DNA from: Escherichia virus TH55 | Sequence record: MT446421.1 | Reading direction: 5' to 3' (one strand) | Length of the DNA stretch: 64,000 nt | In this document: one piece after another, positions 1-64,000 of the stretch | How positions within the stretch are numbered: the first letter of the stretch is position 1 | Layout: every line of letters begins with the position of its first letter | The notes under the pieces: model-generated | Told to the model about the DNA's origin: nothing | The model's database searches: none | What the model saw: the letters and a program-made list of their open reading frames with translations, nothing else | Position numbers and translations under genes: made by a program

Positions 1-115
1 TTTGTTAAGGACTGAATAGAATGTATAAGGAAGGTTTAAGGAGCCCAGAAGGCTCCTGACGTGCATACAACCAGGGCATCGACCGACTTCTTCGGGGATA
101 CCATAGATTTCAATC

Positions 116-415
116 TTAGTCGAGTTTTGGCCCACAGGAAATCACTCCTTGGTAGTTCCAGGTTTTAATAACTTCTTCATCGCTGGCGGTTGCATACGGG
201 ACATAAACCTGAATAAGGAAACCTGTGTCATCGAAAGAGAAATAAACCGTCGGTTTGATTCCATGAATCTCAGATAGAGCATAGATATCTTTAAGGTCTT
301 CTTCTTTATCAGCAAAGAATTTCGGGTCCAAGTCACAGTCATGGAAGTACCATTCATCACCGAACTTGTCCCATGCGGTCCAATTAGTAGCTACATATTC
401 TTCGAAACGTTTCAT
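116..415 (-). CDS. hypothetical protein (99 aa)
   Basis: Minus-strand ORF in early gene block; 4-nt overlap with next ORF (412-651) suggests translational coupling; no recognisable motif. Confidence 0.5.
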   Translation of the reverse strand: MKRFEEYVATNWTAWDKFGDEWYFHDCDLDPKFFADKEEDLKDIYALSEIHGIKPTVYFSFDDTGFLIQVYVPYATASDEEVIKTWNYQGVISCGPKLD

Positions 416-651
416 TCTTTCACCTTCATCATTTTAGCAATAACACTATGGACAGCCTGGATTCGTTTGTCGAACTCAGACCCTTCAAGGCCCTTTTCAG
501 TACTCAGGGCACCAATCATCACAAACAGCAATCCAAATGGGATAACCAGGATTAAAAGGCACACAATAAACAGGACAAATGTAATATTGGCCAGGATATC
601 AGAAACAGCATTACGAAATTTATTCATATTTACCCTTAATTGATTAACCAA
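412..651 (-). CDS. small membrane protein (79 aa)
   Basis: ORF with long hydrophobic stretch (ITFVLFIVCLLILVIPFGLLFVMIGAL); co-oriented with flanking genes. Confidence 0.45.
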   Translation of the reverse strand: MVNQLRVNMNKFRNAVSDILANITFVLFIVCLLILVIPFGLLFVMIGALSTEKGLEGSEFDKRIQAVHSVIAKMMKVKE

Positions 652-741
652 GCATTGATAAGCACTAAACTATACTGCGAATAAAATTCTGGACCAAAAT
701 GAAAAATCATATCATTTATAGTATCCATAATATAATTAAAT

Positions 742-1212
742 TTAATCATGTTTCCACACCCCATCGGTATTTGACCAAAGTCGCTGATTATCTGACCCTC
801 GCCACAGTTTTTTGGTCGGAAGATTTTTCTCATACTTCCCATCAATAATAACATCAACATATTTAAGCATTTCTAGTTGTTTAATATCTTCAAACTTATA
901 TCCTGTCCACATCCAAATGCTTTTATTTGGATAAAGATTTTTAACAGTTTGAACCACAGAGTGAATAACATCTCGGTTATCAGGATAGAGAGGGTCTCCT
1001 CCAGTTATAGTTAATCCTTCTATATAATCATTATTCAAACATTCAATTAATTGTTCTAGTGTTTCACCAGTGAATGGAACCCCATTTCTAGCATTCCATG
1101 TTGATTTATTATAACACCCTTCACATTTATGCAAACAACCTGTAACGAAAAGAACGACCCTGCATCCAGGGCCATTCACAAAATCACAAGGATAAAATCT
1201 ATCATAATTCAT
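742..1212 (-). CDS. nrdG: anaerobic ribonucleotide reductase activating protein (radical SAM)
   Basis: 156 aa; radical-SAM Cys cluster CLHKCEGC; same length and position (immediately downstream of nrdD) as T4 NrdG; ATGA overlap with nrdD. Confidence 0.9.
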   Translation of the reverse strand: MNYDRFYPCDFVNGPGCRVVLFVTGCLHKCEGCYNKSTWNARNGVPFTGETLEQLIECLNNDYIEGLTITGGDPLYPDNRDVIHSVVQTVKNLYPNKSIWMWTGYKFEDIKQLEMLKYVDVIIDGKYEKNLPTKKLWRGSDNQRLWSNTDGVWKHD

Positions 1213-3026
1213 TGGTGTTTAACCCTATGCATGATTTCTTTATTTTTGCCGAGATTAAATCCACGTTCGTTCGGATTTCCCAAATAACCGCAAGTTCTTC
1301 TTATTGTGTTCATCTTTTTAGGGTCAGTTTCTCCACAAATAGAACAAACAAATCCGTTTTCAGTAGGAGTCATTTCATGGGTACTTCCACACGTAAAACA
1401 TTTATCTACTGGCATATTAACACCAAAATAATCTAAATGTTGCGCGGCATAATCCCATACAGCCTCAAGACCTTTTAAGTTATTTTTCATATCAGGAAGT
1501 TCAACATAAGAAATGTGACCACCTGTCGCAATGAAATGATATGGGGCTTCGCGAGAAATCTTTTCAAACGGAGTAATATTTTCTTCTACTGAAACGTGGA
1601 AACTGTTAGTGTACCATCCTTTATCGGTAACATCTTTTACACTTCCATATTTTTCAGTATCAAGTTTACAGAAGCGATAACAAAGGTTTTCAGCAGGTGT
1701 AGAATACAAACTAAAAGCAAAACCGGTTCTTTCAGTCCACTGCTTAAGACGAGCATTCATTTTAGTTAAAATTTCTTGCCCAATATCACGACCGGCAAGA
1801 ATATTCAATTCGTGAATACCAATGTATCCCAAAGACACTGAACTTCTACCGTTTTTAAATAACTCAATTATATCATCATCAGGTTTAAGACGAACCCCGA
1901 ATGCACCTTCTTGGTAAAGAATAGGAGCAACAGTCGCTTTAACTCCTTTTAAAGAACTAATTCTACACATCAAAGCTTCAAAACACAAATCCATTCGCTC
2001 ATTGAACAATTCGATAAATTTCTGTTCATTGAACTGTGTTCCAATATAAGAATCTAACGCAATGCGAGGAAGATTCAGTGTTACAACACCAAGATTATTA
2101 CGTCCATCAAGAATTTCATTACCAGTCGAATCTTTCCATACGCCCAAGAAACTACGGCAACCCATTGGAGAAACAGGAATAGATGAACCAGTGATAGCTT
2201 TATTGTTCTTAGCTGAAATAATATCAGGATACATTCTTTTGCTTGCACACTCTAGAGCAAGCTGCTTAATATCATAGTTCGGGTCGTCTTTATAAAGATT
2301 AACACCTTCTTCAACGAACATAACAAGTTTAGGGAAAATAGGAGTTATCCCATCGCGACCAAGACCTTTGATACGATTTTTCAGAATTGCTTTCTGAATC
2401 ATTCGTTCAGTCCAGTCAGTTCCCGTGCCAAACGTAATTGTCACAAAAGGCGTTTGCCCATTTGAACTAAAGAGCGTATTTACTTCATATTCATAAGCTT
2501 GGAATGCATCGTATACGTCTTTTTCTGTTTTAGATTGGGCATAATTCAATGCATCAGTGATTTGCCATTTTTCTGCATCTTCAATATGTTTTGCGTATGT
2601 ACGTTTAACATAAGGAGAAAATACTTTGTCTACATTAGCAAAAGTCGTTCCGCCATATTGGTGAGAAGCAACCTGTGCAGTAATTTGTGCCATAATTGCA
2701 GTAGCAACACCGATTGATTTAGGAGTTTCAATCTGTGCATTACCAAGCTTAAATCCGTTCTCAAGCATTCCTTTTAAATCTACTAAACAGCAATTAGTAA
2801 ATGGAAGAGCAGGGGAATAATCAATATCATGGAAATGAATAATTCCACTTTCATGTGCTTTCATAATAAAAGACGCGACCATATTTTTGGCAATGTGTTT
2901 AGATACAATACCAGCCATAAGGTCCCGTTGAGTTGGAAAAACACGAGAATCTTTATTAGCATTCTCGTTTAAAAGGTCTTTATTAGTTTTATGAATCAAT
3001 CCTTCAATTTCGTTTTCAATTGTCAT
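1209..3026 (-). CDS. nrdD: anaerobic ribonucleoside-triphosphate reductase large subunit
   Basis: 605 aa; C-terminal glycyl-radical motif RTCGYLG and zinc ribbon CFTCG...CSICG; length equals T4 NrdD; ORF uninterrupted. Confidence 0.93.
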   Translation of the reverse strand: MTIENEIEGLIHKTNKDLLNENANKDSRVFPTQRDLMAGIVSKHIAKNMVASFIMKAHESGIIHFHDIDYSPALPFTNCCLVDLKGMLENGFKLGNAQIETPKSIGVATAIMAQITAQVASHQYGGTTFANVDKVFSPYVKRTYAKHIEDAEKWQITDALNYAQSKTEKDVYDAFQAYEYEVNTLFSSNGQTPFVTITFGTGTDWTERMIQKAILKNRIKGLGRDGITPIFPKLVMFVEEGVNLYKDDPNYDIKQLALECASKRMYPDIISAKNNKAITGSSIPVSPMGCRSFLGVWKDSTGNEILDGRNNLGVVTLNLPRIALDSYIGTQFNEQKFIELFNERMDLCFEALMCRISSLKGVKATVAPILYQEGAFGVRLKPDDDIIELFKNGRSSVSLGYIGIHELNILAGRDIGQEILTKMNARLKQWTERTGFAFSLYSTPAENLCYRFCKLDTEKYGSVKDVTDKGWYTNSFHVSVEENITPFEKISREAPYHFIATGGHISYVELPDMKNNLKGLEAVWDYAAQHLDYFGVNMPVDKCFTCGSTHEMTPTENGFVCSICGETDPKKMNTIRRTCGYLGNPNERGFNLGKNKEIMHRVKHQ

Positions 3027-3496
3027 TTTAAACTCTTTCTAAGCTGCTTCTTAAATGAAGCCATTAATTGTGTTTTGGTGTCAGATTCATTATAAGTCAT
3101 ACCATTCAAAAGCATTTCCCGAATCATTTCTTCTTTCCCCAGACGACCGAACTCTTTGGCTTTGTCTGTTACAAAATTGGGGTGAATATTGTTTTCGGTA
3201 TAATCAGATTTCAGATAGACAAGCAAACTCTCTAACCATTCCAGGTAGTCAACATCGCGACTTTTCAGACCCGAACGGCTGAACTTATGCTTCATTTGTC
3301 CTTCTGTCCCATTGCACAGATTGCATAGTAACCCGCGAACCTTACCAGCTTTTGGCCCGTTCAATTCGTGGTCATGGTCAAGATGGTTGGCCTGAACATC
3401 GGAGTCCAAATCACGGTGGCAAATTGGACACTTACCAGCTTGTGCATCATAAAGTTTTTGTTTTTCTTCTTTGTATAATTTGCCAGTCAACAACAT
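3023..3496 (-). CDS. 49: endonuclease VII (Holliday junction resolvase)
   Basis: 157 aa; near-identical to remembered T4 gp49 (MLLTGKLYKEEKQKLYDAQ...CNLCN...); zinc-binding CxxC/H-N-H core; adjacent to nrdD as in T4. Confidence 0.93.
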   Translation of the reverse strand: MLLTGKLYKEEKQKLYDAQAGKCPICHRDLDSDVQANHLDHDHELNGPKAGKVRGLLCNLCNGTEGQMKHKFSRSGLKSRDVDYLEWLESLLVYLKSDYTENNIHPNFVTDKAKEFGRLGKEEMIREMLLNGMTYNESDTKTQLMASFKKQLRKSLK

Positions 3497-3704
3497 AATA
3501 AACCCTTACCATTATTAGATAAGGGTATTTATTAAATCTTATAAAACGCGCGGTGTAACCGTTTAAATTGACGAATCATCTTTTTAGTAGGACGAGTATA
3601 CAATCCTACACAGGTGGCCATAAACTGGTCGGTAGGACTTCCTTTAATAAGAAGTTTCCAGACCTTGACACCATTTAACTTTTCGGTATAGACTAATGCA
3701 GTTT

Positions 3705-4007
3705 TCATGCGACCTCAAATTCATTATCATCGTTAGTCCAAAAACACCAGAATGAAGCTTTAGTATCTTCAAACATTTCTTTAGTGTATTCGTATACCTT
3801 ACCATTGAATTCGATAGCAGTTACGCCAATGATTTCAGGATTGCCCCATGGAGAAATCTCCACCTTCAAGATTTTAACTTCAGCACCTTCACAGAGCTCG
3901 CCTGACTCAAAACCGCGATTGCCGTTTAATTCAGGCCAGTCAACATAATGGTCAACATCTTCTTCAGTAATACGAACAGTTTTACCTTCAAATTCAAATA
4001 AATTCAT
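3705..4007 (-). CDS. hypothetical protein (100 aa)
   Basis: Minus-strand ORF in 49-nrdC interval (region of pin/49.x small genes in T4); no motif recognised. Confidence 0.5.
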   Translation of the reverse strand: MNLFEFEGKTVRITEEDVDHYVDWPELNGNRGFESGELCEGAEVKILKVEISPWGNPEIIGVTAIEFNGKVYEYTKEMFEDTKASFWCFWTNDDNEFEVA

Positions 4008-4297
4008 CAGAAGGCCTCATCAGCAAAGCGAAGTTGAGCTTCAAGCCAATGGATATAATCCGCCGCGGCAAAAATTAAAGCAGATTCTTCATCAGGTAAC
4101 TTACGGGAATCCGACAGTTCATAAAGTGATTTTTCAATCAGGCGGCCTTTATGACGGCCAATTTCAATTTTGGTACTCATATCCAAACTCCATATCGATT
4201 AAATCATTGTTTGAAGGTTCATTATAATCTATTTCGGAATCGTTGTAAACAGGTTCCTCTGGCTCGACGGTTTCCCATCGAGCGGTATACCATGGTT

Positions 4298-4618
4298 TTA
4301 TAGCGTAATCCATTCTCTGATAGTTTGGGTTACGACACGTTCTTGGAGCTTAACCAGTTCAACAGTCGGGACCATATGGTCCCAGTCGGTATGATAAGAA
4401 CCGGTACGAGTTTCGTTTACAGCCACATGCACATTATGTTTTTTGCTGAAATAAATTGCCTGGCGATATTGGTATTTGCCGGTTTGTGTCCATTCGCCTA
4501 ATTCAACCGGAACCAGGTAGTCCGAAAATTCAAACTCGTATGATTCAGTAAACGCATCATGGTCTTCAATGATTTCGCTTAAAACAGCATCAACATCTAA
4601 TTCATTTTCAATAGTCAT
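4298..4618 (-). CDS. hypothetical protein (106 aa)
   Basis: Minus-strand ORF; ATGA-type overlap with upstream ORF 4615-4923. Confidence 0.5.
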   Translation of the reverse strand: MTIENELDVDAVLSEIIEDHDAFTESYEFEFSDYLVPVELGEWTQTGKYQYRQAIYFSKKHNVHVAVNETRTGSYHTDWDHMVPTVELVKLQERVVTQTIREWITL

Positions 4619-4923
4619 TGGTCACTCCAATAGCTTGATACTTCAAAATCAGGCTCGCCGTCGTCCCAGTACCAGGGACCCACCGGATGCCAATCGCCAT
4701 GCTTATCTTCTTCATATTCTATAGATTCAAGCCCAACGTATTGCCATTGGACTTCATAAGCAGTGCCACCAATTACAACAGTGTTCTCACCATACGGGTT
4801 AGCCACAGCAAAGTCAATACCTTCTTCCTTTGCCAGGGCGACCATGTATTCGTATAGTTTATATTCCAGGTCGTCTTCGTTGCCATCGCCCAGATAAATT
4901 GTTTGTCCGTCTAATTCACTCAT
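4615..4923 (-). CDS. hypothetical acidic protein (102 aa)
   Basis: Minus-strand ORF; acidic, Trp/Tyr-rich. Confidence 0.5.
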   Translation of the reverse strand: MSELDGQTIYLGDGNEDDLEYKLYEYMVALAKEEGIDFAVANPYGENTVVIGGTAYEVQWQYVGLESIEYEEDKHGDWHPVGPWYWDDGEPDFEVSSYWSDQ

Positions 4924-5096
4924 AATTCCACCATAAATTCAAATAACTGGTCGCGTACACAAGTATCAGTCCAACCCCATTCGTTGGCTTCTTCTTTTAA
5001 CCAATCCGGGAGATTTGCCAATACGGTTTCTTTACTAGGCGCAGGAGTATCAAACTCTCTTGCGCAGGTTTTATAAGCCATATCAAATTCGGTCAT
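4920..5096 (-). CDS. hypothetical small protein (58 aa, below ORF-track cutoff)
   Basis: Hand-translated: MTEFDMAYKTCAREFDTP...; start and stop both overlap neighbours (AAATGA / TTATGA coupling). Confidence 0.35.
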   Translation of the reverse strand: MTEFDMAYKTCAREFDTPAPSKETVLANLPDWLKEEANEWGWTDTCVRDQLFEFMVEL

Positions 5097-5260
5097 TTAA
5101 AGTTCCAGAATGAAGCACCAACCAGAAATAAAGGCCAACAAATCATAGACGTCAGCCACCAGCAAAAGTCACCTGCACCGAAATCATCTAATTTAGCTAG
5201 GGTCTTAGCATAACCAATACCGATGATAAGATACAAAACACCCAACGATAATTCAATCAT
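5093..5260 (-). CDS. hypothetical small membrane protein (55 aa, below ORF-track cutoff)
   Basis: Hand-translated: MIELSLGVLYLIIGIGYAK...; hydrophobic; start overlaps nrdC stop. Confidence 0.35.
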   Translation of the reverse strand: MIELSLGVLYLIIGIGYAKTLAKLDDFGAGDFCWWLTSMICWPLFLVGASFWNFK

Positions 5261-5520
5261 TTAAAATATTCTCGCAGTTGGTCAAAGCCGCCAATATGAC
5301 TTCCGTCAGGAGCAAATACTTGCGGCATGGTCAAACCAATTTGAGATTCGCGACCAAGTGCAGCCAGGAGTTGGGCAATCTTCTCATCATCAAACACACC
5401 TTTTTCTGGCATAACGTTGATGAACTCGTAAGGTTGTTTTTTAACATCCAAAAAACGTTTTGCATTATCGCAGAATACACAGCGATGAATAGATGAATCA
5501 TAACCATATACTTTAAACAT
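5257..5520 (-). CDS. nrdC: glutaredoxin/thioredoxin
   Basis: 87 aa; active site CVFCDNAK; near-identical to remembered T4 NrdC (MFKVYGYDS...GGFDQLREYFK). Confidence 0.9.
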   Translation of the reverse strand: MFKVYGYDSSIHRCVFCDNAKRFLDVKKQPYEFINVMPEKGVFDDEKIAQLLAALGRESQIGLTMPQVFAPDGSHIGGFDQLREYFK

Positions 5521-5521
5521 A

Positions 5522-5779
5522 TTATTCCTTAATTCCTAATACTTGTTTGAAGGTCTCAGTATAATCGGGGTATTGACCGGTTTGTTCTTTATGTTTGACC
5601 ATAATACCATAAACTTCTGAACGCATATTATTATATGAACGAGTTAAAGCAGATTTCAATACTGAATAACTATCCGGAAGTTTACCGTGTTCTTTATAAT
5701 AGGCCAGAGTTAATTCACGGACCGCCTTATCAGCAGTCTCAAGATATTCTTTACGCTTTGCCATTTTCGTCTCGCTCAA
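5522..5779 (-). CDS. hypothetical protein (85 aa or shorter)
   Basis: Minus-strand ORF immediately upstream of nrdC; start ambiguous (M1 or M6). Confidence 0.45.
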
Positions 5780-6044
5780 ATTTGTGTTTACAATGTCTGC
5801 ATTTGTAACGAAGAGTACTAGTCTGCCAATGGACTAACTGGACCTGTTCAGTTCCACATTCTGGACAGTTAGGAACGCTCTTAGAAGCACGTTCACGGCG
5901 GCGAACCATAGCCATTACCATATCCCAATCGGGAACCTGACTATAATCATCAGTCCAGTTTATAAGACCTTTATTAAACCCCGCTGCGGGGGTCCATTCT
6001 GGAAATGCAGTTTCTGCAATATCTTCAGCTAAACGTTGTTTCAT
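5751..6044 (-). CDS. zinc-ribbon protein (97 aa)
   Basis: CPECG...(17)...CRHCKHKF four-Cys zinc ribbon. Confidence 0.5.
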
Positions 6045-7030
6045 TTCAGTAGCTCCAGAGCCTGTTCCAGTTTATCCAGACGATTAGTTGATTCTTCCCA
6101 AAGTCGCTTGGCTTTGGTATAGTCTTCAGTTGCCTTTTTATTAACAGCAAGAGCTTTATTATACGCCATTTCCAGAGCAACAATTTCAGGCGCTTTTTGT
6201 TCCACTGGCTCATTATTCAGATTATCAATCAGGTCTTCAAGGGTGGTTTCTTGCGGAGCATTCATAATTTCCTCACTTTTCTTTTTATAAATTTCTGCAT
6301 CAGTTGGTTGTTTTGCGCATTTAACTTCGCGTAATGTCACCACAATTTTCCAACCTTTCCAACCATGAGTACTGGTGATAGGGTCTACTTTAATTTTTTC
6401 AACAGTGCGCATATAGTTAAGGGCGCACTGCATCTGTGAAGTAAGCGTGCTCGCGGCATCAAGATACTTTTTGACATTTTCTGGAGTAGCTACCGGCGTA
6501 AAGAATTCATACTTAACTGTAATAATTACCTGGTTTTCACCAGACTCTTTAACATTTATCATGTGCTCAGCCAAATGGGAGATAGTGCGATAATCGCTAC
6601 CCATCAATTTTGTCGCTGATTTGATGATAGACATTTTGTTATCTCTGAATTCACGAGCCCAGCAATTTGCGAATTCAGAAACAGTATAGCCTTGTTTATC
6701 AAGGTAGTATTTTTCAACATCACCAAACCAATGATATCCAATTGTACCTTTACCATGTCTGGATTCAACGCCAAACTTATTAAGAAGGTCTTTATTAACC
6801 AGGTATGCCAGGACTCGGGAACCTTTAAAAGTTTTCTTGATATCATCTTTACCGGCACGGCTCGCAATAGTCGCAATGTCTTTCTTGAAGCGCCCGGATG
6901 CAACAATCGTCGAGTCAATCTGATTTAACCAGTAATTGATAATTAAAAGGATAGCCGATTCACCTATTAATGGTTTTACTTTTGCATCGATAGTGGTGTT
7001 AAAGGCCTGGATATATTCGTTACGTGTCAT
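6041..7030 (-). CDS. hypothetical protein (329 aa) with C-terminal coiled coil
   Basis: Long minus-strand ORF, ATGA overlap with downstream gene; C-terminal heptad-like tail (...[13 protein letters not shown]). Confidence 0.55.
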   Translation of the reverse strand: MTRNEYIQAFNTTIDAKVKPLIGESAILLIINYWLNQIDSTIVASGRFKKDIATIASRAGKDDIKKTFKGSRVLAYLVNKDLLNKFGVESRHGKGTIGYHWFGDVEKYYLDKQGYTVSEFANCWAREFRDNKMSIIKSATKLMGSDYRTISHLAEHMINVKESGENQVIITVKYEFFTPVATPENVKKYLDAASTLTSQMQCALNYMRTVEKIKVDPITSTHGWKGWKIVVTLREVKCAKQPTDAEIYKKKSEEIMNAPQETTLEDLIDNLNNEPVEQKAPEIVALEMAYNKALAVNKKATEDYTKAKRLWEESTNRLDKLEQALELLK

Positions 7031-7088
7031 AGTGTTCTCCTCATAAAGTAGGAATTCATTATACTCCCTCCATCCTTGGAAGTAAACA

Positions 7089-7970
7089 TTATTTTAATGC
7101 TAAAATCGCCGCCTGCAATTTATTGCGTTGTGTTTCCATATTCTTGATGCGATTCAGAACATCCTGAATACCCTTTTTCTCATCTTCAATCAGACCGTTT
7201 AAGCGGTTGACTGATTCCTGGATAGCATCAGCATGATAGCTCTCAATAGGCTTCATTGGTGGGTTAAAGATTTCAAGAGAGCTGTTTGGCTGGATTTTCC
7301 ATTGATACATATTTTTAACTTCCAGTGGTGAAATTTTAGCCTGGTCGTAAGATTTAAACTGACCTGTAACTGCTGGGTTATATGTCGCAGTAGGGATATG
7401 TTCTGCCATTTCTGGTTCCTTTTTCTCTTGATAAGGTGCATAAGACAAAAGATATTCTTTAGTTAATTTAATATCAATGACTATAGTTTTAAGGAATTTT
7501 TCCGTTTGGTGGATATAATTTGTATCTTCTTCAAACGTGTATGCTTCAACAGCATGGCGCATATAAAACAGCGCGATACCCATAACCTCTTTAAAGGTAT
7601 CACAAAGAGCAACGTCGCCCTTGGTGGTTGGTTTGAACTTAATCTGTATACCATCATTCTTGATATTGATAATCAAGTTGTCAGAGTTAAAATTATAGTT
7701 CTTGATGTTAACCGGAGCCTTGCGAATACGAAGCCCGCCAGCCAGGATTTCCTTAATGCTCTTACGAACTGTGGCACCAAACAAAAACGCAGGGCGGCGG
7801 CAGTAATCATTCAGAGAGTTAATTCTTACAATACGTTGCCCATACCCCTGGGTGGCAGAACCTGATTTGATTTTACCAAAGTTAACCAGAGAATTCATCG
7901 CGATAAGACGGGTTGCACGACCTTCACGCTGTTCAAATCGAGAATATTCTTTACGTGTTTTAATGTTCAT
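7089..7970 (-). CDS. hypothetical protein (about 293 aa)
   Basis: ORF 7089-8021 trimmed to M18 (MNIKTRKEY) to avoid 50-nt overlap with upstream gene; C-terminal coiled-coil tail. Confidence 0.45.
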   Translation of the reverse strand: MNIKTRKEYSRFEQREGRATRLIAMNSLVNFGKIKSGSATQGYGQRIVRINSLNDYCRRPAFLFGATVRKSIKEILAGGLRIRKAPVNIKNYNFNSDNLIINIKNDGIQIKFKPTTKGDVALCDTFKEVMGIALFYMRHAVEAYTFEEDTNYIHQTEKFLKTIVIDIKLTKEYLLSYAPYQEKKEPEMAEHIPTATYNPAVTGQFKSYDQAKISPLEVKNMYQWKIQPNSSLEIFNPPMKPIESYHADAIQESVNRLNGLIEDEKKGIQDVLNRIKNMETQRNKLQAAILALK

Positions 7971-7971
7971 A

Positions 7972-8187
7972 TCATAATCCAAATAATTTTTTATAGAGTT
8001 TAGCAAAAGGCCAGGCCACACACATTATAACAGCGACTACCCAGAATATAGGCCAGCAAAATGTTGTGAACACCGCATCATACTCGTCCCCACTTTCGTA
8101 GGGACTATCAAACTTGTGAAGTAACAGGGTAGTAATAAAACCTATCACAAGATAACCAAAAATAATGCTGATAATCAAAATAGTCAT
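7972..8187 (-). CDS. small membrane protein (about 71 aa)
   Basis: Two hydrophobic segments; start placed at M8 to avoid overlap with 8189-9034. Confidence 0.4.
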   Translation of the reverse strand: MTILIISIIFGYLVIGFITTLLLHKFDSPYESGDEYDAVFTTFCWPIFWVVAVIMCVAWPFAKLYKKLFGL

Positions 8188-8188
8188 A

Positions 8189-9034
8189 TTAATCCTTAAG
8201 CAATTCAATAACGTTCATCAGTTTCTGACGTTCGGCTTTCGCCGCGTTATTCAGTCCCGACAGACGGAAAATTTCATCATCTTGCTGCTGGATGGTGATG
8301 TTAAGCTCTTCAATCTGTTTAGTGAAAAGCTCAATTTGCTCTGAATATTTTTCATTGCTTCGCACTGGAACAGGTTCCATTTTAGGAGCTTGTTCTGAAG
8401 GGCTGACTTCAAATTGGTCTTTAATTTGACATAGTTTAATACGCTGGACGCCTCCAGTTTTAACATCATAAAAGGTAAGAACACCATGGCATTCCAGTAC
8501 AGACAATGCCAAACGAAGATGGAATTTCCAATTATCATATTGACATCCACTAAAAGAAGAAATACTGTATTCACCTTCTTTTTGACCTTTAATAACATTA
8601 AATAGTTTATAATCTAAAGAATTATTGGTTTTAAAGGTCATTTGTTTATCTTGACCGCTTGCTAAACGAGCGCCTAATGCCAATAAACGGCGCTGGTTTT
8701 TCCAAAGGTCTTTAACCACTTCATCAAACGTCATGGTGCTAATCGCACGACCATAAAGGTCATAGCCTTTGTTATAATTTTTAAGTAGAATTTTGGCATT
8801 AGCACGAGACAACATACCTGAACGATGAAGAGATTTCATGACTCGGTCTTCTAATGTAAGAAGACCAGTGGTCTTTTCAAAGATTTTAGTGAATTCAGCG
8901 GAATTAGTACAAACATTGAACTTATTCCACATCATATATAGAACATTTAAAACCACATCTTTAGTGCTTGGAATACTGTTAAATTTAACAACTTTTTTAA
9001 CTTCAGAACGAATTTCATTAATTGCTTGTGACAT
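8189..9034 (-). CDS. hypothetical protein (281 aa)
   Basis: Long minus-strand ORF; C-terminal coiled-coil tail (...ERQKLMNVIELLKD). Confidence 0.55.
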   Translation of the reverse strand: MSQAINEIRSEVKKVVKFNSIPSTKDVVLNVLYMMWNKFNVCTNSAEFTKIFEKTTGLLTLEDRVMKSLHRSGMLSRANAKILLKNYNKGYDLYGRAISTMTFDEVVKDLWKNQRRLLALGARLASGQDKQMTFKTNNSLDYKLFNVIKGQKEGEYSISSFSGCQYDNWKFHLRLALSVLECHGVLTFYDVKTGGVQRIKLCQIKDQFEVSPSEQAPKMEPVPVRSNEKYSEQIELFTKQIEELNITIQQQDDEIFRLSGLNNAAKAERQKLMNVIELLKD

Positions 9035-9097
9035 AATAATTTCCTCAATAGATTAATCAAAGGTCAGAACCATTATACCATCCTTGGTATAAAGCGT

Positions 9098-9622
9098 TTA
9101 TGCGAGAACCGTCTTTAAACGCTCTTCAAACTTCTGAAGGAGTACCTGGCGCTCTGCTCTTTGTTTGGTATAGGTTTCAATACGCTCTGAAGTGAGATTG
9201 TATTGTTCATTAACTGATTCCCTCATGAATTCAGGAATCTCTTTACATGCTTTGATTTCATTGAACTTATCAAGCACCGCTTGTTGTTCAGCAATCAGAC
9301 CATCATAATATTGGATATCTGATTTGATGTTTTGTACATCAGATTCAGTAGGCATATTTTTCTTCGCTCTTGTCGCCTGATACTCAGCATTAGTCTCTCT
9401 TGACCAGAACAGGGAGCGGTTTTTATTGGTGTTTTTATACACATCAACAATACCAACTGAATCAACAGTCACAATCCAGTTCCAGGCGTTTTTATAAGTT
9501 TGACCACCTGATACTGTAATCTCACCCGCACAAGCAACATCATTAAAGAACTTGCTTTGTGCTTCTGATTTAAAATTACCATTATTGTAATTAATCAGAT
9601 TAAAGATTGATTTAGCTTCCAT
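9098..9622 (-). CDS. hypothetical protein (174 aa)
   Basis: ORF preceded by early promoter (9659-9687) and GGAG Shine-Dalgarno. Confidence 0.55.
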   Translation of the reverse strand: MEAKSIFNLINYNNGNFKSEAQSKFFNDVACAGEITVSGGQTYKNAWNWIVTVDSVGIVDVYKNTNKNRSLFWSRETNAEYQATRAKKNMPTESDVQNIKSDIQYYDGLIAEQQAVLDKFNEIKACKEIPEFMRESVNEQYNLTSERIETYTKQRAERQVLLQKFEERLKTVLA

Positions 9623-9658
9623 TTTATTCTCCAGTATTTGGTAACTCAGTATGGGAAC

Positions 9659-9687
9659 ATTATACGTCTATCCCCATACCATGTACA
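9659..9687 (-). promoter_or_regulatory. T4-type early promoter
   Basis: Minus strand: -35 TGTACA, 17-nt spacer, -10 TATAAT; upstream of gene 9098-9622. Confidence 0.6.
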
Positions 9688-9690
9688 CAT

Positions 9691-9993
9691 TTAATTAAAA
9701 GTTCTTTCAGTATTTTCACCACTGAACCAGACGCTCTTAACGGCTTGCTGGGCGCGATGGAGCTGCTCTGCCATATAAACACCAAGGGCCTCAGCTTTAC
9801 GTGCCCTGTGAGCTTCTGCGGCGACTATTTGCAACTTATCCATCATGATAAGAGCTTTACATTTCTCCTTCAGAGCATATCGCTTCTTCTCTTCTGGAGT
9901 TTTGACCATTCCTCTTAACTTGTGCATTTTCAACTTAAAATGGTCAGCAGATTTCAGACATGCGTCAGTCATGTCAAGTTCATACTTTTTCAT
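9691..9993 (-). CDS. hypothetical basic protein (100 aa)
   Basis: Minus-strand ORF, basic/helical. Confidence 0.45.
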   Translation of the reverse strand: MKKYELDMTDACLKSADHFKLKMHKLRGMVKTPEEKKRYALKEKCKALIMMDKLQIVAAEAHRARKAEALGVYMAEQLHRAQQAVKSVWFSGENTERTFN

Positions 9994-9999
9994 AATTCC

Positions 10000-10206
10000 T
10001 CACTTGCGACGACGTTTTGGTAATGGTTTAGGGAAGAACATTGCTTTACCTGCAGGGGTCAAAGTCACACGCAAAGCATTACCAATACCAAGGGATGCTT
10101 TAACCAGACCTTTGGCTTTTAACTCACCAAATGCTTGACGTTGTTCGGGGTCACGAGTGTTAACCATCAGACCTTTTTCACCAGCAGCTTTGATTAATTC
10201 TAACAT
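10000..10206 (-). CDS. small basic protein (68 aa), possible nucleic-acid binding
   Basis: Preceded by early promoter 10256-10284 and SD GGAG; C-terminal KRRRK tail. Confidence 0.5.
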   Translation of the reverse strand: MLELIKAAGEKGLMVNTRDPEQRQAFGELKAKGLVKASLGIGNALRVTLTPAGKAMFFPKPLPKRRRK

Positions 10207-10255
10207 TTTATTCTCCGTTTGTTCGTTTGTTTATTTGGTAACTCAGTATGGAATC

Positions 10256-10284
10256 ATTATGCATCATGACCATCTGGTTGTACA
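10256..10284 (-). promoter_or_regulatory. T4-type early promoter
   Basis: Minus strand: -35 TGTACA, 17 nt, -10 CATAAT; follows terminator 10299-10320. Confidence 0.6.
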
Positions 10285-10298
10285 CTACTTTTTAAAAT

Positions 10299-10320
10299 AA
10301 AAAAGGACCCCGAAGGGTCC
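10299..10320 (-). terminator. rho-independent terminator
   Basis: Minus-strand RNA GGACCC-UUCG-GGGUCC followed by U6; directly after stop of 10321-10563. Confidence 0.65.
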
Positions 10321-10563
10321 TTAGATTACACTCCAAAAATTATGGAAGCGGATATCATCGATAGCCCAGTTAACAAACATGCGAGTTTGTTTGGGTGTTG
10401 GTTTACATGAGTACTTGTTATTGACCCGACGACCAGTTTCTCGACAGACTGCTTCGAGATACCATCGGCGGCCTTTATGAGGTCTTCCGTATGATAAGAA
10501 GACCTTGATTTCTTTGTTAACGATAATAGGAATTGTGGTTGTCAAGGTATACCTCTTCAACAA
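10321..10563 (-). CDS. hypothetical protein (80 aa)
   Basis: ORF followed by hairpin+U-run terminator; overlaps upstream gene by 47 nt, start uncertain. Confidence 0.4.
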   Translation of the reverse strand: MLKRYTLTTTIPIIVNKEIKVFLSYGRPHKGRRWYLEAVCRETGRRVNNKYSCKPTPKQTRMFVNWAIDDIRFHNFWSVI

Positions 10564-11527
10564 ACTTGTCCCAGAACTTCATGTCCACCTTCACAGGCAT
10601 ACCATTCTTAGCAGCCTGGATGGCCAGAACTTCAACTAAATCGACAGTATCTTCAAGAAGTTCTTGAACTTCTTTAAATGGTAATTCACCAGCTTTAATC
10701 AGCTTAATGATAGAGGCTTCACGCAATGGGAATACCAAGTCACCTGTTTGGTAGATTTCCATCAATTGATACCCTGCACGATATGCATGGCTCAGTGCTT
10801 TCCAGTCAATACCTTCATTAGCTTCAGCCTTACGAGCACGTTCACCATATTCGGCGTCGAGTTTATTCAGAGATTGCTTGAGCTCGATTAATGATAGAGT
10901 AGTTTGGTATTTACGACCGAGGACAGTATAGAACGTTTGAGGACCTGTTTTCTCATGGTTATGAAATACCCATTCGCAGAACTCGTTTTCAGGGAGCCTG
11001 TGTTTGATATCTTCTACCTTAGTACGTCGTTGCTTAGTGGAACCATCTTCTTGATAATCAACCCATTGTTCAGGAATCTGGTTAACAATTTCCAATACAC
11101 CACGCAGTGCAGCCAATCGAGAACCTTTAACACCATATTTGGAAGCTTGCTTACGGACGTACCCCAAATAGGCTTTCATGTTAGTTGTATAGAACCGCGA
11201 ACGGTTGTCTTGAATAAACTTCCATACATCTGGTAAATCGGATTTGACTACCAGGTCAGCCGGTGTGTGAATCATATCCAGAGCAACGGTTTCGCCTTCG
11301 GCTGCCAGTTTAAAGAAATATTTCAGGCTATAAAGTTCATGGTCAACATCATCTTTTGTATTTTTGGTAGCCGTGTTATTCGTGTTCAGGTTGGTATGGT
11401 TCATCGCGGTTCCGAGCAGGATATCTCGCGGATGAGGAACAAAGATTTCTTTAAAATCAACATCAGATTCCGGAGTGCTTGTTCCATAAAGATGGCTACC
11501 GAAGTAGCCTTTCATAACTGTTCTCAT
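10517..11527 (-). CDS. putative pol-beta-superfamily nucleotidyltransferase-like protein (336 aa)
   Basis: N-terminal hG[GS]-x10-DhDh signature (FGSHLYGTSTPESDVDFKEIF) typical of minimal nucleotidyltransferase fold; rest helical; family not identified. Confidence 0.5.
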   Translation of the reverse strand: MRTVMKGYFGSHLYGTSTPESDVDFKEIFVPHPRDILLGTAMNHTNLNTNNTATKNTKDDVDHELYSLKYFFKLAAEGETVALDMIHTPADLVVKSDLPDVWKFIQDNRSRFYTTNMKAYLGYVRKQASKYGVKGSRLAALRGVLEIVNQIPEQWVDYQEDGSTKQRRTKVEDIKHRLPENEFCEWVFHNHEKTGPQTFYTVLGRKYQTTLSLIELKQSLNKLDAEYGERARKAEANEGIDWKALSHAYRAGYQLMEIYQTGDLVFPLREASIIKLIKAGELPFKEVQELLEDTVDLVEVLAIQAAKNGMPVKVDMKFWDKFVEEVYLDNHNSYYR

Positions 11528-11976
11528 TTCTTCGCCTCAAAATGGATTACCGGGCACATCTTAGATTTACGAGCTTTGATATATTGAATGAAAACGTTTT
11601 CTTTAATTTCCTTTCCTTCGCGTTTGGCTAGAATGCGTTGCCATTCCTTTTCTTCTTTACGTAAATCATACCAGGACCATAAATTCATTAGACCGTACAT
11701 AATGCCAAAGGATACCACTAGAATAAGGGCCAGTGTAGCCAGTCCTAAAATAAATCCTAAGCTTAAACCAACCGGCATGCTTAATACAAAGAAATGCTCT
11801 AATACACCAGCCCCCGCGACAGTTAATCCAAAAACCATACTACCGATAAAAACGGCACAAACAAAACAAGCCCAAACCATTTTCCAGAAGTAAGCACACA
11901 AAGAGTGTGGTCGAGAATGACGGTCATAAAAACGGTCGTGTAATTTAACGTGCCAAGAGTTTGCATTGATAATCAT
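11524..11976 (-). CDS. membrane protein (150 aa)
   Basis: Three hydrophobic helices (e.g. VWACFVCAVFIGSMVFGLTVAGAGVL). Confidence 0.5.
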   Translation of the reverse strand: MIINANSWHVKLHDRFYDRHSRPHSLCAYFWKMVWACFVCAVFIGSMVFGLTVAGAGVLEHFFVLSMPVGLSLGFILGLATLALILVVSFGIMYGLMNLWSWYDLRKEEKEWQRILAKREGKEIKENVFIQYIKARKSKMCPVIHFEAKK

Positions 11977-11986
11977 AATATTTTCC

Positions 11987-12547
11987 TTAAGAGTTCATAG
12001 TTGGGATAACAGAGTTCAGATAAGAGACTAAAACTTTTAGCTCGTCCTTAGTAAATACCACTTCATTAAAACCATCGTGTACTTGGGTAATACATAGTTG
12101 GTCACGACCGTCATGTTGAACAACAGTCAGTTCAGTATTATAATTTAATTCTTCTTCGTCGCCGTCAAAGGTTTCGCTGGAGCGAATCAGTGCATCTTGG
12201 CCTGGTACTTTCCATTCGACTTCTGGCTTACATTCTTCCTGGAACAGTTTGAAAATACAATCAAAGAATTTATCAGAATCGCTAATGCTCAGACATTTTT
12301 CATCTGTTTCAATATTAAACCCACCATCGTGCTTATAAATGCGAGCGCATACATCATCGTTAATATCAAATACACCACTAAAACTACCGCTAAGATAATC
12401 CTGTTTATCTAAAACCTTTAAAGCATAAAGTGGTTTAATATCTTGGATAGTCAGTACGATTTTATCGTCTTCTTGACAAAGCTCAATTGCATTATTAACT
12501 ACTTCAGCGGTCAGTTCGCCAAACAATTCAGTTGTTTCAATAATCAT
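11987..12547 (-). CDS. hypothetical acidic protein (186 aa)
   Basis: Minus-strand ORF; strongly acidic. Confidence 0.5.
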   Translation of the reverse strand: MIIETTELFGELTAEVVNNAIELCQEDDKIVLTIQDIKPLYALKVLDKQDYLSGSFSGVFDINDDVCARIYKHDGGFNIETDEKCLSISDSDKFFDCIFKLFQEECKPEVEWKVPGQDALIRSSETFDGDEEELNYNTELTVVQHDGRDQLCITQVHDGFNEVVFTKDELKVLVSYLNSVIPTMNS

Positions 12548-12557
12548 TTTCTGTTCC

Positions 12558-12842
12558 TCAACGGTTATGTTTTAAAATACTATAAAGTGCTTCTACTTGG
12601 CTTGCATCCAGGTAAATAACATCATCATCTTGCTCAATGGAAATCCCACCGGTATTACCTTTAACAAAATTACATTCGCATACTTCAACTGGGCGGTATA
12701 CGTCACCAACTGGATGCTCAGGCTCCAGAACAATCACACCATTTTCAGAATTGCCGCTTGGGTCATATAACATTACATTTTCCTCACTAACCACGAAAAG
12801 AATAAACCGATTAAAATAGGACCTATAATCATTGTTGACCAA
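12558..12842 (-). CDS. hypothetical protein (94 aa)
   Basis: Minus-strand ORF. Confidence 0.45.
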   Translation of the reverse strand: MVNNDYRSYFNRFILFVVSEENVMLYDPSGNSENGVIVLEPEHPVGDVYRPVEVCECNFVKGNTGGISIEQDDDVIYLDASQVEALYSILKHNR

Positions 12843-12864
12843 GCCCAGGGTTCTAAGTAATAAA

Positions 12865-13122
12865 TCATCTCATGCTCCTGTGCCAACAATTTCTTGGTTC
12901 ACGTTTAAAAATTTCATCATGCATTGATTGACAACCAACACAATATATCACACCTTTAATCGCTTGTCTCCGCGCTTCAGGAATTTTTTCGTCGCAGTCA
13001 AAACAGAATTCAGCAGACTCCCTTTCAACTGCAACTTGTGCTCGTGCGTGAACGATAGCGGCTTGGACAACCGCTTCCATCTCTAACTGTTCAGCACCAT
13101 CTTTTGCAAATCCAACAGCCAT
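12865..13122 (-). CDS. TraR/DksA-type C4 zinc-finger protein (85 aa)
   Basis: CFDC-x17-CVGC four-Cys motif at C-terminus preceded by helical region. Confidence 0.5.
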   Translation of the reverse strand: MAVGFAKDGAEQLEMEAVVQAAIVHARAQVAVERESAEFCFDCDEKIPEARRQAIKGVIYCVGCQSMHDEIFKREPRNCWHRSMR

Positions 13123-13304
13123 TATTCTTTCAACTCATTCAGATAAGCAATTAATTCTTCTTTAGAACTATTCAAATCACGCTTGCACTGTTCTATTCCA
13201 GAATATGAATAACCTTCACAATATTCAACAGCCAGGTCATTGGATGCATTTTCAATGTGCCAGGCGAGTTTGATAATTTTTTCAATCTGTTCAGTAGTTA
13301 ACAT
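13122..13304 (-). CDS. hypothetical protein (60 aa)
   Basis: Short ORF with 1-nt stop/start overlap with neighbour. Confidence 0.4.
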   Translation of the reverse strand: MLTTEQIEKIIKLAWHIENASNDLAVEYCEGYSYSGIEQCKRDLNSSKEELIAYLNELKE

Positions 13305-13308
13305 AATA

Positions 13309-13545
13309 TCACCAGTATTTTTTGATAGTAGAAATTAATTCTTGGACTTGAGTGGTCTTCAGCTTACACCCACAACCTTTTAAGGTGTCTTTAAGGAGCC
13401 ATGGCTCTTTGAGCTCATCCTTTTCCAGGCGAATTCTATATCCGCGGTAATCAGCAAATATGCTTCCGTCATCAAATATCTTAATTTCAAGAATATGATT
13501 ATTGGTTTCATATTCCAATGAAACCATGGTATTTGTAAGTTTCAT
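13309..13545 (-). CDS. hypothetical protein (78 aa)
   Basis: Short ORF with stop/start overlap with neighbour. Confidence 0.4.
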   Translation of the reverse strand: MKLTNTMVSLEYETNNHILEIKIFDDGSIFADYRGYRIRLEKDELKEPWLLKDTLKGCGCKLKTTQVQELISTIKKYW

Positions 13546-13748
13546 TATTCCACCACATATGATAATGAGAAAATTGCTGATGAAAGATGAGTAGCATCTT
13601 CTTCACACAGTTCAAATGGAGCTTTCTGCAAGAGTTCAACAACTTCTTCATCAGTGGCACTGTCCATAAAGATTGCATAATCATTAAGATAGATAACAAC
13701 CTCATCACCAGTATTAACTGCATCAATCTTGATATTTTTAATTCTCAT
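13545..13748 (-). CDS. hypothetical protein (67 aa)
   Basis: Preceded by early promoter 13777-13806 and SD GGAG. Confidence 0.45.
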   Translation of the reverse strand: MRIKNIKIDAVNTGDEVVIYLNDYAIFMDSATDEEVVELLQKAPFELCEEDATHLSSAIFSLSYVVE

Positions 13749-13776
13749 TGTATTCTCCTCAGTAGTTGATGGGATA

Positions 13777-13806
13777 ATAGTACACCCTTTTTATGAGGAT
13801 GTAAAC
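13777..13806 (-). promoter_or_regulatory. T4-type early promoter
   Basis: Minus strand: -35 GTTTACA, 17 nt, -10 TACTAT; follows terminator 13816-13841. Confidence 0.6.
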
Positions 13807-13815
13807 CCCTAAATG

Positions 13816-13841
13816 AAAAAAGGCCCACCCGAAGGCAGACC
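13816..13841 (-). terminator. rho-independent terminator
   Basis: Minus-strand RNA GGUCUGCC-UUCG-GGUGGGCC (with G-U pairs) followed by U6. Confidence 0.6.
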
Positions 13842-13848
13842 TTTTGAA

Positions 13849-14232
13849 TTACTCTAGTGTTAACAGATACTTAGTCTGAAAGAAAACTCCAACGATATCG
13901 TCCAGAGTCGATTGAATAGCCTTAGGTACAACTTTATAGACTCTTTCCGAGCTTTTAATCATTTCATCTAAAAACAAAATTGTATCTTTCGGCAAGTCCG
14001 AGGCGGACGGTAATGCAGCTTTGTATTGTTTCCCGCTGTAACCTAACCATTGCTCACTGAACTGGTCGAGTGGACCTTGGATTTCTGTGAAGTAGAAATC
14101 ATAAGCTTTATGGCGGGCGTAACTTTTGGTTTCAAGATGGGCGGATTTAAAATAAGCCAAAGAGACTAACAACCACCCAATATATGAATCCACCTCAGAC
14201 CCACGACCCGTTACGAAATCATCAAATTTCAT
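13849..14232 (-). CDS. hypothetical protein (127 aa; position of T4 rI.-1)
   Basis: ORF directly downstream of rI, followed by UUCG-hairpin terminator. Confidence 0.5.
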   Translation of the reverse strand: MKFDDFVTGRGSEVDSYIGWLLVSLAYFKSAHLETKSYARHKAYDFYFTEIQGPLDQFSEQWLGYSGKQYKAALPSASDLPKDTILFLDEMIKSSERVYKVVPKAIQSTLDDIVGVFFQTKYLLTLE

Positions 14233-14515
14233 CTTCCAATTTTACCTTCATTAATTTAGCGTATTCGACTGCAGCAGCACGGCCATCAATTTGACATGTG
14301 ATTTCATTTACACATTGACTCTTATTGTTCCATTCAGTTTTAATAAAAGCCCAAAATTGTTCGGACTGCTCGACGCTGGGTTCTTTGAATTGCGAATAGA
14401 TTTGCATCGCACTATCTGCATACTGGGTAAATTTACCATCTGTCGCAGAGGACATATTTGGGCCTAAACAGCCCATTAGTAATAGACTTAGAGAAAGTCC
14501 TCGAATAAGGTCCAT
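14222..14515 (-). CDS. rI: lysis inhibition regulator rI (membrane-anchored antiholin)
   Basis: From M17, 97 aa (same as T4 RI); signal-anchor then SVEQSEQFWAFIKT / AKLMKVKLEDE matching remembered T4 RI; minus-strand TATAAATA at 14587-14594. Confidence 0.7.
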   Translation of the reverse strand: MDLIRGLSLSLLLMGCLGPNMSSATDGKFTQYADSAMQIYSQFKEPSVEQSEQFWAFIKTEWNNKSQCVNEITCQIDGRAAAVEYAKLMKVKLEDEI

Positions 14516-14586
14516 AAAGGACTCCTTATTGTTGGTCATGATTACGCTTTGCAGCCTTAACATAGCGGAATACTAGTTAGTAACTG

Positions 14587-14594
14587 TATTTATA
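14587..14594 (-). promoter_or_regulatory. late promoter TATAAATA (rI)
   Basis: Exact T4 late consensus on minus strand between rI and upstream gene. Confidence 0.5.
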
Positions 14595-14865
14595 ATCTTT
14601 TAAATTTGAAACAATACATTGCAAATAAATCAGAAAAATGTCTATCAACCCATATTCTTTGCACTGGACTAGTCACAGTCAGCATATAATGTGATTTTTG
14701 TAAATTTATTCCATTTTTATTCGGGCATTCTTTATTAACAGAATGGTACGTGCTTGCTACTATTTCAATTTCCCTTTCATATCTCTCGCTATCTGTTTGT
14801 GTGGGAATAAATGCAATTCCAGCAATAACAAAAATAGAGATATACGTCCAAACCTTGTATACCAT
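14590..14865 (-). CDS. hypothetical membrane-anchored protein (91 aa)
   Basis: N-terminal hydrophobic segment; between tk and rI. Confidence 0.45.
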   Translation of the reverse strand: MVYKVWTYISIFVIAGIAFIPTQTDSERYEREIEIVASTYHSVNKECPNKNGINLQKSHYMLTVTSPVQRIWVDRHFSDLFAMYCFKFKRL

Positions 14866-14872
14866 GCGAACC

Positions 14873-15445
14873 TCAGCTTGTTAATTCGAGCCAGTGTTTT
14901 CTGCATAAAGATACGTACGATTCATTCCCACCGACTAACACTTGCTCGCCGTCCTTTACAGCAGCACCGTCGATTACTCTCGCGGTCATGGTTGCTTTCC
15001 GGCCGCAATGACAGACGCCCTTTAATTCAACCAGTTTATCCGAAATAGCCAGAAGTCTGGCTGAACCGGGAAATAATTGACCCCGAAAATCTGTTCTTAA
15101 CCCGTAACACATAACGGGGATATTGTAATTATCAACCACTTGAGCTAACTGGTCAATTTGCTCTGGTAACAAAAATTGAGCTTCATCGACCAGGACACAA
15201 TGGATATCCTTTTGAGACTCGGCCCATTTATAGAATTCAAACAGGTTCATGTCGGCCGTTACCAGGTTTGCTTCCTGGCTAATACCAATACGTGATTTAA
15301 TTTCAGATTCCGAGTCCCGATTATCAATAACAGGTTTTAGCAAAAGCACACTCATTCCACGCTCTTTATAGGAATAAGCTGCAGTCAGCAATGAAGCTGT
15401 TTTGCCTGCATTCATTGCTGCGTAATGATAAATTAAACTCGCCAT
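14873..15445 (-). CDS. tk: thymidine kinase
   Basis: 190 aa; P-loop NAGKTASL, C-terminal zinc Cys pairs (CHCG...CRKHW); T4 order rI-tk. Confidence 0.92.
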   Translation of the reverse strand: MASLIYHYAAMNAGKTASLLTAAYSYKERGMSVLLLKPVIDNRDSESEIKSRIGISQEANLVTADMNLFEFYKWAESQKDIHCVLVDEAQFLLPEQIDQLAQVVDNYNIPVMCYGLRTDFRGQLFPGSARLLAISDKLVELKGVCHCGRKATMTARVIDGAAVKDGEQVLVGGNESYVSLCRKHWLELTS

Positions 15446-15454
15446 ATCACCTTC

Positions 15455-15640
15455 TTAAAGCGTATTCACATAAGCTATTAATTCGTTTTCTTTCGCATCA
15501 AATCGATTAGCAAATTCTTCTTGCTGTTCGGGAGATAGCGGGCCATATTCATCGTAAAAAGCGTTTGCTTCTGTATGCTCATCCAAAAGCTCATGGATAA
15601 GCTCAAACAATCTACTTTTCTGACTAATACTTAAACTCAT
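15455..15640 (-). CDS. hypothetical acidic protein (61 aa)
   Basis: Short ORF, stop/start overlap with next gene. Confidence 0.4.
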   Translation of the reverse strand: MSLSISQKSRLFELIHELLDEHTEANAFYDEYGPLSPEQQEEFANRFDAKENELIAYVNTL

Positions 15641-15843
15641 TTCGGTTCACCATATCGCACAAATTTAGGATGTTCGCAATAACCAGAATGAAAACCTTCA
15701 CCCTTATGATTAGAACATCCTTTATTAGAACAGTACCACCAGTAATCAAATTCACATTCCATTTCGTCGTTGCATAAAGCTGCGATTACTGGCCATTCGC
15801 ATTTTTCACATTTGGCCGTTTTAAGAATTCGGGCTTGACTCAT
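15637..15843 (-). CDS. Cys-rich small protein (68 aa), probable zinc binding
   Basis: Cys/His pattern CEKCEW...CNDEMEC...CSNKGCSNH...CEH. Confidence 0.45.
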   Translation of the reverse strand: MSQARILKTAKCEKCEWPVIAALCNDEMECEFDYWWYCSNKGCSNHKGEGFHSGYCEHPKFVRYGEPK

Positions 15844-16016
15844 AATTCAATTCCATCCATAACCAAAATTCTTTTTCGTTGGGTCTTGAGAGCTTCGTTA
15901 GCCCGGTCATAATCTTCTTGACTACCGCTAGGCTGTAAAGCCGCTACCTTTTTGGCCAAGTGAATAAGCTTATCCAAGTTTTCAACAATACGTTCTTGTT
16001 CTTCATTCAGGCTCAT
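15840..16016 (-). CDS. hypothetical small protein (58 aa, below ORF-track cutoff)
   Basis: Hand-translated MSLNEEQERIVENLDKLIH...; stop overlaps next start (TTATGA). Confidence 0.3.
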   Translation of the reverse strand: MSLNEEQERIVENLDKLIHLAKKVAALQPSGSQEDYDRANEALKTQRKRILVMDGIEL

Positions 16017-16467
16017 AATCCACCACTATTAAATCAATATCAGGAGTAAACATGTCGATTAATTTAGAAACCTTTTCCCAATCTCCACCTGCAATACCAC
16101 AACCAATGCGAGGAATGTAAATTACCGGTTTAAACAAAAGGGTTTCTGCTTGTAGATTTAATTCTATCATACAATTTACTAAAGCACCATAATCAAGATT
16201 AGGGCCCGGTTCATATTGAGTGTACAAATTATAACACATACCAAACCCAGTAGGTTTATGTTTAAAAACAATAGACATATCGCCTAATTTATCACGAGAA
16301 CCATATTCAGTGGTGGTTTTATCTATTTCTAAAACTTTTGGATAGGCCTTCGCCAACTGTCCAGCTACACCAGAACCCATTGTGTGGAAGCAGTTACAAC
16401 CATGAGCAATAATATTGCCTTGAAGAAAGAGGGCGACGATATCGCCCTTAATATACTGGGTAATCAT
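16003..16467 (-). CDS. macro-domain protein (ADP-ribose binding / hydrolase fold)
   Basis: 154 aa; N-terminal GDIV...AHGCNC...MGSGVAGQL and C-terminal IPRIGCGIAGGDW match macro-domain motifs. Confidence 0.6.
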   Translation of the reverse strand: MITQYIKGDIVALFLQGNIIAHGCNCFHTMGSGVAGQLAKAYPKVLEIDKTTTEYGSRDKLGDMSIVFKHKPTGFGMCYNLYTQYEPGPNLDYGALVNCMIELNLQAETLLFKPVIYIPRIGCGIAGGDWEKVSKLIDMFTPDIDLIVVDYEPE

Positions 16468-16823
16468 TTAGAGTTCAATCCTCTATTATATGAATCCACT
16501 AACCTGTCAACCATACTGGTGCAGGCCGCCTTATATTTTGCACTTGAAAGAATGCAATCCATTTCAAATAATTTCTTTTCATATTTGTTGGATAATACAT
16601 TCTTTTTCAAAAGTGTATGTTCAACATCATTTTGGCCATCTTTATATGCCGCGGTGAGCTTGGCGCTGAACTGGATTACACAATCCACATTGCTTGGTGC
16701 GCAATAATCTTTAGCCGTCCTCGTTGCATATTCTATGATGCTGTTGTTGTCATCGCTCTGTACTGAAGCTATTCCTCCCATGCTGAATACTAACCCTATG
16801 GCTAAAGTGATAACTCTTACCAT
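16464..16823 (-). CDS. secreted/periplasmic protein (119 aa)
   Basis: N-terminal signal-peptide-like segment (MVRVITLAIGLVFSMGGIASVQS); four Cys. Confidence 0.5.
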   Translation of the reverse strand: MVRVITLAIGLVFSMGGIASVQSDDNNSIIEYATRTAKDYCAPSNVDCVIQFSAKLTAAYKDGQNDVEHTLLKKNVLSNKYEKKLFEMDCILSSAKYKAACTSMVDRLVDSYNRGLNSK

Positions 16824-16825
16824 TT

Positions 16826-17368
16826 TTAATCCACCGTTTTTAATAGGCCTCGTGATTTTAAGTAGTTAGCTTTTTCTAGGACCTGTGAAGCATACGTATT
16901 ACCAGCTTTCACATTCCATCCTGCGTTATATGATGATAGTGTTTTCCTTATATCCCCCTTATGAATATTCAACCAGTATGAAAGCTCAATGTAAGCCCAG
17001 CGTGCACTGTTCTCTCTCTTGCTTATCATTTTGATTATTTCTTTATCTGTCATTGTCCACCCAACCTGTTTCACGCGTTCGCGCACGGTTGGAAGATAAT
17101 TTTGGAATATACCATATGCATGATGCTTATCTTTATTTAATCCAGTATTAATCCCAGCAGAACTCTCCTGCCAGGTTAAACCAGCCATGATATATCCCAA
17201 ACCATTATGTTGGTGCGGATTTTCTTTGTACTTACCATTTTTCTGGAACTGTTCTCCAAACGCATAAGCATATTGGAGGTTTTCCATTTGTTCATTACTG
17301 AAAGTAGGCTCTACGCTATGGGCAGACATACTAACTGTCAATAGTAAGGTGGCGATTACTTTTTTCAT
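16826..17368 (-). CDS. periplasmic lytic transglycosylase-like protein (SLT family)
   Basis: Signal peptide (MKKVIATLLLTVSMSAHS); SLT motifs WQESSAG...AYGIFQ...SYNAGW. Confidence 0.6.
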   Translation of the reverse strand: MKKVIATLLLTVSMSAHSVEPTFSNEQMENLQYAYAFGEQFQKNGKYKENPHQHNGLGYIMAGLTWQESSAGINTGLNKDKHHAYGIFQNYLPTVRERVKQVGWTMTDKEIIKMISKRENSARWAYIELSYWLNIHKGDIRKTLSSYNAGWNVKAGNTYASQVLEKANYLKSRGLLKTVD

Positions 17369-17378
17369 GAATTCCCCA

Positions 17379-17837
17379 TTAGATATAAATCACTTTTGTG
17401 CTAATTTTTCCTTCCAGACGATTAGAGTTAACAAACGCCATACGACAACACATGGTCGGAGACTTCCCAGGAATAGCGGGGTTAACTGTCATTCCTAACC
17501 ATAGGTTCTTGTCCGTGATTTCCAGACGAAGTGGACGGTAGTTCACATTCGGGTCAATTTGTGCTTCAACTTCCGGGAGTGGTTTCATCTCCAAGAATTC
17601 AACGATTTCTTTTACATGTGGTGTGATTTTTCCAAACAAGTCAAAAACATATTGTTCATCAATTTCACGCTGGATTGCACGGTCCAACAGGTGTGGACTG
17701 TACTTAATGAAGAATGCCTCAAGGCCTGCTTCTTTACAAGCCTTGTTGATAGCATTATTAATTTTGAGGAACTCCGTTTCAAAAATGCGACGAAGTTTAT
17801 TGCGGCGAATGTAAACACTTGAATCGATAGTAGTCAT
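17379..17837 (-). CDS. regB: endoribonuclease RegB (cleaves GGAG in early mRNAs)
   Basis: From M20 (MTTIDSS), about 152 aa; close match to remembered T4 RegB (VYIRRNKLRR...LLDRAIQREIDE...RPLRLEITDKNLWLG); promoter lies inside the longer ORF-track frame. Confidence 0.88.
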   Translation of the reverse strand: MTTIDSSVYIRRNKLRRIFETEFLKINNAINKACKEAGLEAFFIKYSPHLLDRAIQREIDEQYVFDLFGKITPHVKEIVEFLEMKPLPEVEAQIDPNVNYRPLRLEITDKNLWLGMTVNPAIPGKSPTMCCRMAFVNSNRLEGKISTKVIYI

Positions 17838-17864
17838 GATTATCTCCTTTTGTTTGATGGGATA

Positions 17865-17893
17865 ATCATAACTCATTTCAATCTGCTTGTACA
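17865..17893 (-). promoter_or_regulatory. T4-type early promoter (regB)
   Basis: Minus strand: -35 TGTACA, 17 nt, -10 TATGAT; 28 nt upstream of regB ATG. Confidence 0.55.
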
Positions 17894-18473
<580 letters not shown>

Positions 18474-18477
<4 letters not shown>

Positions 18478-18692
18478 TTCACTTCCTCATCAGATGCAAT
18501 ATCATATTCTACAAAACGAAGGCCATCATATCCACCCCGAACAGAGATATACGTAGTCGGGTAAACAATTTCTTTACCATTCCATTGGCCACCGTCCCAA
18601 CATTCCATAAAGCCTTGTTCGCCCTGTTCGTGGAACCAGTCAACAAACATCTTCAGAGCTTCTTCAGAACCTTCAATAGTCAATTTAGACAT
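18474..18692 (-). CDS. hypothetical protein (72 aa)
   Basis: Minus-strand ORF, ATGA coupling. Confidence 0.45.
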
Positions 18693-18981
18693 ATTTTTTC
18701 CAGTCAGAAATCATGTGAATCTCCTGGTCATATGCCAGGAGACTGCGAGTAATAATACCCTTACAAGGTCCAGAAATAAATTCCAGAGTAAAGTAAGGAA
18801 CCTGTTTCATTAATCGGATACTTGGAGCATGACATCTAAAACGAGAGCCCTTAAAGGGCCCTGACATGAATACATATTCTAATGGATAGAAATAAGCATA
18901 TTCAAAATTAACGGTAAGGTCCTCTCTTCGGACCTTACGTGAGAAATAGCAAAACTCAAAAAGTTCTTCATCAGTCATCAT
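18685..18981 (-). CDS. hypothetical protein (98 aa)
   Basis: Minus-strand ORF. Confidence 0.45.
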   Translation of the reverse strand: MMTDEELFEFCYFSRKVRREDLTVNFEYAYFYPLEYVFMSGPFKGSRFRCHAPSIRLMKQVPYFTLEFISGPCKGIITRSLLAYDQEIHMISDWKKYV

Positions 18982-19505
18982 TGCATTCCTATCACAAAGA
19001 ACAACGGCAAAGGCTTATCACCTTGACACATAAATTTATTCATCATTACCTGATAAGCTTCATAGAACTTATCCATTGCAGGGAGGCGAATAGGTTCTTC
19101 AATAATGATTAAAAGACGCGTAAAACGCAATCCACGGTACTTATGGAAATTATCTTCATCAAGGAAACTGCGTACAGTATCATAGACAACGAATCCAGGT
19201 CGTTCAACTTGAAGATGTGGTTGTGCCTTAGAAACCCGCTTTATTATATTACAGATTTCTCGTGAGCGATGCGAAGAACTCGACATAACAATCACATCAT
19301 TACCTTTAGAAACCCAATCCGCAGCAAACTGCGCAATAGCACTTGTTTTACCTGTTTGTCTTCCACCATCAAGTCTAAGAGTACCAAACTCTTGCATTCT
19401 TGAAGCGGGTTCATACCAGGTGTATTGGTCTGAATCTAAACGTTCAATGGCGCGTTCAGCGAAGGCGTGCATTAAGGTTAGATAAATGGGAGTTAAAAAT
19501 TTCAT
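18978..19505 (-). CDS. small P-loop NTPase-like protein (175 aa)
   Basis: Walker A GGRQTGKTS and Walker-B-like LLIIIEEP; possible early promoter at 19541-19570. Confidence 0.5.
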   Translation of the reverse strand: MKFLTPIYLTLMHAFAERAIERLDSDQYTWYEPASRMQEFGTLRLDGGRQTGKTSAIAQFAADWVSKGNDVIVMSSSSHRSREICNIIKRVSKAQPHLQVERPGFVVYDTVRSFLDEDNFHKYRGLRFTRLLIIIEEPIRLPAMDKFYEAYQVMMNKFMCQGDKPLPLFFVIGMQ

Positions 19506-19540
19506 AGTTGTCTCTTAATTGTGGGGCCATTCCTTGGCAC

Positions 19541-19570
19541 ATTAATTCGTCCATGTATCCGTATGTAAAC
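19541..19570 (-). promoter_or_regulatory. possible T4-type early promoter
   Basis: Minus strand: -35 GTTTACA, 17 nt, -10 ATTAAT (weak); in 161-bp ORF-free gap upstream of 18978-19505. Confidence 0.4.
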
Positions 19571-19666
19571 CCTTTACCGCACTTGGGCTCGACCTTATTA
19601 CAGGTAGGGAAAGGTCCATCACTCAGAGGACGCGACGTTCATGAGGAGAGGGCCGGCTTGCCTTTA

Positions 19667-19966
19667 TTAGAAAGAACCAGAACCTTTAATTGTGTTCTGG
19701 CGACCTTTATTTTCTAATTCAGAATGGTCGATTTCGTATGCTTGTGCTACACCAAAGGCCTTTTTAACTTTAGCTAAAGAGCCTTTAGATGTGACAATAT
19801 TAAAAGTATTGCCTTTAGTAAAATCAACCAAATCCACTTGTACACCCTGTTTACCGAGGCTTGCTACAATAGCATCAACATATTGTTGGTCTAAATTGCC
19901 CTGGACTCCGATTTGAAATGCTTTGGGAGCTTTGGCTTCAGTAATAAATTCTTGATAAGTTTTCAT
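19667..19966 (-). CDS. internal-protein-like capsid-targeted protein (about 99 aa)
   Basis: Start at M14 gives N-terminus MKTYQEFITEA, the capsid targeting sequence of T4 internal proteins; early promoter 19997-20026 upstream. Confidence 0.6.
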   Translation of the reverse strand: MKTYQEFITEAKAPKAFQIGVQGNLDQQYVDAIVASLGKQGVQVDLVDFTKGNTFNIVTSKGSLAKVKKAFGVAQAYEIDHSELENKGRQNTIKGSGSF

Positions 19967-19996
19967 TTTATATTCCATTGTTTGGTTAATAAAATC

Positions 19997-20026
19997 ATTA
20001 TACAACCTTTTTAGTTAAGCGTACAC
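19997..20026 (-). promoter_or_regulatory. T4-type early promoter
   Basis: Minus strand: -35 TGTACG/GTGTAC, 17-18 nt, -10 TATAAT; upstream of MKTYQEF start at 19966. Confidence 0.5.
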
Positions 20027-20431
20027 AGCTTTCCCATAGTATTTGTACCAAGCAGGCTTTTGAGAAATTTTCTCATTCAGTCTAGCTTGACTGATTTCAA
20101 TTGACCAGATTGATGGTTGATAATCATTCTTCCATTCATCAGGAATATCAGTTAAATCTTGGGTAGAAATATCTTTTATGTTAAACCCTCGCTTTAAACA
20201 TTCCGCAATAAGTTCTTGATGCCGGTTTTTAAGGAACAAAAGCTTATCATAAAAGAAGGTGACATGACCAGTCCCTAAAAGGAAAGATGATGGGATTTTA
20301 AAGTCAGAAACCTTTTTACCATTTTGTACATGCTTACGAACAGCACCAAACACGCGAGGAAGCTCACGATATTCAGCCATAAGATGTTGGTCAGCGAGTT
20401 CAGATACCAGGGTTAAGTTAATGCGAGTCAT
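20015..20431 (-). CDS. denV: endonuclease V (pyrimidine dimer DNA glycosylase)
   Basis: 138 aa; near-identical to remembered T4 DenV ([35 protein letters not shown]...[11 protein letters not shown]). Confidence 0.95.
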
Positions 20432-20457
20432 GTTTGTTCTCCGTAGTTGATAGGGTC

Positions 20458-20486
20458 ATTATAACCCTATCATTTGGAGATGTACA
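20458..20486 (-). promoter_or_regulatory. T4-type early promoter (denV)
   Basis: Minus strand: -35 TGTACA, 17 nt, -10 TATAAT lying in loop of palindrome ATAGGGT/ACCCTAT. Confidence 0.6.
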
Positions 20487-20756
20487 TCATTTCTTAGAGT
20501 ATTGACCCATAAGTTTAGCGATATCACCCAATTTCTGATTAAACAAATAATCCACTTCTTTGCCAGATTTATCTACAATTTGCCACTGACCATTTCCTTT
20601 GTTGCCAAAGGTCCAATCACCGACTTTAAATGAAGTTCCATTAACTTTTTTAATAGAAGTAAACTCAAAGCCTTCTTTCTTAGCTAAAAATGCCATGCGG
20701 CTTTCATCTGATTCATTTAATACAGATTCAGCCAAAAATTCTTGATACGTTTTCAT
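20487..20756 (-). CDS. internal protein II-like capsid-targeted protein
   Basis: 89 aa; N-terminal MKTYQEFLAES capsid targeting sequence; between denV and e as ipII/ipIII in T4. Confidence 0.7.
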   Translation of the reverse strand: MKTYQEFLAESVLNESDESRMAFLAKKEGFEFTSIKKVNGTSFKVGDWTFGNKGNGQWQIVDKSGKEVDYLFNQKLGDIAKLMGQYSKK

Positions 20757-20764
20757 ATTTTACC

Positions 20765-21256
20765 TTATTTGTATGCGTCAAAAGTTCCGGTGCGGAAAGT
20801 TTCAATAACTCGTTTAGCCCGGTTCGGAGTCTGGACTTTATACCATCTTGAGTCTGCCAGTTCCTTGGCAGCCGCTTCCCATGATTTAGCCTTCAGCAAT
20901 CGCATACCCTTAGGAAAACCCGCAACACCAGCAACACCCATCTGGAATACCATATTAATGAGTGCACAACGACGAACTTCATCAAGTACATCATAAACAG
21001 GTTTTAAGACAGGATGTCTCAAGATTCCGGCTTTAGCCTTTTCGACCGAACGGTTAAACAGTGTTTCGGCTTCGTGTTGGGTTATACGACCATTACAGAC
21101 GCGACCCATGAGCTTATCGAGCTCGGCGCGAGCAACATCTTTAGATGGGTTCTTAGTTATCAGTTGCCCGATGCCAATGGTCCAATAGCCTTCAGTATCT
21201 TTATACAAATCCAACTTACAACCTTCATCTATGCGTAACATTTCGAATATATTCAT
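20765..21256 (-). CDS. e: lysozyme (endolysin, T4 e)
   Basis: 163 aa; [12 protein letters not shown]...[13 protein letters not shown]...[12 protein letters not shown]...[19 protein letters not shown] matches T4 lysozyme. Confidence 0.95.
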
Positions 21257-21282
21257 AATACCCCCTTATATAGGGGTATTTA

Positions 21283-21741
21283 TTATCCGAAAATTTGAGT
21301 CATTACCTTGTACATCGATTTGCCCATCACATACTGCCATTGACTCGGTTTAATCAGAGCAAATGCATCGAACTCTGGAACCGAACTACCATCCGGGAAG
21401 GTATGATAGGCAGAGCATTTACTATGTCTAAACTGCTCATGCTCAACCGGAACCGTGTACAAAAACAGGTGAAGATTTTTGTTATCTGAATAACGGAACT
21501 CACCCAGGTCCTTTAAGAATGCCGGGTCGTATTGGGTAAACCCGGTTTCTTCTTCGGTTTCACGGATAGCCGCTTCAATCGGGGATTCACCAGCTTCAAC
21601 ATGGCCCTTAGGGATGTCCCATTTATGTGCAGGCATACCTGGTTTACGAGAACAAGTCACACGACCCATGAATAACTCTTTATCTTCAGTCATGAAAATA
21701 ATGCCAGCAGATAATTCTTTCACCTTGTTTTTCTTACTCAT
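21283..21741 (-). CDS. nudE: Nudix hydrolase
   Basis: From M12 about 152 aa; Nudix box GHVEAGESPIEAAIRETEEETG; position downstream of e as T4 nudE. Confidence 0.8.
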   Translation of the reverse strand: MSKKNKVKELSAGIIFMTEDKELFMGRVTCSRKPGMPAHKWDIPKGHVEAGESPIEAAIRETEEETGFTQYDPAFLKDLGEFRYSDNKNLHLFLYTVPVEHEQFRHSKCSAYHTFPDGSSVPEFDAFALIKPSQWQYVMGKSMYKVMTQIFG

Positions 21742-21970
21742 CGTCACGTTTCCATGATTGGTTAAAAATATCACTCATTAAAAATTCAAGTCTATTTTCC
21801 AATGAAGGGCTTTCACTACTAGAAACTTGAACCATGTAGTCGGAAATAGGTCGGAACATATCCAAGTCAGTTTCTAAATCATCTTTGATTTTCTCTTCTG
21901 ATGTACCTGTATCATAGGAATACAGATAAGAATCACATGACTCTGATTTAATATAAATTGCAATACTCAT
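21734..21970 (-). CDS. hypothetical acidic protein (78 aa)
   Basis: Minus-strand ORF, ATGA coupling. Confidence 0.45.
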   Translation of the reverse strand: MSIAIYIKSESCDSYLYSYDTGTSEEKIKDDLETDLDMFRPISDYMVQVSSSESPSLENRLEFLMSDIFNQSWKRDDE

Positions 21971-22554
21971 TTACGGCATTCCTCAATAAAGGAGTTCAAT
22001 GTATTTTTCTTAGTGATATCGTCATATACCTTTTTAACTTTAGAAATACGAAAAGGTACTTCAATAACCATAGTCCATAAAAATGATGCAATAAGTCCAG
22101 CAAGAGCAGTAGAAAAGCACGCACCCATTACAGCTACGGGTGCTTCATTTTTGCCTGTCAAGAAAAACCACAGGAATGGTAAAAATAAGATTCCAGCCCA
22201 GGCATAAAACCTGGAACAAATTAACTTATCAAATTCATCACTCCAGGTACGAAATCCATATTTCTTGCTATAAGAAATTAATGGGTCGGGTGTCTGTTCT
22301 TTGAGTGGTTCTGGTTGATACCCATTAATGATATATCCCATTTTATATTCCTTAATTAAAAGCTCTTTCACATGACGATTGCATCGCGACCAATCAACAT
22401 TTTCCACCTTGATTCCTTCATCACCATCATCAAGGTTCGCCCAATATTTTTTGGTAATCATAAATTCATCTCTTGATACAATTATACCTGCATTTTCCGA
22501 CCGACGGATGAAGTTTACATCAACACCCATACAACCCGGCTCATAAAGGGCCAT
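21967..22554 (-). CDS. membrane protein with C-terminal FIEECRK tail (195 aa)
   Basis: Two TM helices in C-terminal half; C-terminus ...NTLNSFIEECRK shared with three other ORFs here. Confidence 0.5.
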   Translation of the reverse strand: MALYEPGCMGVDVNFIRRSENAGIIVSRDEFMITKKYWANLDDGDEGIKVENVDWSRCNRHVKELLIKEYKMGYIINGYQPEPLKEQTPDPLISYSKKYGFRTWSDEFDKLICSRFYAWAGILFLPFLWFFLTGKNEAPVAVMGACFSTALAGLIASFLWTMVIEVPFRISKVKKVYDDITKKNTLNSFIEECRK

Positions 22555-23240
22555 TACCAGCCCTCCATAGGGAATTCCAGATATACTTGAGCATTAACGC
22601 GGATTTCATTTGTAATCTTTTTAACACGGTCGGTATTACGAGACACACGACCAAACCAGCGCCAACCGTTACTTACTGCGCGAGAACCTGTATGCCATGT
22701 CTGCCAATCAAACTGGAGCAACGTGCGGTCAGGAGCATCCCACTTGGCTAATTCATTGGACTCAATTTTTTCCAGAACTTCTTTATGCCACTGACGATAG
22801 ATAAGTTCGCCTTCAGGAATCTGACTAAATTGTGCAGTTCCGGTTGCAAAATAAGTAGGACACACATCAGCGTTAACAAGACCAAGAATATGTTCAGAAT
22901 GGTAACGAGGATTATCATAATCAGGTTGCCCTGCAGTAATAAAGTGTTGACCAACCGGAATATCCGGGCGTGGTACATCGTCATGGTGATAACCTGGGAT
23001 AGCAGGATACCAACCAGGCATCAGCATATGAACCCGAGAATCAAATACAACCTGGTCGGTGTTCCAATCATCCGGCAGACTCATAATAAAGCTACGAGTA
23101 ATAGGACCGCCATTGTCAAAAGCGAAAGCCAATGAGCTGTTGAAGAACATAGTTTCGTTTTTGATTTTATCATTAGAAATTTTACCAGCGAAACTGCCTA
23201 CTGCATGAGCTTGAGAATTAAAAGTTTTTGGACCGTTCAT
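22554..23240 (-). CDS. hypothetical protein (228 aa)
   Basis: Minus-strand ORF; His/Trp/Pro-rich; possible weak early promoter upstream. Confidence 0.5.
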   Translation of the reverse strand: MNGPKTFNSQAHAVGSFAGKISNDKIKNETMFFNSSLAFAFDNGGPITRSFIMSLPDDWNTDQVVFDSRVHMLMPGWYPAIPGYHHDDVPRPDIPVGQHFITAGQPDYDNPRYHSEHILGLVNADVCPTYFATGTAQFSQIPEGELIYRQWHKEVLEKIESNELAKWDAPDRTLLQFDWQTWHTGSRAVSNGWRWFGRVSRNTDRVKKITNEIRVNAQVYLEFPMEGW

Positions 23241-23299
23241 AATATTTTCCTCATTGATTGTGGGACCATTGTGTCATAGTCCCACTTGGATGTACACAC

Positions 23300-24280
23300 T
23301 TATTTTTCGAAAGGACGAATTAAATGTTGGTTAGCCTTGAAACGTTTAACATAGTCTTCGTGACCCAGGGTGTTGTACATATTAACCACTTCCTGGTAAT
23401 GTTCCCAGGCATACTCGCGGAACCATCCAGAAGTAATGGAGGTGCAGACTTTTTCCAGCGCAATATGGAAGCTCACGGATGGAGAGATATTGAACTCATT
23501 GGGAACCTGCGAACGCTCCAGAGCGAGTACACATGCTTCTTCATAAACCCCTGCCAGTTTAATAATCTCAGGGAGTGCTTCAAATTTTTCACGCGAGGTC
23601 ATAACTTCTGAATCATCTTTCATATAGAACTTATATGCAGGCTTATCAGCAAGCGCCACGGCCTCGTGGATGGAGTCATGGTCAAGGGTATAGATTGTAT
23701 CATTAAAGAAAGTTTTCTTGCCCACGTCTAGTTTAGGGTGACTATATGACAATGTTTCTGCCTGGCGCTGCAGCATGATTTTATGCAGTTCGTCATTAAG
23801 AACAACCCCCTTATTGCGAAGGTAATTAATATGACTCATGGTCTTCAGGAAGAATGGATTGTTCTTCAGGTAACGATGAGACAATTTAATTGCCAGACAA
23901 ATATCAGGAGTCGCCCAGTAAAAACCAGATAGACGGTCTTTCTGAATATTTGCCTTCGCATATTTGAGTAAACGATAACTGGAGGTAAAATCTTCCTCTT
24001 GTAGCTCATCAGTCAGCTCACGAACACTTGTCAATGCGCGGACGATGTACGCTTCAAAATAGGTTTCTTTACCATTGTGCATACATTTAAAAGCTTGAAC
24101 ATCTGGGTTATCCACATGCACATGTTGTCCCATCATCTGGGTTTTAAAGCTATTCCAGGAGCCCTGGTCAGCGATAAAGTCCCAATCAGAGTTTTCAATT
24201 TTCTGACTTTCAATCAGACCAGCGTTATGTAATGCACGAGAACCAATAACTAACATCATAATATTTTCCTCAAATAACAC
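23300..24280 (-). CDS. hypothetical protein (326 aa), weak nucleotidyltransferase-like N-terminus
   Basis: N-terminal LVIGSRALHNAG...SDWDF loosely resembles GS...DxD nucleotidyltransferase motif (spacing atypical). Confidence 0.5.
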   Translation of the reverse strand: MLFEENIMMLVIGSRALHNAGLIESQKIENSDWDFIADQGSWNSFKTQMMGQHVHVDNPDVQAFKCMHNGKETYFEAYIVRALTSVRELTDELQEEDFTSSYRLLKYAKANIQKDRLSGFYWATPDICLAIKLSHRYLKNNPFFLKTMSHINYLRNKGVVLNDELHKIMLQRQAETLSYSHPKLDVGKKTFFNDTIYTLDHDSIHEAVALADKPAYKFYMKDDSEVMTSREKFEALPEIIKLAGVYEEACVLALERSQVPNEFNISPSVSFHIALEKVCTSITSGWFREYAWEHYQEVVNMYNTLGHEDYVKRFKANQHLIRPFEK

Positions 24281-24511
24281 TTAAATTTCAGCAGCAGAGA
24301 TATTAGATTCATCTATCATCTCAGAGGCGGACCCCTTAACGATAGGAACCAATTTGCCATAGAGGTCTTCATTATAAGGGTCGTTGATACAGTGTGCATC
24401 TTCAAAACGAACACCGTAATCAGACTTCTTATAAACGAGACCGTAAATCTTTGTAAACTTAGCACGACTAATTTTTACAGGCTCATCAGTCATTGGGGCG
24501 TAATACCACAT
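24281..24511 (-). CDS. hypothetical protein (76 aa)
   Basis: Preceded by early promoter 24540-24568 and SD GAGGA. Confidence 0.45.
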   Translation of the reverse strand: MWYYAPMTDEPVKISRAKFTKIYGLVYKKSDYGVRFEDAHCINDPYNEDLYGKLVPIVKGSASEMIDESNISAAEI

Positions 24512-24539
24512 AATGTTTTCCTCATTAGTTGACGAAATA

Positions 24540-24568
24540 ATGATACTACATTTCTTTAGGCTTGTACA
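24540..24568 (-). promoter_or_regulatory. T4-type early promoter
   Basis: Minus strand: -35 TGTACA, 17 nt, -10 TATCAT; upstream of 24281-24511. Confidence 0.55.
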
Positions 24569-24614
24569 CTAAATTTCTGCACATAAGTCCTCCTATCACA
24601 TCCTTGTGATTAAA

Positions 24615-24842
24615 TTATTTTCCTAACGAAATACGAGTAGGTTTTTTACCGAAATATTCTTCATAGGAACCATCTAAACGACCTGCTTTAGACCGACAGT
24701 ATGAATCATACTTTTTGTAATAAGTCAACTCTGTATTGTAACGTGGATGTCTATCAGCCATAATAATACTTAACGGCCAGCCTTTAGCATAATCGATAAG
24801 ACCATTTATTTTACGAATATATCTTTTCTTTAATTTTAGCAT
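24615..24842 (-). CDS. hypothetical basic protein (75 aa)
   Basis: Minus-strand ORF. Confidence 0.4.
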   Translation of the reverse strand: MLKLKKRYIRKINGLIDYAKGWPLSIIMADRHPRYNTELTYYKKYDSYCRSKAGRLDGSYEEYFGKKPTRISLGK

Positions 24843-25069
24843 GAGCTTGGGTACCAGATTTTACCATCGGCACGAGCAACGAAGGTGCGACCAGCTTCTT
24901 CACCATAACAAGAGCTGTTCAACCAGTCTTCAAGACGGACTTCGCCGTCATAATCATCAAGCTCGACACCGAAATCTTGAGCAGAAGCCATATCTTTTAC
25001 TTTCTTATACAGCGCGGCCAGTTCAAGGGCAGCTTTTTCTAATTCAGCATGTTCAACAGCAGTAGTCAT
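24836..25069 (-). CDS. small acidic protein, C-terminal W-x-SS-C family member A (77 aa)
   Basis: Ends ...GKIWYPSSC; first of five tandem paralogues. Confidence 0.5.
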   Translation of the reverse strand: MTTAVEHAELEKAALELAALYKKVKDMASAQDFGVELDDYDGEVRLEDWLNSSCYGEEAGRTFVARADGKIWYPSSC

Positions 25070-25078
25070 TTTATCACC

Positions 25079-25309
25079 TTAGCAAGTCATAGAGGAGTTA
25101 AACCAGAAACCCTGGCCATCATTGATGCCGTAATCACTGCGAATCCAGTCATATTCTTCATATTCTTCGCTAGAAGCCGGAATATAACGTTGGAAACGGT
25201 CTGCGGCGTGTAAATTAAAAATTTCACCGGTTTTATCGGCTAACTGCTCACCTTCACAGATTAGTGCACGGATTTGGTCTTCAATTTCTTTAACAGTTTT
25301 AGTAGTCAT
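25079..25309 (-). CDS. small acidic protein, W-x-SS-x-C family member B (76 aa)
   Basis: Ends ...GFWFNSSMTC; helical acidic N-terminus similar to neighbours. Confidence 0.55.
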   Translation of the reverse strand: MTTKTVKEIEDQIRALICEGEQLADKTGEIFNLHAADRFQRYIPASSEEYEEYDWIRSDYGINDGQGFWFNSSMTC

Positions 25310-25318
25310 TTTATAACC

Positions 25319-25516
25319 TTAGCATTCATAAGAGGAGGACACCCAAGAGGTACCGCTAATAGTAATACAACCATTATAAAGCGTAATATGTTGTTCCAGA
25401 TTACGCTGACCGTCAATATAGATATCAGCTTCTTCGCGTTCTTCTTTGCAAATCTGGATAACGTTTTCAATAGCTGCCGCGGCAGTACGGATTGCACAAT
25501 CTAATTCACGAGACAT
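25319..25516 (-). CDS. small acidic protein, W-V-SSS-x-E-C family member C (about 65 aa)
   Basis: Ends ...TSWVSSSYEC; start placed at second ATG preceded by AAGGA. Confidence 0.55.
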   Translation of the reverse strand: MSRELDCAIRTAAAAIENVIQICKEEREEADIYIDGQRNLEQHITLYNGCITISGTSWVSSSYEC

Positions 25517-25524
25517 ATAATTCC

Positions 25525-25806
25525 TTAACATTCAGAAGAGGAGGACACCCAACCGCCATTTTCTAGGTCGGTTGTGTAGTCATGAGTATTAACAATAGCC
25601 CATTCAGGATGACCATCTTCTTCCCAATGAGCAAGGTCAGCTTTCAAGGCGCCAGGAGAATAATAGTCACCGCCCATACCGCGAGCAGGGTATATATTAA
25701 AATGAGTCTCATATTTGTCTGCAATTTCCTCAGCACGGCGAATGGCTTCATGGATTTCTTTTACTGCGGCCAGAAGCTCTGGTTGGTTATGGTTATCATT
25801 CATCAT
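25525..25806 (-). CDS. small acidic protein, W-V-SSS-x-E-C family member D (about 93 aa)
   Basis: Ends ...GGWVSSSSEC; ORF-track frame (160 aa) trimmed to M68 because upstream gene ends at 25808. Confidence 0.55.
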   Translation of the reverse strand: MMNDNHNQPELLAAVKEIHEAIRRAEEIADKYETHFNIYPARGMGGDYYSPGALKADLAHWEEDGHPEWAIVNTHDYTTDLENGGWVSSSSEC

Positions 25807-25807
25807 A

Positions 25808-26098
25808 TTAGCACATCTCAGAAGAGGAAACCCAGGCACCAACAGTAACAACGCCGTTTTCAACTCGCCCGCCGTTGTTTTCAATATGGTGAGCGAACCA
25901 TTCGGAACATTCATAACCAACTGGATGATATGTACGGCCGGTGCCGTAATCACCAGTGCTGAATTCGATACCATATTCATCTGCGATTTCTTCACAGTGT
26001 TTTTCAATTTCAGAGGTCTTATTTAGAAGAGAATAGATGGCTTTTTCTGCAGATTTCTCATCATAATACTTGGGGATAGCAATTTCAATTTTATTCAT
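25808..26098 (-). CDS. small acidic protein, W-V-SSS-x-E-C family member E (96 aa)
   Basis: Ends ...GAWVSSSEMC; shares EEIADxY...F block with member D. Confidence 0.55.
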   Translation of the reverse strand: MNKIEIAIPKYYDEKSAEKAIYSLLNKTSEIEKHCEEIADEYGIEFSTGDYGTGRTYHPVGYECSEWFAHHIENNGGRVENGVVTVGAWVSSSEMC

Positions 26099-26448
26099 GA
26101 TTTACATTCCTTAATAAAGGTTTCAAGGTCATTACGTTTTGTTTTGTCTAGGAACTTATTATACTCAGCCATTGCCAAAGCGTATCTCTTTCGGCTGGGA
26201 GCATTCACGGCATTTGTGTGACAGATATCATACACAACCGGGATAAAATAAGCCACAACAGCCGGAGCAATTATCATAAAGAAGCCCATCTCAATAGGCA
26301 TGACTCCCTCGATTGCAGCCATAACCGTGGTCATTACCAGACCAACCAAACCACCAAGCATGGCAGTGACAATCCCCAATAATAAATTGCCGCCAATATC
26401 ATATTCAGCCAATTGATAAACATGTGATGCAAGACTAGGCCGTTCCAT
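26095..26448 (-). CDS. membrane protein with C-terminal FIKECKS tail (about 117 aa)
   Basis: Two TM helices; C-terminus ...NDLETFIKECKS; start at M32 to limit overlap. Confidence 0.45.
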   Translation of the reverse strand: MERPSLASHVYQLAEYDIGGNLLLGIVTAMLGGLVGLVMTTVMAAIEGVMPIEMGFFMIIAPAVVAYFIPVVYDICHTNAVNAPSRKRYALAMAEYNKFLDKTKRNDLETFIKECKS

Positions 26449-26794
26449 TACGAACCTCCTTAATAAATTCTTCGGCACATTTAATTTTGTGCTCTTCTTG
26501 TAGGGAAACACATTTTTGTTCCCACTCTTTAACTCGTCCACGGTATCCTTTATTCATATGATTTTGATGCCACACATTTATCAAAATCATACTCAGGACT
26601 GTAATAAAAGGAGCTGCGATTATTAGCGCCCAGGCAACTCCAACACTAATGATACTCATATCCCCACAAAGCACCATCATTATAACCCCAACGATGCATA
26701 TGGACAGGGCCCCAAATGCTGGCATAAGGTCTTTATCAATTTTGTCTGCGTATACAAATTTTTCTGGTTTACTTGGCAGATATAACGTTCGCAT
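26435..26794 (-). CDS. membrane protein with C-terminal FIKEVR tail (about 119 aa)
   Basis: Two TM helices; C-terminal ...CAEEFIKEVRNGTA; start ambiguous. Confidence 0.45.
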   Translation of the reverse strand: MRTLYLPSKPEKFVYADKIDKDLMPAFGALSICIVGVIMMVLCGDMSIISVGVAWALIIAAPFITVLSMILINVWHQNHMNKGYRGRVKEWEQKCVSLQEEHKIKCAEEFIKEVRNGTA

Positions 26795-27341
26795 TTTGAA
26801 CCCCTTTAGCATATTCACGACATTCAGCAATAAAACGATTAAGCTTACGTTTCCGTTTACGACCCTCTAATGTATACTCAGCCGCCAAATCAAGAAGCTC
26901 ATCTTTATCATAATTTTTAATATCAGTATAAGTTGGGCGGCGGTCAACCATTCCAAAGTGGTCACCATTTTCCAACATCAAATAACACACCAAATGGTCA
27001 TCATCGTCCGCATTAATAAGCTGCTTATAATCACTTGGTTCATTTAACGCATACACAGAATAACTCAGCCCAGCGAATTCCACTCGTTGAATACCCAGAT
27101 TTACGTCAATAATTTCCAAGGCATCTGCAAAAGAAAGGTCTTCAGCTAAAGCAAAAATAAAAGGCAATTTGGTAGTATCGCCGCGACTTGTTGTTCTTCT
27201 TAAGAAATCATTGGAATAGCCCAAGTCGCGGCGGATTCTATAAAGAACTGTGTTAGTTTCAGTGGCAAGACCACTACCGCCAAACCATTCCACATTTGAT
27301 AAAAGATTATCATATAAAGTCATAATTTTCTCCTCTCCCAA
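26769..27341 (-). CDS. hypothetical protein with C-terminal FIAECR motif (190 aa)
   Basis: Soluble; C-terminal ...RKRKRKLNRFIAECREYAK... Confidence 0.5.
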   Translation of the reverse strand: MGEEKIMTLYDNLLSNVEWFGGSGLATETNTVLYRIRRDLGYSNDFLRRTTSRGDTTKLPFIFALAEDLSFADALEIIDVNLGIQRVEFAGLSYSVYALNEPSDYKQLINADDDDHLVCYLMLENGDHFGMVDRRPTYTDIKNYDKDELLDLAAEYTLEGRKRKRKLNRFIAECREYAKGVQNANVISAK

Positions 27342-27365
27342 TTAGGGGGCTTTGCCCCCTTTATC

Positions 27366-27959
27366 TTACTTAAGTGAATTGATGTATTCTTCAATGTCAG
27401 CGGACGTGGTATCCACACCAACCTGTGGACCTTTGAAGGTTTCAACACGCATCAAGGTGTCTTCAATATCAATCTTAGTCAATGCAGCGATTTCAACAAC
27501 ATCATCTGCAGTCGCAATACCCAGGGCAGATACCTTACGGGTTTCGCGGATGTATTCCAGTTTAACAGCTAGTTCCTGACGAGAATCATCCAGCTCTTTA
27601 ACTTTCAATTTAATTTCATTACGCATTTCAACATAATCGTCTGCCTTCTTACGAAGTTGTTTAGCAGTGCGACGATACAGGAGACCCAGTTTAGCATGGA
27701 CCTGGACATCAGCACCATCAGCAATCAGTTTGCGGATTTCACGCTCTTTTGAGGCGGCGAGTTGGTCTTTTTCATTCGCTAACTCGCGGATGCGTTTTTC
27801 TTCATTAACAGACTTAACGTGGGCGGTCTGGAGCTCAGTAATCTTGTCAATCAGGGTAGACGCCGCTTGAGTATATTGGTCTTCAATAGACAGGTTTTTT
27901 GCCATTGCAGTACCCAGTTTGGAGCGGATGAATTCAACAAGTTTCTTTAAAGTATTCAT
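27366..27959 (-). CDS. coiled-coil protein (197 aa), possibly PspA/IM30-like
   Basis: Almost entirely heptad-rich helix; resemblance to PspA is impressionistic only. Confidence 0.5.
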
Positions 27960-28031
27960 GGTATTTCCTTCAGTTGGTTAATGTTTTATTATCCAGGGAA
28001 CATACTATCATGTTCCCATTAAAGCACTAAT

Positions 28032-28337
28032 TTAGATTTTGTTTTCCTGCACACCATAGTAAAGTTCATCAGACACAATATCCAGGATGCGGCGAACATA
28101 TTCATCATGGTATTGGCAGTCAAAATCAAATGCAACAGTAGTTTCCGCTTCACGAGTGAATTTAACTTGCACATTCAGGTGATTAACAACGTTAGTTAAT
28201 TTATCAGTAAAGAACTCTTTTGCTACCGCCTGTTGGACTTGTACTTTGAACTTGGTGTTGCGAATCATATTTTCAGCAGATGCGAAATTACCAGTTTTAT
28301 CAAAGTCAACAAGCGCCAGGTTGATGATGAATTTCAT
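28032..28337 (-). CDS. hypothetical protein (101 aa)
   Basis: Preceded by promoter-like element 28379-28407 and SD GGAG. Confidence 0.5.
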   Translation of the reverse strand: MKFIINLALVDFDKTGNFASAENMIRNTKFKVQVQQAVAKEFFTDKLTNVVNHLNVQVKFTREAETTVAFDFDCQYHDEYVRRILDIVSDELYYGVQENKI

Positions 28338-28378
28338 TTTATTCTCCAGTGTTTTATTTGGTAACTCAGTATGGAATC

Positions 28379-28407
28379 ATTATGCCTTAAAGCAGGGGGC
28401 TTGTATA
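28379..28407 (-). promoter_or_regulatory. T4-type early promoter-like element
   Basis: Minus strand: -10 CATAAT plus conserved leader; -35 TATACA (weaker); adjacent G5/C8 hairpin 28395-28415. Confidence 0.45.
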
Positions 28408-28423
28408 CCCCCCCCTTTTTGAA

Positions 28424-28867
28424 TTAAATTTCAAATTCTTTGCGGAAGTTGGAAGCATAAGACTGAACTGATGCTTTGTTGAACCCAAACTCACGCACAA
28501 TCATATCAATAACAGCTCTGCGAGCAGCACCATTAGACATATTAACAGTTTTGAACATATCATAGCATAAATCTTTGTTGCTCATACCGGAGCGTTTAGG
28601 TGCCTTACGTTCAGCTTTTGGTTCAGCTTTAGGAGTAGGTTTAACTTCTGGTTTAACCTGTCCATCATTCAGACCTTTAAAAATTTTACCTGCCAGAGTT
28701 GCCAGTTTAGCAGCTTCGCCACGAGTGATACCAAATACTGCCGGGTTAAATGAAATACCTTCAGCTGTCAGACGTTTGAAGAACATACGGGCTGCGGATT
28801 GTGCTTCAGCTTCAGAAGAGTTGTTTAATGCCAGTTTAACGTACTTAACCAGTTTTGAAGTTTTCAT
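28424..28867 (-). CDS. hypothetical protein, paralogue pair member 1 (about 147 aa)
   Basis: Start at M18 (MKTSKL) downstream of promoter 28910-28938; C-terminal block NGAARRAVIDMIVREFGFNKASVQSYASNFRKEF shared with 28951-29376. Confidence 0.5.
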   Translation of the reverse strand: MKTSKLVKYVKLALNNSSEAEAQSAARMFFKRLTAEGISFNPAVFGITRGEAAKLATLAGKIFKGLNDGQVKPEVKPTPKAEPKAERKAPKRSGMSNKDLCYDMFKTVNMSNGAARRAVIDMIVREFGFNKASVQSYASNFRKEFEI

Positions 28868-28909
28868 TTTATTATCCCGTTTGTTTATTTGGTAACTCAG
28901 TATGGGATA

Positions 28910-28938
28910 ATTATACATTATCCCACCTGGAAGTAAAA
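28910..28938 (-). promoter_or_regulatory. T4-type early promoter-like element
   Basis: Minus strand: -35 TTTTAC, 17 nt, -10 TATAAT plus conserved leader. Confidence 0.45.
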
Positions 28939-28950
28939 CACTTTTCTCAA

Positions 28951-29376
28951 TTATTTTTGAGCTTTGCGGAAGTTGGAAGCATATGACTGAACAACAGTCT
29001 TTTTGATATCATGGGTGTTAACCAGAACATCAATCAGAGCGCGACGAGCTGCACCATCTGCCATATCAATTTCTGCAAATGCCTGGAAGCAAATGTCACG
29101 AGCATTACCAGATTTTGACTGGATTTTTTCTTCTTTAACTTCTTCAATTGGGAATTCAATCATTTCAGCTTGGATTAATTCAATGATAGATTCTTTTGAC
29201 TGTTTGGTGTTTACCTTCAGTTCAGAATTAAGGGACTTGGCGATGGCAACAATCTGGGTTGAAGTCAGATGAATAAGTGCATCTTCACGAATGCAGATTT
29301 CACATACTTCATCGGCAACCATTTTGTTGGTGATGCGGGTAACAGAGAATGCAGAGGTCAGGGTCAGGAAGTTCAT
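28951..29376 (-). CDS. hypothetical protein, paralogue pair member 2 (about 141 aa)
   Basis: Start at M28 downstream of promoter 29428-29456; C-terminal DGAARRALIDVLVNTHDIKKTVVQSYASNFRKAQ. Confidence 0.5.
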   Translation of the reverse strand: MNFLTLTSAFSVTRITNKMVADEVCEICIREDALIHLTSTQIVAIAKSLNSELKVNTKQSKESIIELIQAEMIEFPIEEVKEEKIQSKSGNARDICFQAFAEIDMADGAARRALIDVLVNTHDIKKTVVQSYASNFRKAQK

Positions 29377-29427
29377 TTTATTTCTCCAAAGTTTTGTTTG
29401 ATTCAGTGTGTAACTCAGTATGGAATC

Positions 29428-29456
29428 ATTATGCATCCAGTCAATTCGGATGTACA
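29428..29456 (-). promoter_or_regulatory. T4-type early promoter
   Basis: Minus strand: -35 TGTACA, 17 nt, -10 CATAAT; follows terminator 29495-29516. Confidence 0.6.
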
Positions 29457-29494
29457 CTACTTTTTGAAGAAAATTTCAAATTTATTCGGGGTAT

Positions 29495-29516
29495 AAAAAA
29501 GCCCGCAATGCGGGCT
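29495..29516 (-). terminator. rho-independent terminator
   Basis: Minus-strand RNA AGCCCGC-AUU-GCGGGCU followed by U6. Confidence 0.65.
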
Positions 29517-29517
29517 G

Positions 29518-30072
29518 TTAGTTCTTATAAAAGCGGAACGGATTTATATGAAAGGCGAGCATAGCCTTAGGGATTGGTCGGGACAGAAGGCTCTTGAGCT
29601 TCCAACCACAATAAACGCGCAGATAAAAGGTGATTCCACCGACCTTGAGATAAGGAACAGAAGCAAAAACACCCCAGGCATTATCCGTCCACATCCAGAG
29701 CCATCCGTGATGAGCTTTATCCGGGGAACCGGATTCAACATCAGGATTGCCTTTATAATGGAATTCTGAATTGCAATCACGACCGAGCTTGTGGTAAGCA
29801 AAATTGTATGCTTTGTTTCGCCAGAGCCAAGCTACTCGTTGGAAGTAAACACCTAACGGCCATTTTCGGATTTTTGACCAACGTTTGACATGACCCCGGT
29901 CACCATCAATCGGATTATCATAAGTCATCATCCAATCAAACCCGAACGGAAGTTTACCAGTCTTTTTATTATAGAATGGAACTACAAATGGAGCCAGGAT
30001 AACGGCCAGAATCATGGAGATAAAATCCAGTGGAACTAACAGAATCCAACTCAAATATTTTAACAGTTTCAT
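29518..30072 (-). CDS. membrane-anchored protein (about 184 aa)
   Basis: Start at M27 (MKLLKYLSWILLVPL...) because a terminator lies at 30095-30124 inside the longer ORF-track frame; N-terminal TM; Trp-rich. Confidence 0.5.
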   Translation of the reverse strand: MKLLKYLSWILLVPLDFISMILAVILAPFVVPFYNKKTGKLPFGFDWMMTYDNPIDGDRGHVKRWSKIRKWPLGVYFQRVAWLWRNKAYNFAYHKLGRDCNSEFHYKGNPDVESGSPDKAHHGWLWMWTDNAWGVFASVPYLKVGGITFYLRVYCGWKLKSLLSRPIPKAMLAFHINPFRFYKN

Positions 30073-30094
30073 ACGTTTCTCTTTAGTTGATTTA

Positions 30095-30124
30095 TAAAAA
30101 AGCCCCAACCTTTCGGAAGGGGCT
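30095..30124 (-). terminator. rho-independent terminator
   Basis: Minus-strand RNA AGCCCC...GGGGCU stem with internal loop followed by U6; between 30162 stop and ATG at 30072. Confidence 0.55.
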
Positions 30125-30161
30125 ATACCTTGTCGGGGTTCCACCTGCAAGGCAAGTGTTC

Positions 30162-30545
30162 TTATCCGCGAGCGAATGCCATTGCAGCGCGTTCGTTAGC
30201 ACGGTCGGTGATGTTCAAGAATTTATCACGAGCGATTTCGATTGGAGCACCAACCCAGTCAGCAGCACCATTACCTGGAGACTGTTTAGGGCGAACCATA
30301 TAAGTTGAAACTTTGGAACCGGCTAGTTTGGCACCAGGTGCCGCGGCATTTTTAACGTCTTTAGCTTTGATGCCAAACCCAGTTACGATACCCCAAGAAA
30401 CGCCATTAACTGGTTTCTTGAACATAACACGGTCACCAATTGAAACACCGGCTTTTTCTGGAGCCACTAAAGAAAATTTACCAGCTTCAGTCAGTACGGA
30501 TTCGGTGATGGTATTGCGATTTAAAAATTCTGCATATGTAAGCAT
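30162..30545 (-). CDS. putative capsid-targeted (internal-protein-like) protein (about 127 aa)
   Basis: N-terminus MLTYAEFLNRNTITE resembles CTS (MKTYQEF..E); minus-strand TATAAATA at 30576-30583; start could be 30557. Confidence 0.5.
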   Translation of the reverse strand: MLTYAEFLNRNTITESVLTEAGKFSLVAPEKAGVSIGDRVMFKKPVNGVSWGIVTGFGIKAKDVKNAAAPGAKLAGSKVSTYMVRPKQSPGNGAADWVGAPIEIARDKFLNITDRANERAAMAFARG

Positions 30546-30575
30546 TTTGTTTTCCATTATTAGGGTTGTTGTTAA

Positions 30576-30583
30576 TATTTATA
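30576..30583 (-). promoter_or_regulatory. late promoter TATAAATA
   Basis: Exact late consensus on minus strand just upstream of CTS-like gene 30162-30545. Confidence 0.5.
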
Positions 30584-30590
30584 TTCCATA

Positions 30591-30650
30591 GTACCGGATG
30601 CACCATCCGCTCGGATTTCTCATACTACCGGACGCACCGTCCGCTCTGGA
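30591..30650. repeat. tandem pair of 34-bp units each forming a 6-bp hairpin
   Basis: TACCGGATGCACCATCCGCTCGGA / TACCGGACGCACCGTCCGCTCTGGA; stems CGGATG-CAC-CATCCG and CGGACG-CAC-CGTCCG differ by a compensatory T-A to C-G change. Confidence 0.55.
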
Positions 30651-30781
30651 AAAACTCCGTAAAAGGGTGCGCCGTTTCAGCTGTGATATAAGGGGGCATC
30701 AACAAATCGTAAAGATTTATTAATGCCAGTCCTTAAACAGGGAACTTCAGTCCGACGACTTACCGGTAGCGACCCGGTTTC

Positions 30782-31021
30782 TCATTCAATTGTAATAGCT
30801 AATTTGACTTTAACAACCTTATAATTGGAATCAAGGTCATTGAATTCCATAAAATTTGTTGCTAATCTGCGAGTCGGGAAACTTAGATATTTATTATGCT
30901 CAGGTGGAGCGGTTAATGCAAACCATGGGACTTGTTTATCATTTTCATCAAACTCATCAAAGCTATAAACCAACTCGTTGTTGGTTATATCCATAACTGC
31001 ATATGATTCACTAATAACCAT
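30782..31021 (-). CDS. hypothetical acidic protein (about 79 aa)
   Basis: ORF trimmed to M16 so it does not overlap tRNA-Arg. Confidence 0.4.
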   Translation of the reverse strand: MVISESYAVMDITNNELVYSFDEFDENDKQVPWFALTAPPEHNKYLSFPTRRLATNFMEFNDLDSNYKVVKVKLAITIE

Positions 31022-31036
31022 AATATCCTCGGTAAT

Positions 31037-31113
31037 TGGTCGGGGTGGTGGGATTCTAACCCACAACCTACGGTTTAGAAGACCGTTGCTCTATACAATT
31101 GAGCTACACCCCG
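31037..31113 (-). tRNA. tRNA-Arg (anticodon UCU)
   Basis: Hand-folded cloverleaf: 7-bp acceptor CGGGGTG/CACCCCG, D-stem GCTC/GAGC, anticodon stem ACGGT/ACCGT with loop CUUCUAA, T-stem GTGGG/CCCAC, encoded CCA; T-loop is UUAGAAU (A at conserved C56 position). Confidence 0.75.
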
Positions 31114-31189
31114 GGTGGCCCCATCCGGACTTGAACCGGAAACCTGCCAGTTATGAGCCGGATGCTCTAACCAATTGAGCTACAGGGCC
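31114..31189 (-). tRNA. tRNA with CAU anticodon (Met, or Ile if lysidine-modified)
   Basis: Hand-folded: acceptor GGCCCTG/TGGGGCC (two G-U pairs), D-stem GCTC/GAGC, anticodon loop CUCAUAA, T-arm TCCGG-TTCAAGT-CCGGA; abuts tRNA-Arg with no spacer. Confidence 0.75.
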
Positions 31190-31194
31190 TAAAA

Positions 31195-31464
31195 TTAAAT
31201 TACAAATCCAGCGGGAGCATTATCATCTTTAACCATATGCTGAATTGTATGATAAGTCATTTCTTCTGGTGCAACCAGATAAGCCGCAGTGTTAACCAAC
31301 GGGATTAATTTGACTTTATTGAATGTTGAACAACCAATTGACATAAAGGTTTCGCCTGTTGGATGCTGAATTTCGCCAAATTGGCACTCATACGAAATAG
31401 AGCAACGTTTGGTAGTGGTTGTCTTTGTTTTAGGGTCGTAAAAAGCTAATTTTAATACTAACAT
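31195..31464 (-). CDS. hypothetical protein (89 aa)
   Basis: Minus-strand ORF just upstream of tRNAs. Confidence 0.4.
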   Translation of the reverse strand: MLVLKLAFYDPKTKTTTTKRCSISYECQFGEIQHPTGETFMSIGCSTFNKVKLIPLVNTAAYLVAPEEMTYHTIQHMVKDDNAPAGFVI

Positions 31465-31584
31465 AACACCTCAAATAAAATTAAGTAAAGTAAGTTTGAT
31501 TAATAGCACATGCTATTATGAAAGGTTCTTTGAGGGAAGAACCTTTGGTAATAGAGGGTACTTATTAATAATAACGCGTTTTTA

Positions 31585-32067
31585 TTAAAGCATATCAAGC
31601 GCTTTAACAGATGGGATTTGGATTTCTTCTTCGATTATATATAGCTTAACATAAGAAATTACACGCATGAAATCACCATCATTTTCACAAGCCATGCCTA
31701 AAAGTTCGGTCAGGGCTTCATTCAGGTAGTATTCTTCATCATCGCCATTTAGCAATGCATCTAAATCTTCTACACCCAGAACCTTACTTAAAAATTCATG
31801 GGTTAACTGACCAGATTTTACACCAGATGCAATGTAGTCGATAACCAAGTGTTTAACCACATCCCATTCTGAATTACCACATTTGTTGCGGTTATTGCAA
31901 TGCGAACCATAGAAAAGTTCCAGGATATATTTGTACTGTTGTATTTCTTGTTCTTCTACACCAAATACAGTCTGGGTTTTATAATTATCACCATCATTTT
32001 CCCAGGTTTCAATTTCAATCACATAACCTTTAGGGATGGTCTGACCAAATTTGATATTCATTCGCAT
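31585..32067 (-). CDS. hypothetical acidic protein (160 aa)
   Basis: Minus-strand ORF. Confidence 0.5.
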   Translation of the reverse strand: MRMNIKFGQTIPKGYVIEIETWENDGDNYKTQTVFGVEEQEIQQYKYILELFYGSHCNNRNKCGNSEWDVVKHLVIDYIASGVKSGQLTHEFLSKVLGVEDLDALLNGDDEEYYLNEALTELLGMACENDGDFMRVISYVKLYIIEEEIQIPSVKALDML

Positions 32068-32495
32068 GTTCCTTCATCAACAATAGTATGCGTATTGGCA
32101 TTAACAATCTGCCACCAGTCAAAACGGTTGGAACCATAACAAGGCTTCTTCTCGTTTTCTTTAATGATATCACGCAGTTCATCTTCAGTCGCAGCTTTTG
32201 CAATTAAGTCAGCATAACCGCCACGAGGATAATAGCTATCACCAGCAAAGAGCAAAAAGTTTGTTTTGATATTCTTGAATTCTTCAAGAGTAATAACTGT
32301 TCCACCCGGTTGAACAATATCCACATAACTATACCCTAATTCCTGGGCTTTATCTACTGCTTCAAGCAGGGTGTCATACGCCCACCCAATTTGGCAATCT
32401 GATTTTTCAGATGGATTTGCCTGATAATCCGCATACACTTTATACATTTTACTCACCTTTGGAGATTTTATCCATAACGAAAGAGATTGAACCAA
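32058..32495 (-). CDS. hypothetical protein (145 aa or shorter)
   Basis: Minus-strand ORF; start ambiguous (M1 or M17). Confidence 0.45.
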   Translation of the reverse strand: MVQSLSLWIKSPKVSKMYKVYADYQANPSEKSDCQIGWAYDTLLEAVDKAQELGYSYVDIVQPGGTVITLEEFKNIKTNFLLFAGDSYYPRGGYADLIAKAATEDELRDIIKENEKKPCYGSNRFDWWQIVNANTHTIVDEGTCE

Positions 32496-32634
32496 TTAAA
32501 AATGCAACTACTAAAGAGATTATATTCTCAGAAGTTGAAAGCATATTCAACATAAAGCCAGCAAACATGCTAAAACCAAAAACGGTAACAGCAACAAGGG
32601 CAGTAACATTTCTAATTAATTCACAACGTTTCAT
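32449..32634 (-). CDS. small membrane protein (61 aa)
   Basis: Two hydrophobic segments; early promoter 32663-32691 and SD GAGGAG. Confidence 0.45.
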   Translation of the reverse strand: MKRCELIRNVTALVAVTVFGFSMFAGFMLNMLSTSENIISLVVAFLIGSISFVMDKISKGE

Positions 32635-32662
32635 TTTATTCTCCTCAGTAGTTGATGGGATA

Positions 32663-32691
32663 ATTATACGCTATCCCATTCAAAAGTACAC
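32663..32691 (-). promoter_or_regulatory. T4-type early promoter
   Basis: Minus strand: -35 GTGTAC, 17 nt, -10 TATAAT; leader TATCCCATCAACTACTGAGGAG. Confidence 0.5.
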
Positions 32692-32946
32692 TTATTTTTT
32701 AGGGATACGATAGTAACGCATCTCAACATCTTTCTGCTTGTGCCACTTTTTGATAAGGTCTTCAGAACCTTTAATAGTAACGATGTCATAGCGACCATCA
32801 TGCGATACTTCAGCACTTAACTGCATGAAGTTGTCTAGTGAACGGCGCAATTCCTCATTAGAAAAACTACCACGCGGGGAACCAACATAAGCAAACTCAA
32901 CTTTTGCATCTGCGGCTTCGTTAATAAATTCTTGATAAGTTTTCAT
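32692..32946 (-). CDS. internal-protein-like capsid-targeted protein (84 aa)
   Basis: N-terminus MKTYQEFINEA (CTS). Confidence 0.6.
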   Translation of the reverse strand: MKTYQEFINEAADAKVEFAYVGSPRGSFSNEELRRSLDNFMQLSAEVSHDGRYDIVTIKGSEDLIKKWHKQKDVEMRYYRIPKK

Positions 32947-32971
32947 GTTGTCTCCAGTAGTTGATGAGATA

Positions 32972-33001
32972 ATTATACTGCAGTTATCCCATCGCGTATA
33001 C
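32972..33001 (-). promoter_or_regulatory. possible early promoter
   Basis: Minus strand: -10 TATAAT, -35 GTATAC at 18-nt spacing; same leader motif. Confidence 0.4.
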
Positions 33002-33002
33002 T

Positions 33003-33245
33003 TTATTTTAAGTCTTCCAGACGTTTTTTCATCTTGGTGCCATTCTTAGCAATCTCGCCGGCATCAGAACAAAGAGCAAGGAGAGCTTTAACTTTACCCT
33101 GGTCGCCTTTAAAAGATGATGCATCTACTGAATCAGCAAGTTCTTTGATACGTGCAAACAGGCGCTCTGCTTCAGCAAGGGCTTGACCAAGTTTAACTTC
33201 CATACCATGGGAAGATTCTGTTATAAATGTTTGATAAGTTTTCAT
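33003..33245 (-). CDS. internal-protein-like capsid-targeted protein (80 aa)
   Basis: N-terminus MKTYQTFITES (CTS-like). Confidence 0.6.
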   Translation of the reverse strand: MKTYQTFITESSHGMEVKLGQALAEAERLFARIKELADSVDASSFKGDQGKVKALLALCSDAGEIAKNGTKMKKRLEDLK

Positions 33246-33253
33246 TTGAAATC

Positions 33254-33526
33254 CTATTTTAGATAAATTGCATATTTTTTATAACCAGCCGTCTCATGGC
33301 GAAGACCCTTGTCATTGGCAAAACGCTCAATGTTATTAATTTGGTTCTGGTCAAGTTCTGAAATGTCAAACGCAAAAAAGTTGCGTTTGTTACCAATTGT
33401 TATATGGTCAGTTAAGTCAATGCTATACAGGTGATTGATATTGTCAATCATAGCTTTGACTGCTTTACTAATTTTTACTTCTTCATTCAGTTGTGACTCG
33501 TTGAAAAATTCATTGAAAGTTTTCAT
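33254..33526 (-). CDS. internal-protein-like capsid-targeted protein (90 aa)
   Basis: N-terminus MKTFNEFFNES (CTS-like). Confidence 0.55.
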   Translation of the reverse strand: MKTFNEFFNESQLNEEVKISKAVKAMIDNINHLYSIDLTDHITIGNKRNFFAFDISELDQNQINNIERFANDKGLRHETAGYKKYAIYLK

Positions 33527-33534
33527 AAGAAACC

Positions 33535-33867
33535 TTATTTATAAAGTTTTGCCAGTTCTTTACGTCCGCGTGCAGACATAATAAATTGTTCATCGCCAAT
33601 TTTAAAATAAGCCATACCGCCGTCAACAGCGATACCAATTTCTTTAGTACCTTCTTTGCCTTTCCACTTGCCACCAGATTTCAGGACAGCTTCAACTGCA
33701 GCTTTGGAATATTTGGACGTTTGAAAACGTTCATTACCAATCTGAAAGAAAACACCATCTGCATTTTTGGTTAAACCAAATTTCAGAGAGCCTTCACTAT
33801 CATCAATTGATTTGGTCTCATTGATGGCGGATTCGGCTAAAAACTCGTTGTAAGTTTTGATGTTCAT
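33535..33867 (-). CDS. internal-protein-like capsid-targeted protein (110 aa; position of T4 ipI)
   Basis: N-terminus MNIKTYNEFLAES (CTS-like); early promoter 33903-33931; adjacent to 57B as ipI in T4. Confidence 0.6.
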   Translation of the reverse strand: MNIKTYNEFLAESAINETKSIDDSEGSLKFGLTKNADGVFFQIGNERFQTSKYSKAAVEAVLKSGGKWKGKEGTKEIGIAVDGGMAYFKIGDEQFIMSARGRKELAKLYK

Positions 33868-33902
33868 ATTGACTCCGTTTGTTCATTCGTTGGTGTAGGA
33901 AC

Positions 33903-33931
33903 ATAATACTGCACCTACACTTATTTGTACA
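33903..33931 (-). promoter_or_regulatory. T4-type early promoter
   Basis: Minus strand: -35 TGTACA, 17 nt, -10 TATTAT; upstream of internal-protein-like cluster. Confidence 0.55.
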
Positions 33932-34622
<691 letters not shown>

Positions 34623-34623
<1 letters not shown>

Positions 34624-35300
34624 TATATTACCTTATTAATTTTATCAAAAAGTTCTTCGAGTGTGCCATTGTTTTTAATAACAATGTCACTAGCTAGTGG
34701 TGGAAGTCCAGCTTCCGTAATGTGTGTATCGGTAGAATGATTTGCTTCATCGCGTTCTACAAAGATTATTGTAGCACCCATCGCCCGAAGCGAATCAAGT
34801 TCGTTCTTTTGACGAACATCTGGGACAACGTAATATTTATATCCAGAATAGAGGTTGTCAAGATAATCGCACGCAAAAGTTTTAATCCAAAACATGCTGT
34901 CGAACTCTGTACAAACGATGTCAGTTCCAAGGGTCTGCATGAAACGTCTAACTGTCCAGGGCTCAACATTATTTAGTGTGTGAAATTCAATGATTTTACG
35001 AACCATATCTGGATTCGGAAGGTCAAGATTGTATTGTTGTTTCAACCATTCAAGAGCATCAACCAGAAGAATATAAGCTTCGGTGTTGTTCATTATCAAG
35101 GTTTTTTCACGGTCATAACCTTGTCCATCAAAATTTTCCAGGGTCAAATTGTGTGGCAGGTCTTGACGAATCCACGCTTTATAAAGCGCTTCTTTAATCG
35201 GACCTGCAAGCTGCCACTTTGTTCCGTTTTGACTAATAACATAATCAGCAGTCGTATCTTTACCACTGCGTTTTTTACCCACAATCGCAATTAATTTCAT
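34623..35300 (-). CDS. 1: deoxynucleoside monophosphate kinase
   Basis: 225 aa; P-loop GKKRSGKDTTADY...QLAGPIKEAL and C-terminal DTHITEAGLP match remembered T4 gp1. Confidence 0.9.
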
Positions 35301-35896
35301 ACGTTTCTCATAGATGGATGCATTGACTTAGACCTGATTTCCTGTTGCATTGCTGCATTACTATCAATCTGTGGTCTACCTTCTATTATTATACCATCAA
35401 TTTCTACAGCAAAAGACTTAAAGTTAAAAGTTGCTGTTGCATTGATAGCCGGGTCAGAATCTTCTTTATATGAATACTGAATCTCTGACAGGTCGGACGG
35501 CCATGCTCCATAGTAATGGATTGACATGACAATTTTGTCCTTGTTGTTATCTAAGATATGAAGCGTGACCGCTTCGGGACGACCCTTCGGATGCCATGCT
35601 TTTGATTCGTGTGTGATGTAGTTGTTGAGCGAGAGCATCCATTTATAAATGTCAAGCCATGCTCTTAGGTCTTTGTCACACAGAAAGTTAACAATCAGTG
35701 GGTCGAATTCTATTGTACTACCAGGAAGACTGGAGCGATTTATACCTTGTGTTCCCCCAGGAACATCTGTCACAGGGATGTGAACACCAGGGAGGGTAAC
35801 GTCTTGAACGTTGAGTTTAAAGGTCTGTGTGAGGTTTGAATCGCTTACCTCTAATATAAAGTTAGTCGTGTTAGTTTGATTATATAAACCTGACAT
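35297..35896 (-). CDS. 3: tail completion / sheath stabiliser protein (gp3-like)
   Basis: 199 aa ORF in position of T4 gene 3; ATGA overlap with gene 1; assigned by synteny. Confidence 0.65.
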   Translation of the reverse strand: MSGLYNQTNTTNFILEVSDSNLTQTFKLNVQDVTLPGVHIPVTDVPGGTQGINRSSLPGSTIEFDPLIVNFLCDKDLRAWLDIYKWMLSLNNYITHESKAWHPKGRPEAVTLHILDNNKDKIVMSIHYYGAWPSDLSEIQYSYKEDSDPAINATATFNFKSFAVEIDGIIIEGRPQIDSNAAMQQEIRSKSMHPSMRNV

Positions 35897-35981
35897 AATG
35901 CACCTTGTTTGCTTTAAAACAATCAGTGTTATAATGGTTCTAGACCTTTTGTCCTTACCAATAACACTGACCGATAATAGA

Positions 35982-36656
35982 TTATTTTATTAATGTGTTA
36001 AGTCTTAGCTTAGTCATAAACGGATAACGTTCCAACATTGGCTTTACCCAGTATCGAGGATGCAATTCCTTTTTATATGCTAAGACCAACTCTCGAGCTT
36101 GCTCGACGGTATCAACTCCGAAGTTTTTACACATTTCTTGCCTATCTTTTTCCCACCGGCGCTTTCTCAATTCATCCTGAATCTCTTTATTTTTAAAATG
36201 ACCATTATTGCGAGAATGTTTTGTACCCTTGGTTGGACTGTAATGTCTTCCTTTGACAAACCCATCCGGAATATTTTCCCATGGAAATAGTTTTATCGAT
36301 TTGACACCATTATTAAAGTAAACTTTACCGGTTTGACTTTTAGAAATATTGTCAGCGTGTCTACGTCTTAACCAACCAAATAATTTATTATTGCGTTTCA
36401 AATACTTGCTTGACTGGCACATGGATGTAGCAGCAAAACTTAAACCTGGATTTGTAGGATATATTTTAACCAATAGTTGATGGGCTACATAATGTTCCTC
36501 AGGAGTCAAATCGACCAGATTATCTGGGTCATTTGAACCACCCATACATTTCGGAATGATGTGATGAGATTCTTTATATGAAATCAGGACCCTGTTACGG
36601 GCCCTTTCAATTAACGATGAATATATAAACTGATAATTCAAAGTGAATTTCTCCAT
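35982..36656 (-). CDS. free-standing HNH homing endonuclease
   Basis: 224 aa; HNH core [29 protein letters not shown]; inserted between genes 3 and 2. Confidence 0.75.
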
Positions 36657-37465
36657 ACTTTCTGGGAAGAATATCTTTTGCCTTTTGAAAAAAACTGCTG
36701 AAGGGGGAGTAATACCACATTTGCCCAGTCGCTGGGCTTGATTTCAGTGATAGTACCTTTTATATTGCCGGGTATATATGCTTTAATCATCTGGTCAGCC
36801 CCTTTAAATCCCTTCACCTTTGACCAATCAATCTTCAGATGAGTCTTGTTTGTAATCGTAGGAGTATTAGCATATTGCTTAAGAAGTTCCTCAAGGAACT
36901 CTTGACGTGCCTTCGGTGGAATATAGTGCAAGTTCAAACCGTACATCAAATTATGCTTACCTAGACCAAGATAAATGATTAACGGATATTTGTCCCAGTA
37001 TGGAAGAGTATCCTTATGCTTTGCATCATAGATATAAGCATAAAGTTTACCTGGTTGAGGTTTAGCCGTTACGTGGCCGCGAACTGATTTCTTAATTGTC
37101 TCTGCGAACCATCTGGCAGATTTGGTGTTGCTTGCAGCGCCTTCGTTAGCAATCTTATCTCTTATGCTCTTCCTAAAGCTATTCACCATTATCAGCTGGC
37201 GTTCAGCCTTCGTAAGTTTACCAGCAGGTTTCTTTTTGAGCTTGGATACTTTATAAGCAGTCTGAATTCTTGAATGATACCTCGACATGCTTTTGGTAAA
37301 GGTCGAATAGTTGATTCCTTTCTCTTCAGCAAACTTCTTCGAGGTCATTCCTTTTTCTTTTGCTGTATAAAATTCAACCCCTATCTCAACCCATTGTTGT
37401 TCTGATTTACTGGGTTTCGGACCTGGTTTATCTGCAGATTCATTGATAAATGTAAAAATACTCAT
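36638..37465 (-). CDS. 2: DNA end protector protein gp2
   Basis: About 275 aa from MSIFTF; position between 3 and 4; ATGA coupling with gene 4; assigned by synteny and length. Confidence 0.7.
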
Positions 37466-37911
37466 CCTTTCCATCCTAATTTTTTCAGGCCGTTTTCGGT
37501 TAGAATGCGAAATGTAATACCCATTTTATCTGCGGTAGCTTGTGCAGCTTTCCACTTATCCCTGTTCACAGAATAAGTGTACATTTCGTTTATATAACGT
37601 TTCTTACTGGCTGCTGTATTATTTACAGGAATTTTTGGGGGCTGTGTTTCTTTGAATGGTTTTATTTCAATAAAAAATTGCTGGCCGGTATCAAATTTAC
37701 ACCATATATCCATATAGTAACGGCGCTTTTTGCCATCAGCATTGCTAAAATATGGAATAACAACAGTCTCAGAACCCCATTGAACAACATTGGGGTGAGT
37801 GTCGAGCCACTTGAACATATATGCCTCCCAACTCGACCTGTACTGTATTTTCTTCCAATCACCTTTATATTTTTCTAGATTTGTTGGTTTAAACTTCCCG
37901 GAGTACGCCAT
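37462..37911 (-). CDS. 4: head completion protein gp4
   Basis: About 149 aa from MAYSGKFKP (T4 gp4-like N-terminus and length). Confidence 0.75.
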
Positions 37912-38596
37912 TTTTAAGTACCTTACAATTTTCACCATGCCAACGTTTATAGTTGCCTGGATTTGTTATTTTTCCACAGTGTTCACAGGTGTGACGGGGA
38001 GCATTTTTATTAAGCTCTGATAAACGTTTTCTGACATCATCAGTAATACCTTGCTTTATTTTCTCGCTATGATTTACCAAAACTCTTTCTTTATTTGCCT
38101 TGGATATTTTTGCTCGCCAATCATCTGTAAACACTCTTTCTGATAATTTCTTACAATGTTCTTCAGAGAACTTTTTACCCTTTGCTGCTTCTGACAACTT
38201 TTTGCAATGCTCTTCAGAGCGCGGGCCATATTTCTTACCTTTAAGAGCTTTTGAAATATTTTCACATGTTTGTTTTGAACGTTTACGTCCAGTGTGAAAC
38301 TTAATGGAAGTCTCAACAGCGCGGATGCGCACCCATTCAAATTGTTTGTTATTGTAATTGTTGGAACCCATTAGAATTTTCGCAGCATGTGCTAACGAGT
38401 GATTATCTGGATAAATTTTAACCAATAACAGGTGGGCGACAAAATGTTCAGGAGCGGTAAGCTCGACTAAATTTTCATCAGTATCTAATCCGCCCATACA
38501 TCTTGGAATAATGTGATGTTTCTCTTTGTAACCATCAATGGGTGCTCGATTTTTAGCTCGTTGGATTAAGTTATTGTAATGTTTTAGATAGTTCAT
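37889..38596 (-). CDS. free-standing HNH homing endonuclease with NUMOD3-like repeats
   Basis: 235 aa; HNH core HHIIPRCMGGLDTDENLVELTAPEHFVAH; two repeats SEEHCKKLSEAAKGKK; C-terminal CxxC; minus-strand TATAAATA at 38615-38622; inserted between 4 and 53. Confidence 0.75.
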   Translation of the reverse strand: MNYLKHYNNLIQRAKNRAPIDGYKEKHHIIPRCMGGLDTDENLVELTAPEHFVAHLLLVKIYPDNHSLAHAAKILMGSNNYNNKQFEWVRIRAVETSIKFHTGRKRSKQTCENISKALKGKKYGPRSEEHCKKLSEAAKGKKFSEEHCKKLSERVFTDDWRAKISKANKERVLVNHSEKIKQGITDDVRKRLSELNKNAPRHTCEHCGKITNPGNYKRWHGENCKVLKNGVLREV

Positions 38597-38614
38597 TTAT
38601 ATTTTCCTCATATG

Positions 38615-38622
38615 TATTTATA
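38615..38622 (-). promoter_or_regulatory. late promoter TATAAATA (HNH endonuclease gene)
   Basis: Minus-strand TATAAATA 19 nt upstream of HNH ORF start; overlaps the divergent plus-strand late promoter of gene 53. Confidence 0.5.
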
Positions 38623-38626
38623 AATA
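38619..38626 (+). promoter_or_regulatory. late promoter TATAAATA (gene 53)
   Basis: Exact late consensus 41 nt upstream of gene 53 ATG. Confidence 0.65.
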
Positions 38627-38666
38627 GAGTATATCATACTTAAACCATATTGTAAATGGAGGCTTT

Positions 38667-39269
38667 ATGCTTTTTTCATTTTTTAACCCAATTGATTATG
38701 ATGCTAAAACAATCAGAAAAAACTCGGCATCATTAACGAAAGAAGATGTCTTAAGCATCCCAATGACTGACATCTTCAGAAACTATCGTGCATATTTTGA
38801 TAAGGTCGCGGTTAATTATACACCGAAAACATATTACATCGCCGGAGCTCCGAGACCTGAAGAACTTGCATATCAGCTCTATGGTAATACTCAACTCTAT
38901 TGGGTTCTCCTTATGCTTAATAATATCTATGACCCGTATTATGGTTGGATATGTTCACAAGAATCATCATATCAGGCATCAATTCAACGCTATTCGAATA
39001 TAGGTGGTAATCAGGTTCTTTATCATGTAAATGAAGATGGTGAAAAATTCTGGAATCTTGTTTCTTATCCTGATAATCCATACACATGGTATGATAAAGG
39101 TGATAAGAACAAATTATACCCACAGTATGAAGGCCCATTAGCTGCAGTGGATATCTACGAAGATGCTATTCGCAAAAATGAATATAAACGAGAAATAAAG
39201 ATAATCGACCCTAATGATATCGAATCATTTATTTCGGCATTAATCCGCGAGATGGAGAAGGCGCTATGA
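38667..39269 (+). CDS. 53: baseplate wedge protein gp53
   Basis: 200 aa; first gene of plus-strand late cluster, late promoter 38619-38626; ATGA overlap with gene 5. Confidence 0.75.
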   Translation: MLFSFFNPIDYDAKTIRKNSASLTKEDVLSIPMTDIFRNYRAYFDKVAVNYTPKTYYIAGAPRPEELAYQLYGNTQLYWVLLMLNNIYDPYYGWICSQESSYQASIQRYSNIGGNQVLYHVNEDGEKFWNLVSYPDNPYTWYDKGDKNKLYPQYEGPLAAVDIYEDAIRKNEYKREIKIIDPNDIESFISALIREMEKAL

Positions 39270-41008
39270 TTAATATGTCAGATAGTGTAAGTTGGTTCGT
39301 CGGTGTTGTCGAAGACCGAATGGACCCACTTCAACAAGGTCGTGTTCGTGTTCGTGTATGGGGTATGCATCCATATGAGAAATCGCAAGGGCCTGTAAAA
39401 GGTATCAGAACTGAAGACCTGCCCTGGATGTCTGTATTGATGCCAACATCATCTGCATCGGTTTCCGGTATTCAAACTGCCATGACTGGTATGGTCCCGG
39501 GTACTCAAGTATATGGTCACTTTTTGGACAAGTGGAAGCTCAATGGATTAGTCCTTGGTACATATGGCTCAGCATCAAGACAGAAGGCAAACACAACAGA
39601 AGGTTTTAGTGACCCCACAGGGCAATATCCGCTTTATGTGGGCAATGATGCTGCTGCGCTTAACCGAGGCGGTGAGGTCGGTTATGATGACACTTCAAAC
39701 GTAATACAAGATGCAAACACTGATGTAGGTATTAATCCAGACGGGTTAGATTTAAGCCAAGTTAAGCCTGATGATAATCCTAATTTCACAATAGAAAACA
39801 TGCTTCACCGCGATGAAGGTCTTCGTCTGAAAGTATATTGGGACACTGAAGGTTATCCTACTATAGGTATAGGACACTTAATTACACCACAACCTATTAG
39901 AGATATGAATCAGATAAACAAAATATTATCCAATCAAATAGGCCGTGAAGTTAAAGGTAACCCTGGTGCAATATCAATGGACGAGGCTTCTAAGTTATTC
40001 CAAGAAGACCTTAAAAAAGTCCAAAATGATATAGGTAGACATAGTGTTGTAGGTCCGGTTTACAATAAAGAAAACCGTTCAAGACAAATGGCTCTTGAAA
40101 ACATGGCTTTCCAAATGGGATTAGGTGGACTTGCTAAATTTAAAACGATGCTCGCTGCAATGTTAGCCGGAGATTATAAGAAAGCATTTGATGCCGCTCG
40201 TGATTCTGTATGGTTTAACCAAACTAAAGGCCGTGCATCAAGGGTATCAATGATTATCCTCACAGGTAACATGGAATCATATGGTATTATGGCCCCTAAA
40301 GAAAGGTCATTTAAAGGGCGTTCATACAGGATGATTCAAACCTTTGTGGCCCCTACAAATTCCGACCCGGCCGACCCGTGGACTCCAGAAGATACGAGGA
40401 TTCTATTTAAAGAGCCAGAATCAAGTTACAAAGGTGAATATCCTTACGTGCAGACAATGCAAACTGAAGGCGGTCATATTCAGGAATTTGATAACACTCC
40501 AGGACAAGAACGTTATCGACTGATTCATCCGACCGGTTCCTATGAGGAAGTTGCACCAGATGGTCGTAAGACTTCGAAGACGGTAGCCGATGGCTATTAT
40601 ATGACCCAGGGCGATTCAAGCACTTATGTTGGTGGGAATAATAAAGTCAACGTTGGTGGTGATGAAACCTATTACAATATGGCTAACGTTCGTCGTCAGA
40701 CCGATGGAAACGAAACCATCCATATTCGTGGTAACGAAGAGAAAACTGTAGAAGGTAATGGAACACTCAGAGTTAAAGGCAACGTTACTGTTATTGTTGA
40801 AGGAAATGCTGATGTTACTGTTAAGGGTGATGCGACTACCTTAGTAGAAGGTAATGAAACTCGCACGACTAATGGTAATTTAAACTGGACTGTAAATGGT
40901 ACCGTATCTTGGACTTGTGCAGGTGCTTGGTCCGAGACTATGGCTTCAATGAGTTCTATTGCATCTGGTCAATATACTATTGATGGTTCGAGGATTGACA
41001 TTGGCTAA
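39266..41008 (+). CDS. 5: baseplate hub + tail lysozyme (cell-puncturing device) gp5
   Basis: 580 aa; central lysozyme domain DEGLRLKVYWDTEGYPTIGIGHLIT; C-terminal VxGN beta-helix repeats. Confidence 0.92.
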   Translation: MINMSDSVSWFVGVVEDRMDPLQQGRVRVRVWGMHPYEKSQGPVKGIRTEDLPWMSVLMPTSSASVSGIQTAMTGMVPGTQVYGHFLDKWKLNGLVLGTYGSASRQKANTTEGFSDPTGQYPLYVGNDAAALNRGGEVGYDDTSNVIQDANTDVGINPDGLDLSQVKPDDNPNFTIENMLHRDEGLRLKVYWDTEGYPTIGIGHLITPQPIRDMNQINKILSNQIGREVKGNPGAISMDEASKLFQEDLKKVQNDIGRHSVVGPVYNKENRSRQMALENMAFQMGLGGLAKFKTMLAAMLAGDYKKAFDAARDSVWFNQTKGRASRVSMIILTGNMESYGIMAPKERSFKGRSYRMIQTFVAPTNSDPADPWTPEDTRILFKEPESSYKGEYPYVQTMQTEGGHIQEFDNTPGQERYRLIHPTGSYEEVAPDGRKTSKTVADGYYMTQGDSSTYVGGNNKVNVGGDETYYNMANVRRQTDGNETIHIRGNEEKTVEGNGTLRVKGNVTVIVEGNADVTVKGDATTLVEGNETRTTNGNLNWTVNGTVSWTCAGAWSETMASMSSIASGQYTIDGSRIDIG

Positions 41009-41042
41009 TATACTTCCGATGAGCACTGACCTAGGAGACTCC

Positions 41043-41540
41043 ATGGAAGGAGCCTCAATCGATGTTACGTTTACAGCTCAATTAGAAACAAACGAAACAT
41101 TAGTCGAAATAAATATAACTGAATATGAGGTCACCCCTGGCGTTAATGTTGAGGGAAATCATCTTTATGGTGTTTATGAATCCGTGTTTGGATTTGCAGA
41201 TGATGCACTTAAATATCGGCTTAATGATGAATTTAAAACTGCTGGTTCATGGGAAGACCTTCCTACCGATAAGAGTACTCAATTGTATCTCTGGAGGGCC
41301 CCATCGAGCCTCCAGAAGGTCTTTTCATACACGGTAACCCTAACCTATGATTTTCAAGAAGAGAGCTCTGGCGGAGACACAGGGAACTCTGGTGGCAGTA
41401 ATAGCCGTACAGGTAATGAGACCGACCCACCTCCTGCTCCAGTAAGAAAGACAATGACAAAAGTTTACACAAAAACTATCGTTGGCAACTGGTCAAGATG
41501 GGCCGATAAATTGCGTTCATACGTATACGCGAGGGATTAA
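41043..41540 (+). CDS. hypothetical protein between 5 and 5.4 (about 165 aa)
   Basis: ORF 40959-41540 trimmed to ATG at 41043 preceded by AGGAGA; Gly/Ser-rich C-terminus. Confidence 0.5.
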
Positions 41541-41833
41541 TGGCTGGATTAAGTTTTAATCAATGTGTTACAGCAGGCCACGAAGCATGGCCGCCGACTG
41601 TAATTAATGCAACTCAAGGTAAAGTATTCACCGGGGGAATTCCAGTATTAGTCGCCGGAGACCCTATTACCGAGCATACCGAAATTAAAAAACCATATGA
41701 AACCCACGGCGGAGTAACACAACCGCGTACATCAAAGGTATTTGTTACTGGTAAGAAAGCTGTTCAAATGGCAGACCCGATTTCATGTGGTGATACTGTG
41801 GCTCAAGCCTCATCAAAAGTCTTTATAAAATAG
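41540..41833 (+). CDS. 5.4: PAAR-repeat spike tip protein gp5.4
   Basis: 97 aa (same as T4 gp5.4); PAAR-like; between 5 and 6. Confidence 0.75.
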
Positions 41834-41841
41834 GAAATAAA

Positions 41842-43788
41842 ATGGCTACTCCTACGAATTACCAATTAACAAGAACCGTTAACGCTATCCCAAAAGTATT
41901 TGTGGGAGCTACGTTTGAAGAAATTAAAAAGAATATCATCGACTGGTTATCAAGCCAGGATGAATTTAAGGATTATGATTTCGTAGGTTCGCGAATGAAT
42001 ATCCTGATTGACATGCTTGCATATAATACATTGTATATGCAGCAGTTTGCTAATACAGCGGTTTATGAATCATTTATTGGAACTGCAAACTTAAGGTCTT
42101 CAGTTGTTCAGGCTGCGCAGGATAATGGATATCTTCCATCTTCTCGCTCGGCTGCAAAGACTTCGGTTATGTTGACATGTTCTCATGCTTTGCAGCCGTC
42201 GAATATTGAAATCCCACGAGGAACTAAATTCCTGGCTTATGCTCGTGATACATCAGCTGACCCTTATGTTTTTGTTACCACGGAAAACGTTATCGCGGTT
42301 AAAGATATTAACAACCAATACCTTCCGATTGTATCTCTGGCACAGGGTCGTATTATTCGTACGGAACTTTTATATGACCCGAAACAACCTATTCTTATCC
42401 GCGACCCGGATATTGACCGCAAAGAAGTTAAGTTATATGTGAATGGTGTTGAGTGGGATGACTGGACGAACAAATCAATGGTTCACGCTGGTTCGACTTC
42501 CACCATATTTTATATGCGTGAAACAATCGATGGCTATACCGAATTTTTCTTCGGTGAAGGCGAATCCACCAAATCTGTGGCCGGTGGCGTTATGGAAGCC
42601 AACTATATTGGCGGTCTTAAACCTGTGCAAGATTCAACAATTGTTATTGAGTATCTTCGTACTTCCGGGGCAGATGCAAACGGCGCTGTCGATTTCAGTT
42701 ATGCTGATACGTTGTCTTATATCACAGTGGATAAGATTACTGAAAACTACAATAATGACCCTGATTATGTCGGTGCTGATGGTGGTGGTGACCCAGAAGA
42801 TATCGAACGTATCCGTGAACTGGCTGTTGTTAAACGTGAAGCGCAGATGCGTGCTGTCACCGGAACAGATTATGATACCTTCGTATCCGAAAGATTTGGG
42901 TCAATTGTACAAGCCGTGCAGACGTTTACAGACGCTAATAAACCTGGATATGCGTTTATATCAGTTAAGCCTAAATCGGGCTTGTATCTCACTGCAGTGC
43001 AGCGTGAGGACATCCAGAACTACCTTAGCGAGTTCAACGTATCAACAATTACACCATCGGTAATTTCTCCGGATTATTTGTTCCTTAAACATAATATCAA
43101 AGTGTCTTATGCGCTGAACAAATTGCAAGAATCTGAACAATGGTTGCAAGCACAAATCATTAATCAGATTGACCGTTATTATATCGATGAAGTTGAAATC
43201 TTTAACAGAAGTTTTGCTAAGTCAAAAATGCTTACATATGTGGATAATACCGACCATAGTATTCTTGGCTCGTCTGCAACCATTTCGATGGTGCGTGAAG
43301 TCCTGAACTTCTTTAAGACTCCGGAATCCGGCATTAAATACTATAACCAGTATGGCAACCGTTCAGTCGAATCAAGCGAATTTGAATTTGTTCCGACTAC
43401 GGGTGAAGCCTATAACGTTCGCATTGTTGCAACTGATAAAGATTCTCGCGGTGATGGCAAAATGGTAATTGGTCCATTCCGTCCGGGTGATGTTATCGAA
43501 AACGTAAACATCCAGCCTTACCTCCAAGATGACTTTAATAAAATGGAAGCTCCGGCTGACCAAACAGTTTATTACGCAATTGGCGAAATTGACTATTACT
43601 CTGATTATATTTTTTGGGATATCGCCGCGATTGGATTGACCTCCGAGCGCTTTGAAGTTCAATCAATCGAACTTTATGCAAGTCCCAACCAAGATAATAT
43701 ATACACGCAAGATGGTTCACTGATTGTATTTGAGAATGACCTTCGTCCGCAATATACAAAGATTGACCTTGAACCGATTACACTATAA
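41842..43788 (+). CDS. 6: baseplate wedge protein gp6
   Basis: 648 aa; synteny 5.4-6-7; hairpin terminator 43788-43807. Confidence 0.85.
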   Translation: MATPTNYQLTRTVNAIPKVFVGATFEEIKKNIIDWLSSQDEFKDYDFVGSRMNILIDMLAYNTLYMQQFANTAVYESFIGTANLRSSVVQAAQDNGYLPSSRSAAKTSVMLTCSHALQPSNIEIPRGTKFLAYARDTSADPYVFVTTENVIAVKDINNQYLPIVSLAQGRIIRTELLYDPKQPILIRDPDIDRKEVKLYVNGVEWDDWTNKSMVHAGSTSTIFYMRETIDGYTEFFFGEGESTKSVAGGVMEANYIGGLKPVQDSTIVIEYLRTSGADANGAVDFSYADTLSYITVDKITENYNNDPDYVGADGGGDPEDIERIRELAVVKREAQMRAVTGTDYDTFVSERFGSIVQAVQTFTDANKPGYAFISVKPKSGLYLTAVQREDIQNYLSEFNVSTITPSVISPDYLFLKHNIKVSYALNKLQESEQWLQAQIINQIDRYYIDEVEIFNRSFAKSKMLTYVDNTDHSILGSSATISMVREVLNFFKTPESGIKYYNQYGNRSVESSEFEFVPTTGEAYNVRIVATDKDSRGDGKMVIGPFRPGDVIENVNIQPYLQDDFNKMEAPADQTVYYAIGEIDYYSDYIFWDIAAIGLTSERFEVQSIELYASPNQDNIYTQDGSLIVFENDLRPQYTKIDLEPITL

Positions 43789-43807
43789 GCCTCTTCGGAG
43801 GCTTTTT
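43788..43807 (+). terminator. hairpin terminator after gene 6
   Basis: GCCUC-UUCG-GAGGC followed by U5. Confidence 0.55.
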
Positions 43808-43816
43808 AAGGAAACC

Positions 43817-46800
43817 ATGATGAGTGTTAAAGCCCCTTATGTAACCAGCTTACGGATTGATAAACTATCTGCTAACCAGGTTAGCATAAAATGGGATAAT
43901 GTTGGCGCCAACTTTTATTATTTTGTTGAGATTGCTACGACAAAAGAAAATGGTGTTGCTATTCCAGAAGAAAATCTGTTATGGAGGAATTTAGGTTATA
44001 CTCCAGACAATGAATGGTTCGAACAAGATTTTATTCGTCCAGTATCATTTTACAAAATGCGTGTTGCTGTTGCAGCAATGGGTTTTGAACAATCTGATTG
44101 GGTTTATACCGAAGAATTTGAAACCTTTGCAACTAACGCATACACATTTGAGCACATGCGTGAATTTACATTAACAAATAAATTCATCGAAGAAAAATTT
44201 ACAAACAATAACCAAGCTTATATCAACTTTAATAATGATGCAATTATGGCATCGCTGATGTCTGAAGATTTTAGCTTTACTCCTGCGTATTCTCATTTGT
44301 CTTCAATTTCAAACTATGTATTAAAAGAAGACCAATACCACGAAATCCAGGGTAGCATTCAGCCGGTATGTAACGATGTTAATCGTACAATGATTGCTGA
44401 ACTCGGTGGCGTACTGTATTTGTTTGAACGATTCCAGACAACTGTCAAAGTCTCCAATGATAAAGGGCAGAACTGGTATTATGTAAAATTGTTTAATGAC
44501 CGTATCGGTAACCCAGTATCGCGCACAATTTATTATCAATCAGATACGACAACTTACGTACTCGGGTATGACCGAATTTTTTACGGCCGCAAATCAAGTG
44601 ACATAAGATGGTCTGCTGATGATGTTCGATTCAGTTCCCAGGATATAACATTTGCAAAAATTGGTTCGGATATCAATCTTGGATTTGATATTGAAATATT
44701 TGGCACATACGCAAGACTTCCTGCTTATATCTCGACAATTGCTGAAGCAATCACTACGACCGATTCCATGATTTACGTTGCCGGGCGCGACCGTGTGTAC
44801 AAAGCTAAATCTTCTGATGCTCCAATTGATAACGACCCCAACTCCCCAACATTCGGTGAAAAATTATTTGAAGCTGGATATAGCACAATAAGTGGTAATC
44901 CAAAAGCTGTTTGTTATAAGATGGATGCAATTGATGGTGAAGTATTTGCATTAATCACGGGGGAAGTAAAAGAAGAGCGACAAGACCCGACTAAACCTGA
45001 AAACGTTGTCGATTCGTTATCTAAGGGCGTTTATAAATTAAATGCTGACACCGATACATGGACACGAGTTTTTGGTAACACAGAGGATGAACGTCGACGT
45101 ATTGAACATGGTTACACAAGCATGTCAACCGACGGAATTGAACTTTTTATCAGTTCAAGTAACTTCCGTTATTCCGTAGAGCCGGATACTGAACTCCCTG
45201 CTAAGTATCCTGAAGAAGTTAATGAAGCAGTCAAATATGTGTATGACGAACAATGGATACATGACAAGCATTATTTGATGATGAGTTTTAGGTCGAATAA
45301 AGATTCAGGTTGGGAAGAGTTTAAACCTGGCCGTATGTCATATTACGCTGAACCGTTCTTTAACTGGTCTCGTCGTGATGATACTCGTTGTTGGATTACT
45401 ACGTCAGACAGAGCTCTGGTTGTATATAATGACATGCTGTATCAAAAGATTATCGATACCTTTGGTGGTTCATCCCCTGAACGTATTGTACACGAATACT
45501 GGAATAAAGGTCAAGTAAAAGTTACTTCTCCTAACATCGAATTCAATGGCTTTAAAAAATACGCCTCGGGTATTATGTTACACAAAAATACTGGAGAGCT
45601 TATTGGCTATTTTGAATTTGACTATCGTAGGCGTGATGAAGTTAGATTAATCTGGAAACCGAAAGAAGTTATGTTCACTGCAGAATTACAGAACCAGGAA
45701 CATGATATTCCATGGACACCAGATAATGACGAACAAGAGAAAGACCCAGACTTGCGTCCTCTTTTAACAAAGATGGTTCCAGATAGTTATTTGCTCCAGG
45801 ATAGCAACTTTGAAAAATTCTGTGAATATTATTTGCAGTTTATCAGTGATGGCTCTGGTACATATTATAACAACCTTTTGAACTTAATTCGCAACCAGTA
45901 CCCGCGCGAGGAAGATGCATGGGAATACCTTTGGAGCGAAATGTACAAAAGAAATATATATTTGTCAAAGACCAAGCGTGACGAAGTAGTTCGTTTCTTT
46001 GAAGCAAGACAGTCTGATTTTTGGGCCACTAAGGGTACTGAAGCATCCTATAAATTTTTGTTCAAATTGTTATATAATGAAGACGTTGAAATCGATATTG
46101 AATCCAAGAACGGAACCGAGTATGACATAATCGTCGAATCTGATAACATCAGCGAAGATATTGTTGGACAAACAATTTACACACCAACTGGTCGCAGTAA
46201 CGTTACTTATATGGAACGTGACTACAAACAGGGTAAATTGAGATGGCGTATCACGATTCATAACTTACTTGGTCGCTTTATTGTTGGGCAAGAAATTAAA
46301 TCCGAAAGGACTTCCTTTGAAGGTATGATTGTTCAGGGTGTTCGTGGGAAAGAATTACTTAGCAACAACATCGATTATATCAACCGAAATCGTTCTTACT
46401 ATGTAATGACCATTAAATCAAGTCTCCCAACATCTCGTTATCGTAATGACGTATTGCGATTTGTTCATCCGGTTGGATTTGGATTCGTTGGAATTACATT
46501 ATTGACAATGTTTGTTAATGCTGGTCTGTCATTAAAACATACCGAAACTATTATCAATAAACTGAACAACTATCGTTGGTCGTCAGGTATTCCGTCAGAA
46601 TGGTGCGACCGTATCGCAGTTATTGGGGCCGATGGAAACATTGAGCGTAGTCCTGTTACAGGTGAAGCGGTATATAATATTGCTCCTAATGCAGGTTTAC
46701 CATTCCCATTACCAGCAGATTATGATGCCGAAAACGATTTTTCAGATTTTCATGGGACTCTCCCGTCTGAACGTCGTAAAAAATACAGTCCATTGTTTGA

Positions 46801-46915
46801 CCAGTCTGCCGTGACTTTTGCTAACTGGCGCAATTTGGTTAATCAACGTCTTAAGGATGATATTGGTAATCCACGCGACCCGAAAGAACCCACACAGGTA
46901 AAGGTAAATGAATAA
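43817..46915 (+). CDS. 7: baseplate wedge protein gp7
   Basis: Start at ATG 43817 (SD AAGGA) gives 1032 aa, the T4 gp7 length; ORF-track frame starts earlier inside gene 6. Confidence 0.85.
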   Translation: MMSVKAPYVTSLRIDKLSANQVSIKWDNVGANFYYFVEIATTKENGVAIPEENLLWRNLGYTPDNEWFEQDFIRPVSFYKMRVAVAAMGFEQSDWVYTEEFETFATNAYTFEHMREFTLTNKFIEEKFTNNNQAYINFNNDAIMASLMSEDFSFTPAYSHLSSISNYVLKEDQYHEIQGSIQPVCNDVNRTMIAELGGVLYLFERFQTTVKVSNDKGQNWYYVKLFNDRIGNPVSRTIYYQSDTTTYVLGYDRIFYGRKSSDIRWSADDVRFSSQDITFAKIGSDINLGFDIEIFGTYARLPAYISTIAEAITTTDSMIYVAGRDRVYKAKSSDAPIDNDPNSPTFGEKLFEAGYSTISGNPKAVCYKMDAIDGEVFALITGEVKEERQDPTKPENVVDSLSKGVYKLNADTDTWTRVFGNTEDERRRIEHGYTSMSTDGIELFISSSNFRYSVEPDTELPAKYPEEVNEAVKYVYDEQWIHDKHYLMMSFRSNKDSGWEEFKPGRMSYYAEPFFNWSRRDDTRCWITTSDRALVVYNDMLYQKIIDTFGGSSPERIVHEYWNKGQVKVTSPNIEFNGFKKYASGIMLHKNTGELIGYFEFDYRRRDEVRLIWKPKEVMFTAELQNQEHDIPWTPDNDEQEKDPDLRPLLTKMVPDSYLLQDSNFEKFCEYYLQFISDGSGTYYNNLLNLIRNQYPREEDAWEYLWSEMYKRNIYLSKTKRDEVVRFFEARQSDFWATKGTEASYKFLFKLLYNEDVEIDIESKNGTEYDIIVESDNISEDIVGQTIYTPTGRSNVTYMERDYKQGKLRWRITIHNLLGRFIVGQEIKSERTSFEGMIVQGVRGKELLSNNIDYINRNRSYYVMTIKSSLPTSRYRNDVLRFVHPVGFGFVGITLLTMFVNAGLSLKHTETIINKLNNYRWSSGIPSEWCDRIAVIGADGNIERSPVTGEAVYNIAPNAGLPFPLPADYDAENDFSDFHGTLPSERRKKYSPLFDQSAVTFANWRNLVNQRLKDDIGNPRDPKEPTQVKVNE

Positions 46916-47912
46916 TTCATCTGTAGTTTATCGTTCGATAATTACCTCGAAATTTCGAACTGAAAAAATGTATAACTTTTATAAAATGATTGGTAACGAG
47001 CCTGACCAGAATACGATGTATGTAACATTCGGTCGGGCTGAACCCTGGGCTTCGAATGAGAATGACCCGGGGTTCGCCCCTCCTTATCCGGTTGATACAG
47101 CACAAGGTGTTGAAGATACTTGGACCAATATGATGGGGGCAGTCAAAGTTTATAAGTCAATGCTTGATTGTGTTGTCCCACGTAAAGACTGGGGCGATAT
47201 CAGATATCCTAATCCGCTTAACTTCCAGGTAGGGGAAATTGTTGTAGCTAACAGTGCTCCATATAACCGAACTGATGTTGGTAAAGGTTGGATGGTTTAT
47301 CGTTGCGTGGATGTTCCTGATGTTGGGACTTGCTCCATTTATTCCATTATCAATAAAGAAGAGTGCTTAAAACTCGGTGGTAAATGGACGGCAGAATATA
47401 ACTCGACGAGAGCTCCAGCAGGGACTGGCGACACTGAAGGACGAGTTGATATGGGCGATGGTTATCTCTGGGAATATTTGTATGAGATTCCGCCTGATGT
47501 ATCCATCAACCGTTGTACTAACGAATATATTGTTGTTCCATGGCCTGAAGAAATCGAAGAAGACCCGTCACGCTGGGGTTACAAAGATAATATCAGCTGG
47601 CAACAAGATGATTTCGGTTTAATATATAGAATCAAAGGATATACAATCAGATTTAAAGCATTTATGGATTCCATTTACTTCCCGGAATTCAGTCTCCCGG
47701 GAAACAAAGGCTTCCGACAGCTGTCGATTATATCCAACCCACTTGAAGTTAAAGTACATCCTAATGACCCAAATATCAAAGCAATCAAAGAATACTACGA
47801 TGCAATTGATTTGGACCGTCATTCTGGGGAAATGATTTATATGGAAAACCGCCCACCAATTATTCGTGCAATGGACCAGACAGAAGAAGTTAACATTATT
47901 TTTGAATTCTAA
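46908..47912 (+). CDS. 8: baseplate wedge protein gp8
   Basis: 334 aa (same as T4 gp8); overlaps gp7 end; terminator and late promoter follow. Confidence 0.85.
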   Translation: MNNSSVVYRSIITSKFRTEKMYNFYKMIGNEPDQNTMYVTFGRAEPWASNENDPGFAPPYPVDTAQGVEDTWTNMMGAVKVYKSMLDCVVPRKDWGDIRYPNPLNFQVGEIVVANSAPYNRTDVGKGWMVYRCVDVPDVGTCSIYSIINKEECLKLGGKWTAEYNSTRAPAGTGDTEGRVDMGDGYLWEYLYEIPPDVSINRCTNEYIVVPWPEEIEEDPSRWGYKDNISWQQDDFGLIYRIKGYTIRFKAFMDSIYFPEFSLPGNKGFRQLSIISNPLEVKVHPNDPNIKAIKEYYDAIDLDRHSGEMIYMENRPPIIRAMDQTEEVNIIFEF

Positions 47913-47915
47913 CTA

Positions 47916-47937
47916 GGGACCTTCGGGTCCCTTTTTT
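47916..47937 (+). terminator. rho-independent terminator after gene 8
   Basis: GGGACC-UUCG-GGUCCC followed by U6. Confidence 0.7.
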
Positions 47938-47941
47938 ATTC

Positions 47942-47949
47942 TATAAATA
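47942..47949 (+). promoter_or_regulatory. late promoter TATAAATA (gene 9)
   Basis: Exact consensus between terminator 47916-47937 and gene 9 start. Confidence 0.65.
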
Positions 47950-47976
47950 TAGCTATATCAATAACGAGGCTTACCT

Positions 47977-48846
47977 ATGATTAATCAAACCCCAAAATTA
48001 TTAGTAGACATCGGCGAGATTGGTAACGCTAGCACCGGTGATATTCTATATGAAGGCGGTCGTAAACTGAACGTGGATTTAGACAGTTTGTATAATACAT
48101 TTGGCGACCAACGTCTGTACTCTGTGAACAATGGAGAAAACACCCAGGTCCTTCATGCGACTGGGTACTATCAAAAAGCTACAAATATCATCGAATGGAA
48201 CTCAACTGTTGCTCTCGGTTCTATGCGTGATGTCAATACTGCCGAAGGTGTTATCACCGCAAGAATTGCAAAAGGTAAAGCAGGCGAAGGTGTTATCTTT
48301 ATTAACTCCAATGGTTCATTATCTACCTCGATGCCTCTGGAAGTTGAACTACAAGGCACGGATTCATTCCTGACCGCTGCAACGAACAAAATGAAATTTA
48401 CTCAGCCTTATACAAAAATTACATTGTGGTGTATTGACGATGCTAACGGCGTAGGGACCTGGGACTACAAAATTGAAAGTATGTTTGGTAACCAATCTGT
48501 ATTGCTCGACAAAACATACAATATGAGCTCGGTTGTTCGTGATATTCCAATCGCTTACCGCGCAGATTATAAAACTATCAAATTGATGCTTACGGCTATT
48601 TCAACAGACGAAACTAAATACAAAGCATCAGAAATGTTACTTTACATCGACCTTAAGGACCGCAAGGTATATAGCACAGAATACGCTGTAATCAGACGTG
48701 GACAAGCTAACGACGATGATGAGATATATGCTATCGATTTTAGAATTGATAACCAGGACATCATACAGGCGGCTATAAGCTCACCCACTGCCATGAAGCT
48801 CGCTATTAAAGTAATTTCCGCCCAAACAATCGGAGTACCGGTATAA
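47977..48846 (+). CDS. 9: baseplate wedge / long-tail-fibre socket protein gp9
   Basis: 289 aa; late promoter 47942-47949 upstream. Confidence 0.85.
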   Translation: MINQTPKLLVDIGEIGNASTGDILYEGGRKLNVDLDSLYNTFGDQRLYSVNNGENTQVLHATGYYQKATNIIEWNSTVALGSMRDVNTAEGVITARIAKGKAGEGVIFINSNGSLSTSMPLEVELQGTDSFLTAATNKMKFTQPYTKITLWCIDDANGVGTWDYKIESMFGNQSVLLDKTYNMSSVVRDIPIAYRADYKTIKLMLTAISTDETKYKASEMLLYIDLKDRKVYSTEYAVIRRGQANDDDEIYAIDFRIDNQDIIQAAISSPTAMKLAIKVISAQTIGVPV

Positions 48847-50657
48847 TGAAACAGAATTTAAAAATTGGCAATATGGTTGATGATGGTACTGGTGATTACC
48901 TTCGTCTCGGCGGTCAAAAAATAAATAATAACTTTGATGACCTTTATTATCAGCTAGGGGACGGTGAAAATCCCCATGCAGCTGGTGCATGGAAAACTTG
49001 GACTACGCAAGAAGGTACCGAGTTGTCCGCTGTTATGGGCCGAAGCTATACCATCGATACATCAGCGGGTGCCGTTCGAGTCGTCCTTCCGAAAGGAACA
49101 ACTCAAGAATACAATTATGTAATTCGCTTGCGTGATGTGTTTGCTACCTGGCAAATCAACCCGGTGACAATTGTTCCTGCAGTCGGGGATACGATTAAAG
49201 GCTCACCGAATCCAGTAGAAATTAAACGCAACTTAGCTGACCTTGAACTTGTATATTGTTCACCAGGTCGTTGGGAATATATCGATAATAAACAAGTCGA
49301 TAAAATTTCAAATAACGACGTTGCCACAGTTGCATCCCAACAGTTTATTGCCACCGAAGGACAAACTGACTTTATCAATGTGTTTGGTGCTATTCCATAT
49401 AGCGTATCGAACTTAGAAGTCAAACATCGTGGTAACGACCTGTTTTATGGTAAAGATGATATTTTTGACCCGGTGAATGCTGAATTTGGTTCCCCTGGTG
49501 CAAACCCTGGTGAAATCGTTGCGCTTGATGGTAAAAGCATCCGTCTGAAAATGCCATGTGCTGAAGGTGATACTGTTATCATCCGAACATTTAATGATGG
49601 TATTGCTCAATGGCGTAGTTCGTATAATCGTCGTGATATACTTGTTCGTAGTCAAGACAGGACCAAAGAAACAACAATTAATGGTTCTTTGATTGTTACA
49701 GATTTGACAACCAAACACACCTTTACAATTGAAGAACTTGGTATTTCTCCTGGTAGCCCAATTAACCCAAACGCATGTCAGGTATTCATTAACAGTATTT
49801 TGCAACATCAAGCTGGTACTGCGGGAACTCCAGTATTTTATTGTGAAGGTGCACAAGGTTCTACTGCTGCAGAATGTAGTGCAAATGGTGGTAGCTGGTC
49901 TGAATCAAACCAGGATTATTTGCTGCAATTTGATGATGATAACCGTATCGAAGGCATTAGCATTTACCGTGAATTTGAAGACGGTGATATTCTGTCAGTC
50001 ATTTGGTACAATAACGATATCGGCACAACTATGACCATGGATGAAATCCGTGATGAGACTGATACTCTTTATGTTTCTCAGGGAAATACGTTGAGCCTAA
50101 CCGGTCGTGTGCGTATTACAGATTTTGATAATCCGTTTGCACCAAACGTTGAACCAGTCGGTCTTCAGGAAGTTGTTCCATCTTCTGTTGGCGTTATCTT
50201 TGAATTATTCTATCCGGTCGGTACAATTTACGAAAATACGGTTAACCCAAATAACCCGGTTACTTATATGGGATTTGGTTCATGGAAACGTTTGAAAGAA
50301 CGTGTAATTGTTGCCTGGTCAGACGACCCTGCCTCAAACTTCCATACAAACAATAATGACCTGGATTCTGGTGGTAACCCACAAGCGACAGCAGGTGGTA
50401 CAGGTGGTAGCGTTGAAGTTCATATTAAAGATATAAACGTACCTAAACTTGAAACTGATGAGAAGGTTTTAGTTGTTGATGATAATGGCCCGATTGTTGT
50501 CGGTGGTTGTCAGGTAGACCCAGATGCACAAGGTCCAGCCTATACCAAATACAGAGAAGACAAAGCCACCATTAATCAGGCGCAAGACCCTCAAGCTCAA
50601 CCGGTTTATACAATGCCTCCATATTTGATTGCTCATCGCTGGGTAAGGATTGCTTAA
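48846..50657 (+). CDS. 10: baseplate wedge / short-tail-fibre attachment protein gp10
   Basis: 603 aa (T4 gp10 about 602); ATGA coupling. Confidence 0.85.
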   Translation: MKQNLKIGNMVDDGTGDYLRLGGQKINNNFDDLYYQLGDGENPHAAGAWKTWTTQEGTELSAVMGRSYTIDTSAGAVRVVLPKGTTQEYNYVIRLRDVFATWQINPVTIVPAVGDTIKGSPNPVEIKRNLADLELVYCSPGRWEYIDNKQVDKISNNDVATVASQQFIATEGQTDFINVFGAIPYSVSNLEVKHRGNDLFYGKDDIFDPVNAEFGSPGANPGEIVALDGKSIRLKMPCAEGDTVIIRTFNDGIAQWRSSYNRRDILVRSQDRTKETTINGSLIVTDLTTKHTFTIEELGISPGSPINPNACQVFINSILQHQAGTAGTPVFYCEGAQGSTAAECSANGGSWSESNQDYLLQFDDDNRIEGISIYREFEDGDILSVIWYNNDIGTTMTMDEIRDETDTLYVSQGNTLSLTGRVRITDFDNPFAPNVEPVGLQEVVPSSVGVIFELFYPVGTIYENTVNPNNPVTYMGFGSWKRLKERVIVAWSDDPASNFHTNNNDLDSGGNPQATAGGTGGSVEVHIKDINVPKLETDEKVLVVDDNGPIVVGGCQVDPDAQGPAYTKYREDKATINQAQDPQAQPVYTMPPYLIAHRWVRIA

Positions 50658-51322
50658 TGAAAACATTAACGAATAAAAAGGCTGGAGTAATTTCCCGCCT
50701 TGCTAGTTGCTTAGAATTTCAAAATACATCAAAAAATATTACGGCTGTCATGGGTCAACGAGCAATCGGCGGCCCATCCGCAACACAAACAACCGAAGGT
50801 ATTTTTTATCCAACAGTTCAGAGCGCAATAGATGATATTGCGTTTCGATATGAGCTTCCGGTTGGCAGTGTAATTACTAATACGAATAACCTTTCTCCTG
50901 CAGCAATCAGTCAGTCGGATAAAATTAAATTTACCGGGTCTATTTCTGGTGCTGGGGTTGGTGATACTGTTTTATTTTTCATTTTTGGTATTCCAGTTGA
51001 GGTTATTGTCGGGGATTCGGCTGTATTAGTTGCTTCCAAGGTTAACGATGCTTTGCTGGCGGCTGTTGCTGATAGTTTAATTGTGTCAAGCTCTGCAATT
51101 GATAGTGTAGACCAGTCTATATTAAATATTACATATAACGACTATCAAAACCATAATTTTGCACCTTTTGCTCAATATGGTTGTACGCTTAGCCAGACTA
51201 TTATACAGCAACCGCGCGGTGGTTATGGTTCCTGGGAATATCTTGGAACTTCAACCCAGACATTATCAGGTGGCACAGCAGATGGCGCAATTTCACTTTA
51301 CCATTATAAGCGAGTATCGTAA
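50657..51322 (+). CDS. 11: baseplate wedge protein gp11
   Basis: 221 aa; synteny 10-11-12. Confidence 0.85.
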   Translation: MKTLTNKKAGVISRLASCLEFQNTSKNITAVMGQRAIGGPSATQTTEGIFYPTVQSAIDDIAFRYELPVGSVITNTNNLSPAAISQSDKIKFTGSISGAGVGDTVLFFIFGIPVEVIVGDSAVLVASKVNDALLAAVADSLIVSSSAIDSVDQSILNITYNDYQNHNFAPFAQYGCTLSQTIIQQPRGGYGSWEYLGTSTQTLSGGTADGAISLYHYKRVS

Positions 51323-52872
51323 TGACAACGACTAACACGCTAAAACACATTAGCGATAAATCCGAATATAAAACATTCGACCCGACGGGAACAGCTTTCC
51401 CGTCGACTGTTACCAACGTGCAAGAGGCTTTAGGGTCTCTTAATAAAATTGCGTTAGATGGATATATCCCAGCCTCATCCGAAACGACCGCAGGACTCAT
51501 CAGGCTAGCCACCACACAAGAAGTTATTGATGGTATTAGTCCAGACTCTGCAGTTACTCCAGCGACCTTAAAAGCTCGTTTAGACATTCCTACGCAAGCT
51601 ACAGAAACTTATGTAGGTATTACCCGTTATGCAACCAATGCCGAAGCAATTGCCGGGACAGTAACCGATGCAGCTATTGTTCCATCTTCATTAAAAGCAA
51701 CAATTGATGATGTTTTTACTGTTCGTGTTGGTACTGAAAATAACCTGGGTGTTCTTCGTATTAGTACCGAGGATGCAGCTTTAGCTGGCACAGATGACAC
51801 AACCGCTATGTCTCCGTTGAAAGTTGCTCTGGCAATTGGCAAAGCAACAGCGGCGCTTCCAACTTATTCAACTGCCACACAAACTGTTTCTGGTTTAGTA
51901 CGAATTGCTACAAATGCTGAAGTGCAAGCAGGAACCCTGGGTGACGGTGTAGCAATTTCTCCAGCAGGTTTAAATGCTCGTACAGCAACACAAGACCGCG
52001 CTGGGATTATTCGTCTTGGTAATCAGTCAGAGATTAATAACAGTGCTGATGGTGTTGCGGTAACTGGCGCAACTCTTAATGGTCGTGGAGCCACAACCGA
52101 TAATCGCGGCGTCGTTAGATTAACTACTCAGGCTGGGGTTGCTCCTGGTGGTGATGGTGCCGGTGCACTGGCTTGGAATGCTGATGTAATCAACACTCGC
52201 GGTGGTCAACGAATTAATGGAAGTCTTTCTTTAGATTATATTTCCACCGGCAATTTTGATTCCAATACAGCTCATATGGGCGGTCAATTACTTTCTACAC
52301 AGCGTTATGCTTCTGAACGGGTTCCAGTTGGAACGGTGATGATGTTCGCAGGTGATAGTGCTCCTCCTGGCTGGATTATGTGTCACGGCGGCACCGTTAA
52401 TGGTGACCAATTCCCTGACTATCGAAATACTGTTGGAACTCGTTTCGGTGGCGATTGGACCAACGTCGGTATTCCTGATATGCGTGGTTTGTTTGTTCGT
52501 GGTGCTGGTACCGGTGGACATATTCTGAATAACCGCGGTCAAGATGGTTATGGCAAAGACCGTTTGGGTGTTGGTTGTGATGGTTCATGGGTCGGTGGTG
52601 TACAAGCTCAGCAAATGTCATATCATAAACACGCGGGTGGTTGGGGTGAATACCAACGTAACGAAGCTCCATTTGGTGCATCAGTTTATCAAGGTTATCT
52701 GGGTACAAGAAAATATGCAGACTGGGATAACGCTTCATATTTTACTAACGATGGATTTGAACTCGGTGGCGGCAGAGATGCTTTAGGTACGTTAAACCGT
52801 GAAGGTCTTATTGGTTATGAAACTCGCCCATGGAATATGTCTTTAAACTATATTATCAAAATTCATTACTAA
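51322..52872 (+). CDS. 12: short tail fibre protein gp12
   Basis: 516 aa; repetitive beta-rich N-terminus, His-rich C-terminal head domain (HKHAGGWGEYQ). Confidence 0.85.
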   Translation: MTTTNTLKHISDKSEYKTFDPTGTAFPSTVTNVQEALGSLNKIALDGYIPASSETTAGLIRLATTQEVIDGISPDSAVTPATLKARLDIPTQATETYVGITRYATNAEAIAGTVTDAAIVPSSLKATIDDVFTVRVGTENNLGVLRISTEDAALAGTDDTTAMSPLKVALAIGKATAALPTYSTATQTVSGLVRIATNAEVQAGTLGDGVAISPAGLNARTATQDRAGIIRLGNQSEINNSADGVAVTGATLNGRGATTDNRGVVRLTTQAGVAPGGDGAGALAWNADVINTRGGQRINGSLSLDYISTGNFDSNTAHMGGQLLSTQRYASERVPVGTVMMFAGDSAPPGWIMCHGGTVNGDQFPDYRNTVGTRFGGDWTNVGIPDMRGLFVRGAGTGGHILNNRGQDGYGKDRLGVGCDGSWVGGVQAQQMSYHKHAGGWGEYQRNEAPFGASVYQGYLGTRKYADWDNASYFTNDGFELGGGRDALGTLNREGLIGYETRPWNMSLNYIIKIHY

Positions 52873-52880
52873 GGACCAAA

Positions 52881-54506
52881 ATGATTAATAAACTCAGTCT
52901 CAAAGAACTGCCGTATAGCATCGGTATTCCAGACGAAGGTCAACAGAGAATTCGTTGGATACAAAACGGCGATTGTATGACTGCGGCCAGTACCAAATAT
53001 GGTCATGATGGTAATTTGAACGCCGCTGCAGTTGGCGTTCAAACAAACGTAGATACACTCGACGACAACTCAAATGCATCTAAAGAAAAAATAAACGAAA
53101 TTATTGATAACGTCAATAATATTCAGGAAGCTTTGAATATAACAACTAACACGGAAGTTGTTAAACAAATTGAAAAAAACCGTACGGATATTCTTGACCT
53201 TGATGAACGTCAATTTAATACCGAATTGTTATCAAGCGAAACATCTGAAGACCTTAAAAAGTTAAAAGAAGATGTTGGTGTTTATGACCCGTTAACCGAT
53301 TCATATTATCGCACAGTTCGTAATGACCTCGTATGGATTAAAAATGAATTAGGCCAGTATGTTGACCAAGATATAAATGGTCTCCAGGTTATCGGCAATC
53401 CGTCAAAAGGCATGAAACGCCGCATCATCGATAACAGTTCGGCTATTGTTGCTCATGGAGTTCGTATTAAGACTCTTGAAGATAACTATCATGATTCTGA
53501 TGTTGGTTCTCTTAACGTAAAAGTAATTAAAATTCGTGAAGAATTAGGTGAGTCTACTTTAGCAACAGGTAAACCGGCTGTATTTGTTCGACTGAATACT
53601 CTTGATGGTAAAGCAGTTGAAATTGACGAAGATATTGCCAACATTCAAGAAGCTATTGGTTTTGGTACCGGACTTGCAATTACAACTCGCGTTGAAAATC
53701 TTGGTGGACGTGTTTCGGTCAATGAAACAGATATTGTGGATATCAAACCAAGACTTGCTAAGGTTGAAGCTGATATCGGCACCGCTCTGGAACCGTTAAC
53801 AATTAATGGTCGAATCAGTGCTTTGCGTTCGGATGTTAATGGCTTACAGGTTGTTGTTGGCCAGGATTCAAGCTCTGGTTTACGCGGAACCACTGCATGG
53901 CTTTCTCAGAGAATCGGTACAGAGCAATCTCCGGAGCCAAACACTATCACGTATAAGTTGAATGCGACCACTACACTGGCTAACGAAACTGCATCAGGCC
54001 TTCAGGATGTACAGGCCGAAATCGGTACAAATAACACTGGTATGAAAGGCTCTATTTTGACTTTAACTAGCCAGATGAATGGTACAAACCCTAACGGTGC
54101 TACCGTGGCTGAACGTGGTGTTCTTCCGGTTGTAATTAACTTGGATATGCTGATGGCGTCCAAGCTGAACGACGCACCATTGGACAATAAGTTATATGGT
54201 CGCAAGCAAGGAAACTGGACTGAAATTATCGATACCAGAACCGAGATTGATGCAATTAAACTCGATACTGCAAAAATTGCACCATTAACCACTCGCGTGA
54301 CAACCCTTGAAGGTACAGTAACTCCGCTCCCTGGTCGCCTGGATGCGGCCGAGGCGAAGATAACTACTTTAGAAGGTAAAGTATCAGCCTTAGAAACAGA
54401 GCTCGCCAAAAGGCCTCCTGTCGCTCCTGCAGCTGATGGTCTCCCTTATGTGCTCGTTGATAATGCATGGGTTCTTTTGTCTACATTCGTGACTGTTGGA
54501 CCATAA
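52881..54506 (+). CDS. wac: fibritin (whisker antigen control)
   Basis: Start at ATG 52881 (SD AAGGA) gives 541 aa; N-terminus LPYSIGIPDEGQQRIRWIQNG and C-terminal foldon-like DGLPYVLVDNAWVLLSTF resemble T4 fibritin. Confidence 0.85.
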   Translation: MINKLSLKELPYSIGIPDEGQQRIRWIQNGDCMTAASTKYGHDGNLNAAAVGVQTNVDTLDDNSNASKEKINEIIDNVNNIQEALNITTNTEVVKQIEKNRTDILDLDERQFNTELLSSETSEDLKKLKEDVGVYDPLTDSYYRTVRNDLVWIKNELGQYVDQDINGLQVIGNPSKGMKRRIIDNSSAIVAHGVRIKTLEDNYHDSDVGSLNVKVIKIREELGESTLATGKPAVFVRLNTLDGKAVEIDEDIANIQEAIGFGTGLAITTRVENLGGRVSVNETDIVDIKPRLAKVEADIGTALEPLTINGRISALRSDVNGLQVVVGQDSSSGLRGTTAWLSQRIGTEQSPEPNTITYKLNATTTLANETASGLQDVQAEIGTNNTGMKGSILTLTSQMNGTNPNGATVAERGVLPVVINLDMLMASKLNDAPLDNKLYGRKQGNWTEIIDTRTEIDAIKLDTAKIAPLTTRVTTLEGTVTPLPGRLDAAEAKITTLEGKVSALETELAKRPPVAPAADGLPYVLVDNAWVLLSTFVTVGP

Positions 54507-54509
54507 CAA

Positions 54510-54529
54510 AAGGGCTTCGGCCCTTTTTT
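54510..54529 (+). terminator. rho-independent terminator after wac
   Basis: AAGGGC-UUCG-GCCCUU followed by U-run. Confidence 0.7.
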
Positions 54530-54531
54530 CG

Positions 54532-54539
54532 TATAAATA
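54532..54539 (+). promoter_or_regulatory. late promoter TATAAATA (gene 13)
   Basis: Exact consensus directly after terminator 54510-54529. Confidence 0.65.
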
Positions 54540-54557
54540 CAGTAAAGAGGAAAACAT

Positions 54558-55496
54558 ATGGCAACTGAATCATACAACCCGAAACAATTAAAAGATGCAA
54601 TCCTTCGACGTCTTGGTGCTCCAATTACGAATATCGAAGTTACGACCGAACAGGTCTATGATTGCATCCAGCGTGCATTAGAATTATATGGCGAATATCA
54701 TTATAATGGTTATAACAAAGGTTATCAGGCTTTTTATATCGGTCATGATGACGTTTCACAACAGAAATTTCGCGATGGTGTTTTCGATTTAAAAGGCCGT
54801 AATATTTTTGCAGTAACGCAGATTATTCGTACTAACGTCGGTTCATTAACTTCGATGGATGGTCAAGCTACATATCCATGGTTCACAGATTTTGTTCTGG
54901 GACTGGCCGGGATTAACGGTGGAATGGGTAGCTCATGTAACAGCTTTGGTCCAAATGCTTTTGGTGCAGACCTTGGTTATTTTACACAGCTTATGCAATA
55001 TCGTTCAATGATGCAAGACCTGATGGTTCCGCTTCCGGATTACTGGTATAATGACGATACTGAACAACTTAAAATTATGGGCAACTTCCGTCAGGGAGAT
55101 GTGATTGTAATTGAAGTTTATACCAAATCGTATAACGGCGTGGATTCAATGGTAGGTAATACAGCTGGATATGGTTTTGCTTCGGCCGATTGTGATAATC
55201 CGTGGAATGCTGGCGCACAGTGGGATAACCCGGCACGCAGAATAAGCGGCATGAGAGCAGGTGAGGACCTTGGACTTCAAGATGGCGCATACAACAACCG
55301 TTGGGTGAAAGACTATGCCACGGCGCTCGTTAAGGAAGTTAACGGCAACGTATTGGCTAAACACCAGGGGATGATGATGCCAGGTGGTACCACGGTTGAT
55401 GGTGTTCGTTTAATTGAAGAAGCTCGTATGGAAAAAGAACGTCTTCGTGAGGAACTTGACCTGCTGGATGCACCGACTCCTATATTGGTGGGCTAA
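54558..55496 (+). CDS. 13: neck protein gp13
   Basis: 312 aa; late promoter 54532-54539; synteny wac-13-14. Confidence 0.85.
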
Positions 55497-56281
55497 TGGC
55501 TACTTATGACGCAAGATTATTCGCCCGGCTCGAAGACGGGACCGGGTATGACAATACCAATGCTACAGAGATATTGAACCCTTATGTAAACTTTATGCAT
55601 CATGAAAATACCCAGACTTTAGCCGATGCTATTGTTGCTGAAAGTATTCAGATGCGCGGAATGTCTCTTTATTATATCCCAAGGCAATTCGTTAAACCGG
55701 ATTTGTTATTTGGTGAAGACCTCCAGAGTAAATTTGATAAAGCATGGAAATTTGCTGGATATCTGGATACGTTCGATGCATATCAGGGTGATGGTTCTAT
55801 CTTTAGTAAATTCGGTATGACTGTGAACGATGAAATTACAATATCCATTAACCCTAATCTGTTTAAACACCAATGCAATGGAACTGAACCTATTGCCGGG
55901 GATTTGATTTATTTCCCTCTTGATAACAGCCTGTTCGAAATTACATGGGTGCAACCTTATGACCCATTCTATCAGGTAGGTCAAAATGCTATCCGTAAAA
56001 TCACCGCGAGCAAATACATTTACTCCGGAGAAGAGCTTAAACCCGAATTGCAACGAAATGAAGGTATTAATATTCCAGAATTCAGTGAGCTCGATTTACA
56101 ACCAATCCACAATATCGATGGTCTTACAGATATCAGCGATATCCCTTATGCTGAATCCAATGAGATTAACGCAGAAGCAGCTGAATATGTTAAACCATAT
56201 TTTGTGCAGAATGGTCGTGGACTTGAGGCTCCACCTAAGGCAAAACAGGATAGCTTTGACGATAGTTTCTTTGATGAATAA
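55496..56281 (+). CDS. 14: neck protein gp14
   Basis: 261 aa; ATGA coupling with 13. Confidence 0.85.
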
Positions 56282-56324
56282 ATACATTTATTAATGCGCC
56301 CGAACTGGGCGCCTGGAGGTTACT

Positions 56325-57196
56325 TTGTTTGGGCATTTTTATAATTCGTCTCTGCGTCGCTATATCGTTTTAATGGGCGATTTATTTTCCCATGTACAAG
56401 TGGCCAGAACCAGAGAAGACACTGGACTTAAATATATTAAGGTCCCTATTTCTTATGCTTCAAAAGAAAAATTCATGATGCAGCTTGGAAAATGGACCGC
56501 TATTCAGAATACACCGACTCCTGACATGTCACCACAAGAACGTGCTGCTCAGAAGGCTAAAATCGAGACCATATTGCCCCGTATGAACCTACATATGGTT
56601 GACTTGATGTATAATGGGCAATATAAAACGGCTCTCCAGAATCACACACAGGCGCGATTTGCTAATAACGACCCTCGCAAGCAGATATCTCAATATTCTC
56701 CTGTACCGGTCAAAATGATTTTCGAGCTTGGAATATATACAAGGCATCAAGATGATATGTTCCAGATTATCGAACAAATCATGCCTTACTTCCAGCCACA
56801 TTTTAATACAACCATCACTGAACTTTATACGAATGAAATTACGTTCGAACGTGATATAAGAATCGTATTGCAGTCCATAGCAATGGATGAGCAAATTGAA
56901 GGTGATGCAATGACTCGTCGTAGACTCGAATGGTCCATTATGTTCGAAGTTAACGGTTGGTTATATCCACCGGTCAAGGAAGTAGCCGGGGAAATCCGTA
57001 CTATCTATCTTGACTTCTTTGCAAATTCCAGAGAGCTTGCACCGGAGGGCAATTTCGAATCTGTTGACTCGGAAGCTGTTCCACGAGACGTCGACCAAGA
57101 AGACTGGCAAGGTGAATCTGTTCAAACATATTCGCAGGATATTCCTGTACCGGTTGACCCAGCACCGCCAGCCCCAAGAAAAAATAGGGTACCACT

Positions 57197-57200
<4 letters not shown>
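56325..57200 (+). CDS. 15: tail sheath stabiliser / tail terminator gp15
   Basis: 291 aa; ORF-track start is a TTG at 56325 preceded by GGAGG (56314-56318). Confidence 0.8.
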
Positions 57201-59507
<2,307 letters not shown>

Positions 59508-59536
59508 AAGTAAAGCAAACTATTAGAGGACTCAAA

Positions 59537-61516
59537 ATGGCTTTATTATCCCCGGGCATTGAGCTCAAAGAAACAACGGTACAAAGCACTGTTGTTCGTA
59601 ACGCGACGGGTCGTGCGGCGCTGGTTGGTAAATTCCAGTGGGGCCCAGCTTTCCAGGTAACTCAAATTACAAACGAAGTTGAACTTGTTGATTTGTTTGG
59701 TGGTCCGAATAATGAAACAGCAGATTACTTTATGAGTGGGATGAACTTCCTGCAATATGGTAACGACCTCCGTACTGTACGTGTTGTTAACCGTGACGAA
59801 GCTAAAAACGCATCCCCTATTGCTGGCAATATTGAAACTACCATCGTAACTGCTGGTACAAACTATGCTGTCGGTGATGTTATTCAGGTTAAACACAACC
59901 AGACTGTTGTTGAACCGGCTGGCCGTGTGACCAAGGTCGACGTTGATGGTAAAATTCAGGCAATCTTTATTCCTACCGATAAGATTATTGCATTTGCCAA
60001 AACTATTAACCAGTATCCTAATTTAGGTAGTGCATGGACTGCAGAAGTTACAACCACTTCTTCTGGCGTATCTGGTACCATCACCGTTGGGAAAATTGTT
60101 ACCGATTCTGGCATTCTGTTGACTGAAGCAGAAAATAGTGAAGAAGCAATTACTTCTCTGGAATTCCAGGCATCATTAGCAAAATATGCAATGCCAGGTG
60201 TTGTTGCTCTTTATCCAGGTGAAATCGGTTCGACTCTGGAAGTTGAAATCGTATCTAAAGCTGAATTTGAAAAAGGCGCAGCTGCAAATCTGAATATTTT
60301 CCCGGGCGGCGGAACGCGTGCTTCTGTGGCTCGTGCCGTGTTTAACTATGGCCCACAGTCTGAAAACCAATATGCAATTATCGTTCGCCGCGATGGTGCA
60401 ATCGTCGAAAACGTTGTTTTGTCTACCAAGCAGGGCGAAAAAGATGTTTACGGTAATAACATTTACTTGGATGACTACTTTGCAAAAGGTACTTCCAACT
60501 ACATCTATGCAACATCTCGCAACTGGCCTGCAGGCTTCAGTGGTATCATCAATCTGTCAGGTGGTATTTCTGCAAACGATAAGATTACCGCTGGTGATTT
60601 GATGCAAGGTTGGGACCTGTTTGCTGACCGTGAAGCACTGCATATTAACCTGCTTATCGCTGGTGCAGTAGCTGGTGAAGGTGATGCAACCGCTTCCACT
60701 GTTCAGAAACACGTGGTTTCTATTGCTGACGAACGTCAGGATTGTCTGGCATTTATTTCCCCGCCGAAAGGTCTGTTGGTTAACGTTCCTCTGACCCGTG
60801 CAGTGGATAACCTGATTGACTGGCGTACAGGTGCTGGCGCATTTGATACTGATAACATGAATATCAGCACGACTTATGCAGCGATTGATGGCAACTATAA
60901 ATATCAGTATGATAAATATAATGACGTTAACCGTTGGGTTCCTCTGGCAGCTGATATGGCTGGTCTGTGTGCTCGTACTGATGATGTTTCTCAGCCTTGG
61001 ATGTCTCCGGCTGGTTATAACCGCGGTCAGATTCTGAACGTTCTGAAATTGGCTGTTGAACCACGTCAGACCCAACGTGACCGCATGTATCAAGAAGCTA
61101 TCAACCCGGTTGTTGGTTTCGCAGGTGGTGATGGTTTTGTTCTGTATGGTGATAAGACTGCAACTAAAGTTCCATCTCCGATGGACCATATTAACGTTCG
61201 TCGTCTTACGAATATGCTGAAGAAAAATATCGGTGATGCATCCAAATATAAACTGTTTGAGCTTAACGATAACTTCACTCGTGCATCATTCCGTATGGAA
61301 ACTTCTCAATACTTGGATGGTATTCGTGCACTTGGTGGCATTTATGAAGGTCGTGTAGTTTGTGATACTACTAACAACACCCCGTCGGTCATAGACCGAA
61401 ATGAGTTTGTTGCTAGCATTTATTTTAAACCTGCGCGCAGCATCAACTACATCACTCTTAACTTCGTAGCCACTAGCACTGGTGCTGATTTTGATGAGCT
61501 GATTGGGCCACAATAA
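59537..61516 (+). CDS. 18: tail sheath protein gp18
   Basis: 659 aa (same as T4 gp18); late promoter 59500-59507. Confidence 0.93.
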   Translation: MALLSPGIELKETTVQSTVVRNATGRAALVGKFQWGPAFQVTQITNEVELVDLFGGPNNETADYFMSGMNFLQYGNDLRTVRVVNRDEAKNASPIAGNIETTIVTAGTNYAVGDVIQVKHNQTVVEPAGRVTKVDVDGKIQAIFIPTDKIIAFAKTINQYPNLGSAWTAEVTTTSSGVSGTITVGKIVTDSGILLTEAENSEEAITSLEFQASLAKYAMPGVVALYPGEIGSTLEVEIVSKAEFEKGAAANLNIFPGGGTRASVARAVFNYGPQSENQYAIIVRRDGAIVENVVLSTKQGEKDVYGNNIYLDDYFAKGTSNYIYATSRNWPAGFSGIINLSGGISANDKITAGDLMQGWDLFADREALHINLLIAGAVAGEGDATASTVQKHVVSIADERQDCLAFISPPKGLLVNVPLTRAVDNLIDWRTGAGAFDTDNMNISTTYAAIDGNYKYQYDKYNDVNRWVPLAADMAGLCARTDDVSQPWMSPAGYNRGQILNVLKLAVEPRQTQRDRMYQEAINPVVGFAGGDGFVLYGDKTATKVPSPMDHINVRRLTNMLKKNIGDASKYKLFELNDNFTRASFRMETSQYLDGIRALGGIYEGRVVCDTTNNTPSVIDRNEFVASIYFKPARSINYITLNFVATSTGADFDELIGPQ

Positions 61517-61573
61517 TTATCATCGCTTAGAATGAATTAATCAGTTAGAAACCGTAGAACCATTATACAGTGA

Positions 61574-61581
61574 TATAAATA
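61574..61581 (+). promoter_or_regulatory. late promoter TATAAATA (gene 19, distal)
   Basis: Exact consensus in loop of inverted repeat CCGTAGAACC/GGTTCTACGG (61552-61602). Confidence 0.5.
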
Positions 61582-61660
61582 AAAGCATAATCGGTTCTAC
61601 GGGCTCCTGTGGTTGATTCTGGGAAGCCATTATCTTGAGATGATGAATCATATTACCTAG

Positions 61661-61668
61661 TATAAATA
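61661..61668 (+). promoter_or_regulatory. late promoter TATAAATA (gene 19, proximal)
   Basis: Exact consensus about 53 nt upstream of gp19 start at 61721. Confidence 0.6.
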
Positions 61669-61720
61669 CATGCATCAGGGACGCGTTCGCGCGACCTGTG
61701 TCTATAAAGAGGATTCCTTA

Positions 61721-62212
61721 ATGGAGTTGACCGATATCACACGCGCTTTCGAATCCGGCGACTTTGCTCGCCCTAACCTGTTCGAAGTCGAAATCCCATT
61801 CCTGGGTAAAAACTTTGCTTTCCATTGTAAAGCAGCCCCGATGCCAGCAGGCATTGTAGAAAAAGTTCCTGTCGGTTACATGAACCGTAAAATCAACGTT
61901 GCGGGCGACCGTACATTTGATGACTGGACTATTACGATTTATAACGACGATGCTCATAAAGTTCGTCAAGCAATTGTTGATTGGCAAAACCTGTGTCACG
62001 GTATGACTAACGAAATCACCGGTGCAGCTCCTGCTGATTATAAGAAAACCGCTACTGTTCGTCAGTTCCATCGTGATGGTAAGACCGTTACGAAAGAAGT
62101 TGTTATTACCGGCATGTGGCCAACCAACGTTGGGGAAGTCCAGATGGATTGGGACAGTAACAACGAAATTGAAACGTTCGAAGCAACGTTCGCAATTGAC
62201 TGGTGGGAATAA
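61721..62212 (+). CDS. 19: tail tube protein gp19
   Basis: Start at M18 (MELTDITRAF, SD AAAGAGGA) gives 163 aa = T4 gp19; the ORF-track ATG at 61670 abuts the late promoter. Confidence 0.88.
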   Translation: MELTDITRAFESGDFARPNLFEVEIPFLGKNFAFHCKAAPMPAGIVEKVPVGYMNRKINVAGDRTFDDWTITIYNDDAHKVRQAIVDWQNLCHGMTNEITGAAPADYKKTATVRQFHRDGKTVTKEVVITGMWPTNVGEVQMDWDSNNEIETFEATFAIDWWE

Positions 62213-62213
62213 G

Positions 62214-62221
62214 TATAAATA
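62214..62221 (+). promoter_or_regulatory. late promoter TATAAATA (gene 20)
   Basis: Exact consensus directly after gp19 stop; followed by UUCG hairpin 62230-62247. Confidence 0.6.
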
Positions 62222-62229
62222 AAGTTATT

Positions 62230-62247
62230 ATGAGGCTTCGGCCTCAT
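62230..62247 (+). other. UUCG-tetraloop hairpin in gene 19-20 intergenic leader
   Basis: AUGAGGC-UUCG-GCCUCAU, 7-bp stem; only a short U-rich tail follows. Confidence 0.45.
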
Positions 62248-62269
62248 TTCCCAAACTTCGGAGACTCTA

Positions 62270-63844
62270 ATGGCAGGTTTTAACACAATACTAAATTTTC
62301 TTAAGCCTTGGGCTAAAGAAGATGAACAAGAATATAAGCAACAAGAAAAAAATAATTTAGAGTCAATGACCGGGCCGAAGTTTGACGATGGGGCTCGCGA
62401 AATTGAGTCACAAGAACAAAACGTCCCGTATAATGCATTGATGCAACAGATGTTCGGGAGTAATGAACCTGAAGTAAAAAATACCAGGGAATTAATTGAC
62501 ACCTACCGCAACTTACTAAATAATTATGAAGTTGATAACGCGGTGCAAGAAATTGTGTCTGATGCTATCGTTTTTGAAGACGGTAAAGATGTTGTAGCTC
62601 TTAATCTTGATGCTACCGAATTTAGTCAGAAAATTAAAGACCGAATCCTCGAAGAATTCGCGGAAGTTAATAACCTCCTTAATTTCGAGCGTAAAGGTTC
62701 TGACCACTTTAAACGTTGGTATGTGGATTCTCGAATTTTCTTCCACAAAATTATCAACCCTTCAAAACTTAAAGATGGAGTTCAAGAACTTCGTCGCCTT
62801 GACCCAAGACAAATCCAGTTCATCCGTGAAATCGTTACACGCATGGAAAATGGCACAAAAATTGTCGACGGTTACAGAGAATATTTTGTATACGATACTG
62901 GCCACGAAAGTTATTGTGCCGATGGTCGTATATATGAAGCAGGTACTAAAATAAAAATTCCTCGTGCGGCGATTGTATATGCGCATTCTGGATTACTCGA
63001 TTGCTGTGGCAAGAATATCATCGGATACTTACAACGAGCAATTAAACCTGCAAACCAATTAAAACTATTAGAAGATGCTTTAGTCATTTATCGTATAACT
63101 CGTGCCCCAGACCGCCGAGTCTTTTATATCGATACTGGGAATATGCCGTCTCGTAAAGCAGCAGCACACATGCAACATATTATGAATACGATGAAAAACC
63201 GTGTCGTATATGATGCAACCACGGGTAAAATCAAAAACCAACAGCACAACATGTCAATGACAGAAGACTATTGGTTGCAACGTCGTGATGGTAAAGCAGT
63301 CACCGAAGTTGATACACTCCCGGGTGCACAAGGCATGTCGGATATGGACGATGTTCGCTGGTTTAAGAACAACCTATATCAGGCTCTCCGAATTCCATTA
63401 TCTCGTATCCCTAATGACCAAAACAGCGGCGTTATGTTTGATGCGGGCGCGACAATTACTCGCGATGAATTGAATTTCTCTAAATGGATTAGGCAGCTAC
63501 AGAATAAATTTGAAGAAGTTTTCCTCGACCCGCTTAAAACCAACCTTATCCTGAAAAAAATTATTTCAGAAGAGGAATGGGAAAAGGAACTAAATAATAT
63601 TAAAGTTACGTTCAACCGTGATAGCTATTTCACCGAAATGAAAGACGCAGAAATCATGGAACGCAGAATCAATATGCTAACGATGGCTGAACCGTTTATC
63701 GGTAAATATATTTCGCATCAAACGGCTATGAAGGACTTCCTCCAGATGTCTGATGAAGAAATTAATCAAGAAGCTAAGCAAATTGAATTGGAGTCCAAAG
63801 AGGCTCGTTTCCAAAACCCTGAAGAAGAAGAAGAGGATTTCTAA
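62270..63844 (+). CDS. 20: portal vertex protein gp20
   Basis: 524 aa (same as T4 gp20); late promoter 62214-62221, SD GGAG. Confidence 0.93.
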
Positions 63845-64000
63845 TGGATGATTTATTTGAAGCCATTAAATCAAACGACCTCGTAGCCGTTCGCAAATAT
63901 TTTGCTGAAAACATTGGCCCAGTATGCGGTAGTTTGATTGAAGAACGTAAGATTGAAATTGCACGTTCCATCATGATTGAAGGCGAAGAGCCTAAAGAAG
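63844..64000 (+). CDS. 67: prohead core protein gp67 (5-prime partial, runs off window)
   Basis: ATG overlapping gp20 stop (TAATG); [23 protein letters not shown]...IEGEEPKE resembles T4 gp67. Confidence 0.75.
   Translation, partial: MDDLFEAIKSNDLVAVRKYFAENIGPVCGSLIEERKIEIARSIMIEGEEPKE

Follow-up and report, generated by a model that had tools for sequence, protein, structure and literature searches.

The closest described counterparts of the two proteins analysed here are encoded by the genes vs.1 and vs of bacteriophage T4. The vs product of T4 was reportedly purified bound to valyl-tRNA synthetase (ValRS), and in vivo a genetic interaction exists between mutations in vs and valS alleles of the host; the co-purification and the genetics argue for a cytoplasmic pool of Vs. 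The ValRS-binding factor tau has a mass of about 10 kDa. Binding of the T4 vs product to the ValRS of the host, a cytoplasmic enzyme, is attributed to Muller & Marchin (1975, 1977) in PMC8076793 and is also stated in the HIDEN-SEQ preprint (bioRxiv 10.1101/2025.11.20.689424). The T4 Vs.1 protein (20.7 kDa, PHROG 600) is uncharacterised. A marginal similarity of vs.1 to the SLT domain was described for all six T4-like orthologues then known (Nolan et al. 2006, PMC1524935), and an earlier report of the SLT similarity of T4 vs.1 is cited in the same paper (PMC1524935). The SLT resemblance of Vs.1 is thus already known, its publication dating from 2006.

Two further groups of proteins provide points of comparison. 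IpgF, IagB, VirB1 and P19 are specialised small lytic transglycosylases (LTs) of trans-envelope machines, as is EtgA, which belongs to the type III system of EPEC. T4 Spackle (Sp, gp61.3) is a small, helical, disulfide-containing periplasmic protein that is made before replication and carries a cleaved signal peptide; it modulates a phage muralytic enzyme (PMC7650644). Spackle offers a functional model of the kind of activity that Vs, if exported, might have.

Gene order and timing at the vs.1-vs locus

The window, that is, the whole stretch of 64,000 nucleotides of Escherichia virus TH55 (MT446421.1), was identical (100%) to the genome of Escherichia phage UPEC07 over the 2.5 kb tested. UPEC07 is a T4-like phage (Straboviridae, Tevenvirinae, Gaprivervirus). 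The first-pass annotation had placed two adjacent ORFs at 16464-17368, and both were recovered on the minus strand at exactly these coordinates. That they are real genes is borne out by tblastn searches: 2072 phage records contain a homologue of the 180-aa protein, and 795 contain one of the 119-aa protein. The genes of the region are the following:

17379-17876, minus strand: regB, site-specific endoribonuclease, the upstream neighbour (Pfam REGB_T4, E=3.2e-72, and GenBank annotation)
16826-17368, minus strand: vs.1 orthologue, 180 aa, ATG start, encoding the precursor of what is predicted to be a periplasmic lytic transglycosylase of family 1 (GH23/SLT) with a single domain
16464-16823, minus strand: vs orthologue, 119 aa, ATG start, encoding the precursor of a small protein with four predicted helices and four invariant Cys
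16003-16467, minus strand: tk.4 orthologue, macro-domain protein, the downstream neighbour (Pfam Macro, E=5.6e-8)
14873-15445: thymidine kinase, located beyond tk.4 and three small ORFs

Judged by sequence, the two ORFs are orthologues of T4 vs.1 and vs. The Vs.1 proteins of T4 and of the window are of equal length and 66% identical, and they share the signal-peptide layout, the motifs and the position between regB and vs, with no difference of substance. The two Vs proteins show 46% identity, the same four Cys residues and an identical C-terminal helix SMVDRLVDSYNRGL, and both genes are located between vs.1 and tk.4. The window Vs differs from T4 Vs in that its predicted export conflicts with ValRS binding, which is described for the T4 protein only. 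The gene pair is already annotated in T4-type phages and is routine as a genome feature: the GenBank labels in UPEC07 are 'SLT domain-containing protein' (180 aa) and 'valyl-tRNA synthetase modifier' (119 aa), and hundreds of T4 relatives carry both annotations as well.

The gene order of the window, regB - vs.1 - vs - tk.4 - tk.3/2/1 - tk, matches that of T4, and the order regB - vs.1 - vs - tk.4 is kept in T4, in Krischvirus and in two metagenomic T4-like contigs. In the window 2 nt separate the vs.1 and vs ORFs; T4 and the two metagenomic contigs have an overlap of 1-8 nt instead. According to the junction sequence, the stop codon of vs overlaps the ATG of tk.4 as ATGA. Start/stop coupling was considered as a sign that vs.1 and vs form a functional pair and was rejected, since the vs-tk.4 and regB-vs.1 junctions are equally tight; the coupling is not specific to the pair because vs is coupled just as closely to tk.4, an unrelated macro-domain gene. 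The tk.4 product of T4 is reported to be the anti-DarTG2 factor AdfM (bioRxiv 10.1101/2025.11.20.689424).

Early expression of vs.1 and vs is plausible. It is suggested by the synteny of the regB-tk block, which is prereplicative in T4, by the uniform minus-strand orientation of the genes and by the late-promoter motif TATAAATA, which is absent from the minus strand throughout 14594-30576. Both genes would accordingly be transcribed with the prereplicative regB-to-tk block. A promoter scan of the region performed no better than shuffled sequences and yielded no promoter assignable to vs.1 or vs. Strict patterns of the MotA box and of early promoters gave zero matches in the interval of 14-24 kb.

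Predicted export of Vs.1 and Vs

The first-pass annotation had described both products as exported proteins. A Sec signal peptide with a signal peptidase I (SPase I) site was taken to consist of a basic n-region, an uncharged hydrophobic h-region of 8-15 residues and small residues at positions -3 and -1. A heuristic scan recovered this layout at both N-termini, which were delimited as follows:

17315-17368, minus strand: predicted Sec signal peptide of Vs.1, residues 1-18, MKKVIATLLLTVSMSAHS followed by VEP, with predicted cleavage after AHS
16764-16823, minus strand: predicted Sec signal peptide of Vs, residues 1-19/20, MVRVITLAIGLVFSMGGIA followed by S

By one crude rule, only four of the 102 non-overlapping window ORFs of at least 60 aa resembled signal-peptide proteins, and the adjacent genes vs.1 and vs were among them. 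The same heuristic scan detected the layout in every full-length member of the Vs.1 and Vs families alike. The n/h/c layout of Vs.1 is kept in all 31 homologues although the sequence drifts, and signal peptides were also found on the Vs.1 homologues of FelixO1 and Det7. In the AlphaFold2 (AF2) model of Vs.1 the signal peptide forms a separate helix (pLDDT 67-69) that is not packed against the domain, and in that of Vs the residues 1-23 are disordered or modelled with low confidence.

The N-terminus of T4 Vs reads MTKILVLCIGLISFSASASA followed by D and provides a textbook cleavage site between ASA and D. The computed mass of the cleaved mature T4 protein is 11.0 kDa, as compared with 13.1 kDa for the precursor. 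T4 Vs contains no Met between residues 1 and 100, and there is no conserved internal start that would give a leaderless form. In one distant Vs homologue (P0121) the SPase I site is replaced by the lipobox LSG-C. The exchange of one type of export signal for another indicates that export is the property under selection. N-terminally His-tagged full-length T4 Vs was insoluble in the E. coli cytoplasm (PMC8076793); this insolubility, the mass of the cleaved form and the missing internal start are circumstantial points that agree with export. The claim of exported products is thus supported at the level of the signals, which are present on both proteins and conserved throughout the two families, while export itself is a prediction: we infer from these features that Vs.1 and Vs are exported.

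Vs.1 as a candidate lytic transglycosylase

The SLT motifs that had been ascribed to the 180-aa protein are present as W66-Q-E68-S-S-A-G, G86-I-F-Q89 and S146-Y-N-A-G-W151. An alignment of 31 Vs.1 homologues, extending down to 42% identity, revealed invariant residues that include W66, E68, S69, S70, G86, Q89, N90, Y147, N148, G150 and Y159. They correspond, in the correct order, to the E-S, G-x-x-Q and Y-N-x-G signatures of the family-1 transglycosylases. Motif I of this family, the catalytic Glu followed by Ser, is represented by E68-S69 in 31 of 31 homologues; motifs II (G-L-M-Q) and III (A-Y-N-x-G) follow as G86-I-F-Q89 and S146-Y147-N148-A-G150. The position of the predicted active-site residue in the window is:

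17165-17167, minus strand: Glu68 codon, within the motif WQESSAG; the residue is predicted to be the sole catalytic acid/base of Vs.1

Vs.1 is predicted to adopt an alpha-helical fold like that of lysozymes, including a cleft for the active site. The protein, which was assigned to phrog_600 (2e-67), is small and consists of one domain; residues 24-57 form an N-terminal helix and a hairpin that are specific to the family. The Pfam model SLT (PF01464) scored 14.4 bits (E 0.029) on the window protein, below the gathering cutoff of 21.3; all 31 family members match this model at E<=0.1, the best of them with 1.3e-7, and several Vs.1 homologues carry a precomputed PF01464 match. In a weak hhalign alignment with the catalytic domain of E. 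coli Slt70 (E 0.085), the segment WQESSAG...YGIFQN of Vs.1 was aligned to RQESAWN...SGLMQI. Within this alignment E68 is paired with the Glu of the Slt70 motif RQES, which is residue 55 of the fragment and residue 505 of the precursor and which we take to be the catalytic Glu478 of mature Slt70. A search of all PDB chains with Vs.1, with the homologue P0074 and with the family profile matched no lytic transglycosylase. In view of the sub-cutoff Pfam score, the weak hhalign result and the outcome of the PDB search, the assignment as an LT is based on the motifs and the predicted fold. The SLT-type call of the first-pass annotation is supported by these two lines of evidence together with the Pfam matches across the family.

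With the family-1 LTs Slt70, MltC and MltE of E. coli and Slt, MltF and MltD of P. aeruginosa, Vs.1 shares 13-17% identity. Unlike these enzymes, it has no superhelical U/L domains, LysM, ABC-like module or lipid anchor. Its architecture is closest to that of specialised, signal-peptide-bearing LTs such as EtgA, from which it differs in being phage-encoded, in being presumably made before replication and in having no known machine or partner that targets it. Homologues of Vs.1 with the same motifs are encoded by FelixO1, where the gene is located directly after rIIA/rIIB, and by the Ackermannviridae phage Det7. Because of these homologues, the Vs.1 family is, as far as sequence comparison goes, to be regarded as a widespread accessory gene of myoviruses.

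An alternative would be that Vs.1 is not an active LT and either keeps the fold as a peptidoglycan or glycan binder or acts as a hydrolytic muramidase similar to g-type lysozymes. Both versions appear improbable. The Glu-Ser, G-x-x-Q and Y-N-x-G signatures are all invariant in the family, which is unexpected for a non-catalytic binder, and the E-S dyad without a conserved second acidic residue nearby is the pattern of the family-1 LTs. As a candidate LT, the Vs.1 precursor would be exported by the Sec system and cleaved after about residue 18, and the mature protein would work in the periplasm as a small soluble lytic transglycosylase of family 1 (GH23) with a single domain. Glu68 would first act as an acid, protonating the MurNAc-GlcNAc glycosidic bond, and would next assist the attack of the C6-OH group, yielding 1,6-anhydroMurNAc ends. 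The probable role of Vs.1 would be an accessory one, the nicking or remodelling of the sacculus of the host in infection, and Vs.1 would not be the lysis enzyme.

Fold, compartment and role of Vs

The second ORF had been described as a 119-aa Cys-containing protein. The cysteines are present at positions 41, 48, 90 and 101, and the protein is not anonymous, being the orthologue of T4 Vs. Its membership in the Vs family is evident from homology to T4 Vs and from the kept position downstream of vs.1. It was assigned to phrog_1256, 'valyl tRNA synthetase modifier' (E=8.5e-33), and homologues of Vs carry the precomputed Pfam match PF26829 (ValRS_modifier). A Pfam set that did not contain PF26829 gave only a sub-threshold match of Vs to DUF6520, and NCBIfam gave no meaningful match for either Vs or Vs.1. 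Vs is the most diverged gene product of its block. The Vs family is very small: when 1.84 billion representatives were searched exhaustively with its HMM profile, eight matches were obtained at E<=0.001, comprising six Vs proteins or fragments from T4-like phages, the 77-aa fragment P0119 and the 3694-aa protein P0118, which was matched over 17 stretches. This search provided no distant relative of Vs in a bacterial or otherwise informative context.

The AF2 model of Vs (pLDDT 77.5) consists of four helices comprising residues 24-40, 46-69, 74-90 and 95-116. Cys41 and Cys48 flank loop 1 of the model, and Cys90 and Cys101 flank loop 3. In an extended family that reaches down to 22-28% identity and includes Krischvirus and the two metagenomic contigs, the invariant residues besides Met1 are the four cysteines (41, 48, 90, 101), G63, D106, L108, G115 and L116. 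The spacing of the cysteines varies within the family (C-x5-7-C and C-x9-10-C). As each pair brackets a helix-helix loop and has a variable spacing, the pattern fits two disulfides that staple helical hairpins, and these are probably formed between Cys41 and Cys48 and between Cys90 and Cys101.

Genetic data for T4 are available from a transposon screen. In LB, both vs.1 (46 of 52 TA sites hit) and vs (30 of 32) were non-essential (bioRxiv 10.1101/2025.11.20.689424, supplement), in keeping with an accessory role. The insertion reads were approximately 10-fold below those of the neighbours, with values of 26.6 for vs and 22.6 for vs.1 compared with 652 for vs.3 and 290 for tk.4 (bioRxiv 10.1101/2025.11.20.689424). 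The comparison of M9 with LB gave a log2FC of -2.19 for vs (adjusted p 0) and of -0.87 for vs.1 (p 0.0055, adjusted 0.155), and vs was the strongest minimal-medium-specific fitness gene of T4 (bioRxiv 10.1101/2025.11.20.689424). The low insertion counts of vs.1 could reflect polar effects on vs.

The export signals, the four invariant cysteines and the modelled four-helix fold predict a periplasmic location of Vs, which conflicts with a cytoplasmic target. The textbook account, according to which Vs is the cytoplasmic tau peptide acting on ValRS, with an N-terminus that serves for export inefficiently or not at all and cysteines that bind metal, is the main rival and is considered rather unlikely; several observations speak in its favour. 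Besides the ValRS annotation and the biochemistry cited in PMC8076793, the impairment of vs mutants is specific to minimal medium, in which the supply of amino acids and charging are limiting. Moreover, the C-terminal helix CxSMVDRLVDSYNRGL is invariant, as might be expected if its target in the host were highly conserved, the family is restricted to phages of Enterobacterales (tblastn, 795 phage records), and in the model the four cysteines are located at helix ends next to loops 1 and 3, which would lie together at one end of an up-down bundle, so that a Cys4 site, Zn(Cys)4, could form. Against the cytoplasmic account stand the N-in signal sequence with a -3/-1 site that is present in all full-length homologues despite sequence drift, the lipobox in one member and the missing conserved internal start for a leaderless form. 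The cysteine spacings of 5-7 and 9-10 residues are also unlike those of usual zinc knuckles. Even the mass of tau is nearer to that of cleaved T4 Vs than to that of the precursor and thus points to export, as cleavage implies export. A more radical reading, advanced tentatively and regarded as unlikely, is that Vs is not, or not only, a modifier of ValRS and is instead a Sec-exported, disulfide-stapled envelope protein of the periplasm, possibly acting with Vs.1. The ValRS label, now 50 years old, would then stem either from an association that arose once the cells were broken or from the genetic vs locus having been assigned to this ORF by mistake, and the defect in minimal medium would concern the envelope and not translation.

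A periplasmic Vs might also be the partner or regulator of Vs.1, as an inhibitor or activator in the manner of Spackle, the one T4 protein known to inhibit a phage lysozyme in the periplasm, which inhibits the gp5 tail lysozyme at a ratio of 1:1 (PMC7650644). Both proteins are predicted to be periplasmic, vs is always located directly downstream of vs.1, even at a Vs identity of approximately 25%, and the T4 mutants of both genes are of low abundance and change in the same direction in M9. Vs.1 is nevertheless found without Vs in FelixO1-like phages, in Ackermannviridae and in T4-like phages of Aeromonas, in line with 2072 records of the former and 795 of the latter. The tight coupling is generic across the gene block, and Vs resembles Spackle neither in sequence nor in fold; as a possible relative of Spackle it was rejected at an hhalign probability of 1.2%. 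If all that Vs did were to keep a harmful Vs.1 in check, vs.1 insertions would be expected to have no effect, yet they are under-represented too. The evidence that Vs and Vs.1 act together is thin, and a partnership of this kind is given little credence.

The first-pass annotation had additionally suggested that the pair acts against superinfecting phages. T4 Imm is, like Sp, a prereplicative periplasm-directed protein. For vs.1 and vs, the only argument for a role in superinfection exclusion or in resistance to lysis from without is one of location and timing, both genes being predicted to encode prereplicative periplasm-directed products like T4 Sp (PMC7650644). It found no echo in our searches: PADLOC assigned zero families to either protein at E<=1, no homology to Sp was detected, and no link of vs or vs.1 to superinfection exclusion was found in the literature. 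A wall-cutting enzyme would furthermore be expected to aid and not to hinder penetration by a superinfecting phage, and the Vs.1 family is kept in unrelated groups of myoviruses beside different genes. An exclusion function is therefore considered highly improbable.

Taken together, the comparisons establish the orthology of the pair with T4 vs.1 and vs, the synteny and the conservation of motifs, fold and export signals, and it is probable that Vs.1 is an exported accessory family-1 LT and Vs an exported four-helix protein. In this account Vs would be exported as well and would fold as a four-helix protein, probably stapled by two local disulfides; catalysis, disulfide formation, timing and the role of the pair in infection are deduced features. 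T4 is usually credited with two lysozymes, e and gp5 (PMC7650644). Vs.1 would represent a third, exported protein of muralytic fold, kept in Straboviridae, in Ackermannviridae and in FelixO1-like phages alike. What Vs does biologically is a long-standing question, and its textbook cytoplasmic function needs re-examination. If Vs is truly periplasmic, experiments on tRNA charging would have been aimed at the wrong compartment.

Export-like N-termini and the RI homologue

Besides vs.1 and vs, only two ORFs within the window passed the crude signal-peptide heuristic, both with N-termini that resemble a signal peptide or a signal anchor:

14590-14865, minus strand: 91-aa ORF between tk and rI, N-terminus MVYKVWTYISIFVIAGIAFIP...
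29518-30072, minus strand: 184-aa ORF, N-terminus MKLLKYLSWILLVPLDFISMILA...

The window also encodes a homolog of a lysis-inhibition regulator:

14222-14515, minus strand: RI homologue, N-terminus MDLIRGLSLSLLLMGC

This N-terminus includes a lipobox-like L-M-G-C, whereas T4 RI possesses a cleavable or SAR-type signal instead. Judged from this motif, the RI homologue may carry a lipid anchor in Gaprivervirus. A minus-strand match to the late-promoter motif TATAAATA is located just upstream of the rI homologue at 14587-14594. The whole window contains 14 exact matches to this motif, with 5.7 being expected, and eight of the nine plus-strand matches fall within 47.9-62.2 kb, presumably a late-gene block.

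A second ORF named as Vs

The name 'valyl-tRNA synthetase modifier' is also assigned in the GenBank record of UPEC07 to the following ORF:

13309-13545, minus strand: 78-aa ORF

The deduced protein contains neither a signal peptide nor Vs motifs, and it did not resemble the Vs profile when the two were compared by hhalign (probability 0.1%). According to these sequence comparisons, the name looks like an annotation-transfer error. Several nearby ORFs of the UPEC07 record likewise bear implausible names, including 'endoribonuclease' for small ORFs at the vs.3 and rI.1 positions and 'molybdopterin-guanine dinucleotide biosynthesis protein MobD' for another neighbour.

Genes flanking vs.1 and vs

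The LB-versus-M9 comparison of transposon insertions in T4 (Extended Data Table 6, sheet S8; bioRxiv 10.1101/2025.11.20.689424) yielded an increase for regB (log2FC +1.17, p 0.049) that was not significant after correction, whereas insertions in the downstream genes vs.1 and vs changed in the opposite direction and were decreased. Directly downstream of vs, the window encodes a macro-domain protein (Pfam Macro, 5.6e-8):

16003-16467, minus strand: tk.4 orthologue

T4 tk.4 was recently reported to be the anti-DarTG2 factor AdfM (bioRxiv 10.1101/2025.11.20.689424).

The vs gene is missing in T4-like phages of Aeromonas, and Aeromonas phage 25 contains another ORF instead:

3531-3971 of the phage 25 locus L005: 146-aa ORF between vs.1 and tk.4, lipoprotein-like signal MKKSIAAILALSIYGC

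Accordingly, a similar slot is filled in this phage by a non-homologous protein that is likewise predicted to be exported.

Follow-up and report, generated by a model that had tools for sequence, protein, structure and literature searches.

Two genes that flank denV most probably encode internal proteins (IPs) of the T4 type, which, judging from their sequences and from the T4 precedent, would enter the prohead, be cut by gp21 and pass into the host together with the DNA, probably acting there against restriction. The products of 89 and 99 amino acids (aa), referred to here as Ip89 and the Ip7-like protein, start with MKTYQEFLAES and MKTYQEFITEA, respectively. Both open reading frames were found, on the minus strand, at the positions given by an earlier note on this DNA, sharing the targeting sequence (CTS) and lying, as that note also held, on either side of denV, which was identified by Pfam and by annotation. 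Ip89 matches the family phrog_8765, 'internal virion protein', over its full length (residues 1-89, E 4.6e-37), and the Ip7-like protein matches phrog_2667, 'internal head protein', over residues 1-99 (E 8.4e-43). Both families are thus annotated in PHROG, and the layout is not peculiar to this phage.

Table 1. Features of the denV region and of the second IP locus (positions refer to the window, the whole 64-kb stretch of DNA that was analysed)
Feature	Coordinates	Strand	Remarks
nudE	21774-21283	minus	
e, lysozyme	20765..21256	minus	Phage_lysozyme match; directly upstream of the Ip89 gene
Ip89 gene, 89 aa, CTS-bearing	20487..20756	minus	phrog_8765 'internal virion protein'; labelled hypothetical protein in the UPEC07 GenBank record
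Ip89 codons 1-10, MKTYQEFLAE	20727..20756	minus	Targeting sequence; predicted gp21 cut after E10 (L-A-E↓S)
Ip89 codons 11-15, SVLNE	20712..20726	minus	Second L-x-E motif
denV, pyrimidine-dimer DNA glycosylase	20015..20431	minus	Pfam Pyr_excise PF03013, E 9e-16; UV-repair gene; separates the two IP slots
Ip7-like gene, 99 aa, CTS-bearing	19667..19966	minus	Ip7 family, phrog_2667; start in GenBank 12 nt upstream
Ip7-like codons 1-10, MKTYQEFITE	19937..19966	minus	Predicted gp21 cut after E10 (I-T-E↓A)
Near-invariant non-coding core ACCTGTAATAAGGTCGAGCCCAAGTGCGGTAAAGGGT, also given as ACCTGTAATAAGGTCGAGCCCAAGTGCGGTAA	19568..19606	minus	About 60 nt past the Ip7-like stop codon
vs.8-like gene	18978..19505	minus	phrog_1488, function not assigned; GGRQTGKT P-loop; no targeting sequence
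Second IP locus, four tandem CTS-like genes	32692..33867	minus	Downstream of 57B; sequence scan and PHROG; products of 110 aa (MNIKTYNEFLAES), 90 aa (MKTFNEFFNES), 80 aa (MKTYQTFITES) and 84 aa (MKTYQEFINEA)

Over the 1.9 kb around the two genes, the identity with Escherichia phage UPEC07 (MW250787; Straboviridae, Tevenvirinae, Gaprivervirus) is 100%, and the locus is 93-98% identical to that of other Gapriverviruses (VR7, SP18, P8 and DK-13). The minus strand carries every gene in this part of the window, in the transcription order nudE, e, 89-aa ORF, denV, 99-aa ORF, a 161-nt spacer and the vs.8-like gene. The two IP genes occupy recognised IP loci in the e/denV region, the alternative location for such genes being downstream of 57B. 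The right-hand border of the denV-vs.8 slot is formed by the vs.8-like gene, the product of which is 38% identical to T4 Vs.8. This gene has no targeting sequence, and the GenBank note that names it 'IpIII internal head protein' is wrong.

A six-frame scan of the 64 kb revealed exactly three ORFs that begin with MKTYQEF, at positions 19966, 20756 and 32946; by a rough estimate, the exact 7-residue word would occur by chance about 1e-4 times among roughly 128,000 codon positions. The exact-word scan missed looser variants of the targeting sequence, with which another three ORFs begin (at 33867, 33526 and 33245), bringing the number of such genes in the window to six. The first 10 residues suffice for capsid targeting, with residues 4 and 7 involved in targeting and residues 8 and 10 in processing, and gp21 cleaves after the Glu of L/I-x-E (PMC9026906). 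Both proteins flanking denV keep Y4, F7 and L/I-x-E at residues 8-10, hence all critical residues. Furthermore, E10 is invariant in both families, and in a multiple alignment of eight IPs the only invariant columns are M1, T3, Y4, Q5, E6, F7 and E10.

The phage encodes the machinery on which such proteins would depend. In UPEC07, gp21 (MW250787 73375-74013) matches Peptidase_S77 with E 2e-101 and the gp22 scaffold (MW250787 72524-73342) matches T4_CASP with E 3e-91; gp67 is encoded as well, and the three genes lie about 0.7-2 kb past the end of the window. Cleavage after E10 is predicted to leave 79 residues of Ip89 and 89 residues of the Ip7-like protein, corresponding to about 8.9 and 9.5 kDa, with a basic pI of 9.2 and 9.3, respectively. 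In Ip89, a second gp21 cut after Glu15 (L-N-E↓S) is possible and would yield a 15-residue propeptide; L13 and E15 are invariant in 12 of 12 aligned family members, and two paralogous IPs encoded in the window also have a motif of the L13-x-E15 type (FLAES-A-INE and FFNES-Q-LNE). A literature search for virion proteomics or N-terminal mapping of this phage or of either family returned nothing.

The Ip89 gene starts 8 nt past the stop codon of e, which makes co-transcription with e likely, and the sequence that follows the e stop codon, TAAGGTaaaatATG, provides a good Shine-Dalgarno element for Ip89. The canonical late promoter TATAAATA has no exact match on the coding strand between 18.9 and 22.0 kb, where only one-mismatch sites were found, so that late expression must rely on read-through or on non-consensus promoters. 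The lack of a consensus late promoter nearby would also suit a different scenario, in which the CTS of one or both ORFs is a relic of recombination, packaging is inefficient and any action takes place inside the producing cell; as CTS codons are themselves recombination substrates, passive acquisition of a CTS is feasible. We consider this scenario very improbable, given that Y4, F7 and L/I-x-E are kept across family members of just 37-78% identity, indicating selection on the propeptide itself, and that the short distance to e links Ip89 to a gene that is translated late in T4.

By homology, the 99-aa protein is a member of the Ip7 family. The gene shows 96-97% nucleotide and protein identity to ip7 of VR7, the record of which gives the name Ip7 to the internal head protein of the T2 type; the protein is 49% identical to the phage T2 internal head protein over its full length (E 5e-20) and has homologues in 283 phage records. 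Its start codon requires attention, because the reading frame is open upstream to a TTG at 20005 (ORF 20005-19667), with the in-frame ATG of the 99-aa version at 19966, and GenBank places the start at ATG 19978. If translation began at ATG 19978 or TTG 20005, the precursor would have 103 or 112 aa and the targeting sequence would be internal. Such a start is supported by the unbroken frame back to 20005, by the 312-nt version that GenBank uses for both UPEC07 and P8, and by the weak Shine-Dalgarno sequence ahead of ATG 19966 (GGA, 7-nt spacing). We nevertheless judge it quite improbable: M-K/L-T-Y is the start in VR7 and in most database homologues; where gene callers placed the start further upstream in other phages, the added residues differ (MAPFNLNLTILGYK), so the extension is not conserved; in VR7 the same 48-nt stretch is the untranslated leader of ip10; and a usable ribosome-binding site is lacking for both upstream starts, as TTG 20005 abuts its sole Shine-Dalgarno-like sequence without spacing and ATG 19978 has none. 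The earlier note, which counted the start as M14 of the longer frame, had allowed that M14 might be unused and that the longer N-terminus might lack a processing site. The I-T-E↓A site is kept with any start, leaving the predicted mature product unchanged and making the choice of start moot for the assignment as an internal protein.

The Ip89 family is small, comprising 42 phage records by tblastn and 11 clusters among 5.8 billion proteins. Six Gapriverviruses carry an identical Ip89, and homologues with 63-78% identity occur in phages infecting Klebsiella, Pectobacterium, Enterobacter, Kosakonia, Edwardsiella, Erwinia and Serratia as well as in two other coliphages, UP19 and EcS1; RefSeq already names these homologues 'internal virion protein'. 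For the proteins with this RefSeq name in phages of Pectobacterium, Enterobacter, Kosakonia, Edwardsiella and Serratia, tblastn gave 62-78% identity. Four phage genera have a family member in the e/denV interval, the position being shared by Dhakavirus UP19, Mosugukvirus PM2 and Winklervirus CHI14, and a distant homologue (38% identical) in Proteus phage phiP4-3 resides in the other IP locus, adjoining 57B. A profile HMM search with Ip89 through 1.84 billion proteins gave ten hits, among which the long ones (Big_13 Ig repeats and PD40 repeats) were judged spurious, as a short beta-hairpin stretch was matched repeatedly. For both proteins, the Pfam search returned nothing significant, only sub-threshold noise (DUF1694, Pex14_N), and the PDB sequence search with the profiles of the two families gave no match. 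Homology between Ip89 and the 99-aa protein was rejected past the targeting sequence, even when profile was compared against profile. AlphaFold predicts for Ip89 (pLDDT 81) a compact domain of helix, five strands and helix, and for the 99-aa protein (pLDDT 75) a ferredoxin-like beta-alpha-beta-beta-alpha-beta fold with a C-terminal helix; in both models the domain is preceded by an N-terminal propeptide that is disordered and of low confidence.

Comparison of related phages shows that the slots on both sides of denV are polymorphic. Within the single genus Gaprivervirus, the e/denV and denV/vs.8 slots hold different cassettes or none: the gene order is e-denV-ip10-127c-ip7 in VR7, e-denV-ip7 in P8, e-Ip89-denV-IP-ip7 in phage 212, e-ipII-denV-IP-ORF-ip7 in CJ20 and e-Ip89-denV-ip7 in UPEC07. 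The protein encoded by ipII in the e/denV slot of CJ20 is 94% identical to T4 IPII; given this true orthologue, Ip89 and ipII are alternative cassettes. Outside the genus, Dhakavirus UP19 has an identical layout, e-IP-denV-IP-vs.8, and related layouts are found in Mosugukvirus PM2 and Winklervirus CHI14.

The breakpoints map to the CTS codons. UPEC07 and VR7 are collinear up to and including the end of denV, the 48-nt leader and the 30 nt of ip10 CTS codons (ATGAAAACTTATCAAGAATTTATTACTGAA), after which UPEC07 goes directly to the body of ip7 and omits about 0.63 kb present in VR7; consequently, the leader and CTS codons of the Ip7-like gene match VR7 ip10 and not VR7 ip7. In the other slot, UPEC07 (Ip89) and CJ20 (ipII) have the 3' end of e, the leader and ATGAAAACGTAT in common and diverge inside the CTS codons; the match of UPEC07 to VR7 resumes on the 3' side at TACATCTCC, which lies upstream of denV. 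These end states suggest that cassettes are swapped by recombination between repeated CTS codons and conserved flanks. A 30-nt coding repeat can accordingly double as a protein address label and a recombination site.

We propose the following sequence of events. Both proteins would be synthesised late in infection, and the 10-residue N-terminal CTS would dock each of them on the gp22 scaffolding core during prohead assembly. The protease gp21 would then trim the propeptide after Glu10, and the trimmed small basic proteins would stay in the DNA-filled head and enter the next host together with the DNA. Upon DNA entry, each may disable one specific host defence, for which modification-dependent Type IV (GmrSD-like) restriction enzymes are the favoured class. 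Packaging, processing and injection are likely, and we infer them from the retained signals and the encoded machinery; the role in anti-restriction is plausible by analogy with T4. Each of T4 Ip1, Ip2 and Ip3 inhibits one distinct GmrSD Type IV enzyme without cross-protection (Silas et al. 2025, PMC12373910), which suggests that the two proteins of the window are probably anti-restriction effectors. In the same study, ten other ip genes were assayed on five additional active GmrSD systems and no new inhibitory pair emerged (PMC12373910), so that the target class for Ip89 and the Ip7-like protein is a guess. They may be injected inhibitors of defence systems for which a phage counter-measure has so far not been matched.

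The lack of a defence target among those ten ip genes (PMC12373910) would also be expected if packaged IPs had a structural job, that is, if basic and abundant proteins aided core assembly or DNA condensation, as has been reported for T4 IPIII, and had no specific host target. The predicted mature proteins are basic (pI 9.2-9.3), T4 heads contain about 300 copies of each IP, and T4 IPIII mutants show slower head assembly and a lower burst size (PMC9026906). Near-identical phages gain, lose and exchange the cassettes freely, however, which fits accessory arms-race genes and not a structural need; specific GmrSD targets are now assigned to three of three T4 IPs (PMC12373910), and the models suggest compact folded domains rather than histone-like tails. 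We therefore regard a purely structural function as unlikely and favour packaged effectors that would act in the next host. Because each of T4 Ip1-3 was shown in 2025 to disarm a distinct GmrSD enzyme, the six CTS-type proteins of UPEC07, which have no assigned target, are ready-made probes for new Type IV or other defences, and orphan IPs of this kind may partly account for which hosts therapeutic T4-like phages can infect.

The spacer next to the vs.8-like gene contains a 38-nt core (Table 1) that marks the conserved 3' border of the denV/vs.8 IP slot in T4-like phages and may be a more valuable lead than the two IP genes. The T4 annotation assigns the equivalent of the spacer to vs.8 as its first ~40 codons (PVIRSSPSAV...), but in UPEC07, VR7, UP19 and PM2 the vs.8-equivalent frame is broken in the spacer, which also has 1-nt and non-triplet indels. 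We rejected the notion that the 161-nt spacer between ip7 and vs.8 is a decayed 5' end of vs.8, in view of the non-triplet indels and of a nucleotide conservation of ~90%, compared to 38% identity of the Vs.8 proteins. The core was found by blastn in 1,065 phage records from several unrelated lineages, including Vequintaviruses (rV5, isim), the 45-kb phage Ivi, an Erwinia jumbo phage and 18 Campylobacter phages (a count taken from the organism summary only), and an IUPAC pattern scan added IMG/VR contigs of ~46 kb and ~70 kb. The core is mostly intergenic, and its usual place in non-T4-like phages, seen at eight loci, is within 0.2-0.7 kb of tRNA clusters on the same strand. A host origin was dismissed, as searches of E. 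coli genomes and of 185,579 bacterial and archaeal genomes (one per species) found no copy of the core.

Comparison of 25 distinct flank contexts shows a core that is near-invariant save two hairpin-loop positions and a few others, part of this invariance being imposed by the IUPAC search pattern. In one lineage, an A-U pair within the 4-bp hairpin of the core is replaced by G-C in a compensatory change. Complementarity between the two stretches just outside a given core (mean -4.55 kcal/mol) exceeds that between flanks drawn from separate instances (mean -2.88 kcal/mol; Mann-Whitney p = 1e-5, with instances treated without correction for relatedness). Single-sequence folding of the spacer was unexceptional (z = 0.2), the RNAalifold signal from five spacer sequences was weak, and Rfam gave no match at E<=1 for a 3-kb scan or at E<=10 for a 221-nt scan; a literature search for the core sequence also found nothing. 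We tentatively suggest that the core could be part of an undescribed, phage-specific structured RNA of ~45-50 nt. With the same reserve, such an RNA might combine a 4-bp hairpin (ACCU-GUANNA-AGGU) with a conserved single strand of 17 nt, both inside a closing helix of variable sequence.

In comparison with T4, the transcription order of which is e, ipIII, ipII, denV, vs.8 (NC_000866), the order and content of the IP locus are different, as the earlier note had proposed; its statement that T4 ipII and ipIII both lie between denV and e agrees with the T4 record. Unlike T4 ipII and ipIII, one gene here is found at the T4 position between e and denV and the other between denV and vs.8. The two proteins resemble T4 IPII and IPIII (MKTYQEFIAE) in the 10-residue CTS, with 9-10 of the first 11-12 residues identical, as well as in the L/I-x-E site for gp21, the small basic product and the e/denV neighbourhood. 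The alignment to T4 ipII and ipIII that the earlier note had suggested extends over this N-terminal segment only: BLASTP aligns residues 1-11 or 1-12, and both multiple alignment and profile-against-profile comparison show no homology of the mature parts to IPII or IPIII beyond residues 1-12. Orthology of either protein to IPII or IPIII was rejected on these grounds, and orthology to IPI was rejected as well.

With respect to T4 IPI, the predicted model of Ip89 resembles the layout described for the mature protein IPI*, a beta-sheet between N- and C-terminal helices (PMC3012670); a search for a sequence or fold link of either protein to IPI* found none. The T4 IPI propeptide comprises 19 residues ending in I-T-E, and that of Ip89 may likewise be longer than 10 residues. 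The way of working is likely to be common with IPI*, namely that of a small, protease-trimmed protein that is injected. The T2-type Ip7 relative in Enterobacter phage CC31 adjoins 57B, whereas the gene described here occupies the denV/vs.8 slot. The phenomenon as such is already known: diverse proteins that have the CTS alone in common, encoded at hypervariable loci, are described in PMC3012670, PMC9026906 and PMC12373910, which cite Repoila et al. (1994, EMBO J 13:4181) for the hyperplastic IP loci of T-even phages. The finding adds one more documented arrangement of a locus already known to be hypervariable, and, as far as the T-even loci are described in these sources, nothing essential differs, with unrelated proteins that have only the CTS in common being swapped at fixed loci.

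The spacer that separates the Ip7-like internal-protein gene from the vs.8-like gene contains a near-invariant non-coding sequence, hereafter the core, which recurs in about 1,065 phage records from several unrelated lineages and usually occupies an intergenic position. In phages that are not T4-like, tRNA clusters usually lie near it. No match to the core was found in bacterial genomes, comprising E. coli and a set of 185,579 bacterial and archaeal genomes, or in a search of Rfam. The sequence has a predicted 4-bp hairpin, for which one compensatory change was seen, and a predicted closing helix that is variable in sequence. The core may represent an undescribed phage RNA motif. In one phage contig, L036, it is followed by a tRNA-like element with a perfect T-arm (GCGGUUCGAUUCCGC) and an acceptor stem of 7 bp; ARAGORN called no tRNA for this element, and comparison with the Rfam tRNA-Sec model yielded a score of only 15.6 bits.

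Features of the internal-protein loci and of the related phage sequences
Feature	Location	Strand	Remarks
Spacer, Ip7-like gene/vs.8	window 19506-19666	minus	
Core, 38 nt, near-invariant, ACCTGTAATAAGGTCGAGCCCAAGTGCGGTAAAGGGT	window 19568-19606	minus	inside the spacer
vs.8-like gene	window 18978-19505	minus	GenBank label 'IpIII internal head protein'
Annotated 5' end of T4 vs.8	NC_000866, about 64,790-64,912		T4 genome (L003)
tRNA-like element	L036 10652-10718		~70-kb IMG/VR phage contig; about 40 nt after core
Sigma-70-like promoter (TGTACA, 17 nt, TATAAT)	window 20449-20486	minus	between Ip89 and denV
CCCCU/AGGGG hairpin	window 21262-21276, within 21257-21284	minus	directly upstream of e start codon
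CTS-like gene, 110 aa	32692-33867 locus	minus	N-terminus MNIKTYNEFLAES; phrog_3966, 'unknown function'
CTS-like gene, 90 aa	32692-33867 locus	minus	MKTFNEFFNES; phrog_7673
CTS-like gene, 80 aa	32692-33867 locus	minus	MKTYQTFITES; phrog_3499
CTS-like gene, 84 aa	32692-33867 locus	minus	MKTYQEFINEA; phrog_8111

The conserved non-coding block of the spacer corresponds to the first ~40 annotated codons of T4 vs.8. Relatives have a broken reading frame across this block, and their vs.8 begins at the methionine that aligns with Met41 of T4; the annotated T4 start may be over-extended. The product of the vs.8-like gene, examined for the targeting sequence, has none; it carries a Walker-A-like GGRQTGKT motif, shares 38% identity with T4 Vs.8 and is assigned to phrog_1488 (labelled unknown function). 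Further labels of the GenBank record also look wrong, namely pyrimidine dimer glycosylase for vs.5, portal vertex protein for e.2 and 'major capsid protein' for some ORFs of 70-80 aa.

Downstream of 57B, at the locus equivalent to that of ipI, lie four tandem genes whose products begin with CTS-like sequences, and the phage therefore has at least six candidate internal proteins.

In the sigma-70-like promoter between Ip89 and denV, a 7-bp inverted repeat (GATAGGG...CCCTATC) brackets the -10 hexamer, which thus occupies its loop; the element is conserved in the related phage VR7. Upstream of e, the hairpin encloses the Shine-Dalgarno region and is preceded by AATAAATA, which has one mismatch to the late-promoter consensus. 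Promoter/stem-loop cassettes are proposed mediators of module shuffling in T4-type phages, and we take the Ip89/denV element to be reminiscent of them. The e hairpin and AATAAATA resemble the arrangement known from T4, where early e transcripts are translationally silent and the late ones begin within the hairpin.

Follow-up and report, generated by a model that had tools for sequence, protein, structure and literature searches.

The window, that is, the whole stretch of 64,000 nucleotides that was analysed, is 100% identical to Escherichia phage UPEC07 (Gaprivervirus, Tevenvirinae), a relative of T4. Crude ORF calling placed nearly all genes between 1 and 38.6 kb on the minus strand. Among these are gene e, whose product is 68% identical to T4 lysozyme over its full length, and the nudE gene located just upstream of it. 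The gap between the two genes comprises 26 nt (21257-21282) with the sequence TAAATACCCCTATATAAGGGGGTATT on the minus (coding) strand, and the whole junction on this strand reads TTC GGA TAA TAAATACCCCTATATAAGGGGGTATT ATG AAT. A gap of 26 bp between nudE and e had already been reported in a sequence-only reading of this DNA, and the coordinates bear it out. The features of the junction are collected in Table 1.

Table 1. Position of the genes and predicted elements at the nudE-e junction of the window.
Feature	Position	Strand	Basis and remarks
nudE (NUDIX hydrolase)	21283..21741	-	ORF; Pfam NUDIX, E 2e-16; NudE in the UPEC07 annotation; located upstream on the same strand; its transcripts would extend into e
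nudE stop codon TAA	21285-21283	-	Last two bases coincide with octamer positions -13 and -12
Late-promoter-like octamer AATAAATA, -13 to -6	21284-21277	-	7/8 match to the gp55 consensus TATAAATA
Hairpin 5' arm AAUACCCCU (predicted anti-Shine-Dalgarno strand)	21280-21272	-	Folds and structure counts
Loop AUAUAA	21266..21271	-	Fold; predicted late +1 is the A at 21271
Hairpin 3' arm GGGGGUAUU	21257..21265	-	Contains the Shine-Dalgarno sequence GGGGGU at 21265-21260; reaches position -1 relative to the AUG
Gene e (T4-type lysozyme, 163 aa)	20765..21256	-	Pfam Phage_lysozyme; AUG at 21256-21254
Outer helix 5' strand UUUCGGAUA (tentative)	21284..21292	-	66-nt fold; last nudE codons
Outer helix 3' strand UAUUCGAAA (tentative)	21241..21249	-	66-nt fold; e codons 3-6

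A predicted hairpin and a late-promoter-like octamer at the start of e

The leader of e is predicted to fold into a hairpin of 9 bp, AAUACCCCU/GGGGGUAUU, with one terminal U.G pair, a free energy of -13.1 kcal/mol and a share of 57% of the ensemble. The Shine-Dalgarno (SD) sequence GGGGGU is fully paired in the predicted fold and the stem reaches the base preceding the AUG. The sequence-only reading had assigned the SD of e to the 3' arm of a hairpin, which was confirmed by its position within GGGGGUAUU. The hairpin itself was also found, whereas the helix of 5-6 bp proposed there proved too short, as the fold gives 9 bp. The promoter had been described as abutting the hairpin; instead, the predicted stem starts inside the octamer and the helix overlaps its last four bases, which are shared with the 5' arm. 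As to the promoter element given in the same reading, TAATAAATA, the octamer AATAAATA is present in it, but the leading TAA is the stop codon of nudE, the last two bases of which are at the same time the first two bases of the octamer.

Considered alone, the 33-nt element is characterized by z = -1.9, with 8 of 200 shuffled sequences folding equally well, and a z-score of -3.1 was obtained when the flanks were included. The support for the hairpin beyond chance from this single sequence is thus modest. Among 108 crude start-site regions of the window, the e leader ranks third in stability and the fourth place is occupied by gene 49.

In a fold of 66 nt, an additional outer helix of 9 bp enclosing the AUG was predicted in both the MFE and the centroid structure (-18.4 kcal/mol in comparison with -13.1 kcal/mol). 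Its strands are formed by the last nudE codons and by the early codons of e. This sequence is invariant within the genus, so that covariation is absent from the predicted pairing. By inspection, an equivalent outer pairing was not seen in the T4 or Dhakavirus sequences. The outer helix is accordingly regarded as a tentative element of the Gaprivervirus leader.

The sequence-only reading called the promoter word non-canonical, and rightly so, as AATAAATA matches TATAAATA at seven of eight positions. The variant is a known one, being found at T4 gene 49 and represented by nine promoters with A at -13 in a list of 50 T4 late promoters, 32 of which are perfect (PMC2988020). A(-13) is the commonest variant among the T4 late promoters (PMC2988020), and the T at -13 is poorly conserved across T4-like phages (PMC1524935). 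How strong the variant late promoters are in vivo relative to one another has not been measured even in T4 (PMC2988020).

The window contains 14 copies of the canonical TATAAATA against 5.7 expected, mostly located 10-50 nt upstream of gene starts. This enrichment ahead of gene starts indicates that T4-type late promoters are in use in the phage. According to the annotation of UPEC07, the phage encodes the RNA polymerase sigma factor Gp55 (141076-141633), roughly 2.5 kb outside the window. No canonical octamer was found near e, the nearest coding-strand copy being more than 9 kb upstream, at 30576. The variant AATAAATA occurs six times in the window against 8.3 expected, that is, without enrichment, and three of the six copies sit 20-40 nt upstream of gene starts.

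The late-promoter octamer spans positions -13 to -6 relative to the transcription start (PMC1524935), so the +1 of the putative e promoter is predicted at about 21271, the first base of the loop, six bases past the octamer. The predicted late transcript from 21271, beginning AUAUAAGGGGGUAUUAUG, lacks the 5' arm and is unstructured (0 kcal/mol). When regions from -60 to +30 were folded, a value of -19.7 kcal/mol was obtained for the early read-through RNA and -2.7 kcal/mol for the predicted late RNA; the values for the T4 counterpart were -17.7 and -3.5 kcal/mol, respectively. T4 late promoters are usually A+T-rich just downstream of the octamer (PMC2988020). The bases following the octamer here, CCCCT, are not A+T-rich and have more G+C than those of T4 e (CCTTC) or T4 gene 49 (CCCTT); A+T-richness at this place is a tendency of the family and not a requirement. 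No second promoter is present in the loop of the window hairpin, where the word TATATAAG differs from the consensus at three positions, and most e leaders of other genera are likewise single-promoter ones.

Conservation of the e leader among T4-like phages

Leaders of e were gathered from 32 T4-like IMG/VR contigs and eight GenBank records (T4, UPEC07 and six others), five of these eight adding named genera for which no taxonomy line had been available before, and the pooled set comprised 22 distinct leaders. At least nine genera were covered (Tequatro-, Mosig-, Dhaka-, Gapriver-, Karam-, Kanagawa-, Jiaoda-, Moon- and Gelderlandvirus), seven of the nine genus names being taken from the taxonomy lines of the records. 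All 22 distinct leaders contain ATAAATAC followed by a hairpin covering the SD, with folding energies from -8.7 to -16.3 kcal/mol, and the distance between the motif and the AUG is kept at 20-27 nt. In an alignment of 20 leaders, ATAAATAC (the heptamer and the C following it) and the SD core GG.G form invariant columns; the nucleotide preceding the heptamer, the loop and both stem ends (inner and outer) are variable. The counterpart of the 3' arm in other genera is GGAGGUAUU. In Jiaodavirus and Gelderlandvirus, the gene upstream of e is not nudE but a small hypothetical ORF. The layout is kept despite the different upstream gene, which indicates that the cassette travels with e.

The stability of the leaders was compared with that of other gene starts at 20 distinct related loci. 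The e leaders had a mean folding energy of -12.5 kcal/mol (range -14.1 to -9.2 kcal/mol) versus -3.6 +/- 3.1 kcal/mol for 123 other same-strand ORF starts from the same loci, with a Mann-Whitney p value of 4e-12, which is inflated by the relatedness of the loci. In this comparative context, the evidence for the e hairpin beyond chance is strong.

The stems fall into two registers, a T4 register (AAUACC.../...GGUAUU), to which the window belongs, and an inward-shifted one (CUCCUAUC/GAUAGGAG). In the T4 register, 90.7% of the alignment cells pair in comparison with 42-58% after a shift of the 3' partner by 1-3 columns. Two compensatory pairs were detected in this group. A single compensatory change affects the core of the stem, a U-A to C-G replacement at columns 13-30 in the lineage of the window, by which CCUCC/GGAGG becomes CCCC/GGGGG. 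The inward-shifted register showed 95.5% pairing and no covariation, its leaders being nearly invariant. The support from covariation is therefore thin in the aligned sequences, as the leaders are closely related. In an IMG/VR scan with the pattern ATAAATACC-N(8-22)-GGTATTATGAA, no uncompensated intermediates were found among the e leaders; the pattern is self-complementary and the scan is hence biased.

A covariance model (R1) was built from nine T4-register leaders, including that of the window. The e leader was the top match of R1 in the window (42.5 bits, E 7e-6), the window being among the training sequences. At E <= 0.01, the inward-shifted leaders were not recovered with this model, so the two groups of leaders were analysed separately. 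A search of Rfam yielded no relevant family for the e leader, and a literature search on the late promoters of VR7 returned nothing.

The base at -13, the only one at which the octamer of the window departs from the consensus, is A in 11, G in six and T in five of the 22 distinct leaders. In 12 of them the stop codon of the upstream gene overlaps the octamer in such a way that -13 falls on base two or three of the stop, and in all 12 this base is either A (TAA) or G (TGA). T at -13 is restricted in the set to leaders whose stop codon is 3 nt or more further upstream. In the window, T is excluded because -13 is the second base of the nudE stop UAA. The non-canonical first base of the promoter thus has a simple reason, namely the tight packing of the genes and the overlap with the upstream stop codon.

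Translational control of e in T4 and its probable counterpart in the window

In T4, the translation of gene e is controlled through the use of different promoters (McPheeters et al. 1986, as reviewed in PMC3014915). The early read-through RNA forms an inhibitory helix, and the transcripts from two late promoters lack its 5' strand (Uzan & Miller, PMC3014915). Related T4-type phages have been predicted to share this arrangement (Uzan & Miller 2010, PMC3014915). The leader of T4 e, TATAAATACCTTCTATAAATACTTAGGAGGTATTATG, can be matched base by base to that of the window, and ATAAATACC and GGTATTATG are identical in the two. In both phages the gene downstream is orthologous, nudE lies upstream on the same strand, the 5' arm starts within the final four bases of the octamer, and the 3' arm is the SD and ends at the AUG. 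The hairpins are also of similar stability (-13.3 kcal/mol in T4 and -13.1 kcal/mol in the window). T4 differs in possessing two canonical TATAAATA octamers, the first ahead of the stem and the second within the loop, whereas a single octamer with A at -13 is present in the window. The loop comprises 6 nt in the fold of the window and 8 nt in that of T4, and the SD is GGGGG instead of the GGAGG of T4, with a matching U-to-C change in the 5' arm of the window. The nudE stop overlaps the octamer in the window and is located 6 nt upstream of it in T4, and the possible outer helix is found in the window and not in T4.

On the strength of these sequence comparisons, the element very probably represents the orthologous Gaprivervirus version of the translational switch known from T4 gene e. 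The sequence-only reading had seen in it a mirror of the T4 lysozyme arrangement, a view which is supported by the orthology, the conserved structure and the placement of the promoter. We infer early read-through, promoter activity, the transcription start site and differential translation, the first of these from the arrangement of the genes and the precedent of T4. As regards the context for read-through, nudE is located on the same strand 26 nt upstream of e and no terminator-like site was found on the coding strand between them. Matches to a sigma-70-like early promoter upstream were no more frequent than in shuffled sequences, and by this search an early promoter was neither located nor excluded.

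According to the proposed mechanism, the early transcripts of nudE and of the genes upstream of nudE would run on into e. In this early RNA, the hairpin AAUACCCCU/GGGGGUAUU would pair the SD up to the base preceding the AUG, 30S subunits would be excluded and no lysozyme would be made prematurely. After the onset of DNA replication, RNA polymerase with gp55 would recognise AATAAATA, the 3' half of which doubles as part of the 5' arm of the predicted hairpin. Late initiation about six bases downstream of the octamer, in the loop at about 21271, would then yield an mRNA starting with AUAUAAGGGGGUAUUAUG, which lacks the anti-SD strand and, being unstructured, would be translated. In such a scheme, the promoter that made the RNA decides about its translation.

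As a mere 2 nt separate the nudE stop codon from the 5' arm, ribosomes terminating at nudE should open the hairpin transiently. Early silencing, and with it the repression of e, may thus be leaky. A further step in this direction would be that, in the maximally compacted cassette of the Gapriverviruses, the stop codon inside the promoter and the outer helix together form a coupling gate instead of a plain off switch, with the nudE ribosomes opening both helices and allowing a low level of early lysozyme. Early lysozyme would then depend on the translation of nudE, and late transcripts would bypass the gate. In the same reading, the replacement of GGAG by GGGG in the SD would also abolish a RegB-type cleavage motif. 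This reading is considered unlikely.

Several other explanations of the element were weighed against the translational switch. The stem is G+C-rich and directly follows a stop codon, as might be expected of an intrinsic terminator or a 3'-end stabiliser of the nudE RNA on the coding strand, with the early RNA ending before e, and the homologous hairpin of Mosigvirus KAW3E185 carries the ARNOLD label 'putative transcriptional terminator'. Such a role would not be fully exclusive of the switch. However, the consensus scan gave no flag on the coding strand, the tail after the stem, AUGAAUAU, has no U tract, and the early transcripts of T4 are reported to extend into e and to form the structure (PMC3014915). 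Termination would also give no reason why the SD invariably makes up the 3' arm and why this arm invariably stops at the AUG. A coding-strand terminator is thus very unlikely and was rejected for the missing U tract. The scan did flag the plus strand, at 21262-21276, where a hairpin CCCCTTATATAGGGG is followed by TATTTATTAT and the complement of ATAAATA forms a T-rich tail in every homologue. A terminator acting in this direction would nevertheless have nothing evident to terminate, and was rejected on that ground: the genes called between 1 and 38.6 kb lie almost all on the minus strand, and every plus-strand copy of TATAAATA, AATAAATA or GATAAATA is located at or beyond 38619, so that no predicted late promoter aims at the site. 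The plus-strand stem has only 5 bp (-7.5 kcal/mol, z = -1.0), and its function as a terminator, which would not account for the constant position relative to the SD and AUG of e, is extremely improbable.

The hairpin could also repress e as proposed while AATAAATA itself is inactive, late lysozyme being made in another way, for example after removal of the 5' arm by RNA processing, or through melting of the hairpin by ribosomes that terminate at nudE, which would couple e translation to nudE. In favour of this, the octamer matches the consensus at seven of eight positions and has CCCC behind it, AATAAATA shows no enrichment in the window, and the nudE stop 2 nt from the 5' arm would suit the coupled melting. 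Against an inactive promoter, ATAAATAC is invariant in the 20 aligned leaders in which the preceding base, the loop and parts of the stem vary, and its spacing to the AUG is held to 20-27 nt. The same variant, moreover, is carried by T4 gene 49, and half of the six window copies are placed 20-40 nt upstream of gene starts. These data leave an inactive octamer as a quite improbable solution. The modest statistics of the single sequence, together with the lack of octamer enrichment, might even suggest that a promoter-like word and a small hairpin met by chance in an A+T-rich gap. Their position is conserved in at least nine genera, with a compensatory change, and the stability stands out against other gene starts; a coincidence is hardly credible and is effectively refuted by these comparative data.

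The mechanism of the translational switch is already well understood from T4, and the locus described here is an orthologous further case with small variations. Those of its own are the single promoter, the overlap with the stop codon, and the GGGGG ribosome-binding site with its compensating change. No new biological question is opened by them. The T4-style block on premature lysis would be kept, with structure-preserving changes, in at least nine genera of T4-like phages. For the engineering of therapeutic T4-like coliphages, this means that the cassette should stay intact in edits around e.

Related cassettes and other sites

Inhibitory structures at translation start sites are known in T4 for e, soc, I-TevI and gene 49 (PMC3014915). 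The late promoters of I-TevI (located in the td intron) and soc are placed so that only late RNAs lack the 5' strand of the helix sequestering the ribosome-binding site (PMC3014915), as in the case of e, but the genes and sequences are different. The leader of T4 gene 49 (endonuclease VII), AATAAATACCCTTATCTATTTAAGGTAAGGGTTTATTATG, contains the same octamer AATAAATA as the e leader of the window, with a C-rich 5' arm directly behind it and a hairpin over the ribosome-binding site. It differs from the e leader in the gene controlled, in a longer stem (ACCCUUAUC/GGUAAGGGU with AAUAAA/UUUAUU) and in a weaker SD. It is related to the e leader in logic and is not its orthologue.

The window has its own gene 49 (endonuclease VII by Pfam; ORF 3023..3496, minus strand) with a similar cassette, UUAAUAAAUACCCUUAUCUAAUAAUGGUAAGGGUUUAUUAUG, at 3494-3535 on the minus strand. 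The leader is the same as that of T4 gene 49 except for the loop, and carries AATAAATA followed by the hairpin. Its fold has -14.1 kcal/mol (z = -3.2), and it was the second-best match of R1 in the window (23 bits, E 0.06). The stop codon TAA of the upstream ORF overlaps the octamer at -13/-12.

In the genome of Escherichia phage vB_EcoM_KAW3E185 (MK373782; locus L074, 517-540), the hairpin of the e leader is annotated as a 'putative transcriptional terminator' by ARNOLD. It is more likely a translational-control hairpin, and the label may reflect a recurring annotation error in T4-like genomes. Annotation pipelines should not label these hairpins as terminators, as was done in this deposited genome.

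A variation in the promoter word was observed in locus L030 (identical to Cronobacter phage S13), where at about 1455-1500 the e leader forms a hairpin of 12-14 bp, CCUCUUCUAAA...UUUAGAGGAGG, over the SD. Its 5' arm holds CTAAATA, a form of late promoter reported for Aeromonas phage Aeh1 (PMC1524935), which corresponds to the same logic in a different promoter dialect. Three further loci (L053, L054 and L056), located on viral contigs of 17-35 kb, encode distant lysozymes (46-50% identity) and had no close relative in the phage collection. Hairpins of the CCUCAUAAAUAU...AUAUUUAAUGAGG type are found in them about 40-50 nt upstream of the lysozyme start. The anti-SD CCUC is located upstream and not downstream of the word CATAAATA; the geometry is thus another one, in which a late transcript would still lack the anti-SD.

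Two other sites in the window contain late-promoter octamers in palindromes. At 38615-38626, two TATAAATA octamers on opposite strands overlap by 4 nt in the palindrome TATTTATAAATA. The palindrome is located at the junction of a minus-strand block of genes, which ends at 38596, and a plus-strand block starting at 38667, and by its sequence looks like a pair of divergent late promoters. At 56277-56325 on the plus strand, AATAAATA is located inside the short palindrome AATAAATACATTTATT; the G+C-rich hairpin GCGCCCGAACTGGGCGC comes next, and GGAGG after it. The octamer lies 40 nt upstream of the ORF 56325..57200 in a block of late genes, and the site may, judging from its sequence, be a junction of a terminator and a promoter.

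Follow-up and report, generated by a model that had tools for sequence, protein, structure and literature searches.

A conserved C-terminal F-[IV]-x-x-C-[RK] tail on proteins encoded downstream of a PspA/Vipp1-like gene in T4-like phages

A short C-terminal tail built around the core F-[IV]-x-x-C-[RK] is a strongly conserved feature at the protein level, carried by several small proteins encoded downstream of the PspA/Vipp1-like gene e.6. In the 64,000-nucleotide stretch of Escherichia virus TH55 analyzed here (MT446421.1, hereafter the window), a sequence-only reading had noted four open reading frames sharing such an ending. All four are present on the minus strand with the endings quoted there, and the shared motif was borne out, with the copy of e.4 being degenerate (Table 1).

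PHROG matches, hhalign comparisons and synteny assign the four open reading frames as the window orthologues of T4 e.2, e.3, e.4 and e.5. The first matches phrog_2203 (E 4.9e-66), and its counterpart in SP18 is annotated as e.2; the second matches phrog_2330, the family of T4 e.3 (E 6.8e-46), and was aligned with the e.3 proteins of T4 and RB69; the third matches phrog_2604 (E 4.1e-43), is called e.4 in the SP18 annotation and is supported by alignment. The fourth is so diverged from T4 e.5 that profile-profile comparison alone links them (phrog_8788; hhalign against the e.5 superfamily alignment: probability 96.6%, E 4.8e-10, 158 columns). This open reading frame (26769-27341) ends in RKLNRFIAECREYAKGVQNANVISAK; a 15-residue extension after the motif overlaps the start of e.4, and the protein likely begins at the ATG at 27323 behind GGAGAGGAG (184 aa) and not at the TTG at 27341. 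The gene order e.6 > e.5 > e.4 > e.3 ... e.2 > nudE > e is the same in T4, RB69 and SP18. T4 e.2-e.5 (PHROGs 2203, 2330, 2604 and 2607/8788, hypothetical or predicted membrane proteins), the direct orthologues, resemble the window genes in their order between e.6 and nudE, their sizes, the two transmembrane (TM) segments of e.2-e.4 and the C-terminal motif. However, in the window additional genes of about 3.5 kb separate e.3 from e.2, and the T4 reference e.2 is frameshifted. Neither a function nor a common motif is on record for e.2-e.5 in Pfam, NCBIfam or the literature searched. The hairpin between e.6 and e.5 has a T4 counterpart at the same place; on the gene strand no T-run comes after it.

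Table 1. Positions of the genes, motif copies and hairpin in the window.
Feature	Coordinates	Strand	Description
T4 e.2 orthologue	21967..22554	-	195 aa; C-terminal end KKNTLNSFIEECRK
e.2 orthologue, architecture			soluble N-terminal part; predicted TM segments at about aa 116-134 and 140-164; basic tail with motif at its end (hydropathy and charge)
Motif copy LNSFIEECR	21973..21999	-	aa 186-194 of e.2 orthologue
T4 e.3 orthologue	26095..26448	-	117 aa; predicted two-TM, basic cytoplasmic tail; end KRNDLETFIKECKS
Motif copy LETFIKECK	26101..26127	-	aa 108-116 of e.3 orthologue
T4 e.4 orthologue	26435..26794	-	119 aa; predicted two-TM; end CAEEFIKEVRNGTA
Degenerate motif copy AEEFIKEVR	26450..26476	-	e.4 orthologue; V for C, as in many e.4 orthologues
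Divergent T4 e.5 orthologue	26769..27323	-	184 aa; soluble, without TM segment
Motif copy LNRFIAECR	26817..26843	-	aa 161-169 of e.5 orthologue
Hairpin GGGGGC-AAA-GCCCCC	27344..27360	-	G+C-rich; between e.6 and e.5
e.6 orthologue	27366..27959	-	divergent PspA/Vipp1/IM30 (bacterial ESCRT-III) homologue; conserved gene always preceding the motif-bearing genes

Among all 244 window open reading frames of at least 45 aa, the pattern F[IV]x[ED]C[RK] yielded three matches, each no more than 15 residues from the C-terminus, whereas 1000 per-protein shuffles gave a mean of 0.009 tail matches and a maximum of 1. The distribution outside the window was surveyed with the pattern [FYW][IV]xxC[RK] in 46 IMG/VR loci anchored on e.6. 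On the gene strand it occurred 124 times, always downstream of e.6 and always within 25 aa of a C-terminus; across these loci no occurrence was found upstream of e.6 and a single one on the opposite strand. In 41 of 45 loci the full motif is present in the gene immediately downstream of e.6, and in two more this gene has the F[IV]xxC core, while the remaining two neighbors are apparently truncated or frameshifted, one of them with an overlapping open reading frame that contains the motif. Even beside e.6 relatives sharing only 23-25% identity the motif is still found. Within the whole T4 genome it is restricted to e.2, e.3 and e.5, plus a match in tk (thymidine kinase), which is due to chance; the T4 tails of e.3, e.4, e.5 and the frameshifted 3′ part of e.2 read FVIDCRK, FVKESRC, FVKECRE and FITECRK, respectively. 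Since the motif thus exceeds chance frequency and recurs in homologues across the T4-like phages, neither of the two outcomes named in the sequence-only reading as speaking against it was observed.

Over the wider set of tails the core consensus is [LIVF]-x-x-F-[IV]-x-x-C-[RK], a module of about 10 residues usually followed by 1-3 further basic or polar ones, with invariant positions at -3 (hydrophobic), 0 (F), +1 (I/V), +4 (C) and +5 (R/K). This is narrower than the consensus proposed earlier, whose "basic-(N/D)" and "E" positions are not conserved more widely. In 18 sequences of the e.5 superfamily, which share 10-20% identity, only N94, F164 and C168 are invariant, the latter two lying in the motif. 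Of 175 non-redundant tails, 129 have the cysteine, followed by R/K in every case; since V, I, S or M often stands in its place in e.4 orthologues and in the phrog_9350 family, the Cys is not universally required.

The earlier description of three two-helix membrane proteins with the motif on a cytoplasmic tail agrees with our analysis, which found two hydrophobic helices and a basic tail in each and a soluble fourth protein. What could not be upheld is the notion of a single protein family. Comparison of e.3 with e.4 by hhalign gave 96.5% over TM2 and the tail, and weak PHROG cross-hits connect the e.2, e.3, e.4, ORF133c and phrog_21248 families; e.2, e.3 and e.4 are thus remote two-TM paralogues, and motif sharing among them is partly a matter of common descent. 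In contrast, e.5 can be aligned with e.3 solely over the 13-residue tail. Because the tail also sits on the unrelated scaffolds of e.5 and several small soluble proteins, it seems to be a portable determinant; the non-redundant carriers comprise 68 TM-bearing and 61 soluble proteins. Its hydrophobic moment is 1.74 (background 0.87 ± 0.43), and the residues at -3, 0, +1 and +4 (L, F, I and C) fall on the same face of a helix, so the module is a short amphipathic helix. In TM carriers the tail has a net charge near +4, whereas the loop between the TM segments is short and acidic. Judged from these features, the helix is cytoplasmic, at the end of the basic tail in e.2, e.3 and e.4 and at the end of soluble e.5. 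The predicted structure of the e.5 monomer was unusable (pLDDT 37).

The gene heading the cluster is PspA/Vipp1-like. Searches of e.6 against PDB profiles gave Vipp1/PspA matches (E 9e-5 to 6e-3) that are colinear over residues 1-141, and Pfam PF04012 is found in 5 of 26 representatives of the e.6 family (best E 8.9e-10); it is only some relatives that reach a Pfam PspA score, the window orthologue does not. The AF2 model (pLDDT 85) consists of an alpha0 helix and a long hairpin, and the top 10 Foldseek hits were all Vipp1/PspA. PspA and Vipp1 are bacterial ESCRT-III proteins of membrane repair and remodelling.

As the motif is confined to genes following this PspA/Vipp1 copy, it is probably a shared tag for docking to a single membrane-associated complex. 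That the tail is a docking helix, by which its carriers bind a common partner or each other within one inner-membrane-associated complex, has in our view about an even chance of being right. The co-expressed, translationally coupled e.2-e.5 would then use the helix to bind one partner or one another and form a single complex at the inner membrane, with e.2-e.4 as membrane anchors or adaptors, comparable to LiaI for LiaH or PspB/PspC for PspA, and e.5 as a soluble adaptor or regulator. The product of e.6, whose gene always heads the cluster, would be the best candidate partner, yet for e.6 specifically we consider this tentative and rather doubtful, and the synteny may simply reflect a conserved early operon. 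As e.6 has no cysteine, it can be joined to the invariant Cys of the tails neither by a disulfide nor through a shared metal site. In a search for charge co-variation, D124 and E173 of e.6 were lost in the two lineages without a basic +5 tail residue, a pattern indistinguishable from chance.

Two known systems offer a comparison for such docking. PspA has PspB/PspC as partners in enterobacteria, and LiaH has LiaI in Bacillus. Small membrane anchors or adaptors are known to recruit PspA-family proteins (review PMC7619361). The likeness to the phage cluster is that a PspA/ESCRT-III-type e.6 is encoded beside several small membrane proteins with cytoplasmic tails; however, the cluster is phage-encoded, has several paralogous anchors and includes a soluble carrier, and no sequence similarity of e.2-e.5 to the PspB, PspC or LiaI families was found. 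Among the partners in the Psp and Lia systems we know of no counterpart of the shared F-[IV]-x-x-C-[RK] tail. The likeness to MIM-MIT docking in eukaryotic and archaeal ESCRT-III is conceptual only: there, a short amphipathic helix with a basic end at the extreme C-terminus serves as a portable peptide for docking. The MIM motifs belong to the ESCRT-III subunits and are bound by Vps4 through its MIT domains, whereas the phage motif has a different consensus and is found on neighboring proteins and not on e.6; no MIT or Vps4-like gene was seen.

It is also conceivable, if improbable, that the tail has no protein partner and lies in the plane of the inner membrane, as the C-terminal helices of MinD or FtsA do, tethering soluble e.5 and stabilizing the two-TM proteins. 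The extreme C-terminal site, high hydrophobic moment and basic flanks, shared with the membrane-targeting helices of MinD, FtsA and MreB, would fit this, as would the membrane proteins making up half of the carriers and the PspA-like, membrane-directed context. Membrane-targeting helices tolerate wide sequence variation, though, whereas F and C never vary among e.5 proteins of 10-20% identity and the +5 position is nearly invariant as R/K; acidic residues, unfavorable to binding of anionic membranes, are frequent at -4, -2 and +3, and the hydrophobic face offers just about four residues. The invariant Phe, Cys and Arg together with the acidic residues thus point to specific recognition over lipid binding.

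A further possibility is that the tail is no more than the conserved terminus of an ancient domain, packing on the protein's own body, acquired by e.5 through recombination with the overlapping e.4, without any common partner. The homology of e.3 and e.4 over TM2 and tail, the PHROG cross-hits, the physical overlap of e.5 with e.4 and the co-invariance of N94 in the e.5 body, on which the tail could pack, would agree with such an origin. Nevertheless, we give it only an outside chance, as the tail occurs on at least three scaffolds without detectable similarity elsewhere (the e.5 superfamily, two-TM proteins and soluble proteins of about 95 aa), a two-TM hairpin has no cytoplasmic body to pack on, and the motif is the best-conserved part in each family.

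Quite unlikely is a role of Cys-Arg as a reactive thiol that would unite several tails by clasping a metal between subunits, by acting as a disulfide or redox switch, or by being covalently modified. The frequency of the Cys with its adjoining R/K and its invariance in the e.5 superfamily would suit such a role, and the neighboring W-x-SS-x-C family, co-occurring in 33 of 46 loci, likewise ends in a conserved Cys. Yet the e.4 and phrog_9350 subfamilies exchange the Cys and keep the rest of the motif, the cytoplasm is reducing, each tail has a single Cys with neither a CxxC nor a His partner, and the W-x-SS-x-C family is absent from T4-type and Pseudotevenvirus phages.

Reading of the tail by a host chaperone such as DnaK, a protease such as FtsH, Lon or ClpXP, or the insertion machinery, which would set the stability or localization of early proteins, is very unlikely. 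Chaperone and degron signals typically have a hydrophobic core and basic flanks at the extreme C-terminus, a general style that the tail resembles, and the motif is confined to the C-terminus. Known C-terminal ClpX signals are LAA-like or RRKKAI-like, however, and the tail is not; moreover, confinement to one cluster among about 280 T4 genes would be unexpected for a host-factor tag.

That the conserved ends are Shine-Dalgarno (SD) or translational-coupling signals or recombination "linker" sequences and not a protein motif is hardly credible, even if part of the pattern does arise at this level. In the e.2 motif the codons GAGGAA (E-E) also provide the SD for the gene that follows (ATG at 21970), AAGGAA (K-E) in e.3 serves a gene starting at 26098, and AAGGAGG in the e.4 motif serves the e.3 start at 26448, so that three of the four window genes have SD-like +2/+3 codons, placed 6-9 nt ahead of the following start codon. 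In the comparison across phages, +2/+3 were covered by SD-like purine runs in 24 of 57 tails ending at most 3 aa from the stop and in 6 of 72 others (Fisher p 7e-6). The K-E/E-E pair in the motif as first described is therefore largely dual coding for the SD of the following, overlapping gene. However, the invariant F, I/V, C and R/K use all synonymous codons (TTT/TTC 99/53, TGT/TGC 71/58, all six codons and thus both codon families for Arg), which indicates selection at the protein level and refutes a nucleotide-level origin of the core. Since, additionally, about 30 nt separate the e.5 motif from the SD downstream of it and the longest identical nucleotide run among the window copies is 11 nt, such signals account for the K-E/E-E preference alone.

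The capsid targeting sequence of T4 internal proteins (MKTYQEFIAE) shares the tetrapeptide F-I-x-E with the motif and was rejected as a relative. It is N-terminal and cut by the prohead protease, and it lacks the invariant C-R, just as the C-terminal tails lack K-T-Y-Q; the likeness is judged to be due to chance. Internal-protein-like genes with a capsid targeting leader are found nearby in the window (19667-20005 and 20487-20756).

The region shows 100% identity to Escherichia phage UPEC07, a Gaprivervirus within the T4-like Straboviridae. The four ORFs of UPEC07 whose products end in the shared C-terminal tail were assigned to the T4 genes e.2, e.3, e.4 and e.5 (ORFs A to D in the table). 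For ORF D, a comparison with an alignment of e.5-like proteins using hhalign supports the assignment with a probability of 96.6% (E 4.8e-10, 158 columns). The C-termini which had been quoted in a previous, sequence-only reading agree exactly with the sequence. The coordinates given there also hold for three of the ORFs, but ORF D likely starts at the ATG at 27323, which is preceded by a strong ribosome-binding site, and not at the TTG at 27341. All genes of the e.6/e.2-e.5 region are located on the minus strand, with e.6 heading the cluster, followed by the four ORFs interleaved with other small genes, nudE, the lysozyme gene e and denV. This gene order is identical in UPEC07, SP18, T4 and RB69, where e.2-e.5 are flanked on the early-gene strand by e.6 and nudE/e. 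The tail-bearing genes are co-transcribed and mostly overlapping. Scans for promoters and terminators stayed at background level. Between e.6 and e.5 a G+C-rich hairpin is found, and T4 has one at the equivalent place; since it lacks a T-run on the gene strand, an RNA-stability or processing element is likelier than a terminator.

Features of the UPEC07 window discussed in the text
Feature	Coordinates	Strand	Family match or remark
e.2 orthologue (A)	21967-22554	-	phrog_2203, E 4.9e-66
e.3 orthologue (B)	26095-26448	-	phrog_2330, E 6.8e-46; T4 e.3 in same family, 2.9e-57
e.4 orthologue (C)	26435-26794	-	phrog_2604, E 4.1e-43; T4 e.4 at 1.5e-70
Strongly diverged e.5 orthologue (D)	26769-27323	-	phrog_8788
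e.6	27366-27959	-	
Motif region of e.2	21973-21999	-	+2/+3 codons GAGGAA
Motif region of e.3	26101-26127	-	+2/+3 codons AAGGAA
Motif region of e.4	26450-26476	-	+2/+3 codons AAGGAGG
Hairpin between e.6 and e.5	27344-27360		
Thymidine kinase	14873-15445	-	YVSLCRK
Internal-protein-like ORF	19667-20005	-	
Internal-protein-like ORF	20487-20756	-	
228-aa protein	22554-23240	-	phrog_1843
DUF7277+DUF7275 protein	23300-24259	-	Pfam E 1e-75
Five tandem genes for small acidic proteins	24836-26098	-	W-x-SS-x(0-3)-C-COOH

None of the products of e.2-e.5 belongs to a family in Pfam or NCBIfam, and the labels 'portal vertex protein' and 'host specificity protein', which some genes of the cluster carry in GenBank, are unsupported. 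Word-indexed homologue searches with e.3 and e.5 yielded close relatives only, even when started from the superfamily alignment, and profiles of e.5 and e.2 gave no credible match to PDB sequences. Literature searches on the gene names revealed nothing relevant; the C-terminal motif is unannotated, and no description of it was found in the literature.

For e.2, e.3 and e.4, hydropathy and charge give a pair of transmembrane (TM) helices and, after them, a basic tail; the sequence-only reading had predicted the two helices and a cytoplasmic tail. Since the loop joining the helices is short and acidic, the positive-inside rule assigns the tail to the cytoplasm. By the same measures, e.5 has no TM segment. 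The four products do not make up one protein family, as the earlier reading had it, since e.5 has just the 13-residue tail in common with e.3. Using hhalign, e.3 and e.4 were found to be homologous over TM2 and tail (96.5%, 51 columns), the alignment of e.3 with e.2 was limited to the 17-residue tail, and e.4 and e.2 gave no useful alignment. Weak PHROG cross-matches over the TM region link e.3 with e.2, e.4 with e.3 and RB69 ORF133c with e.2, and a three-TM protein of a Klebsiella phage also weakly matches e.2. This pattern of hhalign and PHROG matches is most readily understood if e.2, e.3 and e.4 are remote paralogues built on a single 'two-TM plus tail' module. Other genera additionally possess soluble tail carriers of about 95-160 aa (phrog_22510, phrog_29231), and overall 68 carriers with and 61 without TM segments were counted. 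The occurrence of both membrane-bound and soluble carriers, together with the restriction of the e.5-e.3 likeness to the tail, implies that the tail is portable and present on at least three scaffolds.

The motif is clearly more frequent than expected by chance. The window has three matches to F[IV]x[ED]C[RK], each at most 15 residues from the end, whereas 1000 per-protein shuffles of the 244 window ORFs of at least 45 aa resulted in a mean of 0.009 tail matches and a maximum of 1. It is also kept in homologues of related phages, as was found for T4 and for e.6-anchored loci from other genera. The T4 products e.3, e.4 and e.5 end in ...MKEFVIDCRKIK, ...IMKFVKESRCKSQS and ...LLEKFVKECREYVKAITIPSK, respectively. 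In the T4 reference genome e.2 is split by a frameshift (NC_000866, 67472-67960; locus L003), so that the annotated product of 102 aa is devoid of TM2 and tail; the downstream frame still codes for ...NLNNFITECRKLK, and close T4 relatives contain an intact e.2 of 162 aa with the same ending as this 3′ fragment. A search of the whole T4 genome (802 ORFs, both strands) with the relaxed pattern [FYW][IV]xxC[RK] detected e.2, e.3, e.5 and thymidine kinase only. The corresponding thymidine kinase segment of UPEC07, eight residues from the C-terminus, is the same in T4 tk, and was judged a chance match because it belongs to the conserved C-terminus of this enzyme.

Further e.6-anchored loci were collected for nine additional genera from GenBank phage records, and 46 loci were retrieved from IMG/VR. 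In the IMG/VR loci, all 124 occurrences of the motif in gene-strand ORFs were located downstream of e.6 and at most 25 residues from the C-terminus, compared to a single occurrence among 508 opposite-strand ORFs. No motif was present upstream of e.6; six apparent upstream matches stem from loci with e.6 at a different offset. In 41 of 45 loci the full motif is present in the immediate downstream neighbour of e.6; two Ceceduovirus loci have retained the F[IV]xxC core, which brings the neighbours with no less than this core to 43. The two remaining neighbours appear to be truncated or to contain a frameshift; at one of these loci (L024) the motif is found in an overlapping ORF. The motif persists (SFIDECK, KFVISCY, SFVRDCF) even where the adjacent e.6 relative, from metagenomes, has no more than 23-25% identity. 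In lineages further away (Aeromonas phages, Pseudotevenvirus) it is found in the e.5-like gene only; the two-TM carriers are an elaboration of the Tevenvirinae. In Enterobacter phage UFV01 (locus L009), a gap left unannotated in GenBank contains an ORF (11918-12256) for a 112-aa two-TM protein ending in LENFISRCRIKR. The e.5-like genes of this phage and of the IMG/VR locus L049 seem to be truncated.

A consensus was derived from 175 non-redundant tails, 129 of which contain the cysteine. Counted from the phenylalanine at position 0, which is rarely replaced by Y or W, the tail [LIVF]-x-x-F-[IV]-x-x-C-[RK] has a hydrophobic residue at -3 (L, then I, F, V), E, N or D at -2, I or V at +1, C at +4, R or sometimes K at +5 and, beyond this position, a short and mostly basic end. 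Within the individual alignments of e.2, e.3 and e.4, conservation is highest over the motif, and in the e.5 superfamily (18 proteins, just 10-20% identical) N94, F164 and C168 are the sole invariant columns. On an alpha-helix, positions -3, 0, +1 and +4 would fall within a 100-degree arc. In line with this, the mean hydrophobic moment of the tail in an 11-residue window was 1.74, corresponding to the 96.8th percentile of the background, in comparison to 0.87 +/- 0.43 in the remaining windows along these proteins. An AlphaFold2 model of the e.5 orthologue, which was based on an alignment of 22 mostly closely related sequences and reached a pLDDT of only 37, is helical at residues 154-183.

The tail carriers are always preceded by e.6, whose product is 75% identical between UPEC07 and T4. 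It is annotated as 'host specificity protein' or as hypothetical. The e.6 family comprises about 36 clusters at 50% identity in a collection of 1.84 billion clustered proteins, with full-length members of about 195-205 aa, and 26 representatives from this collection were used to build a profile. This profile matches solved chains of Vipp1, IM30, PspA and sll0617 (E 8.8e-5 to 6e-3) in a colinear alignment (query 1-141, chain 1-142); a smaller profile gave the same matches at weaker scores. Among Pfam families, PspA_IM30 (PF04012) was matched most often, namely by five of the 26 representatives (best E 8.9e-10). The e.6 protein of the window itself matched neither PF04012 at E<=1 nor obtained any Pfam score. 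Its assignment is based on family profile and fold. The AlphaFold2 model of e.6 (pLDDT 85) predicts an N-terminal helix (2-22) and a long helical hairpin (25-80, 86-145), with short helices towards the C-terminus, which agrees with the PspA/Vipp1 plan of alpha0, a long hairpin of alpha1 and alpha2/3, and shorter C-terminal helices. A Foldseek search of the PDB with this model returned Vipp1 or PspA structures for all of the top ten hits (probability 1.00), with archaeal CdvB2 ranking lower, and superposition on 6zvs_A gave an rmsd of 3.0 over 122 columns. Judged by family profile, Pfam matches and predicted fold, e.6 is a divergent homologue of PspA/Vipp1/IM30, the bacterial ESCRT-III proteins. 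We found no paper mentioning a PspA homologue in T4-like phages, and a large comparative study of Psp partners does not discuss phages (PMC11237479). A scan of the bacterial genome collection found a single e.6 relative, on a 178-kb contig of a Flagellimonas marina assembly (L066, NZ_JBHSCL010000010.1). It shows 32% identity and resembles e.6 of Pseudotevenvirus or Slopekvirus, and the contig is probably that of a T4-like phage within the Flagellimonas assembly.

The earlier observation of a shared tail is thus confirmed and generalised, and its interpretation as a common interaction or targeting determinant is supported in part. Given a cytoplasmic amphipathic helix at the C-terminus, selection at the peptide level, unrelated scaffolds and a cluster headed by a PspA/Vipp1-like gene, the most economical reading is that the tail is a docking helix for a common partner. 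We consider the chances of this candidate role to be about even. The helix would bring its carriers to one partner or to one inner-membrane complex. That e.6 is the partner is possible, if rather doubtful; e.2-e.4 might then tether e.6 to the membrane or regulate it there, with e.5 acting as a soluble adaptor. By analogy, LiaI-LiaH and PspB/C-PspA could serve as models for such an anchoring of e.6 by e.2-e.4 (PMC7619361, and general knowledge). Like partners of PspA, the two-TM carriers are small membrane proteins encoded near a PspA homologue, following the e.6 neighbour in Tevenvirinae. Searches of e.2-e.5 for the PspB, PspC and LiaI families yielded no Pfam or NCBIfam match at E<=1 or 0.1. 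The absence of cysteine from e.6 was counted against e.6 as partner. Its residues D124 and E173 change in the two lineages without a basic +5 residue, an overlap which is not above chance, as it is expected from the loss of most conserved acidic columns in the very divergent lineage. Alternatively, the receptor could be the body of e.5, whose N94 is co-invariant with the tail, or a host protein.

The cluster is best classed as a phage-encoded Psp/ESCRT-III-type neighbourhood with small membrane partners, marked by a novel C-terminal peptide. It is tentatively proposed, as a scenario we regard as rather unlikely, that T4-like phages might encode their own Psp/ESCRT-III-type module for membrane remodelling or protection, by which inner-membrane integrity would be controlled in the course of infection, consisting of e.6 and adaptors recognised by their tail. 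These adaptors would be the soluble e.5 and the two-TM proteins e.2, e.3, e.4 and lineage-specific extras. Such a module might be used, for example, against membrane-depolarising abortive infection, in lysis inhibition or in head assembly at the membrane. If the tail docks its carriers onto a phage ESCRT-III-like polymer, no Psp-type system encoded by a phage and having an adaptor code of its own would have been known before, and there would be a bearing on how virulent phages hold the host membrane energised up to lysis. Even with another partner, the motif would provide an affinity handle for finding it. Roughly half of the T4 genes lack a known function, and e.2-e.8 belong to these despite their conservation across Straboviridae. 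For these genes a precise peptide for mutation or as bait is now at hand, with F, C and R as obvious point mutants, e.6 is named as a PspA/Vipp1 homologue, and five 'hypothetical' T4 genes become one probable functional unit with a candidate partner.

A membrane-targeting helix of the MinD/FtsA type would resemble the tail in its amphipathicity and extreme C-terminal position. However, such helices are loose in sequence and have a cationic face without conserved acids, whereas the tail shows little or no variation at F, C and R/K and often contains E/D at -4, -2 and +3, which makes this alternative unlikely. We assign an equally low probability to a purely intramolecular role, which would fit e.2-e.4 being paralogues, but not the occurrence of the tail on unrelated scaffolds. 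Still less probable is a metal or redox site centred on the cysteine. It would account for the Cys-Arg pair, but subfamilies with V, I, S or M in place of Cys keep the remaining motif. A tag for a host chaperone or protease appears very improbable.

A nucleotide-level signal, i.e., a Shine-Dalgarno (SD) sequence or translational coupling, is refuted for the core of the motif, where all synonymous codons are in use: Phe TTT/TTC 99/53, Ile ATT/ATC/ATA 90/26/15, Cys TGT/TGC 71/58 and, for Arg, all six codons (AGA 50, CGT 41, AGG 18, CGA 17, CGC 13, CGG 10). This free codon use at invariant positions indicates selection on the peptide and rules out an SD-only explanation, as an SD-linked bias is seen at +2/+3 alone. 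There, the codons of e.2, e.3 and e.4 in the window lie 6-9 nt ahead of the start of the overlapping gene that follows. In the phage-wide set, 24 of 57 tails ending at most three residues from the stop codon have an SD-like run over +2/+3, versus 6 of 72 longer tails (odds ratio 8, p 7e-6). The +2/+3 part of the motif is therefore dual coding with the SD sequence of the next gene. The 'x-E' of the sequence-only reading is traced to this dual coding. Recombination linkers were dismissed since exact matches among the window copies do not exceed 11 nt.

The T4 capsid targeting sequence MKTYQEF(I/L)xE was rejected as a relative of the tail, with which it shares F-I-x-E only, at the opposite end of the protein: it is N-terminal and followed by a prohead-protease site. 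True leaders of the capsid-targeting type are found in the two internal-protein-like ORFs of the window. The five tandem genes for small acidic proteins represent the other family described in the sequence-only reading. Proteins of this W-x-SS-x-C type were present in 33 of the 46 e.6-anchored loci. They are confined to the gene strand, typically in the interval from e.3 to e.2, and T4-type and Pseudotevenvirus loci lack them. As in the tail motif, their terminal Cys is conserved. Between these genes and e.2, the window additionally contains two larger conserved genes, for the DUF7277+DUF7275 protein and the 228-aa protein, the latter without a Pfam match; neither gene occupies this position in T4.
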